Shown piece after piece: positions 1-64,000 of a stretch of 64,000 bases of DNA (position 1 is the stretch's first letter; each line of letters begins with the position of its first letter). The notes below the pieces were generated by a model. That model did not search any database, was not told where the DNA came from, and was given only the letters and a program-made list of their open reading frames with translations. A program made the position numbers and the translations under genes. The DNA is from Takakia lepidozioides (lineage: Eukaryota; Plantae; Bryophyta): positions 3,906,001 to 3,970,000 of the forward strand of contig CM060732.1 of NCBI GenBank assembly GCA_030704615.1, read 5' to 3'.

Positions 1-734
1 GAGGTTTATCGAAACAATATCGAGCCTGAAGTTATCGGCACCGAATATAGCCATCGAATGCTTCATGACACATAACCCAATCTTAAAGTCGGTGCAGACT
101 ATAATGTACCCACAATAGTGCCATGTCTTACGCTATAGTCGGTGCTGACTATAGAGAGAATGTTCTACTGAAGTGAGCTGCACAGATGGGACACTATGTT
201 ATAGTCGGTGCAGACTATAATCCACAATAGTGGCATTCCAACCGAGGCCGGCGTTTGGAGGAATAATTTGCTACATGTTTTGTTATAGTCAGTGCAGACT
301 ATAAGTTGTGGACATAAGTGCTCTACGTTACGGTATCTTCGGTGCAAACTGTACAAGTTCTGCTGCAGTGAACCTCATGTGATCAAAGAAAATGTGTTAA
401 CATTAAGGATCAATGTTAAAATCTAATGTCATAGTGGGTGTAGACTATAAGGTAAAACAGTGCCATTGCAACGCTATAGTCGGTGCAGACTACAGTGGAA
501 TAAGGTCTCCTCACATGTGTTGTGCTTTATGTCACCGAAGCGACTATGAAAGCAAGGTTTCGCTCATATGAGCAGATCTACATCCGCTCACGGATTCTTT
601 TTGAAGTAGAATAAACAAAGTTCTCAATGGAACCGTAATAGTCGGTACAAACTATGACAGTTTCACTTTTGCTCACGTGAGCATAACCCGAAAAAACTGG
701 GCGTACGAAGATATTGCATGCAACAATTGAATGC

Positions 735-2893
735 TTACATTGCGGACATATGCCCCAAGTTGATAGTAACGGTATGTCCACCACGATAGCCAGCTCTCCA
801 ACGCGGGAACATCTTCATCTCAAGCGGCACCAGAAGACGACCACCAAGCTCGGATGGCCAGAAAATTGAAACCTCCGCTTCCGCCTCAGTATTTGACGCT
901 CTCCACTTCGTACAAAGCTGTACATGTGCATATTGGAGGTTTTCGGAGATGTATTTTTTGGTCCACTTCTGGAGGCTTTGACCCCAGTGGAACCCACATG
1001 TTCTCTCACGATCGGGCATGGGTTCCCCGCCTCCATACACTTCGCGAACAGCAGCCCAATTTGCATTTGCATTGTCGGCCATGAATCCCCGAAATTGCGG
1101 TTGCCCCTTCCCTGCTCGCAGCATCTGTTCATTGATGGATTCCCACACGATCTTCTGTGATTCTGCATCCTCACATTTCATTTCGCAAATTGCGATCAAC
1201 ATGAGCTTCCGAAAATTCGGATGGTACACGTGACAAGCCATTGTACTCCATCCGTGTATCCGCTTCACGTTGTCGAACATAATCCAGCTACTTCCCAGCT
1301 CCCCCCCCGGACGGATCATGTCCACCAGATGGACTCCACAGCCCTTTCCAACAATTGACATCTTGAATATGAAACATCTCTCATCCACACTCCCTTGGCC
1401 TGGGAAGCGGCTCCCATGGAAATAGTCGTACCCGCTCCACTTTTTCATTGTCAGTAAAGCTTCTACTTCACTCCCAAGCCCCATTTGTGCTTTTGTCTTC
1501 TTTGTCTCGTAACGAACACCACATTTGCCCACGGCACCGACCTCCTCCATGAGCGCCTCGAATTGCTCATCATCGAGCTTCCATCTCTCGGTTGCACCTG
1601 GCAATAACACCTTCTCCATGGCAATGGACTGAGCAGCAGACATTTGCACCGATTTTGGCCTTGCAGACGGTGACCTATGGATTTCTTCAGCAAGTGCAGA
1701 TTTGGCTTTGGCGGCAGCTTCCCGGCATGCTCCAGGTGCAGATGGATGTGAATGAATGCCAACATGCACGGCTGCTCTGGTCATCGTTGGTGGTCCTATC
1801 ACGTAGAACATTTTGGCACGGCAGGTGTGCATATATGTAGGTGGATGGTTGCAGTGAGAACATAGGAAGGTGTTCCAGGGCACCTGGCTTTGCGGTTTGA
1901 ACTGACCATCGTAATGCCCCATCCAATGAATCTCATTGTGGCTGCCCTCCCTGAGGAAGAATGGGCACGTTCCTCGGACACATCTCAGCGCACCAACACA
2001 ATGTACATACCTACAATGACATTTGAAGTCAGTGCACAAAGTGCAGAAATTGCACTATGGAAGTCGGCCACGACTACAACTGCACAATGGACAGTGAGCA
2101 GGAACAAAATACCACCTCACCTGACTGCGCCGCCTTTTGTGCCAATTATAGGAAGCTTTAAGTTCGTTGTCTTCGTGGTGGCCCATGGATTGCCATCGTA
2201 CTTGCGGTCCATGCCTTCGAGCTGACCTGCTGGGGATGTGTTTGATGTCGGTGGGAGCTCATACACGACATCACCATCATCGATCCTTGGCAAGCACTTC
2301 ACCTACTTCACTTCTACTTCTTCAAAGTTTATCTTCCCTAAGTGGGATTTGGAATCAAGATGGAGAAGCTTAAGGATATCCAATATGGATGGGCCCGAGT
2401 GTCCATAAGTGGCCTTCTTGCCAACAAACTTGGGGCGCGGCACCTTTTTAGGAGGTGAGGCAGATGCAGCCAAATTGGGTTCCACCCTTCCACTGCTGGA
2501 TTTCAGAACGACACAATCCTCTGACTCCCCGCTAGACAGCTCAATGCTTTCCGTTTTTGGTTGTCAGGCCTGAGGAATAGAAGCAACAGTTGCAGGTTCA
2601 CGTGTCGTGGAATTCCTATCCAAAGTAGCAAGGACACCGAACACTCTATATCGCACTTCACCTGTAAAAGGCAAAACCCAGGATTTGCGGTCATTATCTC
2701 AAATTGGATCCAAAATGCGGTATGTTGTGCCGGAACCAGCATTGATCTCCTCCTCTTCAACAACCAAAGAGAATGGGTCGATACCAAATCTGCCCCGAAT
2801 TACTTTGTCCTTTAGAAATACATGTTGTCCCTCTGCCATCACCTTGTTGTCGTCCGTGCCAGGTGGGCAATTCAGCAGCACGAAGGGATCCAT
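735..2893 (-). pseudogene. MULE (Mutator-like) DDE transposase with Cys/His-rich WRKY/GCM-like N-terminal region; introns, stops and frameshifts
   Basis: ORF 735-2039 has IMFDNVKR...FRGFMADNANANWAAVREVY...RTCGFHWGQ (D..D..CxxH MULE core), preceded by CVGALRCVRGTCPF..CSHC..C..HVGIHSHP. A GT-AG intron at about 2011-2120 joins AVR|YVHC. The 5' exons (2303-2485, 2699-2893) are tentative. Confidence 0.8.
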
Positions 2894-4713
2894 GATCGCC
2901 TGCTTCACTATGCCGCCACAGTGCTTTCGAACACGCGCGGGTGTGGTACAATGCAAAAATGCACATAGCATGTGGACACGGAGACCCCAGTCCTACAAGC
3001 ATCAGCAAGCATGCATGGAATCTATGCAACGGACTAACGAACTGTACTATCAACGGTCTAAAATTTATGAAAATCTATCATCCGTTTGTGTTTAATACTA
3101 TTTTCCATCCGCCTCCATCCATTCACGATTGTGGTGGCAACGATCGGCGCGGATTTCAAGTACACGAGGCACACCCTATCGGCCACTTTCCCGCCACCAT
3201 AGAAATGTTTTCCATTGCATTACCTTTGCGGAAGGAGAATAAAGTTTATGAATAGAAACAGAATGCGAGGCATTACACGTAGAATAAAGACGTCTTCATT
3301 ATCATATACCCTCACATCCTCGCGACGGGTTCTAATGAAACTGTGGTCGGCACCGACTTCTTCCAATTCGAAATAGAAATCGTCCGATGGCACCGGATTG
3401 GAATACCAATAGAAATGCACTACTTCAAGTCGTTAACGACTTCAAGGAAACCCTAGGATATTCATTGCAAATGTTGGACAACAAGGCAGTTTCTCGGGTA
3501 TGAGGTTGTCGTGCTCGGAGCCTACATCTGCCTCCTCTTTTGAAAGTCGGCAACTACTACACTCAAATAAGAAATAAACCCACACTGTTGGTGGCTTATG
3601 GGGCCGCATTGGGTGATTATCGGCACCGACTTCACTGAAGCCACGTCTCCATCTGTGCATCCGCCAACGGAAGTCGGCACCGACTATCCCGTGCAATCAT
3701 GAGAGCCATTGGATAATTGGGATGTACTCGTTGCGGAGGAATCATATTTTCTTATAATATAATTTGCCTATTGTATGACCAATTCCGTTGTTTCCTTGAC
3801 CTCATATGCTTATAATCGGCACCGACCATCACTAATGGCCGTTGGTCCATTGGAGTGAGCCCATAATATGCCAAATCCCACTGTTGGAAGGTGGTCTTAT
3901 GCTATTACTCGGCATATAGTTCCACTGTTGGGCGTAAGAACTATGGGATTTGCCTACAATATGCCCATTTACCACATTTCAATGAGAGGATGTGCACATG
4001 TAGTTGGCACCAACCTTCACTGTTAGCCCTTCAAAAGAGATCAATTTCCATATAATTTGATGAAGCCCGCACATTCCACGATCTCATATACTTTTAGTCG
4101 GCACCGACCTTTACTGTTGCCCTATGAAAAAGTGCAAAATCCATTGAATATGTTAAATTCCACATATTCCATGACCTCATTCGCCCAATTGCGAAAGTTT
4201 GCATTACCTTATGTGCTCCATTCGGTACCGTCCTTCAATTTCAACAGTTGGAGAGAGTACTACGTGTTCACCCCTTTTGAAAATCCATACGGAATCAGTC
4301 AATTACATTGACATGTAGTCGGTGACGACTACATGTGTTTCGGCATTAAAAGAGCAATGTGTGGCATGCAAATTTACAAAATGCATGGAAAGCCGATGGG
4401 ATTGTCGCTATCCCATACGCATTGTCCGTGAAGGAATGACATAACATTGGTTTTTCGGAGTAATCTGAAGCCGGGATACTGTTTAAAATGAATGGAGGAG
4501 TTGGCAGGGGATGAGAATGAGACGCCTCTTTTCCTTCCGTCAGTGACCTCATGAAGACGTACGGGGATGACAGGTGGATAGGTGGGACCCACTGCATCCA
4601 TTATTGCAGCCCGCAGTGGCGAGTGGTTCTGACCACGGGGAATTTGAAAGGGCTTTGTTGTTGTCTCTAAGGTCTCATTCTCTTCAACAACAGACTCATC
4701 CTTCCGACCTCGT

Positions 4714-5298
4714 TTGCAACGATGCCTTACTTCCGGAACCACGACAAGTGCCGGAGGCGTGGATCATGCAAACTATACTGCCACACCGGGGGATATCGTC
4801 ATTTGGCACACAGTTTGCACTGACGATAGTGGGGCCGAGCGCGAAACATTGTCTGCTTTTGAGTATTTGCCAAGGCAATATGCTTTCGAGCGGGGTGACG
4901 ATCTTGGTCTCTCCAATCCGTGGCTCTTGCACATCATTGATTCAAATTTCCCCATCTACGGCCGGCAGCCGGAGAGAATGCGCAGCGCTATGCTTTGGCG
5001 GTGGAACTGCTGCCAGTGGGCGTGGGTAGAGTCCATCGGTGCCACGTATACTCCTACAAGTGTACGGTTCTCTTCCCCATCATATGGGGACATTCGCATT
5101 GGATTGGAGGACGAAACGCACGGGCACTCCGGGTCCACAGTTAAACTTTCCATATTTGATGGTGGTTTCATTGACGGGCACGACATTGTGGTGAAGATCA
5201 ATAGGGGCCGAAGAACGGCTGCAATCCTTTTTACGTGGAGAAGCCCGTTGACTCATGAGCTTGTGTTTAGGCCAGTCGAAGTGCCGTTGACTTCGTAA
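4714..5298 (+). CDS. Hypothetical cargo ORF (194 codons; true start uncertain)
   Basis: Open frame with protein-like composition inside the palindrome-marked element; no recognised motif. Confidence 0.35.
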   Translation: MQRCLTSGTTTSAGGVDHANYTATPGDIVIWHTVCTDDSGAERETLSAFEYLPRQYAFERGDDLGLSNPWLLHIIDSNFPIYGRQPERMRSAMLWRWNCCQWAWVESIGATYTPTSVRFSSPSYGDIRIGLEDETHGHSGSTVKLSIFDGGFIDGHDIVVKINRGRRTAAILFTWRSPLTHELVFRPVEVPLTS

Positions 5299-6126
5299 GT
5301 TGTATTTAAAAGGGAAAACGCATTGGATTTGCATGCACCCTTAGTACAGTATGAGTGCTTCATTTGGAATGCATACATATGAATAAAAACCCCATTGTGT
5401 GCGAACTTGTGTGGAATGTGCATCCTTCCTTCTCAAAATGCACAACTCGCCATGGCGTTTCGGGTTGGGAGTGTCGGTGGATTATGGAAGGGGTAGGTAG
5501 GCTGTAGTGGGGGCCCATTCTACTAAGCACTGCCACCGTAGCATTTGAGAAACATTACCTTCTATGCAAAGCGCCAACAAATTAAATTCGCATAGACATA
5601 ATCGGCGCCGACTATGGAGTCCATGAGACCCAAATCGGTGGGTGTAGGGCAGACGCTCGCGGACCGGATTGTCCAATAAGTGGCCGCACTCAATTATCGG
5701 CAATAGGAAACAAAAATGTTAACGGAAATCCAAAAGTGGTTGTTTTCGAGACGATGAGAGACAAATACTACAACATTTGTACAGTAAACAGAGGAATATA
5801 TGAATATACAAATTAAGTTTCGAGGCTATGGAGTTGGTCTAGGGATGAAAAGTTATGGCAGATGATGGATGGATGACATTTGTTGGGATGCAAAATTTAA
5901 ACTTCAACACAATGAGAGGTACCTCGCGTGGAGCACCTAAACCATAATGGGAGAGGGCACGTGTCTCCCAACCACGGGCAATTTTTTAAAGGAATCCATT
6001 GAGGGCCACGGAGGATTAGTGCGCCCTTTTCGTTTACTCCACAGTATCCGCTGGCACACTCCCTTTTTTGCTCTTCCCGACCCTCCGCCTTCGTGTTCCG
6101 CTGCCGAGCTTCGTCTCCTGCTTCTG

Positions 6127-9100
6127 ATGGAGCACGTTCAGGATGAGGAGGATGACTTTGTCCTCGGAACGGCCACTCGGAGCAAGGTGCTGCGCACTCG
6201 CACCGTTGTCTCGCAACAGAGCACGGAGAGCAGACCTCCAAGGAAGGTGGGAAACTTTGGAAGAAAGCCGCCGCATCACATGAGGGAGAGATGGTGTCCA
6301 CAGCCGCCACGATGTCCGGGGATCCCGTGCCTGTATCCCCCATATGTGCAAGCAGCACCTCCGCAGGTCAAGCGCAGCGCGTTCCGCCTTCCCCCATTTC
6401 AACAACCGCGGCCTGGCCAGGTCTAGCAACAAGCGCCCAGGCAGGTGGTAACTCCAATCCCGTGCACGAGAATGTGGTGGCAGACGTTGTCTTCACTGCA
6501 AACATGCGCAAGCAAGCACTTTTGTCATTGACAACTAGTGCAATGAACCACACTATGAGCTCCATTGCGCACTTGCTGAAGAGTGGGGCCCCTCCATGAA
6601 TCCCATTGTGTAGGATGAAGCCCCTCCCGGCTGTGCGAATGGCCGAGCGACCCGGCATCAATAACAGCTGAATCTCTACTTTGAGGCAGATCGCTATAAC
6701 GACGCCCTCGCCTCATTGTTGCTTTCAATAAATGACGACAGTGGGCAAGCTCAGGACATACAACCGACAAACCGTGGAAATTGGTCACCACATTGACAAG
6801 CAGCGGATGCTCCATTTGAGGATGACATAAGGAACACATAGTGGGAGTTCCTTTCGAACAAATGGCTACACATTTACGACGGCAATCACAGGTGGTACGC
6901 GTGGATGGAGGTCATTTCGGAGCAGCATGCTGACGATGCAAGTTGGCACTACCGTGTGAACGCAAAAATTCTCGATGTGAGGAGTTCCGATCTGGGCCTC
7001 ATACAGCGTGCAATGAACAGAATGAATGTGTAAGTATGTCCGTGCATTTGTGCTCACATGAGCAAAGTTGAAATTTGTGCATGAGCATGGGTCACCGTGT
7101 ATGGAATATCTCCATATATATGCTTCCAAAGTTATAGTCGGGAACGACTACAACTGTTTCCAAAGGGACGGGAGGGCACTTGTGCATCGCGGAATTGAGA
7201 AATAACGGTGGTTTCTAAGAGAGCATTGTTGAAGACCACAAAATGTTTTTCTTCTGTTAATCGTGTGTCATTTCCACACCCCCTTAAACAAGCACATAGT
7301 TGTCAATAACAGCAGAACGCATTCCCCATGCAAGAGTACCAGGTTATAGTCGGGACCGACTAGACTGCGTACAATTTTTACCTCATAAACTATTTTTTAA
7401 GCCCATGTTCATTTGAAATGGTATAGTTGTTCCCGACTACACGAATTTGGAGGGGTGCAACACTATATAAAGTTCTCTTTGTTGATGCCCGACTATGTAG
7501 GAGTAGTTTCATGTCATAGTCGTTGCCGACTATGACAAGTTGTCGTGTGCTTTGTGCAGCGTAACAGATCGTGGGAACGTCTCGTCCAAGCTCCCTCACA
7601 AGCTCTTTTACTTCCAAAAATGCGCTACGACACCTGTCGAGCAATACGAATCATCACTTCCACCAGAAGTGTACGAGAAGTGCTTGAACTAGCGGGATGG
7701 GAATTGGATGACGATACCACGAGATGCTCTCATAGAGTACATGGGTCAAGAAGGATTCCGTAGAATCAGAAATGCCTGCTTGGAAGCCCATGCGCACTTG
7801 CCCGCAACGGCGGAAACCACTGAGCTAATTAGGAAGGCCATTGCAACTGAATTTCAAGTGCATAGGACGAAGTGGTACACCAAAATTGCAAAGTATTCGT
7901 CTATCTGTGACCCAACTTTGGGTACTGAGTTCTTCTTGGAGATAACCGCGCATTATAAGAAATTGGTCGTCAACCAGAAGCCCGAGATGACATTAGAGAG
8001 GTTACAAATGTTGGCCACCAGTGAGGTTACAGCTGCAGAGAAGGTTGCATGGTTGAAGATATGGAATTTCGACCCTGGGATCAGGAAAGATGTCAAATTT
8101 CCGAAGGCGCCAACAGATGTGGTGTTCGGCTTATGGTTGGACAAGATGACATGGTGGTTCCAGGTAAGCAGCTACACATACATCATGACGTTTTATATAT
8201 TCATTTGTGAGACCCATTCTCATTTCGAAACTCCGGATGCAGCAAAAGGAGGAAGCTCAGCGGCAGTTGGAGTGGCTCATTCAAAAGGGTTTCTTGCAGC
8301 TACCAACCCGGGAGGAAGCACCATCTGTAAGGTCTCTGTCAGATTGGGTGGACGATTTCCGCATAAAGTATTGGAGGGAATTGTTTTGGAGCGAGATGAA
8401 GGACGGCCCTGCTCGAAGCTGGCAGATTACCGAGCAGCCAGGGGGGACTCTACCGGCCCGTCGAATTGTTTACAGGTTTGAATAGTTATCACAGTTCCTT
8501 CAATTTGCATTTGTGCAAATGTTTAAGTCATGGTGGAGTGCAGAGGTTCCGAACATTAACATGTGTCTCGTACAATTTTGTAGGTACCTCAATTTCTACT
8601 TGCTCGCCAACAAGCACATAAAGTGTATGTCGGCCATGGTCACACAGTGGGCTAGTCAGCGGGGTGACTGCACAATGTACAATGGAAGGCAGTTGGGCCT
8701 ATACGTGAAAGCATCACATCTACCGTGCTTTTGGTGGCTCGACTTGCCGCCGAATTTTACTCCTGACGAGGAGGCTGAATTGTACAAGAAGTACACGAAT
8801 CATGAACTGCCGGCACCAACAAATATGGAGCCCTTGACGGAGGAAGGTGCCGAGGAGGCTGCCGATGTTGTTGCAGCCCAAATAGAAGAAGCGAACACGG
8901 CTCTACAGGCAGCAGTCGCAACGAAAAAACAGAGGAAAAGGAAGCAAAAACCCAAAAAAAACACCGCCACAGTACAAGTCACCCCCCCAGGCACAAGGCG
9001 TGGAGGCAACACGGGTATGGAGGGTGTTGATGAGACAGACGGTGCAAACAGGCATGAGAACCCAGCTTACGAACATTTTACCCAAGCCTTGCATAATTTC

Positions 9101-9690
9101 CAAGTGGAGCGGAGGAATAGGTCTGCTCGCACGTTAACATTCGGGGCAGGAGGCAATGAGGGTAGGGTGCTGCGGCTTGCATGTGTGCTGCTGTATGAAG
9201 CAGTAGCCTTGCAAGAGGGGGTTGCAAACACTGAAGTGAAATGCTTAAAGTGCGATTGGTTTCAATTAGTCATCCGCAGATTGGCCACAAAAGGTTCGTC
9301 CAATAGTTGGCCGGAGCCGAGGGGGGAAATTGACGCGTTTCTTGAAAGGCACGTACCAATTGACCCTTCACACCGTTTGCCAAGGGGGATGAAAGCAGGG
9401 GCGGATTTGGTTATAATTGACCTCCCCGATGGGCAAGTTGTCAAAGGTACTGGCCGAGACAATGTTGTTGCAAGTTAGAACAACAAGAGCAAGGATACAG
9501 TTCCTCATGCATTGGCACTGGGATCCTCCATATTGAAAGACAAAGGGTGCCTTGTGATGTTCTGCAAAGGGGATGCAAAGACAGAAATTGAAGTCCGGAG
9601 ATGCGTTGGGCCGGTCGGGCCATTCAATTTTTTTTAAAAAAAATGGACTTGCCTCAATCGAATTCCATTGCAAAGTGGAGATGTTGGCGA
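6127..9690 (+). pseudogene. ParB/Srx-like domain protein, copy 1 (multi-exon), with a possible C-terminal methyltransferase-like segment
   Basis: Manual translation: IPLCRMKPLPAVR...WLHIYDGNHRWYAWMEVI (IYDGNHR at 6872-6892)...RAMNRMN, then an intron at about 7030-7559, then ORFs 7708-8163, 8230-8475 and 8584-9478. Several in-frame stops. Clearly homologous to 23127-25796. Confidence 0.75.
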
Positions 9691-10208
9691 ACCACAGGTG
9701 GGTTTACCATGTTCAATTGAAACGCATGCCATGAAGTTTGTACTTAAAATGTTTGCAAAGGATTAAAATGATAAGTGTAAGCCCACGGTATGTCTTTCAT
9801 AGAACACCACCTTCCAACAGTCGCCGAGTAATAGTCAGTAACGACTATTACAGTGTGAGTATGGAATATGTATCAGATTAAGATCTATCAAGTATCAGGT
9901 CGAAGCCATGGTGTCTCTAGTCTGCTCTACAGAACAACTCTATAGCTTGCATGAATCAAGCATCAACAGTTCGTGTCTCCTCCTCCACTGTGCTCTCCAT
10001 TCCTCAGCTCCAGATCGTCCTTCTCTCCCCGATGACCAAGTCGTGATGCAAGAAGTGTCATCTCCCCATTGCTACTCTGCATTTTCTACTTGCAAGCTGT
10101 TCTAACTGCCTAACTAACTAACTGTCATCCAGACATAATACACGTTCCCTCTGCCAATATTGTTCCCATACTGTTGTTCCCTGCCATGGTAACCGTTCCC
10201 TGCGAATG

Positions 10209-10460
10209 CTGTGACGGGTTGTGCCAAACTGTGTCGGCTGTGACTGGATGTGTCGGGCTATGTAAAGCCGTGTAAAGCTATGTCGGGCTGTGATAGACTG
10301 TGATAGGCTGTGTAAAGCTGTGATAGGCTGTGTAAGGCTGTGACAAGCTGTGTCAGGCTGTGTCAGCTGTGATAGACTGTGATAGGTTGTATAAGGTTGT
10401 GACAAGCTGTGTCAGGCTGTGTAAGGCTGTGTAAAGCTATGACTGACTGTGTAAACCTGT
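10209..10460. repeat. 10-bp-unit minisatellite, (GGCTGTGTAA/GGCTGTGATA)-like
   Basis: About 25 tandem degenerate ctgtg-containing decamers. Confidence 0.9.
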
Positions 10461-10581
10461 CTACCACCCCTAAGGCCTGTGTCGGTCTAAGTCTATCATC
10501 CGCGCAAAAATTAAGGGTACCCCACAGAACCCATAAAACTGTCTAGGTCCCAGACAGCCTTCTAACAGTTAGAAAGGAACC

Positions 10582-10913
10582 AGATGACAAGTTGCATCCC
10601 AGAATTAAGGAAATCCATGCTGAGCTGAGAAGATTGTCTGGGCAGATGAAGGAGGCGGGGTATTTGCTCGACACACGCTTTTTATTGCATGATGTGGAGG
10701 AAATGACTTTTCTCCTTGCCACCACAGTGAGAAGCTGGCCATTGGTTTTGGGCTGATCAGCACGACTCATCAAGAATCTTCGAGTGTGTGGAGATTGCCA
10801 CACCTCCACCAAATTCATCTCAAAGATTGTTGGCCGAGCAATTGTTGTATGGGACGCTAACTACTTTCCACCACTTTGAAGATGGGATTTGTTCTTGTGG
10901 TGATTACTGGTGA
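10582..10913 (+). pseudogene. PPR DYW deaminase-domain fragment, duplicate of 16770-17126
   Basis: DDKLHPRIKEIHAEL...[12 protein letters not shown]...[19 protein letters not shown]...[14 protein letters not shown] with deletions and frameshifts. Its 3' flank to 11547 also matches 17127-17832. Confidence 0.9.
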
Positions 10914-11399
10914 AAGGATGTTTTCTTGGAAAGATGCAAGTGTCTTGCTTCATTCATTGATCTATGTAGCTACTCAGACCATCCACCATTTCCTGGTAGT
11001 GGGGTCTACCCGGCATAGGTAGGAAGTTAGCCCACAATTGCACTTGACTGAAGGGGTGATTTTTGACTAATTCTGGTGACAGTGGATGGAAATCAGAGTG
11101 TTGTCCTAATTCTGGGTTTGGGTGGTGGAGCTTCTCCAAAGCTTGAAGATGGAAGTGAATACGAATTTTAATGAGCTTGATGAGAGGGGCAGCCCTGTGC
11201 ACAAGTTTGTTCAGCATCTTAAATGTGTGGCTTTGGATGGAGCCCTTGATGAACTTACATGAATATTGTCAAAAGCTAGCCTTAACCCACCAAGATCCAA
11301 TCCCATGGTGGCTGCTTGAAAGTTCATATAGTGAATGTAAGGGTATTTGGGTATGTTGTTATTGATTGATGCAGCTTGTGAAAATTGAACATTGAAATG

Positions 11400-11547
11400 C
11401 AGATCCGCCATTTTTATTCCAGAATAAACAAAACACGGGATCTCTGCATGTAACACTGTGGGGATGACCAACCCCTTTTTTTTATGAAAAAATGAACGCA
11501 GTTCTCAGAATTCGTCGCTCGTAGTGCGGAGCAACGCGAAGCCCTAG
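11400..11547 (+). mobile_element. Helitron/Helentron-like 3' terminus, copy 1
   Basis: ...GAATTCGTCGCTCGTAGTGCGGAGCAACGCGAAGCCCTAG|T. The same roughly 140-bp end also finishes at 17832, 34159 and (minus) 51316. Confidence 0.75.
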
Positions 11548-11928
11548 TTCTAGCGACGACCGAAGGTCGGAAGCTAGTTTAACGTAGAGCAGGAATAGGG
11601 TGCCATAGTGCCACATCATCGTCACCACGTTTCGTCGCCATGTCATCATAGCCACGTCATCGTCGCCACATCATCATAGACACGTCATCGTAGCCACGTC
11701 ATCGTCGTCGTCAATTTCTTTGGAACCTGCTCGGACGACCCGCGCGAAATAGGCCAATAGAAATCCCCGCGCAACGTTTTTGGAACTGCCCGCAATGCAT
11801 CTTGATCTTCTTGTTTCCGCCATCATTCACCTTTCCGCCATATCCATGGAGCATTGCAACCTTGTGTAGAATAAGGCGAACATCAAAGGCTGGTGGTTGT
11901 CTAACTTTCTGTATTTATTACTCTTCAG

Positions 11929-12313
11929 GCAACACCAAGGTTGAGCGAGGACAAAGTAAAGCAATGCGTTGATCCCAAGCTGAATGGTGACTATCCTCCG
12001 AAGGCAGTTGCCAAGGTAGGTTTTTGTGTCAACCTTTTGAGTTGCATTCTCATTGCAAAAGATTGCATAGTAGATGTTCTCTTCAGCAATTGTCTGGCTT
12101 ATGGCAGCCCCTAGCTCCGTATTGAGGTTCTCTCAACAACTGGATAGAGGTTACCGATGCAAGTTTGGGTTGGAATGGCAGATGGCAGCAGTTGCAGCAC
12201 TCTGTGTGCAGTACGAAGGGGACTTTCGCCCCAACATGAGTATCGTGGTGAAAGCCCTGCAACCGCTTCTAACCTCAAGGCCTGCACCACAAGCAGGACC
12301 ATCTGCAGAGTAA
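11929..12313 (+). pseudogene. PTI1: PTI1-like receptor-like cytoplasmic kinase, last two exons only (11929-12015, 12182-12313)
   Basis: [29 protein letters not shown] | [30 protein letters not shown] with a GT-AG intron; upstream exons are absent. Confidence 0.9.
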
Positions 12314-12984
12314 CAAGTCTGTGTGATGTTATTAGATTCTTGATTTAGTGCTTGCATGGAGTCCAAAAACCTTGGGTACCTAGTCTGTGTTTGGCATTGA
12401 GGGTTTTATATTGAGGGGTGGTTTGCAAATGGCTTGAGGTCAGTGCTCAAACCACATCTGCACACAGACCTGCTGCATTTTGCCTTGCAATTGGCAAGTT
12501 TGGAAATATTAATTTAAAGTTGTGGGTCTGCCCACATGAGTAAGCAGAGGGGATGTCTTGAGGAAGTTGGAAGCTGGTTTGAACTGTACTTAATGGTGGG
12601 ATGATATGAGTGGAAGGGCTTGGTGTTTGACATGCGCCAAGTATCTTTGGATAGGCCAGGCTTTGTTCATCTCTGAACAGTGGCAATGTATGCCTGTTGA
12701 TGACTGCATGTATAACAATTTGGGAGGCCAAGATTATTGTTCTGGCTGCACCATGATTGGATAAAGAGGTTTCTGATTACGAAGCCTGCTCTTTGCCTGC
12801 CTGAGCATCTCTCTCAGTTTTGTGGGGGTGTGCCCACATATGTGAATTTGCAGGCATGCAGTCTAGTCACAAGACTCTGCATTGTGAAACTTGTCAAAGG
12901 TTACCGTAGATATGCTTGTGAGGATTACGGAATAGAGTGAGTGCCTAGGAGCACTGAAATTGGACGGGGTAGCAGTACCCCTCT

Positions 12985-13075
12985 TTCGCACTTGAGCAGG
13001 CAGCCCAGTTGGTGGGAATTTGTGGCTTGCCTGTGCATAACCAGGGTGATCCTGGGTTCAATCCTTCATGATCGT
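12985..13075 (+). mobile_element. tRNA-derived SINE-like head
   Basis: A-box-like GCAGCCCAGTTGG and B box GGGTTCAATCC. Confidence 0.4.
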
Positions 13076-13693
13076 CCTTCTACTGTCCCATTGTCCCCTC
13101 GATGGTGTGTGTGTTGAGCAGTAGGCTCACTTGAACTTTGGTTTCCTTTCAATTGTTGGATCACATTGGTTGTTTCACTTCATAGGAGGTGGCAATTGTG
13201 TGTGGCTGTCACAGTCACATTTGTAGTCTTTAAGCACTCCCATTTTCCAGGCGGCTTCAATCTGGGAGAGCAGCCAGATTTTTGCCGAAAGTAATTTGGT
13301 CCACTGAGGAGCAATGGACTAGGTAAACCTGTGCAAGGAGATGGTGAGGGCACCTTCTTCTTCTACCTATTTCAGCCTGTTTTGCCCTCTCATTAGACTC
13401 GTCCCTGAATTTGCATATTGATTGTGTAAGTTAGCTCTTTGGGTGGATTTGTGGTGCATGGGTAGATGGTCCACTGGAAGCTGCAGCAGCAGCGGCACAA
13501 TTGATAAAATCAGGCACTGGCACTGAAGGCACCTTCTTCAACACATTTCACCCTGTTTTTCCCTCTTATCAGAATTGGCCCTAAATTTCCATGTTGAATT
13601 CTGCAAGTTAGCTGGTTGAGTGAATCTTTGATAGGTTGGAGTGACTTTGACATGATACTGCCAATGTGACAACAGAAAAGTATCCAAAAACAG

Positions 13694-13770
13694 GTAATAG
13701 AGATGAAGAGAAGCTGTGGAATGAATACTTTTCTAAACCCAGTCTATGGTGGGACAACCGAGGCAAAAAG
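13694..13770 (+). pseudogene. Exon fragment encoding half of an OSB-type PDF (WWDNR) motif
   Basis: EEKLWNEYFSKPSLWWDNRGKK, bounded by AG and GT. It resembles the LW..FF.NP..WWDNR..K motif of organellar ssDNA-binding proteins. Confidence 0.65.
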
Positions 13771-13792
13771 GTGAATGTCTGTCAGGTTACTA

Positions 13793-16700
13793 GATGTCAT
13801 TCTGAACATTTCCCTAGTGGACATGTATGCCAAATGTGGGTGCATCGAGGATGCCAAGGGAGTATTCAACACTATCGCTGAATGAGATGTGGTGTTATGG
13901 AGTGCAATGCTTGCGGGGTATGCACAGCAGGGGCGCGAGATGGAGGCTTTGGAGACGTATGAGTAAATGATGGGGGAAGGAGTGAAGCCCGACCACATAA
14001 CGTTTGTGTGCGTTTGCAGTGCGTGTGCGAGCCTGGCAGCCCTGAAAAAAGGGAAAGAGATCCATGGTGACATCATCAAATCTGCAATTGTACCAATGTC
14101 ATCCTAAACACTGCTCTGGTGGACATGTATGCCAAATGTGGGAGCATTGAGGATGCTCTACGATCCACTCCCAAAACCAAATTTGTCAAGGAGATATTCA
14201 ATTCCCAGATGCCCCACTTTGAATGGATCGGGCTACTCGCCTTGACTTTGAATTGATGGCCTCCCCCATGTCACTGACTGGAAACATGTTCAAGGAAGTT
14301 TTCTGCCGCACTTCATGGCCCTGTGCACATGTCATTTAAAAGTACTGGCATCCTCTAATTTTTAGTAGTACAAGAAAGTAGGTTGTTTCGGGATCTGTCT
14401 ATTTTTTGAAATGTGCGAAGCTTTGGTGGTTATAGCGTGGTGCGAGAGGCCATGGCTACTCAGTTGCCCGCTGGTGCTGTCGCGGAGCAGTTTAAGGGCA
14501 GAAATGAGGTTCTCTGGATGGGTTGGTCAAACCCTCCCTGGTGGTGACTCTCACTGGTGGTTTTGCAAGAGGTCCATGCATGTGACATCGTCAAACCTAG
14601 ATTTGTACCAGATGTCATCCTGAACACTACCCTGCTGGACATGTATGTCAAATGTGAGTGCATAGAGGATGTAAAGGGAGTGTTCGACAGTATGGCTGAA
14701 AGAAATGTGGTGTCGTGGAGTGCGATGATTGCAGGATATGCACAGCAAGGGGCGGGATGGAGGCTTTGGAGACCTATGAGCAATTGATGTGCGAAAGGGT
14801 GAAGCCCAACCACATCACATTTGTTTGCGTTTGCAATGCTTGTGCAAGCCTGGCAGCCCTGGAAAGGTGCAATGAGGTCCATGGTGACATCGTCAAAGCT
14901 AGATTTGTACCAGATGTCATCCTGATCACTGCCTTGCTGGACCTGTATGTCAAATGTGAGTGCATCGAGGATGCAAAGGGAGTGTTCGACAGGATGACTG
15001 AACAAAATGTGGTGTCGTGCAATTCAATGATCGCAAGATATGCCCAGCATGTTGTCATAGGGAGGTCCTGCAACTATTTGAAGGAATGTAAAAGAACGGC
15101 TTGAAGCCGGACAGTATCACCTTTATATGTGGTCTCTCTGGGTAGATGGTCAACTGAATGCAGCAGTTGTAGCGGCACAGTTGATGAAATCAGGCACCTC
15201 ATCCATGGCCACAACTTTTGAAAGAGGATCAAGAGAGGGAGTCCACAATACCTCTTCTGGCACTTCTGGGCATGTGAAGATACTTCGTGCGACAGGCAGA
15301 CTGGCAGAGGCTCTACAGACTATAAACCAAGGAGGCATTTCAGCAGATTCAGATACGTATGCTTATCTCTTGCTTAAGTGCATCAAGATGGGAGGTCTGG
15401 AAGCTGGAAAGCAGGTGCACACTCACATTATCCAAAGTGGATTCACGTCAATTTTTTTTCTACTCAACTCCCTTGTCAACATGTATGTTAAGTGTGGGAG
15501 CATCATGGATGCTCATCAAGTGTTCAACAGAATGCCTCAACGATGTTTGATCATGTGGAACATAATGTTGGCAGGATTTACCAAGCACGGGTGTGGTAGG
15601 AATGCTTTGGAGACCTATGAGCAAATGCTGCGCGAAAGGGTGAAGCCCAACCACATCACATTTGTTTGTGTTTACAATGTGTGTGCAAGCCGGGGAGCTC
15701 TGGAAAAGGGGAAAGAGGTCCATGGCGACATCGTCAAAGCTGGAATTGTACCAAATGTCATTCTGCAAACTGCTCTGGTGGACATGTATGCCAAATGTGG
15801 GTGCATTAAGGATGCGAAGGGAGTTTTCAACACTATGGCTGAACGAGATGTGGTGCCATTGGACGTGATGCTTGCAGGGTATGCACAGCAAGAACGTGAT
15901 ATGGAGGATTTGGAGACTTACGAACAAATGATGGGAGAAGGGGTGAAGCCCAACCACATCACGTTTGGGTGCGTTTGCAATGCGTGTGCAAGCTTGGGAG
16001 AGCTGGAATTGTACCAGATTTCATTCTGAACAATACCCTGGTGGACATGTTTGCAAAATGTGGGTGCATCTAGGACGCAATGGGAGGGTTCAACACTATG
16101 GCTGAATAAGATGTGGCGTCGTGCAAGCCTGGCAGCCCTAGAGAAGGGCAAAGAGGTGCATGGGGATATCGTCAAAGCTGGAATTATACCAAATGTCATT
16201 CTAAACACTGCCCTGGCAGCTCTGGAAAAGGGGAAAGAAGTCCATGGCGACATCTTCAGAGCATGGTTGTCATAGGGAGGTCCTGCAACTATTTGAATGA
16301 ATGCAAAAGAACGGCTTGAAGCAGTATGTGTTCTCTCTGCTGCAGCCACACTGGCCTTCTGAATGAAGGTAGACGCTACTTCGATTCCCTGATTCAAGAT
16401 CATGGTGTCACTCCGACAATATAGCACTTTGGCTGCATGTTGGACCTTCTTGGACGTGCGGGACAACTGGATGAGGCAGTGGACCTGATTAATAAAATGC
16501 CAATCAATCCAGATGTTGTGGTGTGGAAGGCCTTGTTTAGTGCCTGCAGAATCCATGACAATGTAGAGATGGCTCAACGTGCAGCAACATCTATCCTCAA
16601 GTGGAATGAACAGGATTCCGTGACTTATGTTGCTATCAAACATCTATACTGCAGCTGGCAGATGGGTTGATACTGTAAAGGTGAGAAGAATGATGAAGGT

Positions 16701-17126
16701 CAGAGGGGTTGAAAAGGAGCCAGGTCGCTGCTGCATTGAGGTTTGCAACAGGGTGCACACCTTCATTGTAGATGACAAGTTGCATCCCAGAATTAAGGAA
16801 ATCCATGCTGAGCTGAGAAGATTGTCTGGGAAGATGAAGGAGGCGGGGTATGTGCCTGATAGGCGCTTTGTATTGCATGATGTGGGGAGGAGGAAAAGGA
16901 ATTTTCTCTTGGCCACCACAGTGGGAAGCTGGCCATTGGTTTTGGGCTGATCAGCATGACCCCTAGGACGCCTCTCCGTCTCATCAAGAATCTTTGAGTG
17001 TGTGGTGGCTGCCACACCTCCACCAAATTTATCTCAAAGATTGTTGGCCGAGCAATTGTTGTACGGGAAACTAACCGCTTTCACCACTTTGAAGATGAGA
17101 TTTGTTCTTGTGGTGATTACTGGTGA
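13793..17126 (+). pseudogene. Scrambled PLS-class PPR gene with E/E+/DYW (PG-box type) RNA-editing domains
   Basis: Repeated TALVDMYAKCG.I.DAKGVF..M.ERDVV.W..M.AGYAQ / GVKPNHITFVCVCNACAS motifs, E domain MLDLLGRAGQLDEA, KEPGRCCIEV and CSCGDYW* (stop 17124-17126). Many stops and frameshifts, HSEK changed to HSGK, and a foreign insert at about 14160-14560. Confidence 0.92.
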
Positions 17127-17852
17127 AAGGATGTCTTCTTGGAACGATGCAAGTGTCTTGCTTCATTCATTGATCTGTGACTTAGCTACTCACACCATCC
17201 ACCATTTCCCGAAAGTATTGACCATGATGTACTGTTGAGTGCATTTCCTGTGCCATAAAGCCACAGGAAATGATAGTGGGGTCTACCCGGCATAGGTGGG
17301 AGGTCAGCTGCACTTGGTGATTTTTGACTGATTCTGGTGACAGTGGATGGAAATCAGAGTGCTGTCCTAATTCTGGGTTTGGGTGGTGGAGCTTCTCCAA
17401 AGCTTGAAGATGGAAGTGAATACAAATTTTAATGAGCTTGATGAGAGGGGCAGCCATGTGCACAAGTTTGTTCAGCATCTTAAATTTGGACATGGGTTTG
17501 TTTCTCGTGGTGTGGCTTTGGATGGAGCCCTTGATGAACTTGCATGAATATTGTCAAAAGCTAGCCTTAACCCACCAAGATCCAATCCCATGGTGGATGC
17601 TTGAAAGTTCATGCAGTGAATGTAAGGATATTTGGGTATGTTGTTATTGATTGATGCGGCTTGTGAAAATTGAATGTTGAAATGCAGATCCACCATTTTT
17701 TTTCCAGAAAAAAACAAAACACCGGATCTCTGCATGTACCACCGTGGGGATGACCCAGCCCTTTTTTTGTGAAAAATTGAACATAGTTCTCAGTATTCGT
17801 CGCTAGTAGTGCGGAGCAACGCGAAGCCCTAGTTTTTTTTAATAGGAAACCT

Positions 17853-18079
17853 GGGGCACATCGGCTGGTAGCTCAGCTTGGTAAGTGCACAGTGTGTCGC
17901 CTTGGTGGTTCGGGGTTCAAACCCGCTGCCCCGTGACCGGTTGGTCTGGTGGTGACGTTTCCCACCTGTGTGCCTAATGGCTTATCTGCAAGGGGGTTAA
18001 TTTTCCCCCTCCTCAAGGGCCTGAATTGTGAGCGGTCGCTCTTCCAGGTTTCCTTTTTAAAAAAAAAACAAAAAAAAAC
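17853..18079 (+). mobile_element. tRNA-derived SINE with A-rich tail
   Basis: A box TAGCTCAGCTTGG (17869-17881), B box GGTTCAAACCC (17914-17924) and A tail. The body matches the minus-strand copy at 56988-57216. Confidence 0.8.
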
Positions 18080-18778
18080 TGGGGGTTCAAAATAAATGAG
18101 GATAACAAGGGAGCGATGGCGGAGCTGCGAGACGACCTCCAACGGTCATCGCGCCTCTATCCTCCACCACCTTTCGCTGTTTTACTCTCCTCAATTCTAG
18201 TGCCTAATCTTCATAAGCTTCCTTCCACGTTTGGCTTTCTTTTGGTATGCAAATTGGGCATTTTTAGTGTTATTTCAAGCCCCATAATGTTGGCCGAGCT
18301 CCGCGGTTTGTGGAGAGGCCCTCCAACGGTCGCTTCGTCTTTCTCATCAGCTCACTTCTAGATCTCCTGCCTAGGTTAAATATTGGTAGGTATTATTTCA
18401 TTTCCCTTCTGATAGCCCGCTTTGAGAGCTTCATTTTGATAGTTTAAAAGTTTCAGCTTCGTTTTTTAGTCGAATTTTATCAAGATCATTCAGATGCCGC
18501 TGCCTGTCTGTTTTTTCATCCTCTCCCTCTCTGTGTTCTTATTCATCTCCCACTAAATGTTTGGGATCCCCTATTTCCCCCCTCATTCAGTATCAGCCGC
18601 CTTTATTTACTTCTCTGCCAGCTTGGTCGGTCCTTGCCCGCCACCTTTTGTGGAAACCAGCTCTCCTTTCCTTCTGCTCTCTTCCTTCGTCGCCTAGTCT
18701 GCGTTTTTCGCTTGAGTCAGGTCTCAACTCTGAGATTCATTCTTGCCTATCCTTGAGCTCTTTCTCCCCTTCATCACA

Positions 18779-21700
18779 ATGGCCCCACTCAGGAGCAACA
18801 GGTTCAAGGGCAAAGTGTCTTCGAGCCAGCGACAAACCCAAGGCTCCACACTGCCCCTGTCGAGGAACTTGGAACCTTCTACGGGCACTGGCTTTTTCCT
18901 GGCGCATCAGGCAAGGTCCAGAATCGGCTTTCCCAATGGACCTATAAGGAATCCAACTTCCCCCTTGGAGTTCAACCCCCGTTCTCCCTCTCTTCCGTTG
19001 GCTAAGATTCCCAGGACGGGATCGCCGCTGCTGGTAGCACCACCGTCCCCCACACCTGCTGAGGATTACCCGGAGGACTCCACTCCTCCTTTGGAAGCTC
19101 TTCTCAGTGGCAGGGACGACATTCCAATGATATCCATGAACTTACCGGACCTTCACAAGAGGGTATCATCCATGGAAGACTTCGGAATACTACTGCTTTT
19201 CCCAGGGAAGAAGGTGGGCAGGGCATATGTTAGAGACTGGGCTATTAGGTATCTCGGAGGATCAGGTGAGCCGAGACAACGTTTTTGTCGGGCAAAGGGC
19301 AGAGGGTTCTTCTCGATTTTATTTAAACTCAAGAAGCGGCTGATCAGGCCTTGCTCTTCAACCCTCACACCAGAGGTCTTAACGTCAATGTTTTCCCATG
19401 GTTTTCAAAGATGGGGAACAAAAATGGCCAGCTCTGGGGCCCAAGAATTGTTTCAGTTCCTTACATACCGTACCAATACCTGGAGAATCTTCCAGACATA
19501 GCCAACCACTTCGGCCATTTGTTTTGGTTGTATGTTTGTATTTGACCCACAAATGTGTGCCCACAGCTTACGCCAGATCCAGCCTGGAAATCGGCAACTA
19601 TAGCTTCAAGGCTTTATGATTCAGGACCTCCTCAATCAGGGACATCCCCAACAAGGCTCCCTCATGGGCGGAATCAGGCTCCAGTAATTGCTCAGCAGAT
19701 ACCTCAAGGGTATCATTTTTTTCGCCTTTGGAAGACCAGTTGACTCCCGCTTGGAGCCTCCACTTCCTTTCCTGACTTTTGTGGTGGATATCCAGGTTGT
19801 TCCTAGCCCCAACGTAAGTATAGTAAGTGTGGCTATCGCATCTGGGTGATTCCAGATGAATTTGACATACTCGTAGGCACTTGGTGAGGGCCGCTACTTT
19901 CCCTTTCCTGATAGCAGCCAGGGTTTGACTCATACGCTGGCTTAAAATGTTGACAGCCTTGAGCTTTGTTAGGAATCTATCCACAGGGTTCTGACCAATA
20001 GACCCAGCTTCTGACCAAGCTTGAACTGGCCTAATATGTAAGCGGGTAATTTCAGAAGCATACTATTTAGCTTGTATAACCCACTACCTCTGCGTTGGGC
20101 TGATGGAATAGTAATAGACAAGGTTATTGGGGCATGGTCAAATCCCAAGGGGATTGGTTCCTGAGGCTCTCTTTTGGACCATTGGACAAGACCGTACGAA
20201 ACATATGCCTTGTCCAAACGGGCCATGTGAAGACGGTCCAGGGATCTAATTGGTCCAGGTGAAGGAAAGATCAACCGATTGCTGCGATATGGGCATTGCC
20301 TCTGTGAGATTGTGATTTTGGATGGATGAATACCATTGATCCATTTCTTCCCTGTTTGGGTTGAAAGACCCAGCTCCACGCTTGTCCAGGTGAGACTCCA
20401 CCATATTGAAGTCGCCAGTCAGGATCCAATTATGAATTGCTGATTCTGCTAGCATTTTGGCATTAAGAGTGCTCCAGAAACCACTTATTTTTGCAGCTAT
20501 GTTCGGAGCATAGATGTTGACCAAGCCAATGTTTCCATGATTATCTGGGAGTTGAAGAGCACAGAACTGAACCCAACCCGCCAACCAGGTGGCTTCAGAC
20601 GACATAAAAGGGAGAAGAGATGGGGAAGATAGGATGGCTGTTCCACCTTTCGTTCCTTCTGAGGTTGGTTTCCATAAAGCAGAGGCCAACGGCCAAAGGT
20701 GATTGGAAAAGCTGTTGATTTTGGTCTGGTCTAATTTATGTTCTTGTAGAAAAACTATGGAGTCCTTGGAGAGGAAGGGGGACAGCCAAATTTTGACTTT
20801 GAGTCTTTTGAGGGAGCTGGGGTTTGAGCCCAGCCCTCTGATATTTCAAGAATGAAGGTTAATGATCATTTATTGGAAGTTGAAGGCCGGGATGAGATAT
20901 CCCCTTTGATGGCCCTGGTTCTTGGAAGGAAAATTTGAGTCTTTGATCGCTGGGGCAGTGTGATTTGACCCATGAAAACTCAACTGGGGGTTTGACTGTT
21001 TTTTTTTCGATTTGGATGAAGATGCCCCGAGGGCTCTGAAGATTGCAGAGGGTGCCGATGTAATGGAATTGGCTATCAGAAATCAAGGATATGGCGAGAG
21101 AGGTTATACTGACGTTTGGTGGGAAGAATTCTGCAGACTACAGGGAATGAATGAGAGGGTGCTGAAAGGAAGCATCCTTATCATAGGTTATATGTCCCAA
21201 AGGAGTGACGTCAAGCAACTGAAGAGCCGGGATTTTCTGTCTGGAGTGTTTCTTCTTGATGTGACTCTTGCAACATAGTAGCCAGCATCTGAATTGATCC
21301 CTAGATAGAATCCTGTGGTTGTTGTCGTCCATTTCAGATTCCACAATCGCATCCAGGAGCTGAAAACCATTCACCAGTGTGTCATGGTTCCGTATCTGCA
21401 GTCTGTGTCCCCCTCTTGGGGTGTTGAGTCCAGCCTCGTATGTCCACATAGCTCCAATAGGTGGTGGTAGTGCGTAAACCTCTGCCTCTTCCATAAGTGC
21501 AAGCACATTTGTATTTGGTTTATAGCTTAGTCCTGGATGGTCTTCCATGTAAGCCCCCCAAAATATTTTAACCAATGGAGTAAGGTAATAGTGAGGGAGA
21601 TATGCTTCGAAAAATTCTTGAATTTTCCTCTTGAACATAATCTCAGGGTTGCCATTGGGAGGGCAGGTCTGGATGAAGTGGCGAACGTCCGCAGTCGTGA

Positions 21701-22535
21701 TCCAGAGGGACTCCAGTATTTCCATATCCTCCGAGGTGATGAGTATAGAGGGCAGACGACCCTTTCTGAAAATGATGGGGGTAATACATGAAGCCTGCGG
21801 AGCGTCAAATACCTCCAGAGCTGAACAACCTTTCAAATTGAGCCCAGGGAAGGAGCAAGTAGCAAGATCAATTTTAGCAAATGTAGGATTATTGGCAATT
21901 CCTGAGATGACAGTGGGGTTGGCGTGGATGGATGGTAGAACCAGAGTCGGTGTTGGAGATGGAGATTGGTCCATGATTTGGCTTTGCCCTTGATGATGGC
22001 TTTGTTATGCTGTTGGAGATGATTCGCTTCCATGAACTTGGGGTCCACATGTGTAGATTGTTTCCTGCAAACTGCCTGAGGAGGTTTAAATTGCAGGGAG
22101 TTTGAGAAGACTAGAATGCAAATGGCCACTCAGCAGATCTCTCAGCTCATTGACCAGACCACCAATATCGAACCCAACAACCCCAATGAAATGGCCAACA
22201 TGGCATCCACTCATTTTAGGAAACTCTTCCAGAGTGATAGCCTTGGAATGACCACAAACCCCCTTCAGGAATCTTGTTTGCAGCACACACCTACCATCCT
22301 TAGCCCGCAACAGGCCTCTGTCCTCGAAGGAGAGTCCACGGACATGGAATTGGAAGAGGCTCTCTCTAAGTTGCACAATCACAAATCCCCCGGTATTGAT
22401 GGCATATCAGTGAATTCTACAAGGCACTTTGGCCAGAGATTTCACATGACCTTACCTCCATGGCCAACCATCTCTTTCTAATGGGTCAAATGCCTCCCTC
22501 GATGTCGTAGGGGGTCATAACTCTAATATTCAAAA
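18779..22535 (+). mobile_element. L1-clade LINE, decayed and 3'-truncated, with an internal inversion at 19702-22081
   Basis: ORF1 start (KGRGFF motif) on +. AP endonuclease motifs (NIRGLG, FLQEHK, VNIYAPN, GDFN, RLDK, DHAPI) on -. The RT lead-in (ELEEALSKLHNHKSPGIDG) resumes on + at about 22090. Confidence 0.85.
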
Positions 22536-22587
22536 ATTGGAACTTCGAATCTTCATGTGTTTTTAGCAGGCTTGAAATAGCAGCTTC

Positions 22588-25079
22588 AAACAGTGTGCGG
22601 TACCGCACACTGTTTCAGCCCCTTTGTATTTTATTCACCCAACTCTGTCTATCAGGCTTCAATCAACCTGTAAGCAATGAAGAGTCACTTTGGGGTACAG
22701 TTTTTTAAACCCCTGTGAAGTGTTCTTTTTTTGTTTGGAATGAACCCATTCAGTTGTCTCTCTTGCTTCAAACAGAGACAAATGAAAGCAAGAAACAATG
22801 TGCGGCACCGCACACTGTTTCTTGCCCCTCTCTTCATTTGGGGGTTGAGAAATGTGAACCATGCCCTGTTCCTCAAATTTCCATGAAGGTGAAATGGCAG
22901 CACGGAACAGTGTGCGGTGCCGCACATTGTTTGTGCCCCTGTACTATGATATGTTTTGATGTAATAGGAAGCCAACTTGAAACTTTTTGAAACTTTGAAC
23001 CACATTTGAAACTTTGTGAATAGATGGAAAAAGGTATGAGTTCCAAGCTCTGTACAGTGTTCGGCACCGCACATTGTTTCTGGCCCCCTCTTATGTCAGT
23101 TTGAATGTGCATCCCTGCAGGAGAAAATGCAAAGGGTGGAGGATGAGAACCCTTCAGTGCAGGAAAAGGAGATCATTGGTGATGTGGACGATGAGTTCTA
23201 TGAAAGCAAAGCCGCGAAGATGCTGGGGGGGTCAGAAGGTAAATTCGCAGCTTGTGGTGCAAAGTATGCTTGCCCCGGATGGGAGGTTGAAGATTCCCCT
23301 GTGTTGGTTTCCATGCCCGTCGTTCATCCACCCCTCATCAAGGACATCCAGAAGCTGGAGGCGGAGTTTGTTCATGGGTATTTGGATGGATCTGCAGTTT
23401 TTTACGTTTCTACTAGGGATTCCAGAGGCAAGGAGCTCCTGGTGGATGAGTGAATCGTGAACTCTTGGGATCCCATTTCCTTTGAACTTCTTCTCTGCAG
23501 GAAACCTTCGACGCAAGCATTCTCAGGGAAGATGTTTCACGTATGGGATGGCAACCACCGGTTGCTTGCATGGATGGCTGTCATTGGGAGGCTGCACTCA
23601 TAGGAGGAAGAGTGGCATTACTGTGTTCGAACAATGGTGTTGGATTGTGACGGGAACATTATGGGGCTTCTGACGACAATGAATGATGTGAATAGGTTGG
23701 TTTCTCATTCTACATGTTCCGGTTGTGGTTCCGTGGTTCTTTGCTTCCAATCCTCTGTTGTCGGTTCTTGAATTTCATTCTGACTTTCACACATCAATCT
23801 GCAGAGGGACGGAGACATCCCATGTGAAAACGAGTCTAGTTCATACTCTGTACATGATACAGAGGATCGGTCAGATACCATTGAGCAACTTCAAGACCAT
23901 CCTTTCAGCAGAGACGTACAAGAAGTGCGAGAGCTCCAAGACTTCATAAACATGGTACTCGTTGACCCGTGAGGCTTTCATGGAGTATATGTACGCGGTG
24001 AGATACGTCTTCCATCATTTGGCCTTTGGGTATTCCTGCTTCGAGATCTTTGTTTCTGTTTGTTTCCCTTGCACTTGTGTTAATGCATCTGTTGTGTATT
24101 CTCTTGCAGCAAGACATTGCGGATGCAGGACAGCGCGGCAAACTGGAATACTACAGCTCTACCCCTGAAGAGTGAAGGACAACAAAGGGGGTTGAGAGTC
24201 ACATCAAGCAAGAGATGACCACCACAAGAAAAAATATTATGAGTGCTTTTATGAAGCAGTTGAGAATTGCCGACCCATCCTTCGGACCACAGTTCCTTCA
24301 AGAGGTGAAAAACCATTTCAACAAGCCAGGAAAGCCCAAGATGGCCCAGGAGAAGTTGCACATGTTGTCTATCGCCGTTGTGTCTTTAGAACAGAAAGTG
24401 AAGTGGCTACAAATATAGAACTCCGATCCCACTGTTAGGGACACCCACATGTTCCCCAGGCCGGAGAAAGAGAAGAAGACCCAGCGTGTCATTCCAGTCA
24501 GTGACAATATGATGGACACATGGCTTCACAAGGCCATTTACTGGAGCCAGGTATGATGTCCTTTGCTGTGTCACTTTCTTTTCGCTTTTCTGTGGTTCTC
24601 TTTCCATGTTCCATGGGCTGTGATTGTTTTCTGGTTCATTCTTGCATTGGAATTGTTTTGCAGTTGGAGGAAAGGGCCCAGTTTGTTCTACATACGCAAC
24701 TGGCTGACTATGGCATCACCATGACAACACCGAGGTCTCATTCCAAGCATACATGCGGAAATGGAGAGCCACGATGTGGCAATCTTGTTTCTTCAGGGAG
24801 TTCAACAAAGAGGGTGGCATCAGTCGAACAAATGAGCTTGACCAGCAAGAGAAAGGAGAGGAAGCCTGGAAACGATGCCTTTACATGTGCAAAATTGACT
24901 ATGCTTATTTGTTTTGCAAAGACACACTCTCCTCCATCCAACCTGATTTGTGCTGGCTCATATGAGTGTGCGGTGCCACACACTTATTTGTTCTGTCCGT
25001 GTGTAGTAACACCGGTGTGCACACCCTGGGCCTTTCAGGCTATTTTGTGTGCGGTGATTACAGTGTGTGGTGCCGCATA
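22588..25079. repeat. Dispersed 16-bp palindrome family B, consensus TGTGCGG-N2-CCGCACA
   Basis: Cores at 22594 (inside a perfect 28-bp palindrome, 22588-22615), 22799, 22911, 23058, 24967 and 25064. Degenerate copies near 25048 and 26179. Confidence 0.9.
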
Positions 25080-25796
25080 CTCTTTTTGGGGGTCTCAGTG
25101 ACGTGGTAGAAAAGCTAGGAGACAATAGTTGCATTGCATAATGAGGCTGTCTCTATGCGTGCAGGTATATAAAGTATGTTCTCATGGTTGAGAACTGCTT
25201 GGACAAACATCCTGATTTCGTGGACCTGTGGCTTGTTCCTGTTGGCAACCAGACCATGTTCACTACAAGGATCTTGCAGGACTGGGGCCCAGACCATTTC
25301 TACATGTGGTTGGTATTTGGATTGCCCTGTTTCTGAGACCCCAGCGCAGGAGGTGTCTTTGAGGAGAGAGAATGAGCATGTAGCAGCCACTGCCGCAGCT
25401 GCCGACCTCGAGATTCATGATAGAAATTTGAGGACACTTGCAGAGAAGGAGCCTCCCGCTCAGGATACCCCGGGTAAAGGTAGAAAGGGAAAGGGAAAGG
25501 ATGTTGCTGTTGGTGGGGGGAAAGGAAGGGGTAAGGGGAAGGAAGCGCAGGGGCAGGTAGGTGGGCAGGGAAGTGTTGCAGAACAGCCCCATCCACGGAT
25601 AGAGCTCAATATGGTGGAAGAGCGAGAGGTCATGTGGTGGGGTGTGGCAAGGAGGTACAACGAAGCGGGGCTCCTAGCCAACAACAACAACCATTCCAAT
25701 GTGCTCAAGGCAACAAAGGGGCTCAGACGAAGCCCAGGGAAGGTCAGAGAGGATCTCAAATGCAGAGGTATCACAACGCCAAATCCATGGTTTTAA
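23127..25796 (+). pseudogene. ParB/Srx-like domain protein, copy 2 (multi-exon)
   Basis: IPLC..VSMPVVHPPLIKDIQKLEAEFVHGYLDGSAVFYVS...MFHVWDGNHRLLAWMAVI (VWDGNHR at 23541-23561). Downstream DPSFGPQF, KPKMAQEKLHML..EQKVKWLQI, WLHKAIYWSQ and CGWYLDCP align with copy 1. GT-AG introns; stops and frameshifts. Confidence 0.75.
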
Positions 25797-26399
25797 TAAC
25801 TCTTTTTGTTTAAGAGTCATGAATTTCATGACTAAACCATGATTCAAGGTCTTTGGGAATCAAAAGGGTCATGTATATGACCAAACGTTCAGTTGGAATA
25901 CTGGTCGACATCGTTTGACTGGAATAGAGTCATGTTCGTGGTCTCACATTATACGACAGTAAAGACCTCTGTTGTGCATCATACTTTCTCACTGTGGATG
26001 TGAATAGCAATTGCGGTGTCTTTATTGAAAATTGTTGGGATTTCTTGAGTCTGTAAGAAATGGAGTTCAAGTGTTCTTCATATTGTGGGTATAGCTTCAG
26101 GGACAGTTAATTGAATAACGTTGCTGCAATATATAGCTCCCATGCTTGAAGAACCGAATACTTCGTGCCCACAGTGCAATTACGGCGCCGCAATAAGCCC
26201 GTTTGACGCTGGTGGTGACAAAAAAAATTTGAACACTTCTACTATGTAACAGGCCAATGTCAAAGTGTAACTGCACGCAAATGGTGTAAATGCTGCATAC
26301 TTTTGCTGCAAATAGAGTAGTTGCAGGGTAAGGCGAACCAAAATCGGCAGATGCTACCTTCCATGGAAGTTCATTAATCCTATTAATTAAGCTCAACTT

Positions 26400-28790
26400 A
26401 CAGTCTCTTTGGCATGAAAGATCTTAGTCGAAAAGACTGAAGTTGTTTAAGCAACTGGTAGTCAAGGCAAACAAGAACTATCCTGAGATGATACACATTC
26501 TCACCATCTCACGTTCTCTCATAATGCACATTCTTTCCATCTCACGTTCACTCTACACAGAGATACTTCGAATAGCATGGCTTTACTTCAACGTTCGTCA
26601 TCTCATCACAGAAGTACACATTGAATCACTCTTAGTCCCTGAATACACACTGATCACTGATACTCATATTTCTCCCCCTCTAAGTTGCGTGCGGCCTTTT
26701 TATACTATGCTCGAAAGAGCCGTTACAGTCTGCGGTCGTTAATGACCGTTTGCCTAACTGCCTACGCAACCTAAAAGGTTTGCTAAAAAAGTGGCTCGTT
26801 GCAGTGGTCGTAAGCCATAGTGGTAAATGGTCCACTACTCCCTCTATTGGTTAAAGCCGATGCTAACGTGGCCGTGTGATATCGTGGTTCACGGCCCACG
26901 GTCAAATGGCGGAACAAGGGTACATTACCACAGGAGCATTAATAAATACTGCGTACTTAGCCTCTTCTACCCGTGACCAGGTAGTGTACACCAATCACTA
27001 CCCGGTATGTCCCGTTGTGACCCTCGCTGTCTGGCCCTCGTAGTATAGCCGTTATCTTTTATCCCCGCCCCCCCTCTTTTGAAATTGTGTCCGCACAATT
27101 TCGTCAGTTCCTGTGCTTGCTGTATCTCTTGGGGATGTAGGGTGGTGGCATGCCTGTCTGCAGGGTAGGAAGTGCGTCCCAGGATTGTCGTGGTGGTAGT
27201 TTTTTGTTCCTGCTGTCGTCACTGTCTGGTTGCTCCTCTAGTTCATGAGTGGGCCAGCTTTCGTCATCAGGGTGTTCTGCTACTCCGTCCCCACGTACCA
27301 TGTCGATTTTGGTGGTCAAGGTTTCTCGGTAGGTTTGCAGCTCCTCCTTGGTCCAGGGTATAATGTGTTTAGTCGCCCTGTTACCCATTAACCAGTTAAC
27401 AGCTTGGATCCCTGTCTCTCTGAAAGGGTGGTCTCTGTCCAAGACTAATGGTAAAAAATGGTCTTTCGCCTGGCGCCATGCTTAAGCATAGAGTGGTCTA
27501 TTCATATATGTTGAAGTTCCTGCGACTCTCTCTGGTGGCTGGAATTTGGGTAATTCCCAATGAGTATCTTTTTCAATACTCTCATAGCACTGCCAGCTTC
27601 CCCTCATTGTCACGAACATCCGGTACAAGTAATTGCCAATATAGAAACTTGGGCAGCCCATCACAATGTCTACTGTCGGGGTAGGATTAATCTTCAATTG
27701 CCCCACTGCCCACATGTAAGCTACCAGCTCTTTGTATTCCAGGGGAGCCTGGTGCCAGAATTCAACTAATTTTGCCCCTGTCCATGTCTCTTCCCTAGCC
27801 AGTGGCCTCATCCTGTATCTCAGAGGTATAAGAGTTTGATTGAGCAGATGCAATTGACCCAATGATCTGCAGGGGGTTAAGGTTTTGAAGACCTTCTCCA
27901 GTATTTCTGGGATTTGGTGGGCTGGGACTACCATCATTTTAAAGTATTCCTCCAAATACTTTAGCCACTCCCCATCCTGCTTGCATGGCATGATTTGGAA
28001 ATCATCCACTGCTACCGAAGTTGATGCTACCAGTACACTTGGTAGTGTTATGGGGTTTACCTCTTGAGTAGATGGCCCTGCTGTGGCCTGTACCAGTGTC
28101 TGTTGACTTGGTGGTGTTTGTGCTGGTGTTGTTGTTGTTGATTGTATCGGTGCTTCTCATTCATGGTCTTGCTCATCTTGATCATCTTCGTCCATGAGCT
28201 CCTCTTGTTCTGGAATTGGTGGCAGGAATTCCTCATGAATGTCTGTCACCAACTTTGCCAATTGACATTTCATCTGCCTCACCATTGCCCTGTTGAGTTT
28301 CTTCATCTCCAGTTCACTCCCTTCATTTAACCAGGCTCTGGCCAATGCTGCGTATGCTGCGTCCAGCCCAGCTTGCAGTGTCAGCTTTTCCAGCTGTTGT
28401 TTCTATTCTTGTTCATTGCCCATGGCAATGTCTCTTTCTGTGGTGACTGTAAACAGCCTGCTTTCAGCACTTTCTCTTTCCCACAGCAGTGCAGTGTTGC
28501 ATGTGAGCCACTTGTTTCCCTGGTCTTTGGCAGTCTTCAGCTGCCCCTTGAGTGTCTCCACCTGTTGCTTAAGCGTCTGCACCTGTCATGTGAGTGTTTC
28601 CTCCTCTGTCTCTATTTTCCAAGATCGTTCTCGCTTTGCATTGAGGTCGGCTTGGACATGGCGTGTTTCGTCTCTCTGTCTTTCCCACTTCTGCTCCCAC
28701 TCATCTCTACGTTTGTGTCAAAGTGTTTTATTGGCGAAGTAAGGTTGTCTTTTGATCTTCTAACGCTGCAATTGTAACCTCATGGTTACA
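26400..28790 (-). mobile_element. 3' portion of an LTR retrotransposon: extra coiled-coil ORF (28780-27104), polypurine tract and LTR-like segment
   Basis: A long minus-strand frame broken by a few stops ends at 27104. It is followed by a hairpin (27081-27102), a purine run AAAAGAG-Gn-CGGGGA (27080-27062) and a TATA-containing segment. LTR termini are not clean. Confidence 0.5.
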
Positions 28791-29136
28791 TACTGTTCTT
28801 GCGGTCGCCAATTCCCTCTGGTGTTTCTCTTTGAAGCATTGGGTCAAGTGACAGTTTGTATGGACAGGGCCAAGGATTACATTAGTCCGGAGAACCTGAG
28901 CATGATCTTAATTCAGCATAGGAATTAGTGTGATAAGTTGAGTTGGGTGTTTCCTAGAACAAATCTAGGCGGTCATTATTAGTTGCAATGCAAGAAAGTA
29001 TGCATGATTTGTGCAGAGGCAGTGATAGCTGAAGGAGTAGGGATAGAATTTGAGTCCAGATTCATCCAAGAGGGCCGGATTTCAAGCTCAAGATTACCTA
29101 TGATTCTCTATGGATGGATGGGTACAAGAAACCTGC

Positions 29137-29320
29137 ATGGGTAGATGGTTAACTGGAAGCCGCAGCGGCACAATTGATAAAATCAGGCACCTCAACCATG
29201 ACCACAACTTCTGGAAGAGGATCAAGAGAGGGAGTCCATAATGCCTCTTCTGCCACTTTTGGGCATGTGAAGATGCTTTGTGAGGTAGGCATACTGACAG
29301 AGGCTCTACAGACTTTAAAA
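29137..29320 (+). pseudogene. PPR gene N-terminal fragment, paralogous to 15139-15325
   Basis: Near-identical AAQLIKSGTSTMTTTSGRGSREGVHNASS..GHVKML..L.EALQT. Confidence 0.8.
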
Positions 29321-29339
29321 TCAGATAGCGGTCCACTAG

Positions 29340-31510
29340 CCAGCAGACTTCTGTAGCAAAGTCTTGCTTGGCTGGCGTGAGCAGGTTAGGTGGTGGGTTT
29401 GAGGTAGAGAATCTGTGCCATAACCAGGTGAGTCTGTCATTTGGGATGAGTCCGATATAGCGGCCATGAAAGGCATTGTCGCGGCCCTTTGCCTTGAGGG
29501 CGGGAGGTCGGGACACAAGAGGGGCTGCCCCTGTGGTGGGGGCAGTGGCAACAGTAGGTATGGGGGCTGAAGCACCCTTGAGTGCCCAAGGCACTCAAGG
29601 AGGTGGAGGCGCTCACTAGGTGGAGCCCCGCACGCCCGGTTGCAGTGGGGGTGGCTCCACGAGGGGTGCTGGTAGCTTTTCTTAGTTAGTGTCGAGTGGC
29701 TTTTACTCACCCATCCCTTAGCTATCCGAGGTGGAAACTCCAAGATAGAAGAGTTGGAAATCTCTAGGTACTCAGCCCGCTCAGAACAATCAGTCATGAC
29801 CTACAACTAGTGTATCATGGGGGTGCTTCCTATTTGTAGTCCTTCTCGCATTCATGTTAGCAAGTTACCTTACTGTCTATGATTAAGTATAAATTGCTTC
29901 TGCAATCTACCATGTTCCATCTACTCAAGCGATGGCCTTCGACTATTCGAGCCATCCTGCCTCTTGTTATGGGCTTGAACCTTTTCTAGTGGTCTTAGTG
30001 GGGGTGGCATAGGACTCACCATGGGCTGAGACTTTGTGGTGGGAAGTCGTGGGGAGTCTTGGGACTCATCACGGTCTATTGGGGCCGTGGTGGGTGGGCC
30101 AAGACTCACCGGGAATCAAGGGTCTTCGTGGTGGTTCACCATAAAAAGACTGGGCTACTTGTGAAACCCCCGCGGACGCCTACAGAAGTATATATAAGGA
30201 GTAGTAACCCCAAGAACGGTGCAAACCCGTTGGTGACCAAATACTAGTGAGTAAGCGTGCGAGCTGAAAAGCGACCAAGGTGTGGGGAGCTGTTCCGGAC
30301 TACCAACAACCAAGGGGAATTTCCACTAGGCCCAAAGTGTGTGAGGGTCTCGTGGAGGAGCAAAGGGGGACCGTTATGTCCCGGTGAGCAGCCAAAGCTC
30401 CAAGTTGGCCCGGTGGCCAGTTTGGGAGTTAGGCGCGCGTATCAAAGCGAGTAACTATGACTTGAAGGGGAGTTTATCGAAGTGAGGTGAGCGACACTTG
30501 GTATCAGAGCTTAGAATTCAGTACGCGATCATCCTCGAGATCGGCCTCACCATGGGGTCGGGCAAGACAAAGCGAAAGCGGAACGGCCCAAAAGAGATGA
30601 TCCCAGTGAGCCCGGTGGGGCCGACGTGTCACCGAAGCAGCAAATGGAAGAGACGATTTATGCTTCTGAAAGCGAGGCCGCTCAAGAGCGGGAGAAATTT
30701 GGGGAGTCGGAGCCCGAGGACTTCCCAAAGGCTCCGCTAGACCAACAGATGCCTCCCATGCTAGCAGCCTTTTGGGAAGGGTTATTGGCGCAGTTTGGCA
30801 AGACGCTAAAAGACGTGATGAGGGCGGCTAATGCCACTACCACTCAGGTAAAGTTTAAGGTGAAGCCTAATGAACCCGACACCTTCGAGGGCTTCCAAAA
30901 TCGGAAGACACTCAACACGTGGCTCTTGGAGCTGGAGTAGTACTTCCGGGCGGCCAAGTTGAGTGACGAGGATCAGGTGGAAGTGGCTCCCACCTATTTG
31001 AGGGGCTATACTCAACAATGGTGGCAGAAGCGCCTTCATGACCAAGGGCCAAACCCAGAAACCTTGAGCTGGAGTGGGTTCAAGGAACTTATGAAAAGAC
31101 AGTTTGTGCCCCTCAACGCGTCCTAGCTCGCCCGGGACAAGATGAGGAACTTGAAGCGAACGAATGACATTCGAGGATATGTTCAGGCTTTCAATGTACT
31201 GTTGTTCAAAATCGCGGATATGGCGGAACCAGAAATGGTCTTCAACTTTGTGGCGGGACTGGCCCCATGGGCCAGGCGGAAGTTGGAGGAGAGGCCACCA
31301 AAGACTTTGAATGAGGCAATTGAAAGGGCTGAATGTTTCTCGGATGTCCCTAGGGGCGAAAGACAGGGCCATACGGAGCTGAACCACAAACCAAGTGGGA
31401 GGGTGAATAAACCTGCTGACAGCAAAGGAGTGGGCCGTGGAGGAGCCACACGAGCCCCAGTTTTTGCTTTACGTGAGACAAGTGGAAGGAGAAGTCGATA
31501 GGGAGCAATG
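29340..31510 (+). mobile_element. Ty3/gypsy fragment: 5' LTR part, PBS and gag
   Basis: LTR ends ...GACA at 30496, with a TATA at about 30189. tRNA-iMet PBS TGGTATCAGAGC at 30499-30510. Gag (EPDTFEG..LNTWL..YF..WW..WSGFKELMKRQF..FVAGL) has stops. Left boundary approximate. Confidence 0.85.
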
Positions 31511-31511
31511 G

Positions 31512-31945
31512 CAATGTGGAGATCATTGAACGTGCGGCAACATCTATCCTCAAGTGGGATGAACATGATGTCGCGCCTTATGTGTTGCTATCAAACATCT
31601 ATGTTGCAGCTGGCAGGTGGGATGATACTGCAAAGGTGGGAAGAATGATGAAGGTCAAAGGGGTTAAAAAGGAGTCAGGTCGCTGCTACATTGAGGTTGG
31701 CAACAAGGTGCACATATTCGTTGTAAATGACAAGTTGCATCCCAGAATTAAGGAAATCCTTGCTGAGCTGAGAAGATTGTCTGGGCAGGTGAAGGAGGCG
31801 GGGTATGTGCCTGACACGCGCTTTGTATTGCATGATGTGGGGGAGGAAGAAAGGGAATTTTCTCTTTGCCACCACAGTGTGAAGCTGGCCATTGGTTCTG
31901 GGCTAGTCAACATGACCCCTAGGATGCCTCTCCGTCTCATCAAGT
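31512..31945 (+). pseudogene. PPR E+/DYW fragment, third copy
   Basis: YVLLSNIYVAAGRWDD..KKESGRCYIEV..AGYVPDTRFVLHDV..LCHHSVKLAI, truncated before CxxC. Confidence 0.9.
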
Positions 31946-32068
31946 TCTTGTTGAGATTCTGGCCAGTTGTAGAACTAGCCATAGCATAGTGGCTGTGATT
32001 CTTTGCATCATCTTTATCTTTTGATAGAAGAGCCGCCTATTGAATACTGGGTGGGGGACACGAGGGAG

Positions 32069-32186
32069 GTCAAGGCATATTCAGATTGGGTGATAAATGG
32101 CGACTGTGACTGGCCACTCAAATGCAGCGTATGCCAAGACATTCTTGCAGATGGAGAGACAGCCACAACTCGTCTCGGGTGCCCAT
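32069..32186 (+). pseudogene. Isolated exon of a zinc finger protein-like 1 (ZFPL1-type) gene
   Basis: VKAYSDWVINGDCDWPLKCSVCQDIL..TTRLGC followed by GTAAGT; neighbouring exons are absent. Confidence 0.7.
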
Positions 32187-33077
32187 GTAAGTCAACAAGT
32201 GAAGTTTATCTCATGTTTCCTAGTGTTTTTCAGCAGCACACACTTACATTGCCATAGGTTTTGAGTTATTGTAGGCCACAGACAGATGTATGCATGAAAC
32301 TCTTGAGTGTTTCCAGTTTGTGACCTGCTACTAGGATAACAGTAATCTCCCCATAACAGTAATGTCCATGCATTTTTTCTTTAGGTGGATTACCACATAC
32401 TAGCCCGTGGACGGCTGCTGATGCTGTTCAAGTGCTGAGTAGCCAACTCCTCAGAGGTCGGGAAGCCCTTGAGAGCAGCCACAGAAAGGATTTGGGGGAC
32501 AGTAGACTGGCCATGATGAATCTTTTGTCAACATGATGGTCATGGAAACCTATCTTGTTCATGCTCGAAACACAAGTTATGTGGAGAAACGTCAGTATCA
32601 TGTGCTTCAGCTGTAGAACCTAAACTTGTGGACCTCGGCTTTTTGCAAGAAAATATGGCTCCCAGCTGGTTTAAAAGTGATTGGTCATTCAATCCAACAT
32701 CAACAATCACGGGTTGTGTGGGTAATTGCAGACATTGCAACATACAAGCTGTGTGGAATCTCATCTGCAAAGCTTTCTCCACATACTGCCTCTGCTGGCT
32801 AGACTATATACTTCACTACAGAAAGTTAGGTGTTGTGTGACATCTACAATAGTGTAGGACATCTTGGGAAGATAGTGGATACCAAAGGGGAGGGTCTTAG
32901 ATGAGAAGTAGGCGGCTCTTCCTCTCAGTCTACAAGGATAATTTTTCCCCGTAGTGAAGATTATGTATTGTAAACAGTTGCCAGCTTGCACCAATTGGTT
33001 TCCCCTGGGAACATCAATGGTAAAGACGAATTTTTAAAGAACTGAGGTAAAAGGCAGGACTTCATTTCTATGGGTTT

Positions 33078-33869
33078 ACACTAGACATAGGATGGGAGTT
33101 GCATGCGCGCGTGAGAAGCTTGCCGATACGATCCCCGGAGCTAACCAGAGGGCCCCCGTGGGCCCGCTGTCAAATCCCCACCCCCGCTTCCCTCGTGTAT
33201 GCTTCATGCCCATCCGAGGGTCCCACGCTCCATGTTCCCGCCCCGCCACTCCCCTGCTCCCCGCTCCTCCGCTCCCCTGTTATTAGAGTGGCGAAGCAGT
33301 AAAACAGGGGAGTAATAGCACAAGGGAGCCGGGAGTAGTAACAGGGGAGCGGTAACAGGGGAGCGGCGGAGCAATAACACAGGGGAGCAAGGAGAACAGG
33401 GGAGCCGTAACACAGGGGAGCGGCGGACACAGGGAAGCAAGGAGAACAGGGGAGTGGCGGACACACAAGGGAGCGGTATGTATGTGGGAATAGGGGAGCA
33501 GCGATTGGGAACAGGGGAGCGGAGATCCGCTTGAGGGACTTAGAAATTTTTTGGAGATGCAAAATCTAATGGTACCTCAGTCAAATTCTTAAACATATGA
33601 TTTCCATCGCGCCACGGGCGAGGTTTCAACCCAACACCCCCCCAATAATGGTCAATGCATCCAGCCACCAAGCTACTCGCCGCTTTCTTACCATCCATCA
33701 GAATTTTTATGTTTTGTACTATAATACAAGCAATAATGGCACGGGCGCGGTAGCGCGGGGGTGGGATTTGACTACGGGCCCCGCCAAGGGCGTCCCCGCT
33801 CCGGTAAGCCCCGACGCCGTACCGGCAGGCTGGCATGCGCGCATTCAACTCGCATCCTATGTCTAGTGT
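33078..33869. mobile_element. MITE / non-autonomous TIR element with internal (CAGGGGAGC)-like repeats
   Basis: 33-bp TIRs ACACTAGACATAGGATGSGAGTTGMATGCGCGC at 33078-33110 and 33837-33869 (2 mismatches). No clean TSD. Confidence 0.85.
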
Positions 33870-34019
33870 GTTCCATTTATATGTCATTGTTGGGTTATTA
33901 TTATTATGCATAAAGTTGTCTCAATCTTTACATCTCCAGATAGGCTGGCCGCTGTCTTGAGTAGCTATGAGGCTTTATTTAAATACAAAGACGTGACATG
34001 ATAGCTACGGCAACACTTC

Positions 34020-34159
34020 GGCATTCTTCTTCCGGAAAACAATGAAATATACCAGATGTATGTATGTAACACCATGGGGATGACCCACCCCTTTTTGTGC
34101 AAATTGAATGTAGTTCTCAGAATTCGTCGCTAGTAGTGCGGAGCAACGCGAAGCCCTAG
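34020..34159 (+). mobile_element. Helitron/Helentron-like 3' terminus, copy 3
   Basis: TCGTCGCTAG at 34124-34133 and GCCCTAG|T ending at 34159. Confidence 0.75.
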
Positions 34160-34192
34160 TTACTGTTTAAACATTAGATTTGTTCCAAGAAT

Positions 34193-34262
34193 CATGGAAT
34201 AGCCTAGTGGTATGGAGGTAGTCGTGGTGTGCAGGTGGTCTCGAGTTCAAATTTGCGCCATG
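34193..34262 (+). other. Degenerate tRNA-like (Pol III A/B box) head
   Basis: TAGCCTAGTGG at 34200-34210 and GAGTTCAAAT at 34243-34252, with tRNA-like spacing. Confidence 0.55.
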
Positions 34263-36799
34263 AAATTAAGTGTTTTTGACGTTTTTGAAAAATTCAAGAT
34301 TCCACGATGGGTGTCGTGAGTGATCCTTACCACTATGCTACCTTCTTAATCGTGTTAACTCCCTGCTATAGACTTATATTTCAGGTATTGTTTACCCCCC
34401 TATGTATGTATAATGTTGTACATAGGGGGGTTATAAAAAATACCCCCTCCTGTGCACGCACGTGGCTGATACAGGTTGGCTGGGATGCACCCCCCAGGCC
34501 CATTTGTTTTCCTCCCAAACTCAGAGGCTTCACTTCAACTCCCTCGTAGTGCTGGTTTCTATCTTCGCCAATGGCTATTCCTGAAGAAAATACAAAGGGA
34601 ATACAAGAAAAATACGTATAGGCCTAGGAGAATACGGGGGGAATACCATGGAATATTCTTAGAGAACTTAGGGAACTTGTTGGGAATTTAGGGAACCCAT
34701 TGGGAACGATTGTTTGGAGGACTATTTGGGGTTCTTGAAGGTCAAGGAGTGTTTACCGCACACTGAACACTGTTGGCACCCATACTTTGGGGAGACGTAC
34801 GAATTGTGTCGATGTTACCTTCCTATTGACGTGCTGTGGGTGAAGCACAGTGAGGGGGGATATTGGAGGCCGTGTTTCGGCCAAGAACAAAGGATATTAA
34901 GAATAAAACCGGAGGAAGGGGTGGTGTTGGATACGGACCCCTATGGAGGATGACAAAACTACGAACATGAGTGTCGGCTCGGTAGGAGCACAGAGCATGT
35001 ATCTGAGGGGAGTAGCGCCGTTGACCCACTAGCCTAGGTATGTACCAAAAGCACCTGAACGGAAGGAGGCTCTATTTCCTTGAGATTTAGCCTTACCAAG
35101 CTAGGGCTTGTGCTCCTTTGAGCTCCATGCTTGATCCCGTCAAGCATCCATGAACTCCATGTGATACAAAGACAAATCCCCTTGATCTCCTTCATCTCAA
35201 GCTACACCCAAGCTCACTTAGCAATGAATTTGCTACTCAACAAGCTCCATCACTCATTGGAACTCCAAAACAAGTTTTTACCTCTTTTGGCAAGCCACCA
35301 AGCCTTGTCTCCTTATCACTTGACAACTGTTCCAAATCAACACAAATTATCTCAATGTGTAAGAGCAACACTTGTCACTTACAATAATGACCCGAAGCAA
35401 TCTGCCTTGGGTCCCACTCTCACGCCATATGCCTCCTTTAGGATCTTGCACTAATCCATCGTCCATGTGCTCCCCTTGGTCATCTGAATGCATATTCCAT
35501 AACCCCTTGGCCTATGTGTTGCTCTCCTTCATTATAACATGAATCAATACCTATCCACTTCACACACAAATGGGTCTTAAGGCCTTCATCTTTTACTAGT
35601 TCAAGAGCTCCCCTTCTCAAACTTGAACTTACAAACCCGAGAGAGCATGCTCCACACATGTACCATTTTTTTGGTCAACAATCCACCACAAAGTTCACAC
35701 TACCAAGAGCATAAATAGCCAAGCATTGCCTCCCCCTCTTGCCACATTACATAGTTAAGGTTGAGCTATGCATACATTGAATGATGATCTCCTCTGAAGG
35801 ATTTCCCACAATATGTTCTCCAAGCCCTTCCAATGCCCTAAGCTTTGCTCCACACCACCATGATTGAAAGATTTCTTCACATACTCCCTTTAAAAACCTC
35901 TTGATTTCTTAGTGCTCTCCAAGTGCTTGCCCTTGTTATCTTCAAGTCCAAGCCTATGTAGCTCATTGGCTTCTCTTCCACAACATCCACATTTGAGCTT
36001 GCTTAATCATATATTGCTAGTGAAATGAGCACTAATAATCATTTAATCGCTCTCCACATGCCATGACATACACCATTGACTTCATAATGCATAGAAAAGA
36101 TTCTCAAACCCTAAAATCCATGCTTCCACACACACAAGACTTCTTCCTTGCAATCCTTGCAAAATCTTGTGATTCAAGAGCTTTCTTCCAGCTCTCCAAT
36201 TCCTTGGTGCATGCAATACCAAGCACATTTCCTTGCAACACCTTGCAAGTCTTGTGATGCAAGAGCTAAATTCTCCTAACTCTCAACATCTTTAGCGTAC
36301 AAGTGCAAAACTAATCCATACACTCCGCACTCACAAGCATAAGTGAGATCTTCTTGTAGTGATAAGAAATGAGAAACGAGTGAAGTGAAAGACAATGAAA
36401 ACACTCCAAGCATGAAAGCAATCACACTAAGAGCAAACCCTAGTCTTTCCGAGTGGAAATCTATTCTATCCCATAAACTAAGTCAAGCAAAGGGTACTAG
36501 AAGAATCCACCCTACAAAGCCCTCAACACACTCCCCCTCAATACCTAGAGCTATGGAAGTGAGAGAGGCTCATGGAGGCTTAACTACAAGAAGATGAGCC
36601 TCCTGAACCCTCACAAGGGGAAAATCTATTCCCATGTCTCAAGTGAGGCTTGATACCTCACTTGGCGAGACCAAATGAAGTCCCAAAATACAAATATAAA
36701 TATCCAAAATGTCCTAATTAACTAGAAGTAGGTAATTCTAGTTAACCATGACAAGCTCAAGACATAGCTCAAGTTTTAGGCTTTGGTTCCTTCAGTTTC

Positions 36800-37117
36800 C
36801 ATCTTATGTTTATCTACTCTTCCTCTATTCATGTTGTTTCTTAGCAATTTCTTTGTTACTGAGCCCCTTCTCTGTTCCTTTCTCTGTACAGTTTCTTGGC
36901 AACCTCCCACTTGTCTCTGCCTACTCCGCAGACCACAAATTTCCCGTCTTCAGCATTCTCGCACTTTCCTTTCTTTTTTCTAGTCGTTGCGTCTCGGGGT
37001 GGTCTCCCATTGTAAGCCTCCATGGCCTCATGAATGGTTATTTTTTCAACTCCCTGCAATACACTTTTTAGGCCTCACTCCCTTTTTATATAAAAAAGGA
37101 AAAAAAAAAAAAAAAAA
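36800..37117 (+). mobile_element. Poly(A)-tailed retroposed fragment, probable LINE 3' end
   Basis: Pyrimidine-rich segment ending in an A tract at 37091-37117; 5' boundary uncertain. Confidence 0.35.
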
Positions 37118-37761
37118 CTAGGTTTAACCTAAAATCCTTTGCTACTTGATCCTCATAACGCAATGCATAGGAGGTCAAAAGATTGAACTTTGGAAGGAGG
37201 AAAGAGAGCAATTCAGTTGAAGCTAAGGTGCGAATGTTCACCAACACCCGAATAACAAAGAGTGAAAAACTCCTACTTTGAGCTGTTCAACAAGACTATG
37301 TGCATCACTGGGTGCCAGATCTGGTGGGCTTCATGAAACTGCTCTTGATTGATGTTCTAGTATATAAACCTTCTTGAATTGAAGTGCACAAGGGTCAACA
37401 AACCCCTGGATGGTGGGAAAGAAGTGAAGCAACGATCCTTTGGTTTAGGTTAAACATCCTTGTGACACAGATTCGATGCCAGGAGAAGATACTACCGTTT
37501 CAGTTCAAAAGATCAGGACTGAAATAAGGATCTTGTTTGGGAAGACAACAGGGATCAATGAACCTTCAAGTCGATGTAGTCGTTCAACAATGCCAAAAAG
37601 CGGTGCAACATGCTAGAGTGCTTGTCACATTCCTGTACAATTGAGTTGATCCTTCTCTTACTAGGGTCTGCACATTCTTTCGGGAGTAAAAGAGGAAAAT
37701 TGAGTGATAGTTATACAAAGGAAATTTTGGATGATCATGAGTTAGTAGGCCCCTTGTCCAA

Positions 37762-40700
37762 CTAAATTCTTATGATATTGACCTTTGTCCTGGACTCCAG
37801 AGTCTGACTTCTTCCGTCCAATTGAGTGTCCTTAGATTTTGGTAATACAAAGATCTCTGTGAAGGTGCCTCCAGATATTCCCTTTGCCAGGTGGCCTGGA
37901 TTTATGCAGATGGAGCTCACCATGGTCGATGTGCCATTAATGTGTGACTGTGGCTTGTCAGCTAGGTCCTCGGGGCATTCTGTTTTGCTTCCCAATGGCA
38001 GCGACAGGACCTGCATATAATGTCACGTGGATGTGTTAGATCTCACTGTAACTTGGTCCTTTATCTTGGCAAGTAGTATATTAATACATCTCTCTATCTC
38101 TCTTTCTCAATCCCGTCCATTAAGTTCAAGTGGGCTGAAGGAGAGGCTAATGACTTCATAATACCATTGTGATTTCTCTTCTACCTGTCTGTTTACCCAC
38201 TTTCCCTCAGCCGTTTTCAAACCTGAAGTAGGCATGGGCACATGGTAGGAAAGAGCAAACCTTCACAAAGGGAGCCAGATTGGAGGGCAGCAGCAGCAAG
38301 TCCAGTGTACAAGGTATGTCCAATGAGCCTGGTGCCAGTGAAAGATCTAGCATCACACCCTGTGCTGCTGGAAATAGTGGATAGAAGCTGCAGCCATGCA
38401 GCCACGCTCAGTTCAGTACAGATGGATAGTTGTTCAGTGATCACACTAAATGTCTAGAGATAATTAGACCCATGGCAGAAAGGTCTCTCCTGCAAAACCA
38501 AATCGTAGACTGGCCTAAATGAAGTGTCCACAAGCTGTCATGAACCTCAAATATAGAACACAGAACATACAGAGGTCATGACAACAGTGAAGTTCCCGCT
38601 ATTCCGAAAGGGATAAGGAAACTGAGGGAGATCAGAAAGCCACAGTTTTAATGAAATGGTTAGGATTGAGATAAGATGGTGGGAATGGGAAGACACAGTA
38701 CCTACGTTGTGCAACGAGATGGGAAGCAAGCCTGGTCATTCGATCGCTGACAACCCCAGGGGGCACGCGTGATGCCTCTTCACTGCTTAAATGCCGTAGT
38801 ACATCCACAGTGCAGCACCCCACTGTTACCTGCACCCATCACACAAACACATACCTCTACAAGTAAAATTCATTTCTTTTTTAACACAAAGGTGAAGGCA
38901 AGCCCCCAGTACCATTTCATTTCATTTCAGTCCTTGTGGGAGCCTATATCGGCACTCACTGTCTCTGGTACCTTCAAAAATGGCACAAGGTCTGCAGACC
39001 ACTCTGCAAGCACCCTCAATAGATCCTCTCTCATTTCATTTCTGTCATTTCTTTCAAATGAACACAATTGGCTCTGGGAGGGTTAGTCTCTTGGTGGGCC
39101 TACCTCTCAAGGGTACGTAGTGGCCAATATTTGCAGGAAAGCATCAATGAGTAGATTCTCGTCCTTGTCTCAGTGACCTTTTTCTGAGTCTGGCCTTAGA
39201 GTTCTACGGTGCCAATTGACTGAAGCCTCTGTAAATGTATGTGCATGCAGCTGCTGTTTCTGAGAATCATATGGAAGTCAAAACTCTGCAGTTTCTTACA
39301 ACACTTAACCTGCTGTTGAAAGTACATATACATGCAGTTACCTCATTACACTTGAATATTCCTGGGTTTGCAAGCAACATAATCTGCAAGGTTAAAAAGG
39401 TAGGTTAGAATTCATGCCTTACTAGAGAGCAAGAAAAAGGTCCACCGCAGCAATAAGCCTCGACTTGTTGGAAAGATTGTACTCATAAGACGTTGTTTGC
39501 CGTAGCCTTGTGGCCATTGACCCCGTGCCCAGTTTGAGCGGGAACAAAAGGGACAGAACCTACCTCTGTCAGGGGCTGACGTTGGTAGTAAGACTTACCT
39601 CCATATAAAGAATTAATCCGGGTTTTCCAGATATCCTCTAGAAATCCCTTCACACAAGCATCAATCTGCTGTGTGTGATTTGCCCAAAAACTAGGCCTCA
39701 GGAGGGCCTGGGCTTTTGGCTCAGCCTCGAGACTTTCAAAGTTGGTAAACAGGGGTACAGGCACAATTCCCTTAATAGATTTGAAGAGAGCGTCTCTTTG
39801 GTGAGAGAACCCCGGACAGTGTATCAGAAAATGAATACTGTCTTCAGATTGCCCACAACGGCAATTGCACTCTCCCTTTCCTCTCTGCTTCTGTTTGCTG
39901 TTCAAAGATAGGCTTCCTGCCCTGAGTTTAAATTTCAGTCTAGTGCCGAGAGTGGGTAGACCCTTGAGGTCATCCAAGATGTCCTCCCCCATGTCACAGA
40001 CTGGAAACAAGTTCAGGGAAGTTTTCTGCCTAACTTCATTTTCATCAGACAATCTCATGGCAACAGACATGGCTGAGGACACTACAGCCTCTAAGTCAGA
40101 TTTATCCAGCAGGGTCAAGACTTGCAGATCCAGGTCCAGGTCCTTGAGGATCTCTTCTACTCTCTTCTGCCAGGACTTAGCCCTGTTTGACAGGGCGGTC
40201 CTGTTTCCAAGATATAGAGTCGATTAACTTGGGATATCTGGTGTTGGGCATATGTTGCAGCTGACCCCACCATCTAACCTTGAATTCATCTCGTCGGGAG
40301 CTTCAGGACGGAATGCCCAACTCACCCCGAACAGCCACATTGGCTGTTTTGGAGCATGCTGACATACACTCCTTAAGCACCCCCACTTGAATGGATTCTA
40401 GAGACTTAGCCTGGTTGGAGTTATCAACCCATATAGCAGATCCGTACTCCAAGGCAGGTCTAATAACGCGACAAAGCATGGTTTTCTTAACCTCAGAGTT
40501 GACCCCTCTGCAGTGGAAAAATTTAGTGAGCCCCAGAGCTTTGCCCTTGCCAGTTTGAACAACTTTCCGGATATGTGCATCCCAATTACAATTGGAGGAG
40601 AACTCAACGCCCAGGTAAGTGTAGGAAGGGAGGACCGGGATCTCTTGGCTACCCCACTGCCACTTAAGATCACTTCCTCCTCTCCTCTGTCGTTGAATGT

Positions 40701-43700
40701 TACCACTGCACATTTGCTGACATTAGCCTCTAGCCCCCAAAGATCAAAGTATCTCTTCGCGCAATCAATCAACTCTGGAGATTGGTTGGAGTCTCCCCTA
40801 TGCCTGCGAAGTCATCCGCAAACATAAGGGCTGGCATGGTGGTATCACCCACCCTTAACCCAAATCCCTCACTTTCCACATCCTCGAGGAGTTGATTGAT
40901 GAAAACATTGAAGAGCAGAGGGAGAGAGTACATCCTTGAGCTACACCTTGGTCTATGTCAAAGAAGTTGGACTTCTGTCCGTTAACAGTGACACAGCTTT
41001 TGGTGTGAGCATACAAGTTGTGGACAACTCTCCACATCTTTCCCTTGATCCCACAAGACCAGAGGCGGAACCATAGGCCATCTCTCCACACTGTGTCATA
41101 AGCCTTTTCCTGTTTCGCCGAAAGCCAGCTTGGCCTTCGTGGAAACAACCTCTAGACTCCAGATCAACCTCGAGACGAGTACTTATAACTCTGCAGAATG
41201 TCTTGCCAACAGCATTGAGGAGCGTGATGCCACGGTAGTTCCCCGGTTCTTCTCTGTCACCCTTCTTGTATAGATTGACAATGACCCCCTGTCGCCAGCG
41301 AAAGGGGATCATTTCAGTCTTCCAGATAAGGTTAAAGAGGAGAACTAGGGCCTCTATCATGGGATCGCCACCATGCTTGATAAGCTCGTTTACAATACCA
41401 TCAGGTCCACCAGCTTTATATCCATTTAAATGTTCAATTGCTTCCACAATCTCAGAAGAACTAATGGGAGCATTATAAGCCATTGAAATATACTCCAGTT
41501 CATCAGGGCTGTTTTGAATCATAGGAACAGTTTTTCCAACTGTGTCCCTCCATTCAGCAGAAAGACCCCTCACTGTTAGACCTAGAAGTTCTGCCAAGGA
41601 TACTATAGTGAGTTTCAAAGGTTTTGACAATGTCAACCGATGAAGTCACCACTGCACCTTTAGTAGTCTTCAGCGCTTGTACTTGCTGACCGTTTTTCGG
41701 CTTGTACAAACGTTGAAGGGCCAACCAGAATTTCTTGTCATTACCACCATGGTGGTTTGAGTTTATTTCACTGTATAACTTGTCCCAGTATAATTTCTTC
41801 TGAGACCTAACAAGCTGATTGATATCTTTACGGAGCTGGTAGTACCTCGCCCACAATTCTCTGTTGGTTTCCAAATTGCAGCATTCTTTATAGAGGGCTC
41901 TCCTCTCAGCTATCTTGAGTTTAATCTCATTAGTCCACCAATTAACTGCTCTACCGCAGACAATTAGTTTCCTCCCAATGATCTTGTCAGCCACGGAGGA
42001 AACGAAACTCTCCCAAGAGTCCACTGCTCTTTCGACTTCATTTCTTGCGTTAACAGAGCGTGACTGAAGTTCTTGGAGCGATTGGACAAAATGAGGGAGA
42101 GCCACTTGCAAGGCCTGGACGTACTCAGCCTTGACCTCCTCATTGTGGAATTTTTCTATGCGCCACTTCCGAATCGAACGTTTCACAGATCTCTTGGAAA
42201 GAGATCCTTGTTGGAAAGAGTGAGCTAATGTGGAGGAGTGAGTGCTAGACATTACAACAATCTGAGAGAGACTAAAGCTGCACAAGGGGCACATCGATGG
42301 ATATGAAATTCATCAGGATGATAAGATGCCCCAAAAGCGTACGGACATCAATGCCAAGGGAAGATGGAAATGAGGGAGCAATGTTCCTGGATGACTTTTG
42401 GATTCATGGATGGATTCACCTTCTGCCGTTGTGTAAGCCCTTACTAGATTATGCCCTAAGATCTTGAACCAAGTAAAACCCATAAATGACGATTTCAAGC
42501 CCCAAGCAAAGAGTTTCAAAGCTGTCAAAACATGCTAAGAGAAGTTTTTATATGAGGATGAGGGGCAGTTGAGCCAAACATAGGCTTACCTGCCGGTCTG
42601 GATCCTCAAATCCATCTGCATCGAAGGGGGGCTGCAGGCAAAGTTGTTAAGATGAGCTCTCTCACCAGAGAGACTGGAAGCTCAAAGGAACACAACCAGC
42701 AGAGAAACAATAAATCTTCTCCCATTCAACCAGCAATCTGAGTAGCTCTATTCCACAACTCATAAGTGCTTTGTTGCTACTTTTAAAAACAACCATGTTC
42801 TCATACATACATAAGGTCAGAGAGGTGAACAGTGAGCTGGTCTAGCTGTTGGAAGGATCTTTGTGTACATATTGCCAAAGAAGAGAAAGAAGGCAATGTA
42901 GGCTTGCTCATACCTGTGGAAAAACAAAATCATGATGTGCATCATGGGGGGAAGGAACCAGCACAACCCTGGCACCATCCCCCATCTCTTCGCAATACTC
43001 TTCTACCTGTACATAAAGTCCAATGGATGAATGCATGGACTTTTGCCACAAACACATGGTGCTCACAGCATGGTGCAAGAATTTAGGAAGAAATGTTGAG
43101 CATTTGTAGATTTCCATTATTACAAAAGAACCAGTTTGGGAGTCGGGAGTTAAAAACACAAAATGGTCAGCATGAGAAATTCCAAGATGGTCCATTCTTC
43201 ACTCCATGGCTTACTCCTCAAGAGCCAAGGGAGCCAGTATGAAGGCCTTTAAAGATAAAACGTATTGTGATTGCAAAATGTGTCACAACGAAACCACACT
43301 AAATTTGAATCAATCCAGAGGACCAAGATTGAGAGAAGTTTGTGGCACTTAGACTATGGTGGTGCTCACTCTTGCCCTGAGTTCCTCTTGAAAAATGTGC
43401 AAGAAGGACTTGTCGACACTGCCCTGCTTGATTTTTGGATGCTCTGAGTCCACAAAAGGGCCCATCTGTATAACACCAATCGAACTTCGATAAAACAAAT
43501 CCCTTTTTTCTTGCTTCTCTACAGCAACTTTTCGTAACCAAAACAATCTGTAATTGAGATGTGATATCCATCAACTAATTTGGGAATGGAACAGGAGCAA
43601 TACCAGCAAAAGGAGGTTTGGGCGTTTCTTTCTTGCATAAGCTAGAAGCTCCAACAATGGCTCATATGCCATATTATCATTGGTTGTAAACGGGCCTGCT

Positions 43701-46700
43701 GCTGTCACCTGTTTTGCAAAGATCAGGAGAGGCATGGTAAAGGATGTACGGTTCCTTGGGGATGTCCATGCCAGTTTGCAAATATTGCTGGAGAAAAGTA
43801 AAGATACAAGATTTTCATTGGTTGAGAATATTCTGCAGATTCTCATTTTCAACTACCTATTGTGCACCAGATTTCCAAAACATAGAAAAAGAATTACATG
43901 AAGATTTTGCTGGGTAGCTGCACCAAATTGGGCAGCCTTCTGTTCTATTACCATCCTAACTCCGAAAAGATTTTTTGTTCCAGAGCAGTAAGAAAGACTC
44001 CTGCACATACTATATAGGCAGGAAGAGAGAAGAGAGTGAGTTGATAGTGAAAGGAGAATAGAGATTCATGAGCACTGGTATACAGAATTAGAAAATTAGA
44101 CTCTGCTTGGTATCACCATAAGACCACGCCTGGGTGGACTACAATATAGAGAGACCAAGTACAGATGGAGACAGAGTAGGGTGCACAATTTTCAACAGAA
44201 GAAAAGTAACCATAAGCTAAGGTGCCGCAAAGGGTCACAAGAAACTACTCACAATATATATTGGATGCATTTCAGATTCCAGAGTGACTTTTAAGGGGGA
44301 GTCCATAGCTTGCCGCTTTGCTGGGGGTCCCTCTTCATCCAGAAAATTGGAGGACAAGGGGAGAGGGATCGAATCAAGAATGCGTGAAGCCACCAGGCAG
44401 TGTCCACTAGGGTTCTGTCCTTCCACCCCTAATATCTAGATCCACAAGGCAGCACATATTCTGGACCACATCAGTAGATAAAGTACAGACATGCAGTTTT
44501 GGTAAAGCATCTGTCCTGTAGATAAGCTCTGAAACCTGGTTGCAAACCAACCAACCAGCCAGCAAAGTTTTGCTTTCAGAAATTGCATACTAAAATTGAT
44601 CCATGGAGAATATCGTCTCATGGAGCAAAGATGAAAACATGGAAAGTCCCAGGGAATTGAGCTTAGAGCTACACTCAAATAGGATGTTATCAGTTCAAAC
44701 CATTTCCATGAAATCTTGGAGCATTAGTGCATAATTACCCCAGGTCAAAAGGTAGGATAACTCTCCTACACACCTCTGGCAAAGCAGAAATGCAACCCTT
44801 CAACAAGAGCTCTGAAGAAATCAACTAGGACATTCACCTGGCCAGGGAAAAGAGAGAACTGGGGCATATTGTGAAGATCCAGACGCACTTTCTGTCCACC
44901 CGAGTGTTCAACACTATACACACAGATCCCACCATGCATTCAGTTAGAACAGACAGACAGGCAGAAGCATGGGCTTGGAAAAAGGCCTCATTTTCACGAT
45001 GAAACTGTTGGCATCTTTCTCGAGTTTTCTTGGGCGGTCTTAGTAGATATGGTGTTAACTGATTAAGTGTCCCATTTACTGCAATCGCAGCACCACAAAT
45101 TTTACAACTTGTGGCAAAGACAGATGTTATAAAGTTTCTTTTGTTTCCTTTCTTTCCCATATATCGGGGCATCACGCTCCTTAATGCGGTTGGCAAGATA
45201 TTCTGCAGAGTTATAAGTACTCGTCTCGAGGTTGATCTGGAGTCCAGAGGTTGTTTCCATGAAGGCCAAGCTGGCTTTCGGCGAAACAGGGGCTGCGTGG
45301 ATCATATCTTCACACTCAGCCAGATTATCCAGGGAAGGAAAAAAGAAGGGAAACCTACTTTTGTCTTTTTCCTGGATGTCAAAAAGGCCTATGACACTGT
45401 GTGGAGAGACGGTCTATGGCTCCGACTCTGGTCTTCCGGGATCAAGGGAAAGATGTGGAGAGTGGTCCATAACTTGTATGCTCACACTAAAAGCTGTGTC
45501 ACTGTTAATGGACAGAAGTCTAATTTCCTTGACATAGACCAAGGTGTAGCTCAAGGATGTACCCTCTCCCCTCTGCTCTTGAATGTTTTCATCAATCAGC
45601 TACTGGAGGATGTGGAAAGTGAGGGATTTGGGTTAAGGGTGGGTGATGCCCAGCCCTTATGTTTGCGGATGACTTCGCAGGCATAGGGGAGACTCCTTCC
45701 AACCTCCAGGGGCTGATAGATTGCGCAAAGAGATACTTTGATCTTTGGGGGCTAGAGGCCAATGTCAGTAAATGCACAGTGGTGGCATTCAACGACCGGG
45801 GGGAAGGAGGAGGCGACCTCAAGTGGCAGTGGGGAAGCCAAGAGATCCCTGTTCTCCCCTCCTACACCTATCTTGGCGTTGAGTTTTCCTCCAACTGTAA
45901 TTGGGAAGCACATATTCAAAGAGTGGTTCAATCTGGCAAACGCAAAGCGCTGGGTCTCACTAAATTTTTCCACTGCAGAGGGATCAACTCTGAAGTAAGA
46001 AAAAACCATGCTTTGCCGCGTTATCAGGCCGGCCTTGGAGTATGCATCTGCTGTATAGGTTGATAACTCCAACCAGGCTAAGTCTCTTGAATCCATCCAA
46101 GTCGGGGTGCTCAAGGAGTGCATGTCAGCATGCTCCAAAACAGCTAATGTGGCTGTTCGGGGTGGGTTTGGCATTCCTCCCTTAAGCTCCCGACACGATG
46201 AATTCAAAATCAGATGGTGGGGTCAGCTGCAACGTATGGCTAATACCAGATATCCTAAGTTAATCGACTCTATATCTTGGAAGCAGGACCGCCCTGTCAA
46301 ACAGGCTAAATCCTGGCGGAAGAGGGTAGAAGAGATTTTCAAGGATCTGAATCTTAGTCCACTAGCCATGACCCTGCTGGATAAATCTGGCTTAGAAGCT
46401 GAAGTTTCCAAAGCCATGTCTATTGCCAGGAAATTGTCTGAAGAAAATGAAGTTAGGCAGAAAACTTCCCTGAACCTGTTTCCAGTCTGTGACAAAGGTG
46501 AGGCCATCATGGATGACCTCAAGGGTCTACCCACCCTCGGCACTAGACTGAAATTCAAACTCAGGGCGGGTAGCCTACCTTTGAACAACAAACAGTCGCA
46601 GAGAGGAAAGGGGGATTGTAAGTGCCCGTTGTGTGGGCAACCTGAAGACAATTCACTTCCTTCCTGATTCATTGTCCTGGGTACTCTCACCAACGGGACA

Positions 46701-49700
46701 CCCTCTTCAATTCCATCAAGGAAATTGTGCCTGCACCTCTGTTTAACAACTTTGAAAATCTTGAGGGTGAGCCAAAAGCCCAGGCCCTTTAGGGGTCTAG
46801 CTATTGGGCAAATCACACACATCAGATTGATGCTTGTCTGAAGGGATTTCTGGAGGATATCTGGAAATCTCGGATCAACTGTTTATTCTTAGGTAAATCA
46901 TACTACCGGCATCAGCCCCTGACAAAGGTAGTTTCTGTCCCTTTATGTTCCGCTCAAATTGGGCGCGGGGTCAATGGCCACAAGGCTACGGCAAACAATG
47001 CCTTATGAGTACATTCTTTCCCATATATCAACGCCCTACCATTCTTAGACGAGTCACTTGATAGAGGCAGCAGGTGGCCTACTGCAATCTGACAGCCATA
47101 TTTGAGCCACATACTGAGCCTCACCTTGACCAAACCTTCCCTTGCCCGTAGGGTTTGGCTTGTAGCCCCTCTTATGTTCATGGAGGGTTGCCATTATAGG
47201 ATACAATAAACCACAAAGATATCAAGTCAGCTAGCATTACATCACTGGTACCAACCTGCCTTCAAGAATCACAGACTTGTCATTGAGTCGGCCTTCTCCT
47301 TCACAGCAAACCCTCCCCACCACGATCACCCTTTCCTGTGTGAGCCCACCTTCATATAATCAGCATTTGAGAACTTGTTCTTTGCTGAAGCTGTAAGGAA
47401 TGATGGTAGATCGGGGATGCCTTTTGAAAGTGCATACATGGCTGGGAGTGTGTGTGATCGGGCCAAGCACAGTAGACACAAAAAAGATAGTGGCTTGACT
47501 GCTCACCTGAGAGGCCACAGCCACGTGGTTGGACACACTACATTGCTCTCTCTCAGCAAGAGCACTGGCAAATTTTTGGATCCGCCTTTCGAGTGCATTA
47601 AACTGAAATCATCGTAGCCACAGCACTAACTTGTGTCAGGTTCAATGCTTATGAAGTCTGATGGGGAATGCACAGGTCCCCTACAGAGATCGACAATTGG
47701 TTAGAGGCATCCAAAAAGGGTCCGTGGAATCCGACATGTACAGTGAATGAAGTGTGAAGTGTAACTGTGTGTGCTTGCATGTGAGTTCTAGCTACTGATG
47801 AGAGGAAAGACTTCTCCCTGCCAGAGATTCTGTAAACCTGATGACGTATATGACATGCATCCAGCACCAGAGAAAATAGAAGAAATCAAGGCAATCACAA
47901 CCTTTATAGACTGCAATCACCATTCTGGATACTGCAGGCAGGCAGCAACATGTAGGCCCACAGTAATTAGATTTTAGACGAGGGATGAACAAATGAAAAT
48001 TAATGCCTCTTTATGAGTTCCCTATAAGCAACCACACTCAAAGTCTATCTTCTGACCTGCCAGCAAGCAATCACATGGACATTGGAGGTTCTTTTGAGAG
48101 CAAACAAGCTGAAATGTGGGTAACTCATGAACTGTTTGCCTCCCAGGTGTAGTATAGGGTGGTGCAGTCAAACACTTCAACAACCACTCATTCACGAGAA
48201 AAAGTGGGAATGGAAGAGAAGGAGTTTGTCATTGCAGTCTCTAACCAGAGGCTGTCAGACCTTACCCTGTCTTCTATTCGATCGAACATATAGCGGCAGC
48301 CAGGCTTAGGCCAGGTACCCATGACCTCCACCTGGCATGGCTGGATTGGCCGTAGTCTCCTCACAACATCATCCTCGGATATAGCAGTGGAACTCCCCTC
48401 AGTAAGCCCCTCCAAGAGATGATCATTGAAAGCAGATTGGACAGTGCAGTTGGTTGACCGCCGGCAAAAAGGGGTGATAGGGGTATTTGGAATTGAAGCA
48501 TCTGCAGGGGAATTAGCTGAGAGACCAGGGGTCTTTGTGGCGACCAGCGCGGCTCCAGGATCAACATCTGCTGTGGCTTCCCGGTAGATGGCTGTAGTAC
48601 TTCTGCTCTTGGTTGCTGGAACTGCATGAGGAGTCCCCTGTAGTGGTTTCTCTTCCCATTCTCTCTCCTCCTCTTGATCTAGTAGCCTGGCTTCATGAAG
48701 TGAACAGGAAATCTTGTTAACTGCAGCTATTGGGGAACCATATAATTTCTTGTTCATGATGTTATACTTTGAACAGATTCATCGTCAGGCAATTTCAGTG
48801 AGCACTGCATTAAAATTCACCAATTTCCAATTGCCTGGGATGTCGCGGAGAGGAGAAAGCATGTTATTTCAACTTGAAGAGCCAGGGAACGCTGGAGACA
48901 CGGAGAGATAGAGACAGCATGGACCCCAACAGGGCCAGGGCTTGAGATTTCAGCCTCAAGGTTTTGAAGTTGGTGAACAGAGGTGCAGGGACTAAGTTCT
49001 TGAGGGTCCTGAAGGGTCGTTCTCTGATGAGAATACCCTAGTTATTGTATCAGAAAACTTTAGGCCACCTACACATAGGGCATTGACAATCTCCCTTTCC
49101 TCTCTGCCTCTGTTATTGCTCAAAAGGTCGATTCCCCGACCTGAGTTAAAATTCCAGTCTTGCCGAGGGTAGGTAGGCGCATCAGATCATCCTCAAGGTG
49201 ATCAATCTCAAAAACTGGAAAGAAGTTCAGGGACGTTTTACACCTAACTTCGTTAGAAAGAGATAGATAGAGACAATGTACAGAAGACGTTTGCGGAGCC
49301 TTGCCATAGACCCCGCGCCCAGTTTGGGCGGAACGAGAGAGGGACACACACACACACAAGGCTCACAATACCAAGCAAATAAATATTTAAATATTTGACG
49401 CCTCCCCAAGGAAGCCTAAATTATGGTGTCTCTTCACCCCGAAGGGTTACTGCCTTCCGCTAGAAAGGTGGACACCTTGTGACACCAAGGGTGGATTGAA
49501 CCCACAACCACTTCCGAGGTGGTATGTGCCCATTACCAAGCACATTAAAGAAGAAAGTCGAAATACATCGGGAGAGCTTACATGTCAATATCATCTTTGG
49601 TGTAGAAGTGCAAACCAGTCTGCTTTCTCCGAAACTCTTCTCTTTTTTCTTTCTCCAGAAATTGACGGAAGCTATCCAAGCGTGCACTTAGTACCTTCCC

Positions 49701-50568
49701 TCCATCATCCAGTTGGCTGCACTATCACCCAACAAGTTAAATCTCCACTTCTGTTGGTGCATAGGAGCATTGAAAAAGAGAACAATACACAATCAAGGCA
49801 CTTCAATGATGGCAAACAGGCTGAGCTATTTCCGCAATCTTCCCTCCGATGTCGTTATCCTCAGTGCATACTTGGAGAAAATTTACACGTAGGCTGCAAG
49901 ATGGTCTAGCCTCATTGGTTGACATCATAGATTTCTCCGGTCTGGGCTGGATGATGGTTGCGCGCGAAGTGTCCTTGGTTAGAGTAGATGTTACCTATTG
50001 AGGTAGAAGATCTCCCAGCTGGACACCAATTCGTCAGGATTCATCTCAAAGCTGGCACAAATCGACGCACCTGGCCTCTCACACAAGTGGCAAGTTCAAG
50101 TGTCACCGACAGAGGATGGAACTGATGAGAAGAATATGTTTAGAAATTGAACTGATGTAGCCATGAGACAGACTTATCGTAAGCATACTTTGTCTCACAA
50201 TCTCCCGTGGATAGCCGGCAACTAGCTCACACAACTCTTTCTTGGACTTTCCAAATCTCTGGTTTGCAAAAGTCTGCCACAAACATCGAGATTGTACCAT
50301 ACATCAATTATGGCCTCCGCGGGGGAATTCAGCAGGCATGCAGACATCAATGCCTGAATATAAGTCGAAAATTCGGGCTCAAAAAGACTCTCCAGTGAAT
50401 AGAACTACATCATACAATGAAGCCCCTACAGCACTATTATACTTTTTGACAGATTGCACAATACAGGAGAGCACAACCAGGGTGGAGAGCAGTACATTTC
50501 TGCGCGGTTTCGTCATCCTCAACAGTGAAGTTGTTCTCGGAAAACTCCTGACACAATCCCTCCTCCAT
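37762..50568 (-). CDS. POLA2: DNA polymerase alpha subunit B. Exons: 50496-50568, 49995-50070, 49582-49716, 48266-48686, 47507-47602, 47256-47335, 44838-44913, 44253-44435, 43604-43708, 43370-43465, 42914-43006, 42590-42631, 39342-39383, 38702-38829, 38261-38387, 37762-38010
   Basis: All introns are GT-AG with consistent phases; total 2022 nt (673 aa plus stop). Motifs: ELVSSWEIFYLN, CRYMFDRIEDRFNALE, VGRVCCEGEGRLNDKSVILEGS, FSLFPGQILGVEGQNPSG, AAGPFTT, GPFVDSEHP, HHDFVFPQPPF, RSFYPLFP, CINPGHLAKG. Confidence 0.95.
39477..42206 (-). mobile_element. RTE-X-like LINE, 5'-truncated, in a POLA2 intron (copy A)
   Basis: RT motifs KAGGPDGI, NYRGITLL, KAYDTVWR, GVAQGCTLS, FADD, YTYLGV. 13-bp TSD CTTGTTGGAAAGA at 39464-39476 and 42207-42219. 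Confidence 0.9.
45166..47013 (+). mobile_element. RTE-X-like LINE, 5'-truncated, in a POLA2 intron (copy B, opposite orientation)
   Basis: QAGFRRNRGCVDHIFTL, FLDVKKAYDTVWR, MFADD and C-terminal CPLC..H..C. 16-bp TSD TTCTTTCCCATATATC at 45150-45165 and 47014-47029. Confidence 0.92.
49078..49340 (-). mobile_element. Old fragments of the same RTE-X-like family (copy C)
   Basis: AQTGRGVYGKAPQT 3'-end motif with a TCTA-like tail, and an NEVRCKTSLNFFPV..LPTLG segment. Confidence 0.75.
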
Positions 50569-50610
50569 TTCTAGTGCAGACCTCCTTGTTCTGTCACACT
50601 CGTCGACGCG

Positions 50611-50642
<32 letters not shown>

Positions 50643-50793
50643 TGAAATGGAACTTTAGAAAACGTCCGCAGAGAGCTCAAAGAGCTTATGGGACAAAAGA
50701 GAGAGGAACACACGAGAGAGAGAGAGAATGAAATGAAATGGAACTTTAGAAAACGTCCGCAGAGAGCTCGAAGTGCTTATGGGACGAGAGAGA
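50611..50793. repeat. (GA)n tract and roughly 90-bp tandem duplication upstream of POLA2
   Basis: GAGAGAATGAAATGAAATGGAACTTTAGAAAACGTCCGCAGAGAGCTC occurs twice. Confidence 0.85.
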
Positions 50794-50816
50794 CACACGC
50801 ACCGTGGGAGGGGAGT

Positions 50817-50827
50817 TTTGGCGCCAA
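50817..50827. promoter_or_regulatory. E2F-binding site in the POLA2 promoter
   Basis: TTTGGCGC (E2F consensus TTTSSCGC) overlapping the palindrome TTGGCGCCAA, about 250 bp upstream of the ATG of a replication gene. Site II-like TGGGCY motifs lie at about 50993-51043. Confidence 0.6.
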
Positions 50828-51214
50828 GCGGACGAACGCTCCGCTTCGGATGAAAGGACGAATGTGTTGAAGGAGATGAAGTATAAACGCCAGAAAATCA
50901 GTAATTAATTTTAAATGACTTATTATTATTATTATTTTAAGGAACAGGGCGGTGGCTCTCATTTTTTAATAATAGCGTCTTCAATGCCCCTATGGGCCCC
51001 GCCAGTACGGCTGATGGGGTGAGCTCATAAGCCCATAGCCCATTCACCAGGTCGGCCAGATTTTGAAATTTTTCTCAGTCCTTGTTCATCTACCGCGGCG
51101 GACCTTCTGGAGGACTGGGCAGACCCTCACCAACGAGCGGACTGACTCCAACCTTCGAGCGGCATACCCTTCGACAAAATATATATTTAATAACACACAT
51201 TACTGCCAAAGTAC

Positions 51215-51281
51215 AACCTAACTTCGAACACCAAACCTTGCGCTTATTATTCATTGCTCTTAACCACCACACTGCCCGCCA
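51215..51281 (-). other. Degenerate tRNA-like (Pol III A/B box) head
   Basis: Minus strand GGCGGGCAGTGTGGTGGTTAAGAGCA...AAGGTTTGGTGTTCGAAG with A-to-B spacing of 44 nt. Confidence 0.45.
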
Positions 51282-51315
51282 CTTTTTGCGAATCTTTGAA
51301 ATAACTAATGTTTTA

Positions 51316-51450
51316 CTAGGGCTTCGCGTTGGTCCGCACTACTAGCAACGAATTCTGAGAACTACGTTCAATTTTCACAAAAAGGGGCAGGTCATCCCCA
51401 TGGTGTTGCATACATACATCCCGTATTTCATTGTTTTTCACAAGAAAAAT
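51316..51450 (-). mobile_element. Helitron/Helentron-like 3' terminus, copy 4; element probably extends to about 54000 with captured fragments
   Basis: Reverse complement of the same terminus (A|CTAGGGCTTCGCGTTGGTCCGCACTACTAGCAACGAATTC). A short PPR piece (CIKDAKGVFDNM, about 53797-53835) and ACGTCA repeats (53847-53905) lie upstream on the minus strand. Confidence 0.75.
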
Positions 51451-54400
51451 GGTAAAATTTCATTGTCAGATCTATCAGTTGTCCCAGTGGCTTCGAGTCT
51501 TCCCTTGTTTGATGGAAGGCCGCTAAATGAAGTTTTCCATAAATCTCATGAAGTTTTTTGGAGCAAGTCTGATCTTGAGGAAAGAGTGAAAATTATTGTC
51601 ATATGTAAAAGTTAGTGGGATCCATCTGAGTCTGGTAAACAGTGAAGGGTTAACTGGATATGTACTTTTATATTAACCAATATAATCCACTTATTTTATT
51701 TTACTCCACAAAAGATTTTATGCTAAATACACTCATAGTTATATTAAAGACTCTGGCATGGCACTAACTTCGTCATTTGCCTCCATGATTGCCAGCCACA
51801 ATTCTTGTTTGTTTCTGTCCCAGAAGGAACCCAATTGGGGTTCATCGCAATGTGGGAGGGTGACCACCCACCTGACAGATTGTGTTCATCATTAATTGTA
51901 GTATTGCAAGGGATAACATCCCAGCCATTGTTGACAGGAACAGAATGAATGGGGGAGGAAGGGAAGGCATCCCATCCAGTGTTTTGGACTTCCCCTTCAT
52001 TAATCCATGCACATTCGGGATGTCCAGTGTCCAGAGCTATAATGCTACAGACCAGACCAATCATAAGATTTGCACTGAGCTCCACAGGGGCTAGGATGCT
52101 GTCCAATTTTCTGTGAAGATTAAAAATAGAGATAGCAGCCAGAAGACTGTCATTAGAGGTATCCCCTTGAAGTTGACACCCAATATCCAGAGCGGACAAG
52201 TTGTCTTGGGAAAATACAGACACACAATTTGTGAACCTCCAGTAGTAAAATTCATAAGTTGAAGGCCATTACAGTCTTTCTCCTTGCACAAGATAGATTT
52301 TGATTTAAACAATATATTATCCACAATGGACAGGCTAACTTACTAAAAGCCTTCAACTGTACATGCGTTGTAAAGACTGAGAAAATTTGACCTTCAAACA
52401 TGGCTCCACATCTGAGAGACTCACTAACTGTGGCAGTGAGGAGGCCTTCAATTACAAACAGCACATCTGTGCACCTCAGTATCCATCAAGGGAAATCTGT
52501 GTAAAGTGTACAGAGGCCAATCCAACTGAAGCACACCTCTGATGGGCTTGTTGAAAATTATCATGGAGATGGATTCAAAGGATTTGAGTGGTAGCAAATA
52601 GAAAAGACTGGTAGTGGCTGAGGATTCACAGCTCTGTGGTTTGCGGAGTAGAGAATAAATTTAAATAGAGATGAGATGGGATGAGATGGAAAGGAGAGGC
52701 GGGTGCAATCGACTTCTACATAATGACCAAAATCTAAGAAACAAAATCCATCTAGAGACCTGCCGGGTGATGGGAAATGGAGCACTAATTCCGGTAAGGC
52801 AAGAATTGTATGGCGCACCAGATAAGGGCAGACATTTTCAATGTAGTTTTAACGGAGGGCAACAGCAGAAGCGGATAAGCATGTGAGGATTGCGTGGTTG
52901 GGAAAGGGAAGAATATGATGAGAGTGTGAGAGAAGGAAACCAAATCTCCTTTCAAGCAGCCTTGAATTTGAAGGACTCGAACTGCCACCAAATGAAATAC
53001 TGGAATCTGCCTGATGAAAAACCTGTCGCCTCTCAGTTGTCTACCTAAATCTTATTCAACCCTATGTCAACCCACATCCAATGTCAAGAGAAGAGGAGAG
53101 AGGAGAGGAGAGGCGACCGTAAATACCACAGTAATATCAAATAGTCCAATCGTTCAATTTGATTTCCAGCTCATGCAAATCCAGTGTAACACAATTGTAT
53201 AGACAAAAAACTTCCAGGAATGAATGACAGGGATCATGGCGCACCCTCCAAGACCGAAGAAACAGCAATGTGCCACCTTGATCTTGCGCGGGCCATGCTC
53301 ATTCCATGTGGGGGGGAGAGGCGAGCCTCATGCCTCGCACGTGGTTCTGTTCAATCAGCATACAGAGAGAGAAATTTACTGCCTGAGAATGAGAACAAAA
53401 AAAGAAGTTTATTACATTCACAGGAAAGAGTAGTCTTGGCCAAGAGGGTGTCTAAGAGAGCTATCAACTCCATTTTGGAAGAACTGGGCATGCTTCAGTT
53501 GTGTAAATTAGCCGAATTCTCACAAATTGTAGTTGAAGGGTTTACCTAAACAAAGTCGATCAATTGCAAAGTCGATATGCTTCTTAAGACTTGGAAAAAA
53601 TGGTTGTAGTCTCTCCAGAAGAACAGGACCAGCATCCCTTCCAAGCCTGAATACACTTTGGAGGCAGGAGCAGCAATCAACCAGGCTGCCTGCTTGGGGG
53701 TCGGTTGTGCAAACACAAGATGCATGGTCCTCCTTGTGTCAAATTCCTGGAACAGTGTTAAAAACAAATGGATGTTTTGGTAGCCATTTAGGTTTAGTCA
53801 TATTGTCAAATACTCCCTTTGCATCCTTAATGCACCAGGGTTGCACACGTCAGTGACGTCACGTCACGTCGGACCTAACGCTGACGCGACCAACGTCACG
53901 TCAGTTTTGCCAAAAAATCAGTAAAACATGAGTTACGTGAAAAATATGCCACGTAGGTGGACACGTTGTATTCCAAGCGACACCTTGGCAACTGAATGAA
54001 TTGTTTTATAAATTACTCCATCCGCCAATAGTTGAGGTCATTTTTAAATCATTATTTTTAAATTGGTGCGACCTCCAAATGGTGGTGGTCGCAGAATTTA
54101 TCTTATTTTTTAATAGTTGCGACCACCAGCAGAGGGGTTGTCGTAGCATTTTTTGTTTTGTAAAAATAGATGTGACCACCAGCAGAGGTGGTCGCATTTT
54201 TTTCTTTTCTTAAACAGTTGCGACCACCGCTACTGGTGGTCGGACAATTTTTAGTTTATTTGTAATAGGTACGACCACCATAATAGGGGTGGTCGCAACA
54301 TTTTTCTATTTTTTAATATCTGCGACCACGAGCATGGGGGTGGTCGCAGCATTTTTTTTTTTAAAAATAGGTGCGACCACCAGCCGAGGGGTGGTCGCAG

Positions 54401-55313
54401 AATTTATTTTTTTATTTTATTTAAAAAAAATCTTTGTGACCACGAGCATGGGGTGGTCGCAGCATTTTTCTTTTTTTTAATAGGTGCGACCACCAGCATG
54501 GGGGTGGTCGCAGAAATTTTCTATTTGTTTAATAGGTGCGACCACCAGCAGGGGGTGGTCGCAGAAATTTTCTGTTTTTTTAATAGGTGCAACCACCAGA
54601 AGGGGGCTGGTCGCAGCAATTTTTTTTTATTTTTTTTTAATAAATAATCTTTGTGACCACGATCATGGGGGTGGTCGCAGAAATTTTCTGTTTTTTTAAT
54701 AGGTGCGACCACCAGAAGGGGGCTGGTCGCAGCAATTTTTTTTTAAAAAAAAATAATCTTTGTGACCACGATCATGGGGGTGGTTACAACATTTTTCTTT
54801 TTTTTAATAGGTGTGACCACGAGCATGGGGGTGGTCGCAACATTTTTCTTTTTTTTAATAGGTGCGACCACCAGCATGAGGGTGGTCGCAGCAATTTAAA
54901 AATAATAATAACATGCGACTTCCTCGTGCGACCTGGAGCGGTCGCAGCATTGGATCTGATTCTTCGAGCGTGTGAGGCTTGGAGGCTGGAGGGTATATAA
55001 GGTGGTCCCAATGCCCCTCACTTCTTTTGTGACAAATATTTTTTGTGCGAGTGAATGTTCTCTATTCCTTGAGCAAGAGTGTAAGCCCAAGAGGAGGGTA
55101 CGGACCGTTTGCTGTTGTGGCTTCCACCAGAGCCACTGCAGCAAATTGTCGAAAAACACAATACTACATGGTGCATTGATCCACTTGGATTGATGCCGTA
55201 GTGTTGGGTCATCGCATTCTGTTCTAACTTCTATTGCTCTTGACAAATCTACCAAGTACACTAGTGTTCTTCGTTCAATCTTAAGTCTGTGGTTAGGGTT
55301 TTGGGTGTCGCTC

Positions 55314-56040
55314 CGACGATTTCTGGGCGAAATGTGCAAATTTTGTGTACATGGTGGAGCCGGTGTTGATTGTTTTGCGGGAGTTTGATGGAAAACAACC
55401 AATAATGGATAAAGCATGGTTGATATTGAAAAACCTTGAGAAGCACGTGCAATCCTTGAGGCGGCCTCCATTTTCTATGGACGATGATTTGGCGGCAAGG
55501 ACCGAGGATGCATTTTACGACCGCAAACGGATGGTTCGCACGGACTTGCATTATGCGGGGGCCTTGCTGAATCCATTCTTGTTGGACAATACGGATTTGA
55601 GAGACGATGTGGATGCCAAAGTCGGGCTTGTACGGGTCATCATGCAACTTACACCCTTGAATATGGCAGAGCGAGCGTTGTCCGAGTACCAATGCTTCTC
55701 GGATCGGTAGAATTCTTTCCATGACATGCCCAATCCAAAAGCAATGAACATGTTGCCACATGAATGGTGGGATCTGATTGGAGCTGGAGCAAGAACGTTA
55801 GCTCCCATTGCAAAACGTATTCTTGTTCAAGTGTGCTCTGCCTCATCCTGTGAGCGGAACTGGAGCAGTTACTCGTTTGTTCACAACAAGATTCGCAACA
55901 GGTTGAATCCTGCCAGGGCTGACAAATTGGTTTATGTCTACACGAATTGTAGGCCACTGCGAGAGAGGAGAGCAAGTGACGCATCTGCATGGTACGAGAA
56001 GAATCTGTTATCTGAAGACTCCGATCCTGGGAGATGGTTC
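55314..56040 (+). pseudogene. hAT transposase C-terminal part with dimerization domain
   Basis: FW..EPVLIVLREFDG..LHYAGALLNP..WWDLIG..LAPIAKRILVQVCSASSCERNWSSYSFVHNKIRNRL. Confidence 0.92.
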
Positions 56041-56987
56041 TTCTGCTGCATGACTTCTACAAGTCGAACCATCGGATGACGACGACCGGCCATTGTCGTT
56101 TCATCTGGCCCGACGACGTCCGCACGTGAACCGTGCTCCCTCGACCCTCGCTGGTCCATCTCATGCCCCTTCCTCTCATGTCGGCCCCTCTGATGTACGT
56201 GCAAGTAGCCTTCCTCATACGAGACCTGCTCCTAGGCCACCACGAAATCTGAGACAAACCCAAAAACGGCAGAGAATTGTGCAACCTTTTGTTGGTGACC
56301 GACCTGTGAACACGACTGATACCCTAGATGGTATTCATGATAGGAGTGGAAATCGACCAGAGAGACAACTGAACGTACTCCGAGGACGACTACAGGTCCA
56401 ACGGCCAGTTGCCTCTGGAAACGAAAAAACAGATGAAGATCATGATTTTAGCACTGATCATGGGAACGGGGGTGAAGTGAATGGGGACGAAGATTTTGTA
56501 CTAGACGTGAGATCATACCGTCGTCGTCGTGCCAGACGGAATTAGATACAGCTATAACTTCTATGACATGTCACATGATGTGTAGTATGTTTCCATGGAT
56601 ATCCATGTTTCAATTTGGGTACATGCATACGTGTACGGAAATAAAAATGGTGGAATATGTGTACCCAAGAAAGGGTTTGGTGGTGTGCGTGTATTTGTGT
56701 TTCGTCATTACCTTTACATTATTGATTTCCTATTATGGTTTCGAAAGCCACAAAGGTCAGGTGCAGCTCCCAACATTCATCTTCTCCTTCATCATCTCCA
56801 AACATACATACAGGTGCAAGGGGACCAACCTCCTGGTGGTCGCACCTATTTTAAAAAAAACAATTGTGTGACCACCAGTAGCGGTCGTTACAACTGTTAA
56901 AATAAAAGAAAAACGTTGCGACCACCCCCCTGCTGGTAGTCGCACATATTTATTGATTTATTGATTACCCCTGCTGGTGGTCGCAGA

Positions 56988-57216
56988 TTTTATTTTATTT
57001 ATTTTATTTTATTTTTTGGGAAACACCTGGGAGCGACAGCTCACAAATCCGGCCCCTTAGTAGTGAGAGGAGAAAATAACCTCTTTCATTTATGCGCCAA
57101 GAGGTGTTGGAATGGGACACCACACACGAACCATACCACCTCATCAAGTAGCAAAATTTGACCCCAAAATCGTCCGGGTCGCACTCAGTGCACTTAACCA
57201 ACTGAGCTACTGACTG
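56988..57216 (-). mobile_element. tRNA-derived SINE (same family as 17853-18079) inserted in the right hairpin array
   Basis: Minus-strand TAGCTCAGTTGGTTAAGTGCAC, 3' TTGTGAGCTGTCGCTCCCAGGT and a (TAAAA)n tail. Confidence 0.8.
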
Positions 57217-57904
57217 TTGATAGATATTAAAAAATCGGAAAATTGACCACCCCCCTGCTGGTGGTCGCATCTATTAAAGAAAAGGAAAATAGTGCGACTG
57301 TTTTAAACAAAATTTGTGCGACCACCCCTCTCCTGGTGGTCGCGCCTATTAAAAAAAAGAAAAATTATGCGACCACCTCCCTGCTGATGGTCGCACCTAT
57401 TAAAAATAAAAAAATCTGCAACCACCCCCCTGCTGGTGGTCGCACCCATTAAAAAAAAAACAAATCTGCGACCACCCCCCTGCTGGTGGTCGGACCCATT
57501 AAAAAAAATAAACAAATCTGCGACCACCCCCCTACTGGTGGTCGCACCCATCAAAAAATATATATATATATATCTGCGACCACCCCTCTGCTGGTGGTCG
57601 CACCTATTAAAAAAATAAAAATTCTGCGACCACCCCCCCTGCCGGTGGTTGCACATAATAAAGAAAAGAAAAAAAGATGCGACCACCCCTGCTGGCGGTC
57701 GCAGCTATTACTAGCGTGCGCCGTTTTATTCTCAAGTAAATACTCGTGATTTGTTAATCCATCTCTGGCACAAGGCCCTTCCATTGAAATTGCAATTCTG
57801 AAATCAACAGAGTATTTAGACCAGCCCTGACATCAACACTCATTTCATTGTAATTAGATTGTCCTTGGCTGTGCACGAGGTATAAGGAACTGACTTTTCA
57901 TACT

Positions 57905-60960
<3,056 letters not shown>

Positions 60961-61235
60961 AAAAAATTGAGGCCAAAGAAAGGCTATTCCAACGGTCATA
61001 TGTCCCCTATAGCCGTTCAAGGCGGGCAGCGATTTTTAGAATGTCATTTTGTCATCGTGGCAAAATGGTGGCAAAAATGTGGCAAAAATGTTCCACGATG
61101 TCGGTTCCACCGTGACAAATTGTTCCGTGGGAAGCGTTAGGTTCTCGTCCCTCCCTTTCTCGTGCGCTTCTTTCCCCCAGCCCTTCTCGCACGCCGGCTT
61201 CCATCGGGCTCCAATGCTGCAGGCGTTTCCTGCAC

Positions 61236-61315
61236 GTGAGTGAGTGAACTTGCAAGTGAGTGAGTAACCAGGCGTTTCCTGCAGGTGAGTGAGTGAGTGA
61301 GTGAGTGAGTGAGTG
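61236..61315. repeat. (GAGT)n microsatellite
   Basis: Runs of GTGA/GAGT. Confidence 0.8.
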
Positions 61316-61509
61316 TCATTGCTACGTTCTCTCCTTGGGTATCCTCCCTATCCGAGTACAACTTTACCTTCTTTCTTTATTTCTTTTTGTTTTTATCATC
61401 TTGTTCGCTTCCAGTTAGATACCTGAAGCTGTCGATCTTCTACTGTTGTACCAGTTATTTGTTTTGGTTCGAGAAATCCAATGCAAGTTCGTTTCTGTTG
61501 CAGTTGTGT

Positions 61510-61510
<1 letters not shown>

Positions 61511-61543
<33 letters not shown>
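61511..61543. repeat. Poly-C tract (33 nt)
   Basis: Seen directly; homopolymer length may be imprecise. Confidence 0.9.
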
Positions 61544-61544
<1 letters not shown>

Positions 61545-61608
61545 CCTGTAGCAATGGGCTTCACTGATGCTTTTCTAATGCTTTTCTAATGCTATGTTGC
61601 TATTTAGC

Positions 61609-62753
61609 TGAGTTGCTATGCTGCAGCAGTATGAACCAGCGCCTGCATTTGTTTCTGGCGATGGATGATCAGAGGGAGCCGACGATGCTAAGCCTCTGCA
61701 TTGGCTGACGGGTCATGACACAAAGTCAAGGACAATGTGGTGAGGGCACATCTTCTTCAATCTATTTCAGCCTGGTTTGCCCTCTCATCAGACTCGTCCC
61801 TGATTTTGCATGTTGTATTGTGTAAGTTAGCTCGTTGGGTGGATCTATGGTGGTTTAGAGTGATTAGGGCTTGGTCGCCATCGACAATCAAATGAGGAAG
61901 ACCGTCAGTTCCACGCAGCAATCCCTGCTGCCGTAGAAGGCAAACCGTGCCTTGGTCTTCTCAATAGTGGCATTGATAGCAAGTGTCAGTGCGCTATCAG
62001 GTGAAGTGGGAGCGGCAGCAGTAGCAACACACCTAACACACATGTACTGTGGTTGGGGGCCTCTACATACTCCAAGACTGGCAGGTAACCGAAGTGGGAG
62101 CGGCAGCAGCAACAACACACCTAACACACATGTACTGTGGCTGGGGGCCTCTACATACTCCAAGACTGGCAGGTAACCTTTCTCCCTCTTGCTTCTTTAT
62201 CTTGTTGGCGGATTTATGAGTCCCTGTGGATCAATAGCTACAAGAGACCAGCAGGGGTGGATGGTGCATGGGCACTCATAAAGGCACCTTCTTCTCACAT
62301 CGATTGGTAGCAAGAGCAAGGAGCTGTCACGGCAAGGCAGCCTGAATGACACAAAGTGCTGTTGACTACTCATCTCAAGAGGTTTTCATGTTTGACAAGC
62401 ACTATGAGTCCTTTGTGAAATCGGGCGAGGCTCCTTTAGCACCGTGAGTTGCTATGCTGCAGCAGTATGAACCAGCGCCTGCATCTGTTTCTGGCGACGG
62501 ATGATCAGAGGGAGCCGGCAATGCTAAGCCTCTGCATTGGCTGACGGGTCATGACACAAAGTCAAGGACAATGTGGTGAGGGCACCTCTTCTTCAATCTA
62601 TTTCAGCCTGGTTTGCCCTCTCATCAGACTCGTCCCTGATTTTGCATGTTGTATTGTGTAAGTTAGCTCGTTGGGTGGATCTATGGTGGTTTAGAGTGAT
62701 TAGGGCCTGGTTGCCATCAACAATCAAGTGAGGAAGACCGTCAGTTCCACGCA
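61609..62753 (+). repeat. 309-bp direct repeat (61609-61917 and 62445-62753) enclosing an 88-bp tandem duplication (62003-62090, 62091-62178)
   Basis: Direct comparison. The repeat contains a segment homologous to 13340-13457, which lies upstream of the PPR gene. Confidence 0.9.
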
Positions 62754-64000
62754 ACATTCGTGTCGAGGCATTTTTCTGCTCCCAAGTCCCCTGTACATCT
62801 CCAAGTTGACGTTGCATTACGAAGGTGTCGGGGATATCTGCCAATCCACTGCTCTATGTAGAATGAGCTCCACATAAACCATGGCTGCTAAGGAATAGTT
62901 GATTTGATGTTTGAATAAGTCATCACCCCACAATGACAAGCTCACCTCACGTGCCCTATGGCGGAAATGTTCGTCAATGCAGGAATGGTATTCCCCATAA
63001 AATTGCCCGCTCTATTGGCCACAGACGATTGATGTGATGCATTTTGACATATTGTTTGTATCGTGTCAAGGACCACTTGTCACCCACAAGAAAATGTGCC
63101 CACCTTTCCTCTGCCAAAATTACCCGGCTATGATATGCTTCCCAATTCACTTGGTGCCTTGCCCCTTTACGGTACCGCTTCTCGGATGGTCCGGCAAGCC
63201 CAGGATCTTCTGGTGGTTGACGCCGCCGGTCTTGACCTCCTCCAGACATTTTCTAGCACAAAAAATTCTACGCCACTACCAACCTTGCCTACAATGTATT
63301 TTTCGCAAACTTGTTAACTGTGTCAAGTTAAATAAACACAGTGTGAAACTAACTAGAATAAAACTAGTTATTTGTATTTAACACTTGGATTTAGTTCAAG
63401 TGTTAAGTCAGGTGTCAAGTTTGAGCTTGACACCTGTACCATCTTATCTTCACGAGCGTCAGTCGCGCAGCGCATCTCTCTCGTTGAGCCTGCGCGACCG
63501 AGCTCCTTCAGTCGTTTAGAACTGAGTGTGCTTATGATGGGAGGATAGGTTTGTTGTGGGGTGGAGTCCCCCATAGCTTGGGGTGCCCCTGGCTCGACTA
63601 TTATCTGAAAGAGTGATGACGAGATGGATTTCATGTTTCTTGTGTTAAGAGTGTGTCCTTTAGCTTTTATCTCACTCGAGAGAGATGAGCTTGTTTCTAT
63701 GAGTGCCAGAGGTGAGTTTAGTTTTAGCACTTGTGGTTTTTGTTTTGAAAGTGAGAGAAGTGATTATCTGTGTTCAGGTAATTTTTAGTTAAAAAGATGT
63801 AACTTTGGCCACTGGAGCGATGGTTGAAAAGCGCGGTGAAGCCTTCTACTGTCTATCAGCGTTGTCATCATGGTTGCCATCATAAGGCTGACGGTGTGAC
63901 AATGGCGGCGCCTTCCAGTGCCTAGGTTGAACGTATATGCCCGGAGCATACTGGTCACCGCCAACCTGTGCATTACGTGCCACCGCCGGTGCGGAAGCCG

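Follow-up and report, generated by a model that had tools for sequence, protein, structure and literature searches.

A decayed Mutator-like transposon copy of Takakia lepidozioides with a ParB/Srx-like accessory gene and an element-specific palindrome array

The first 10 kb of the window (the whole 64-kb stretch of Takakia lepidozioides DNA that was analysed) harbour, at approximately 32-9847, a truncated, decayed member of a Mutator-like family of DNA transposons that inhabits seed-free land plants. The element contains two genes in head-to-head orientation, a MULE-like transposase gene on the minus strand and a spliced accessory gene on the plus strand, accompanied by an array of palindromic sites (Table 1).

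Table 1. Positions of the features identified in the window
Feature	Position	Strand	Remarks
Left palindrome cluster	32..654	.	Seven sites (86, 136, 202, 286, 432, 477, 639) and a weak one at 32; variant ATAGTCGGTGCAGACTATA
MULE-like transposase gene remnant	691..2839	-	ORF 735-2039 plus upstream pieces; homology to relatives
Gap or putative 66-nt GT-AG intron	2055..2120	-	Between two transposase pieces; contains site 2061-2076
Central array between the divergent genes	3344..5614	.	Eight sites at ≤2 mismatches (3344, 3427, 3544, 3671, 3813, 4095, 4316, 5599); variant AGTCGGCACCGACT
Accessory gene, first exon (decayed)	6127..7029	+	ParB/Srx-like domain at 6600-7029
Intron (GTAAGT...CAG)	7030..7559	+	Four sites (7135, 7347, 7424, 7517); based on donor, acceptor and homology of the next exon
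Second exon, conserved helical middle region	7560..8163	+	Ends at the WW.Q|GT donor common to all relatives
Third exon (approximate start)	8207..8476	+	Homologous, by eye, to the L001 exon at 6595-6828 (…RRIVYR|GT)
Fourth exon	8584..9565	+	Runs into the first ~130 residues of a beta-class methylase-like domain (9392-9565)
Last site	9832..9847	.	TAGTCAGTAACGACTA

The transposase remnant aligns with residues ~10-713 of relatives of 717-734 residues, and the conserved C-terminal ~450 residues, with their SWIM-like part, are absent from the window. Pfam searches with the window ORF and six full-length relatives gave no match. Based on language-model features, the ten best named neighbours all carry PF10551 MULE, ZSWIM or SWIM domains (scores ≤0.92), and the C-terminal part of one relative has a weak SWIM match (E 0.05). 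The N-terminal part of the transposase includes a Cys/His zinc-finger region in which C272, C278, C283, H354 and H360 are invariant. A 122-nt gap separates the two homologous pieces and contains the palindrome 2061-2076, which the preliminary description of this DNA had placed in a transposase intron; a GT-AG intron is plausible there, but the frame is not kept in the decayed copy. The window begins inside or beside the element, whose ends are undefined. The earlier notion of a 10-kb element finds no demonstrable ends, as a search between both ends of the stretch for terminal inverted repeats, which in Mutator-like elements are accompanied by 8-11-bp target-site duplications, revealed none beyond the palindrome itself. 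An apparent long inverted repeat in the fern locus proved to consist of two Gypsy reverse-transcriptase fragments.

The product of the accessory gene comprises, in this order, an acidic N-terminus, a ParB/Srx-fold domain (VRP ... DGNHR), a helical middle region and a beta-class N6/N4 methylase-like domain. Its first exon retains the motifs IPLCR..VR (6600-6668) and DGNHR (6878-6892), and the ParB-like domain is broken by a frameshift near 6665 and by stops at 6794-6796 and 6839-6841. The segment LHIYDGNHRWYAW, encoded at 6866-6904 (plus strand) and previously regarded as a separate exon missed by the ORF track, is the end of this larger first exon. The second exon has an in-frame stop at 7690-7692. 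In the fourth exon, the motif IV equivalent DLPD (9419-9430) is followed by a stop at 9476-9478, the motif I side of the domain is missing, and alignment with the methylase-like domain of relatives extends over its first ~60 residues. The accessory gene is real, yet the window copy is a pseudogene, with one frameshift and at least four in-frame stops, and truncation has affected both the methylase-like domain and the transposase next to it. Because it is a pseudogene it cannot encode anything, so that for this copy the proposal of an encoded loader is not supported; being dead, it could serve solely as a passive target.

The palindromes are element-specific. The exact pattern TAGTCG-N4-CGACTA occurs four times in the 64-kb window (4316, 7135, 7347 and 7517). 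The 'more than 20 copies' initially reported therefore apply to the loose pattern but not to the exact one: with ≤2 mismatches allowed, the window has 22 matches, of which 21 fall within 86-9847, whereas shuffled sequences had 0.58 on average and never more than 3. The other 54 kb contain a single match (0.6 expected by chance). The central array includes a further site at 3 mismatches (3617), and local duplication contributed to the left cluster, which adjoins the transposase remnant at the remnant's truncated 3' end. Before the last site, positions 9566-9831 have no homology to relatives. An improved consensus reads (A)TAGTCGG-NN-CCGACTA(T), 16-20 bp in length, with three regional variants. 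As first observed, the sites always lie outside coding sequence, with none of the 21 overlapping homology- or ORF-supported coding sequence (50% of the stretch), and four do fall in the accessory-gene intron; the others occupy the intergenic region, the putative transposase intron and one flank. When all sites were shifted together around the stretch, just 54 of 9815 circular shifts likewise gave zero coding overlap.

The ParB/Srx domain was modelled on the intact exon of the relative L002, which aligns with window positions 6842-7027 at 33% identity. With this model (pLDDT 86.5), a wide structural search returned ParB/Srx superfamily proteins as its eight best chains (Z 5.5-8.1), namely KorB (8.1), PadC (8.0), pNOB8 ParB-N and Arabidopsis Srx (both 6.8), SerK, Atu1540, human Srx and SbnI, with Srx and SerK at 6.6-6.8 and unrelated proteins from Z ≤3.8. 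Foldseek gave Noc, ParB, Srx and KorB as best matches, and shape neighbours in the ESM Atlas were ParB_N, DndB, DUF1015 and full ParB proteins. The superfamily signature, a P-R strand motif near the start followed by hh-DG-x-HR / GxxR, is present, with IPLCR..VR and DGNHR kept in the window, and R20 (of VRP), G100, N101, H102 and R103 are invariant in alignment A3 of the family. The predicted structure and these motifs support a ParB/Srx fold for the DGNHR domain.

Structure comparison thus bore out the fold proposed in the preliminary description, but profile detection of ParB failed: none of 102 family members matched a model of the ParB clan in Pfam (PF02195 or relatives such as DndB, DUF262 and Srx) at E≤0.01, and sequence profiles built on 9 and on 102 sequences retrieved no ParB chain from the PDB. 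The hh-DG-x-HR motif is not specific to CTP-dependent ParB clamps: DGxHR is common to the entire ParB/Srx superfamily, which includes sulfiredoxin, the SerK/SbnI kinases, DndB and nucleases. At the position of the CTP-pocket motif the family has DGNHR, whereas canonical ParB proteins have GERR (box II) and ENLQR (box III). No ParB-type helix-turn-helix was found with Pfam HTH_ParB or in the fold model of the exon after the ParB/Srx domain, a helical model of low confidence (pLDDT 68.9) with no fold match. The family gave no Pfam match to the C-terminal ParB dimerization domain (ParB_C), and neither the window nor L001-L005 showed a ParA-like ORF.

The initial account of the gene as ParB-like alone overlooked the beta-class methylase-like domain, which in about 20 loci follows the ParB exon on the same strand at a distance of 2-3.5 kb. 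PF01555 matches the corresponding L002 exon at 30.6 bits (cut-off 26.7; profile positions 1-216 of 221) and P0165 at 29.5 bits. Motif IV precedes motif I, which is the beta-class order. Neither the catalytic motif IV, (D/N/S)-P-P-(Y/F/W), nor a regular AdoMet loop is present. A conserved D-x-P-E/D-N/G loop replaces (D/N/S)PP(Y/F), in the variants DIPD, DLPD (window), DCPE, DVPR, DIPE and DYPE, which lack the aromatic residue; DVPF is found in the fern protein. In the motif I loop, SVGTG, AMTG or ASTG stands in place of the expected F-x-G-x-G. An unusual motif IV and a weak AdoMet loop speak against methyl transfer of the ordinary kind. The DNA-recognition region of this domain is an equally good candidate for reading the palindromes.

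The family is large, with 930 clusters at E≤1e-3 among 1.84 billion representatives, including an annotated fern member (Adiantum nelumboides MCO5582296.1). A homologous transposase adjoins the accessory gene in L001, L002, L004, L005, L007, L012, L034, L047, L053, L058, L081 and L085, in most of these 12 loci head-to-head as in the window, and relatives from ferns and metagenomes repeat the layout. Arrays located upstream of the ParB exon consist of TGTGCGG-NN-CCGCACA in window copy 2 (six sites), TGTCGG-NN-CCGACA in L004 (seven), TGTGCGCTAGCGCACA in L002 (five), AGCCCTGCGTTGACGCAGGGCT in the fern locus L005 (eight) and GGAGGTGCC-N6-GGCACCTCC in L007 (17); L028 and L031 have arrays too. Nearly always, these lineage-specific arrays lie upstream of the ParB exon at a distance of ≤3 kb. 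In the 12 loci with a family of at least three sites, 50 sites lie within 4 kb upstream of that exon and five within 4 kb downstream. Both arms of the palindrome change together between lineages, preserving dyad symmetry. In about half of the longer metagenome loci, which are AT-rich and decayed, the detector used revealed no clear palindrome family. Independent relatives share the combination of gene and array, but each has a different palindrome; the gene-plus-array design is real and widespread.

With a little more confidence than doubt, we propose that in intact copies of this MULE-like element the array would be the landing site of a dimeric element-encoded protein, most likely the accessory protein, which we favour over the transposase. 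As no helix-turn-helix was found, we infer the identity of the palindrome reader: the half-sites may be read by the methylase-like recognition region or by the middle region of the accessory protein, and the ParB/Srx domain would supply nucleotide-dependent self-association. By settling on the shared promoter and the introns, the accessory protein would enable the element to recognize its own copies and could determine how they are expressed or which chromatin state they adopt; autoregulation, protection against silencing or a non-canonical DNA mark could be the means. The original idea of a sequence-specific loader acting on its own element agrees with the element-specific sites and recurrent layout, but the methylase-like domain and the transposase zinc finger are further candidate binders. 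The left cluster (86-654), which occupies the place of transposase coding sequence in relatives, counts against our explanation.

We consider it unlikely that the palindromes are bound by the transposase, with its N-terminal Cys/His (WRKY/GCM1-like) zinc finger acting as a dimer for transpososome assembly or promoter autoregulation, and with the ParB-like gene as cargo of unrelated role. The zinc-finger domain is a live alternative binder because the arrays sit in the shared promoter region; the common layout puts them immediately upstream of both genes, and synteny therefore does not separate the two candidates. The Cys/His region is conserved, and the cluster at 86-654 resembles subterminal repeat clusters, which are known in hAT, CACTA and Mutator elements. 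However, the arrays of relatives are central, between the genes and in accessory introns, rather than at recognizable ends, and we know of no WRKY/GCM1-type domain that reads 16-28-bp dyads. Furthermore, in published algal cases inverted-repeat arrays accompany a ParB-like gene in elements whose transposases are unrelated. In red algae, Plavaka, Zisupton and Fanzor-encoding elements have a ParB-like accessory gene next to such arrays, and a brown-algal Sola1 element has a ParB-like and methylase gene (10.1101/2025.02.11.637652, PMC12477816), so the pairing follows the accessory gene across transposase superfamilies.

It is rather improbable that the palindromes are host or structural cis elements, for example parts of promoters or enhancers recognized by a host factor, or hairpins feeding small-RNA pathways, with no specific link to either element protein. 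Their location in promoter and intron DNA would suit such roles, as would the CGG-NN-CCG core found in many lineages, with its CG and CHG methylation contexts. Nevertheless, the linkage of array and accessory gene persists across very distant hosts, and the flanks differ by lineage, even between two copies in one genome, while the dyad is kept, so that a co-evolving element-encoded reader fits better than a single host factor. Least probable is a true ParB-type CTP-dependent sliding clamp that loads at the palindromes and spreads to compact the element or synapse its ends: KorB, ParB and Noc, which are CTP-dependent clamps, rank among the best structural matches, and the sites are dispersed like the palindromic KorB operators or parS, but the motif is the DGxHR common to Srx, SerK, SbnI and DndB rather than GERR, HTH_ParB and the ParB C-terminal domain were not found, and Srx and SerK reach Z scores only a little lower than KorB and PadC.

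The self-binding idea and the VANC analogy were already in print in 2025 for algal transposons (10.1101/2025.02.11.637652; PMC12477816). By its features, namely a transposon-borne ParB-like N-terminal domain, a DNA-modifying domain and arrays beside the gene, the Takakia family can be likened to this algal class. The accessory protein of Sola1-1_Ec32 from Ectocarpus, proposed by its authors to bind and epigenetically modify its own element, combines ParB-like and DNA methyltransferase domains, and green-algal cases are cited there from Iyer, Abhiman & Aravind 2011 (PMC12477816). Like the Takakia gene, it is transposon-borne, is transcribed opposite to the transposase and has a ParB-like domain at the N-terminus fused to an N4/N6 methylase domain. 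It differs by its algal host and Sola1 transposase, as the Takakia family belongs to land plants and MULE-like elements and, compared by description, has the D-x-P-E/D loop and documented palindrome arrays. PAG3 of red-algal Plavaka elements (Bostrychia) is similarly a transposon accessory protein whose N-terminal domain is ParB-like, with inverted-repeat arrays adjoining the gene across families, and its authors put forward the same self-binding hypothesis and VANDAL analogy, citing VANC/VANDAL (10.1101/2025.02.11.637652). Unlike the Takakia protein, PAG3 carries a 2OG-oxygenase domain, with the methylase on a separate gene (PAG2), and is associated with another transposase superfamily; its ParB assignment is a weak HHpred match (E 0.29), compared with a confident fold model here.

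The accessory protein resembles VANC in being a MULE product proposed to recognize short motifs that its own element carries outside coding sequence, with protein and motifs both diversifying between families. VANC proteins of Arabidopsis VANDAL MULEs have an experimentally shown anti-silencing function and short, tandem, non-palindromic motifs, and are unrelated to the accessory protein in sequence or fold. Bacterial ParB/parS, Noc/NBS and KorB/OB share with the plant family the ParB/Srx N-terminal fold, KorB being the best match, and 16-bp-class palindromes, some in or beside their own gene; KorB acts as a regulator at many operators on one mobile element. The plant family differs from them by its DGNHR motif, its methylase-like fusion and its eukaryotic spliced gene, and the helix-turn-helix, C-terminal dimerization domain and ParA partner of the bacterial family were not found in it. 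In bacterial and phage ParB_N + N6_N4_Mtase fusion proteins, a ParB-type N-terminus is followed by a beta-class amino-methylase, the same two-domain order as in the accessory protein, which differs by ~400 helical residues between the domains, introns and an altered catalytic motif. Such fusions are the probable evolutionary source of the accessory gene.

The palindrome TAGTCG-N4-CGACTA had been reported in the preliminary description in more than 20 copies along the element (approximately 32-9847). This number holds for the degenerate pattern, with 21 copies at up to two mismatches, but not for the exact one, of which the window has four copies (at 4316, 7135, 7347 and 7517). At up to two mismatches, 21 of the 22 matches in the 64 kb lie within 86-9847, compared with a mean of 0.58 and a maximum of 3 in dinucleotide-preserving shuffles, confirming the clustering; with three mismatches allowed, there are 24 matches inside the stretch and 6 outside. 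The avoidance of coding DNA proposed earlier is also real, as all 21 sites fall outside coding sequence even though the latter makes up half of the stretch; when the sites were shifted jointly, only 54 of 9815 circular shifts were equally free of overlap. The improved consensus is (A)TAGTCGG-NN-CCGACTA(T), with three regional variants. Transitions account for 11 of the 36 mismatches, and CpG decay is not predominant. The left cluster occupies exactly the position of the C-terminal ~450 transposase codons of the relatives, and all its copies have one arm change in common (CAGACTA). It may have arisen by rearrangement, by local amplification or from a partial neighbouring copy past the window start. 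We located no element ends for the stretch, which is directly followed by a tandem array of ~26 units of a 10-bp GGCTGTGTNN-like sequence (10226-10492).

Features of the element in the window, and palindromes of its second copy and of relative loci
Feature	Coordinates	Strand	Details
Left-cluster palindrome variant	86-654		ATAGTCGGTGCAGACTATA
Transposase remnant	691-2839	minus	first ~700 residues, by homology
Between-gene palindrome variant	3344-5599		AGTCGGCACCGACT
ParB-like domain of accessory gene	6600-7029	plus	family profile, one DNA piece
Accessory-gene intron	7030-7559	plus	GTAAGT donor, CAG acceptor
Intronic palindrome variant	7135-7532		TAGTCGGGAMCGACTA or TAGTCGTTGCCGACTA
Following exon of accessory gene	7560-8163	plus	stop at 7690
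Methylase motif IV	9419-9430		DLPD
Second copy, ParB domain	23040-23770		41% identical, diverged; palindrome TGTGCGG-NN-CCGCACA
Relative locus L002, palindrome			TGTGCGCTAGCGCACA; 5 sites
Relative locus L004, palindrome			TGTCGG-NN-CCGACA; 7 sites
Fern locus, palindrome			AGCCCTGCGTTGACGCAGGGCT; 8 sites, only within 2 kb between transposase start and ParB exon
Relative locus L007, palindrome			GGAGGTGCC-N6-GGCACCTCC; 17 sites

The accessory gene in the window is a pseudogene. A frameshift near 6665 and stops at 6794 and 6839 interrupt its ParB-like domain, and the family profile showed that the supposed motif exon, absent from the ORF track, is actually the tail of this decayed first exon. The intron described within the gene is genuine, in view of its splice sites and of the homology of the downstream sequence to the corresponding exon of a relative. 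The exon that follows it in the window (7560-8163) terminates at a WW.Q/GT donor kept in 22 of 22 aligned copies, and the last exon, with a stop at 9476, is truncated ~130 residues into a methylase-like domain. Pfam yielded zero matches for all exons and ORFs of the window. Homology searches were run exon by exon, each used singly, and word-indexed searches retrieved only one relative for the middle exon and two for the methylase exon.

The transposase remnant is 36-38% identical to proteins of 590-735 residues from metagenome and genome assemblies. Pfam recognized neither the remnant nor its relatives, and a PDB sequence-profile search with the transposase gave nothing meaningful. Using language-model features, all of its ten best named neighbours were found to harbour MULE, ZSWIM or SWIM domains. 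A Cys/His region is invariant in the family, and the relatives possess an additional C-terminal part of ~450 residues with a weak SWIM match, absent from the window.

The window as a whole is a transposable-element nest. It also contains, in 39483-46822 and 59849-61140, two LINE-type reverse-transcriptase ORF sets in opposite orientations together with a Ty3/Gypsy integrase ORF, and PPR-type ORFs at 15127-16029 and 31516-31989.

Pfam searches for ParB gave no ParB-clan match for the window exon, the intact relatives or any of the 102 family members, and PDB sequence-profile searches with the domain gave no ParB match. We modelled the intact 203-residue exon of L002 with AlphaFold2, using a 102-row alignment from 930 matching clusters (pLDDT 86.5), and aligned the model exhaustively with 48,161 PDB representatives. 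The top eight chains all belong to the ParB/Srx superfamily, namely KorB (Z 8.1), PadC (8.0), pNOB8 ParB-N (6.8), Arabidopsis sulfiredoxin (6.8), SerK (6.6), Atu1540 (5.9), human Srx (5.6) and SbnI (5.5), and the remainder have Z scores of at most 3.8. The best Foldseek matches were Noc, ParB, Srx and KorB, with probabilities up to 0.98 and E-values of only 0.045-1, and the shape neighbours in the ESM Atlas were ParB_N, DndB, DUF1015 and full ParB proteins. Invariant residues in the domain alignment include a VRP arginine and G-N-H-R, which we take to be the QPR and GxxR nucleotide-pocket motifs of ParB/Srx. The model of this intact relative thus supports the assignment of the accessory domain to the ParB/Srx fold superfamily, in line with the preliminary description.

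The CTP-dependent ParB clamp class, also evoked there, is not supported, because the motif is of the DGxHR type, common to kinases, sulfiredoxin and DndB, and because no helix-turn-helix, ParB C-terminal domain or ParA was found. Pfam gave no match to a ParB C-terminal domain, neither the window nor L001-L005 showed a ParA-like ORF, and folding of the middle exon gave a low-confidence helical model (pLDDT 68.9, pTM 0.37) with zero fold matches. When domain residues 55-203 of the L002 ParB exon were compared by language-model features, the closest named family was DUF3723 (score 0.95, 171 shared features), an accessory gene conserved in the fungal Starship giant transposons, with ParB_N and the phage family DUF6551 next; DUF3723 and the plant domain gave no match by sequence or by shape.

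In the relatives, the accessory gene extends into a beta-class N6/N4 DNA-methylase domain, a feature absent from the preliminary description. The exon of one relative covers nearly the full PF01555 profile (30.6 bits for a cut-off of 26.7), and at ~20 loci an iterated search located the domain on the strand of the ParB exon, 2-3.5 kb downstream of it. Its motif IV reads D-x-P-E/D/R-N/G, without the aromatic residue of (D/N/S)PP(Y/F), and the AdoMet loop is likewise degenerate. As the altered motif IV is common to distant members, it is a family trait rather than the result of decay. These residues suggest that the domain is a pseudo-enzyme or has a changed activity.

A homologous transposase adjoins the accessory gene in every long relative examined, mostly head-to-head as in the window. 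This is also the case in the fern Adiantum nelumboides, where the accessory gene is annotated 'hypothetical protein'. An 800-bp inverted repeat at the fern locus, considered as Mutator TIRs, was rejected after translation revealed two inverted Gypsy reverse-transcriptase fragments. The window harbours a second copy (22594-25800), also decayed (stops at 23451 and 23601), with its own palindromes at 22594, 22799, 22911, 23058, 24967 and 25064: four lie just upstream and two in a downstream non-coding stretch that is probably an intron. On the upstream side, the copy is truncated by a LINE-type reverse-transcriptase fragment (KSPGIDGI, ~22300-22560), and it has no adjoining transposase.

Each lineage has its own palindrome. 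Several have CGG-NN-CCG in common at the centre and differ in the flanks, and both arms change together between lineages, as expected of a co-evolving dimeric reader. At the 12 loci with a palindrome family of at least three sites, the 4 kb upstream of the ParB exon contain 50 sites and the 4 kb downstream contain 5, for ~42 and 29 kb of available sequence, respectively. The generic detector was noisy in AT-rich loci and was then tightened, so that non-detection at a locus does not amount to absence.

At L002, a protein-kinase-like ORF (5602-7110, minus strand) separates the accessory gene from the palindrome array, and an F-box/Kelch-like ORF (14709-15938, plus strand) follows the transposase; both may represent captured host genes, located within the element of this relative or next to it. 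Other palindrome families, GGTATCGTCGAGTCGACGATACC and TATCGGCG-N3-CGCCGATA, were observed at two further loci (L001, 15271-18098; L003, 16509-20874 and 1826-2533). They are close to ORFs with NIF (CTD-phosphatase-like) and DUF7869 matches, with no ParB domain of the family nearby, and are probably part of another type of element.

ParB-like accessory genes have been described in algae under unrelated transposases, in Plavaka, Zisupton, Fanzor-encoding elements and Sola1 (PMC12477816; 10.1101/2025.02.11.637652). The accessory protein of the Ectocarpus transposon has 1104 residues and combines ParB-like and N4/N6-methylase domains (PMC12477816), and in Bostrychia inverted-repeat arrays adjoin a ParB-like accessory gene, for which an analogy with VANDAL was drawn (10.1101/2025.02.11.637652). 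The copy in the window is a dead member of this already described kind of system. Our literature search found no description of such a ParB-like/palindrome system in land plants.

Beyond the gene architecture, fold, arrays, linkage and array positions documented here, we lean towards the accessory protein as the palindrome binder, because in the algal cases inverted-repeat arrays accompany ParB-like genes under unrelated transposases and because the arrays studied here occupy central and intronic positions rather than terminal ones. Binding by the transposase is a serious, if less probable, alternative, as the array lies in the promoter region common to both genes. A host or structural role of the palindromes is less likely still, and we consider it quite improbable that the accessory protein, with its DGxHR motif, is a true CTP sliding clamp.

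With the accessory protein as binder, we tentatively propose, as a possible scenario, that an ancient self-recognition module, co-evolving with its target, is present in the Mutator-like elements of land plants. Within the bidirectional promoter and the introns of its own element, the ParB/Srx and pseudo-methylase protein would bind the palindromes of its lineage as a dimer, and the loaded protein would keep the copy expressed or shielded from silencing. To our knowledge, very few eukaryotic transposons apart from VANDAL, with VANC, encode a recogniser of their own DNA. If ParB/Srx and methylase-like proteins bind the palindromes, they would represent a second, far more widespread self-recognition system of bacterial ancestry, spanning red, brown and green algae, ferns, mosses and this genome, whose binding specificity could be read directly from the palindrome of each family. 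Such a system would also help annotate element families. The copy described here, being dead, is of value as one more documented member and, together with the second copy, as one of two diverged copies in the window whose palindromes are related yet distinct. As a lead only, a ParB/Srx-type module may underlie other unexplained transposon accessory genes, such as DUF3723 of the fungal Starships. In eukaryotes, the proposed plant module would correspond to the control of plasmids by KorB-type proteins.
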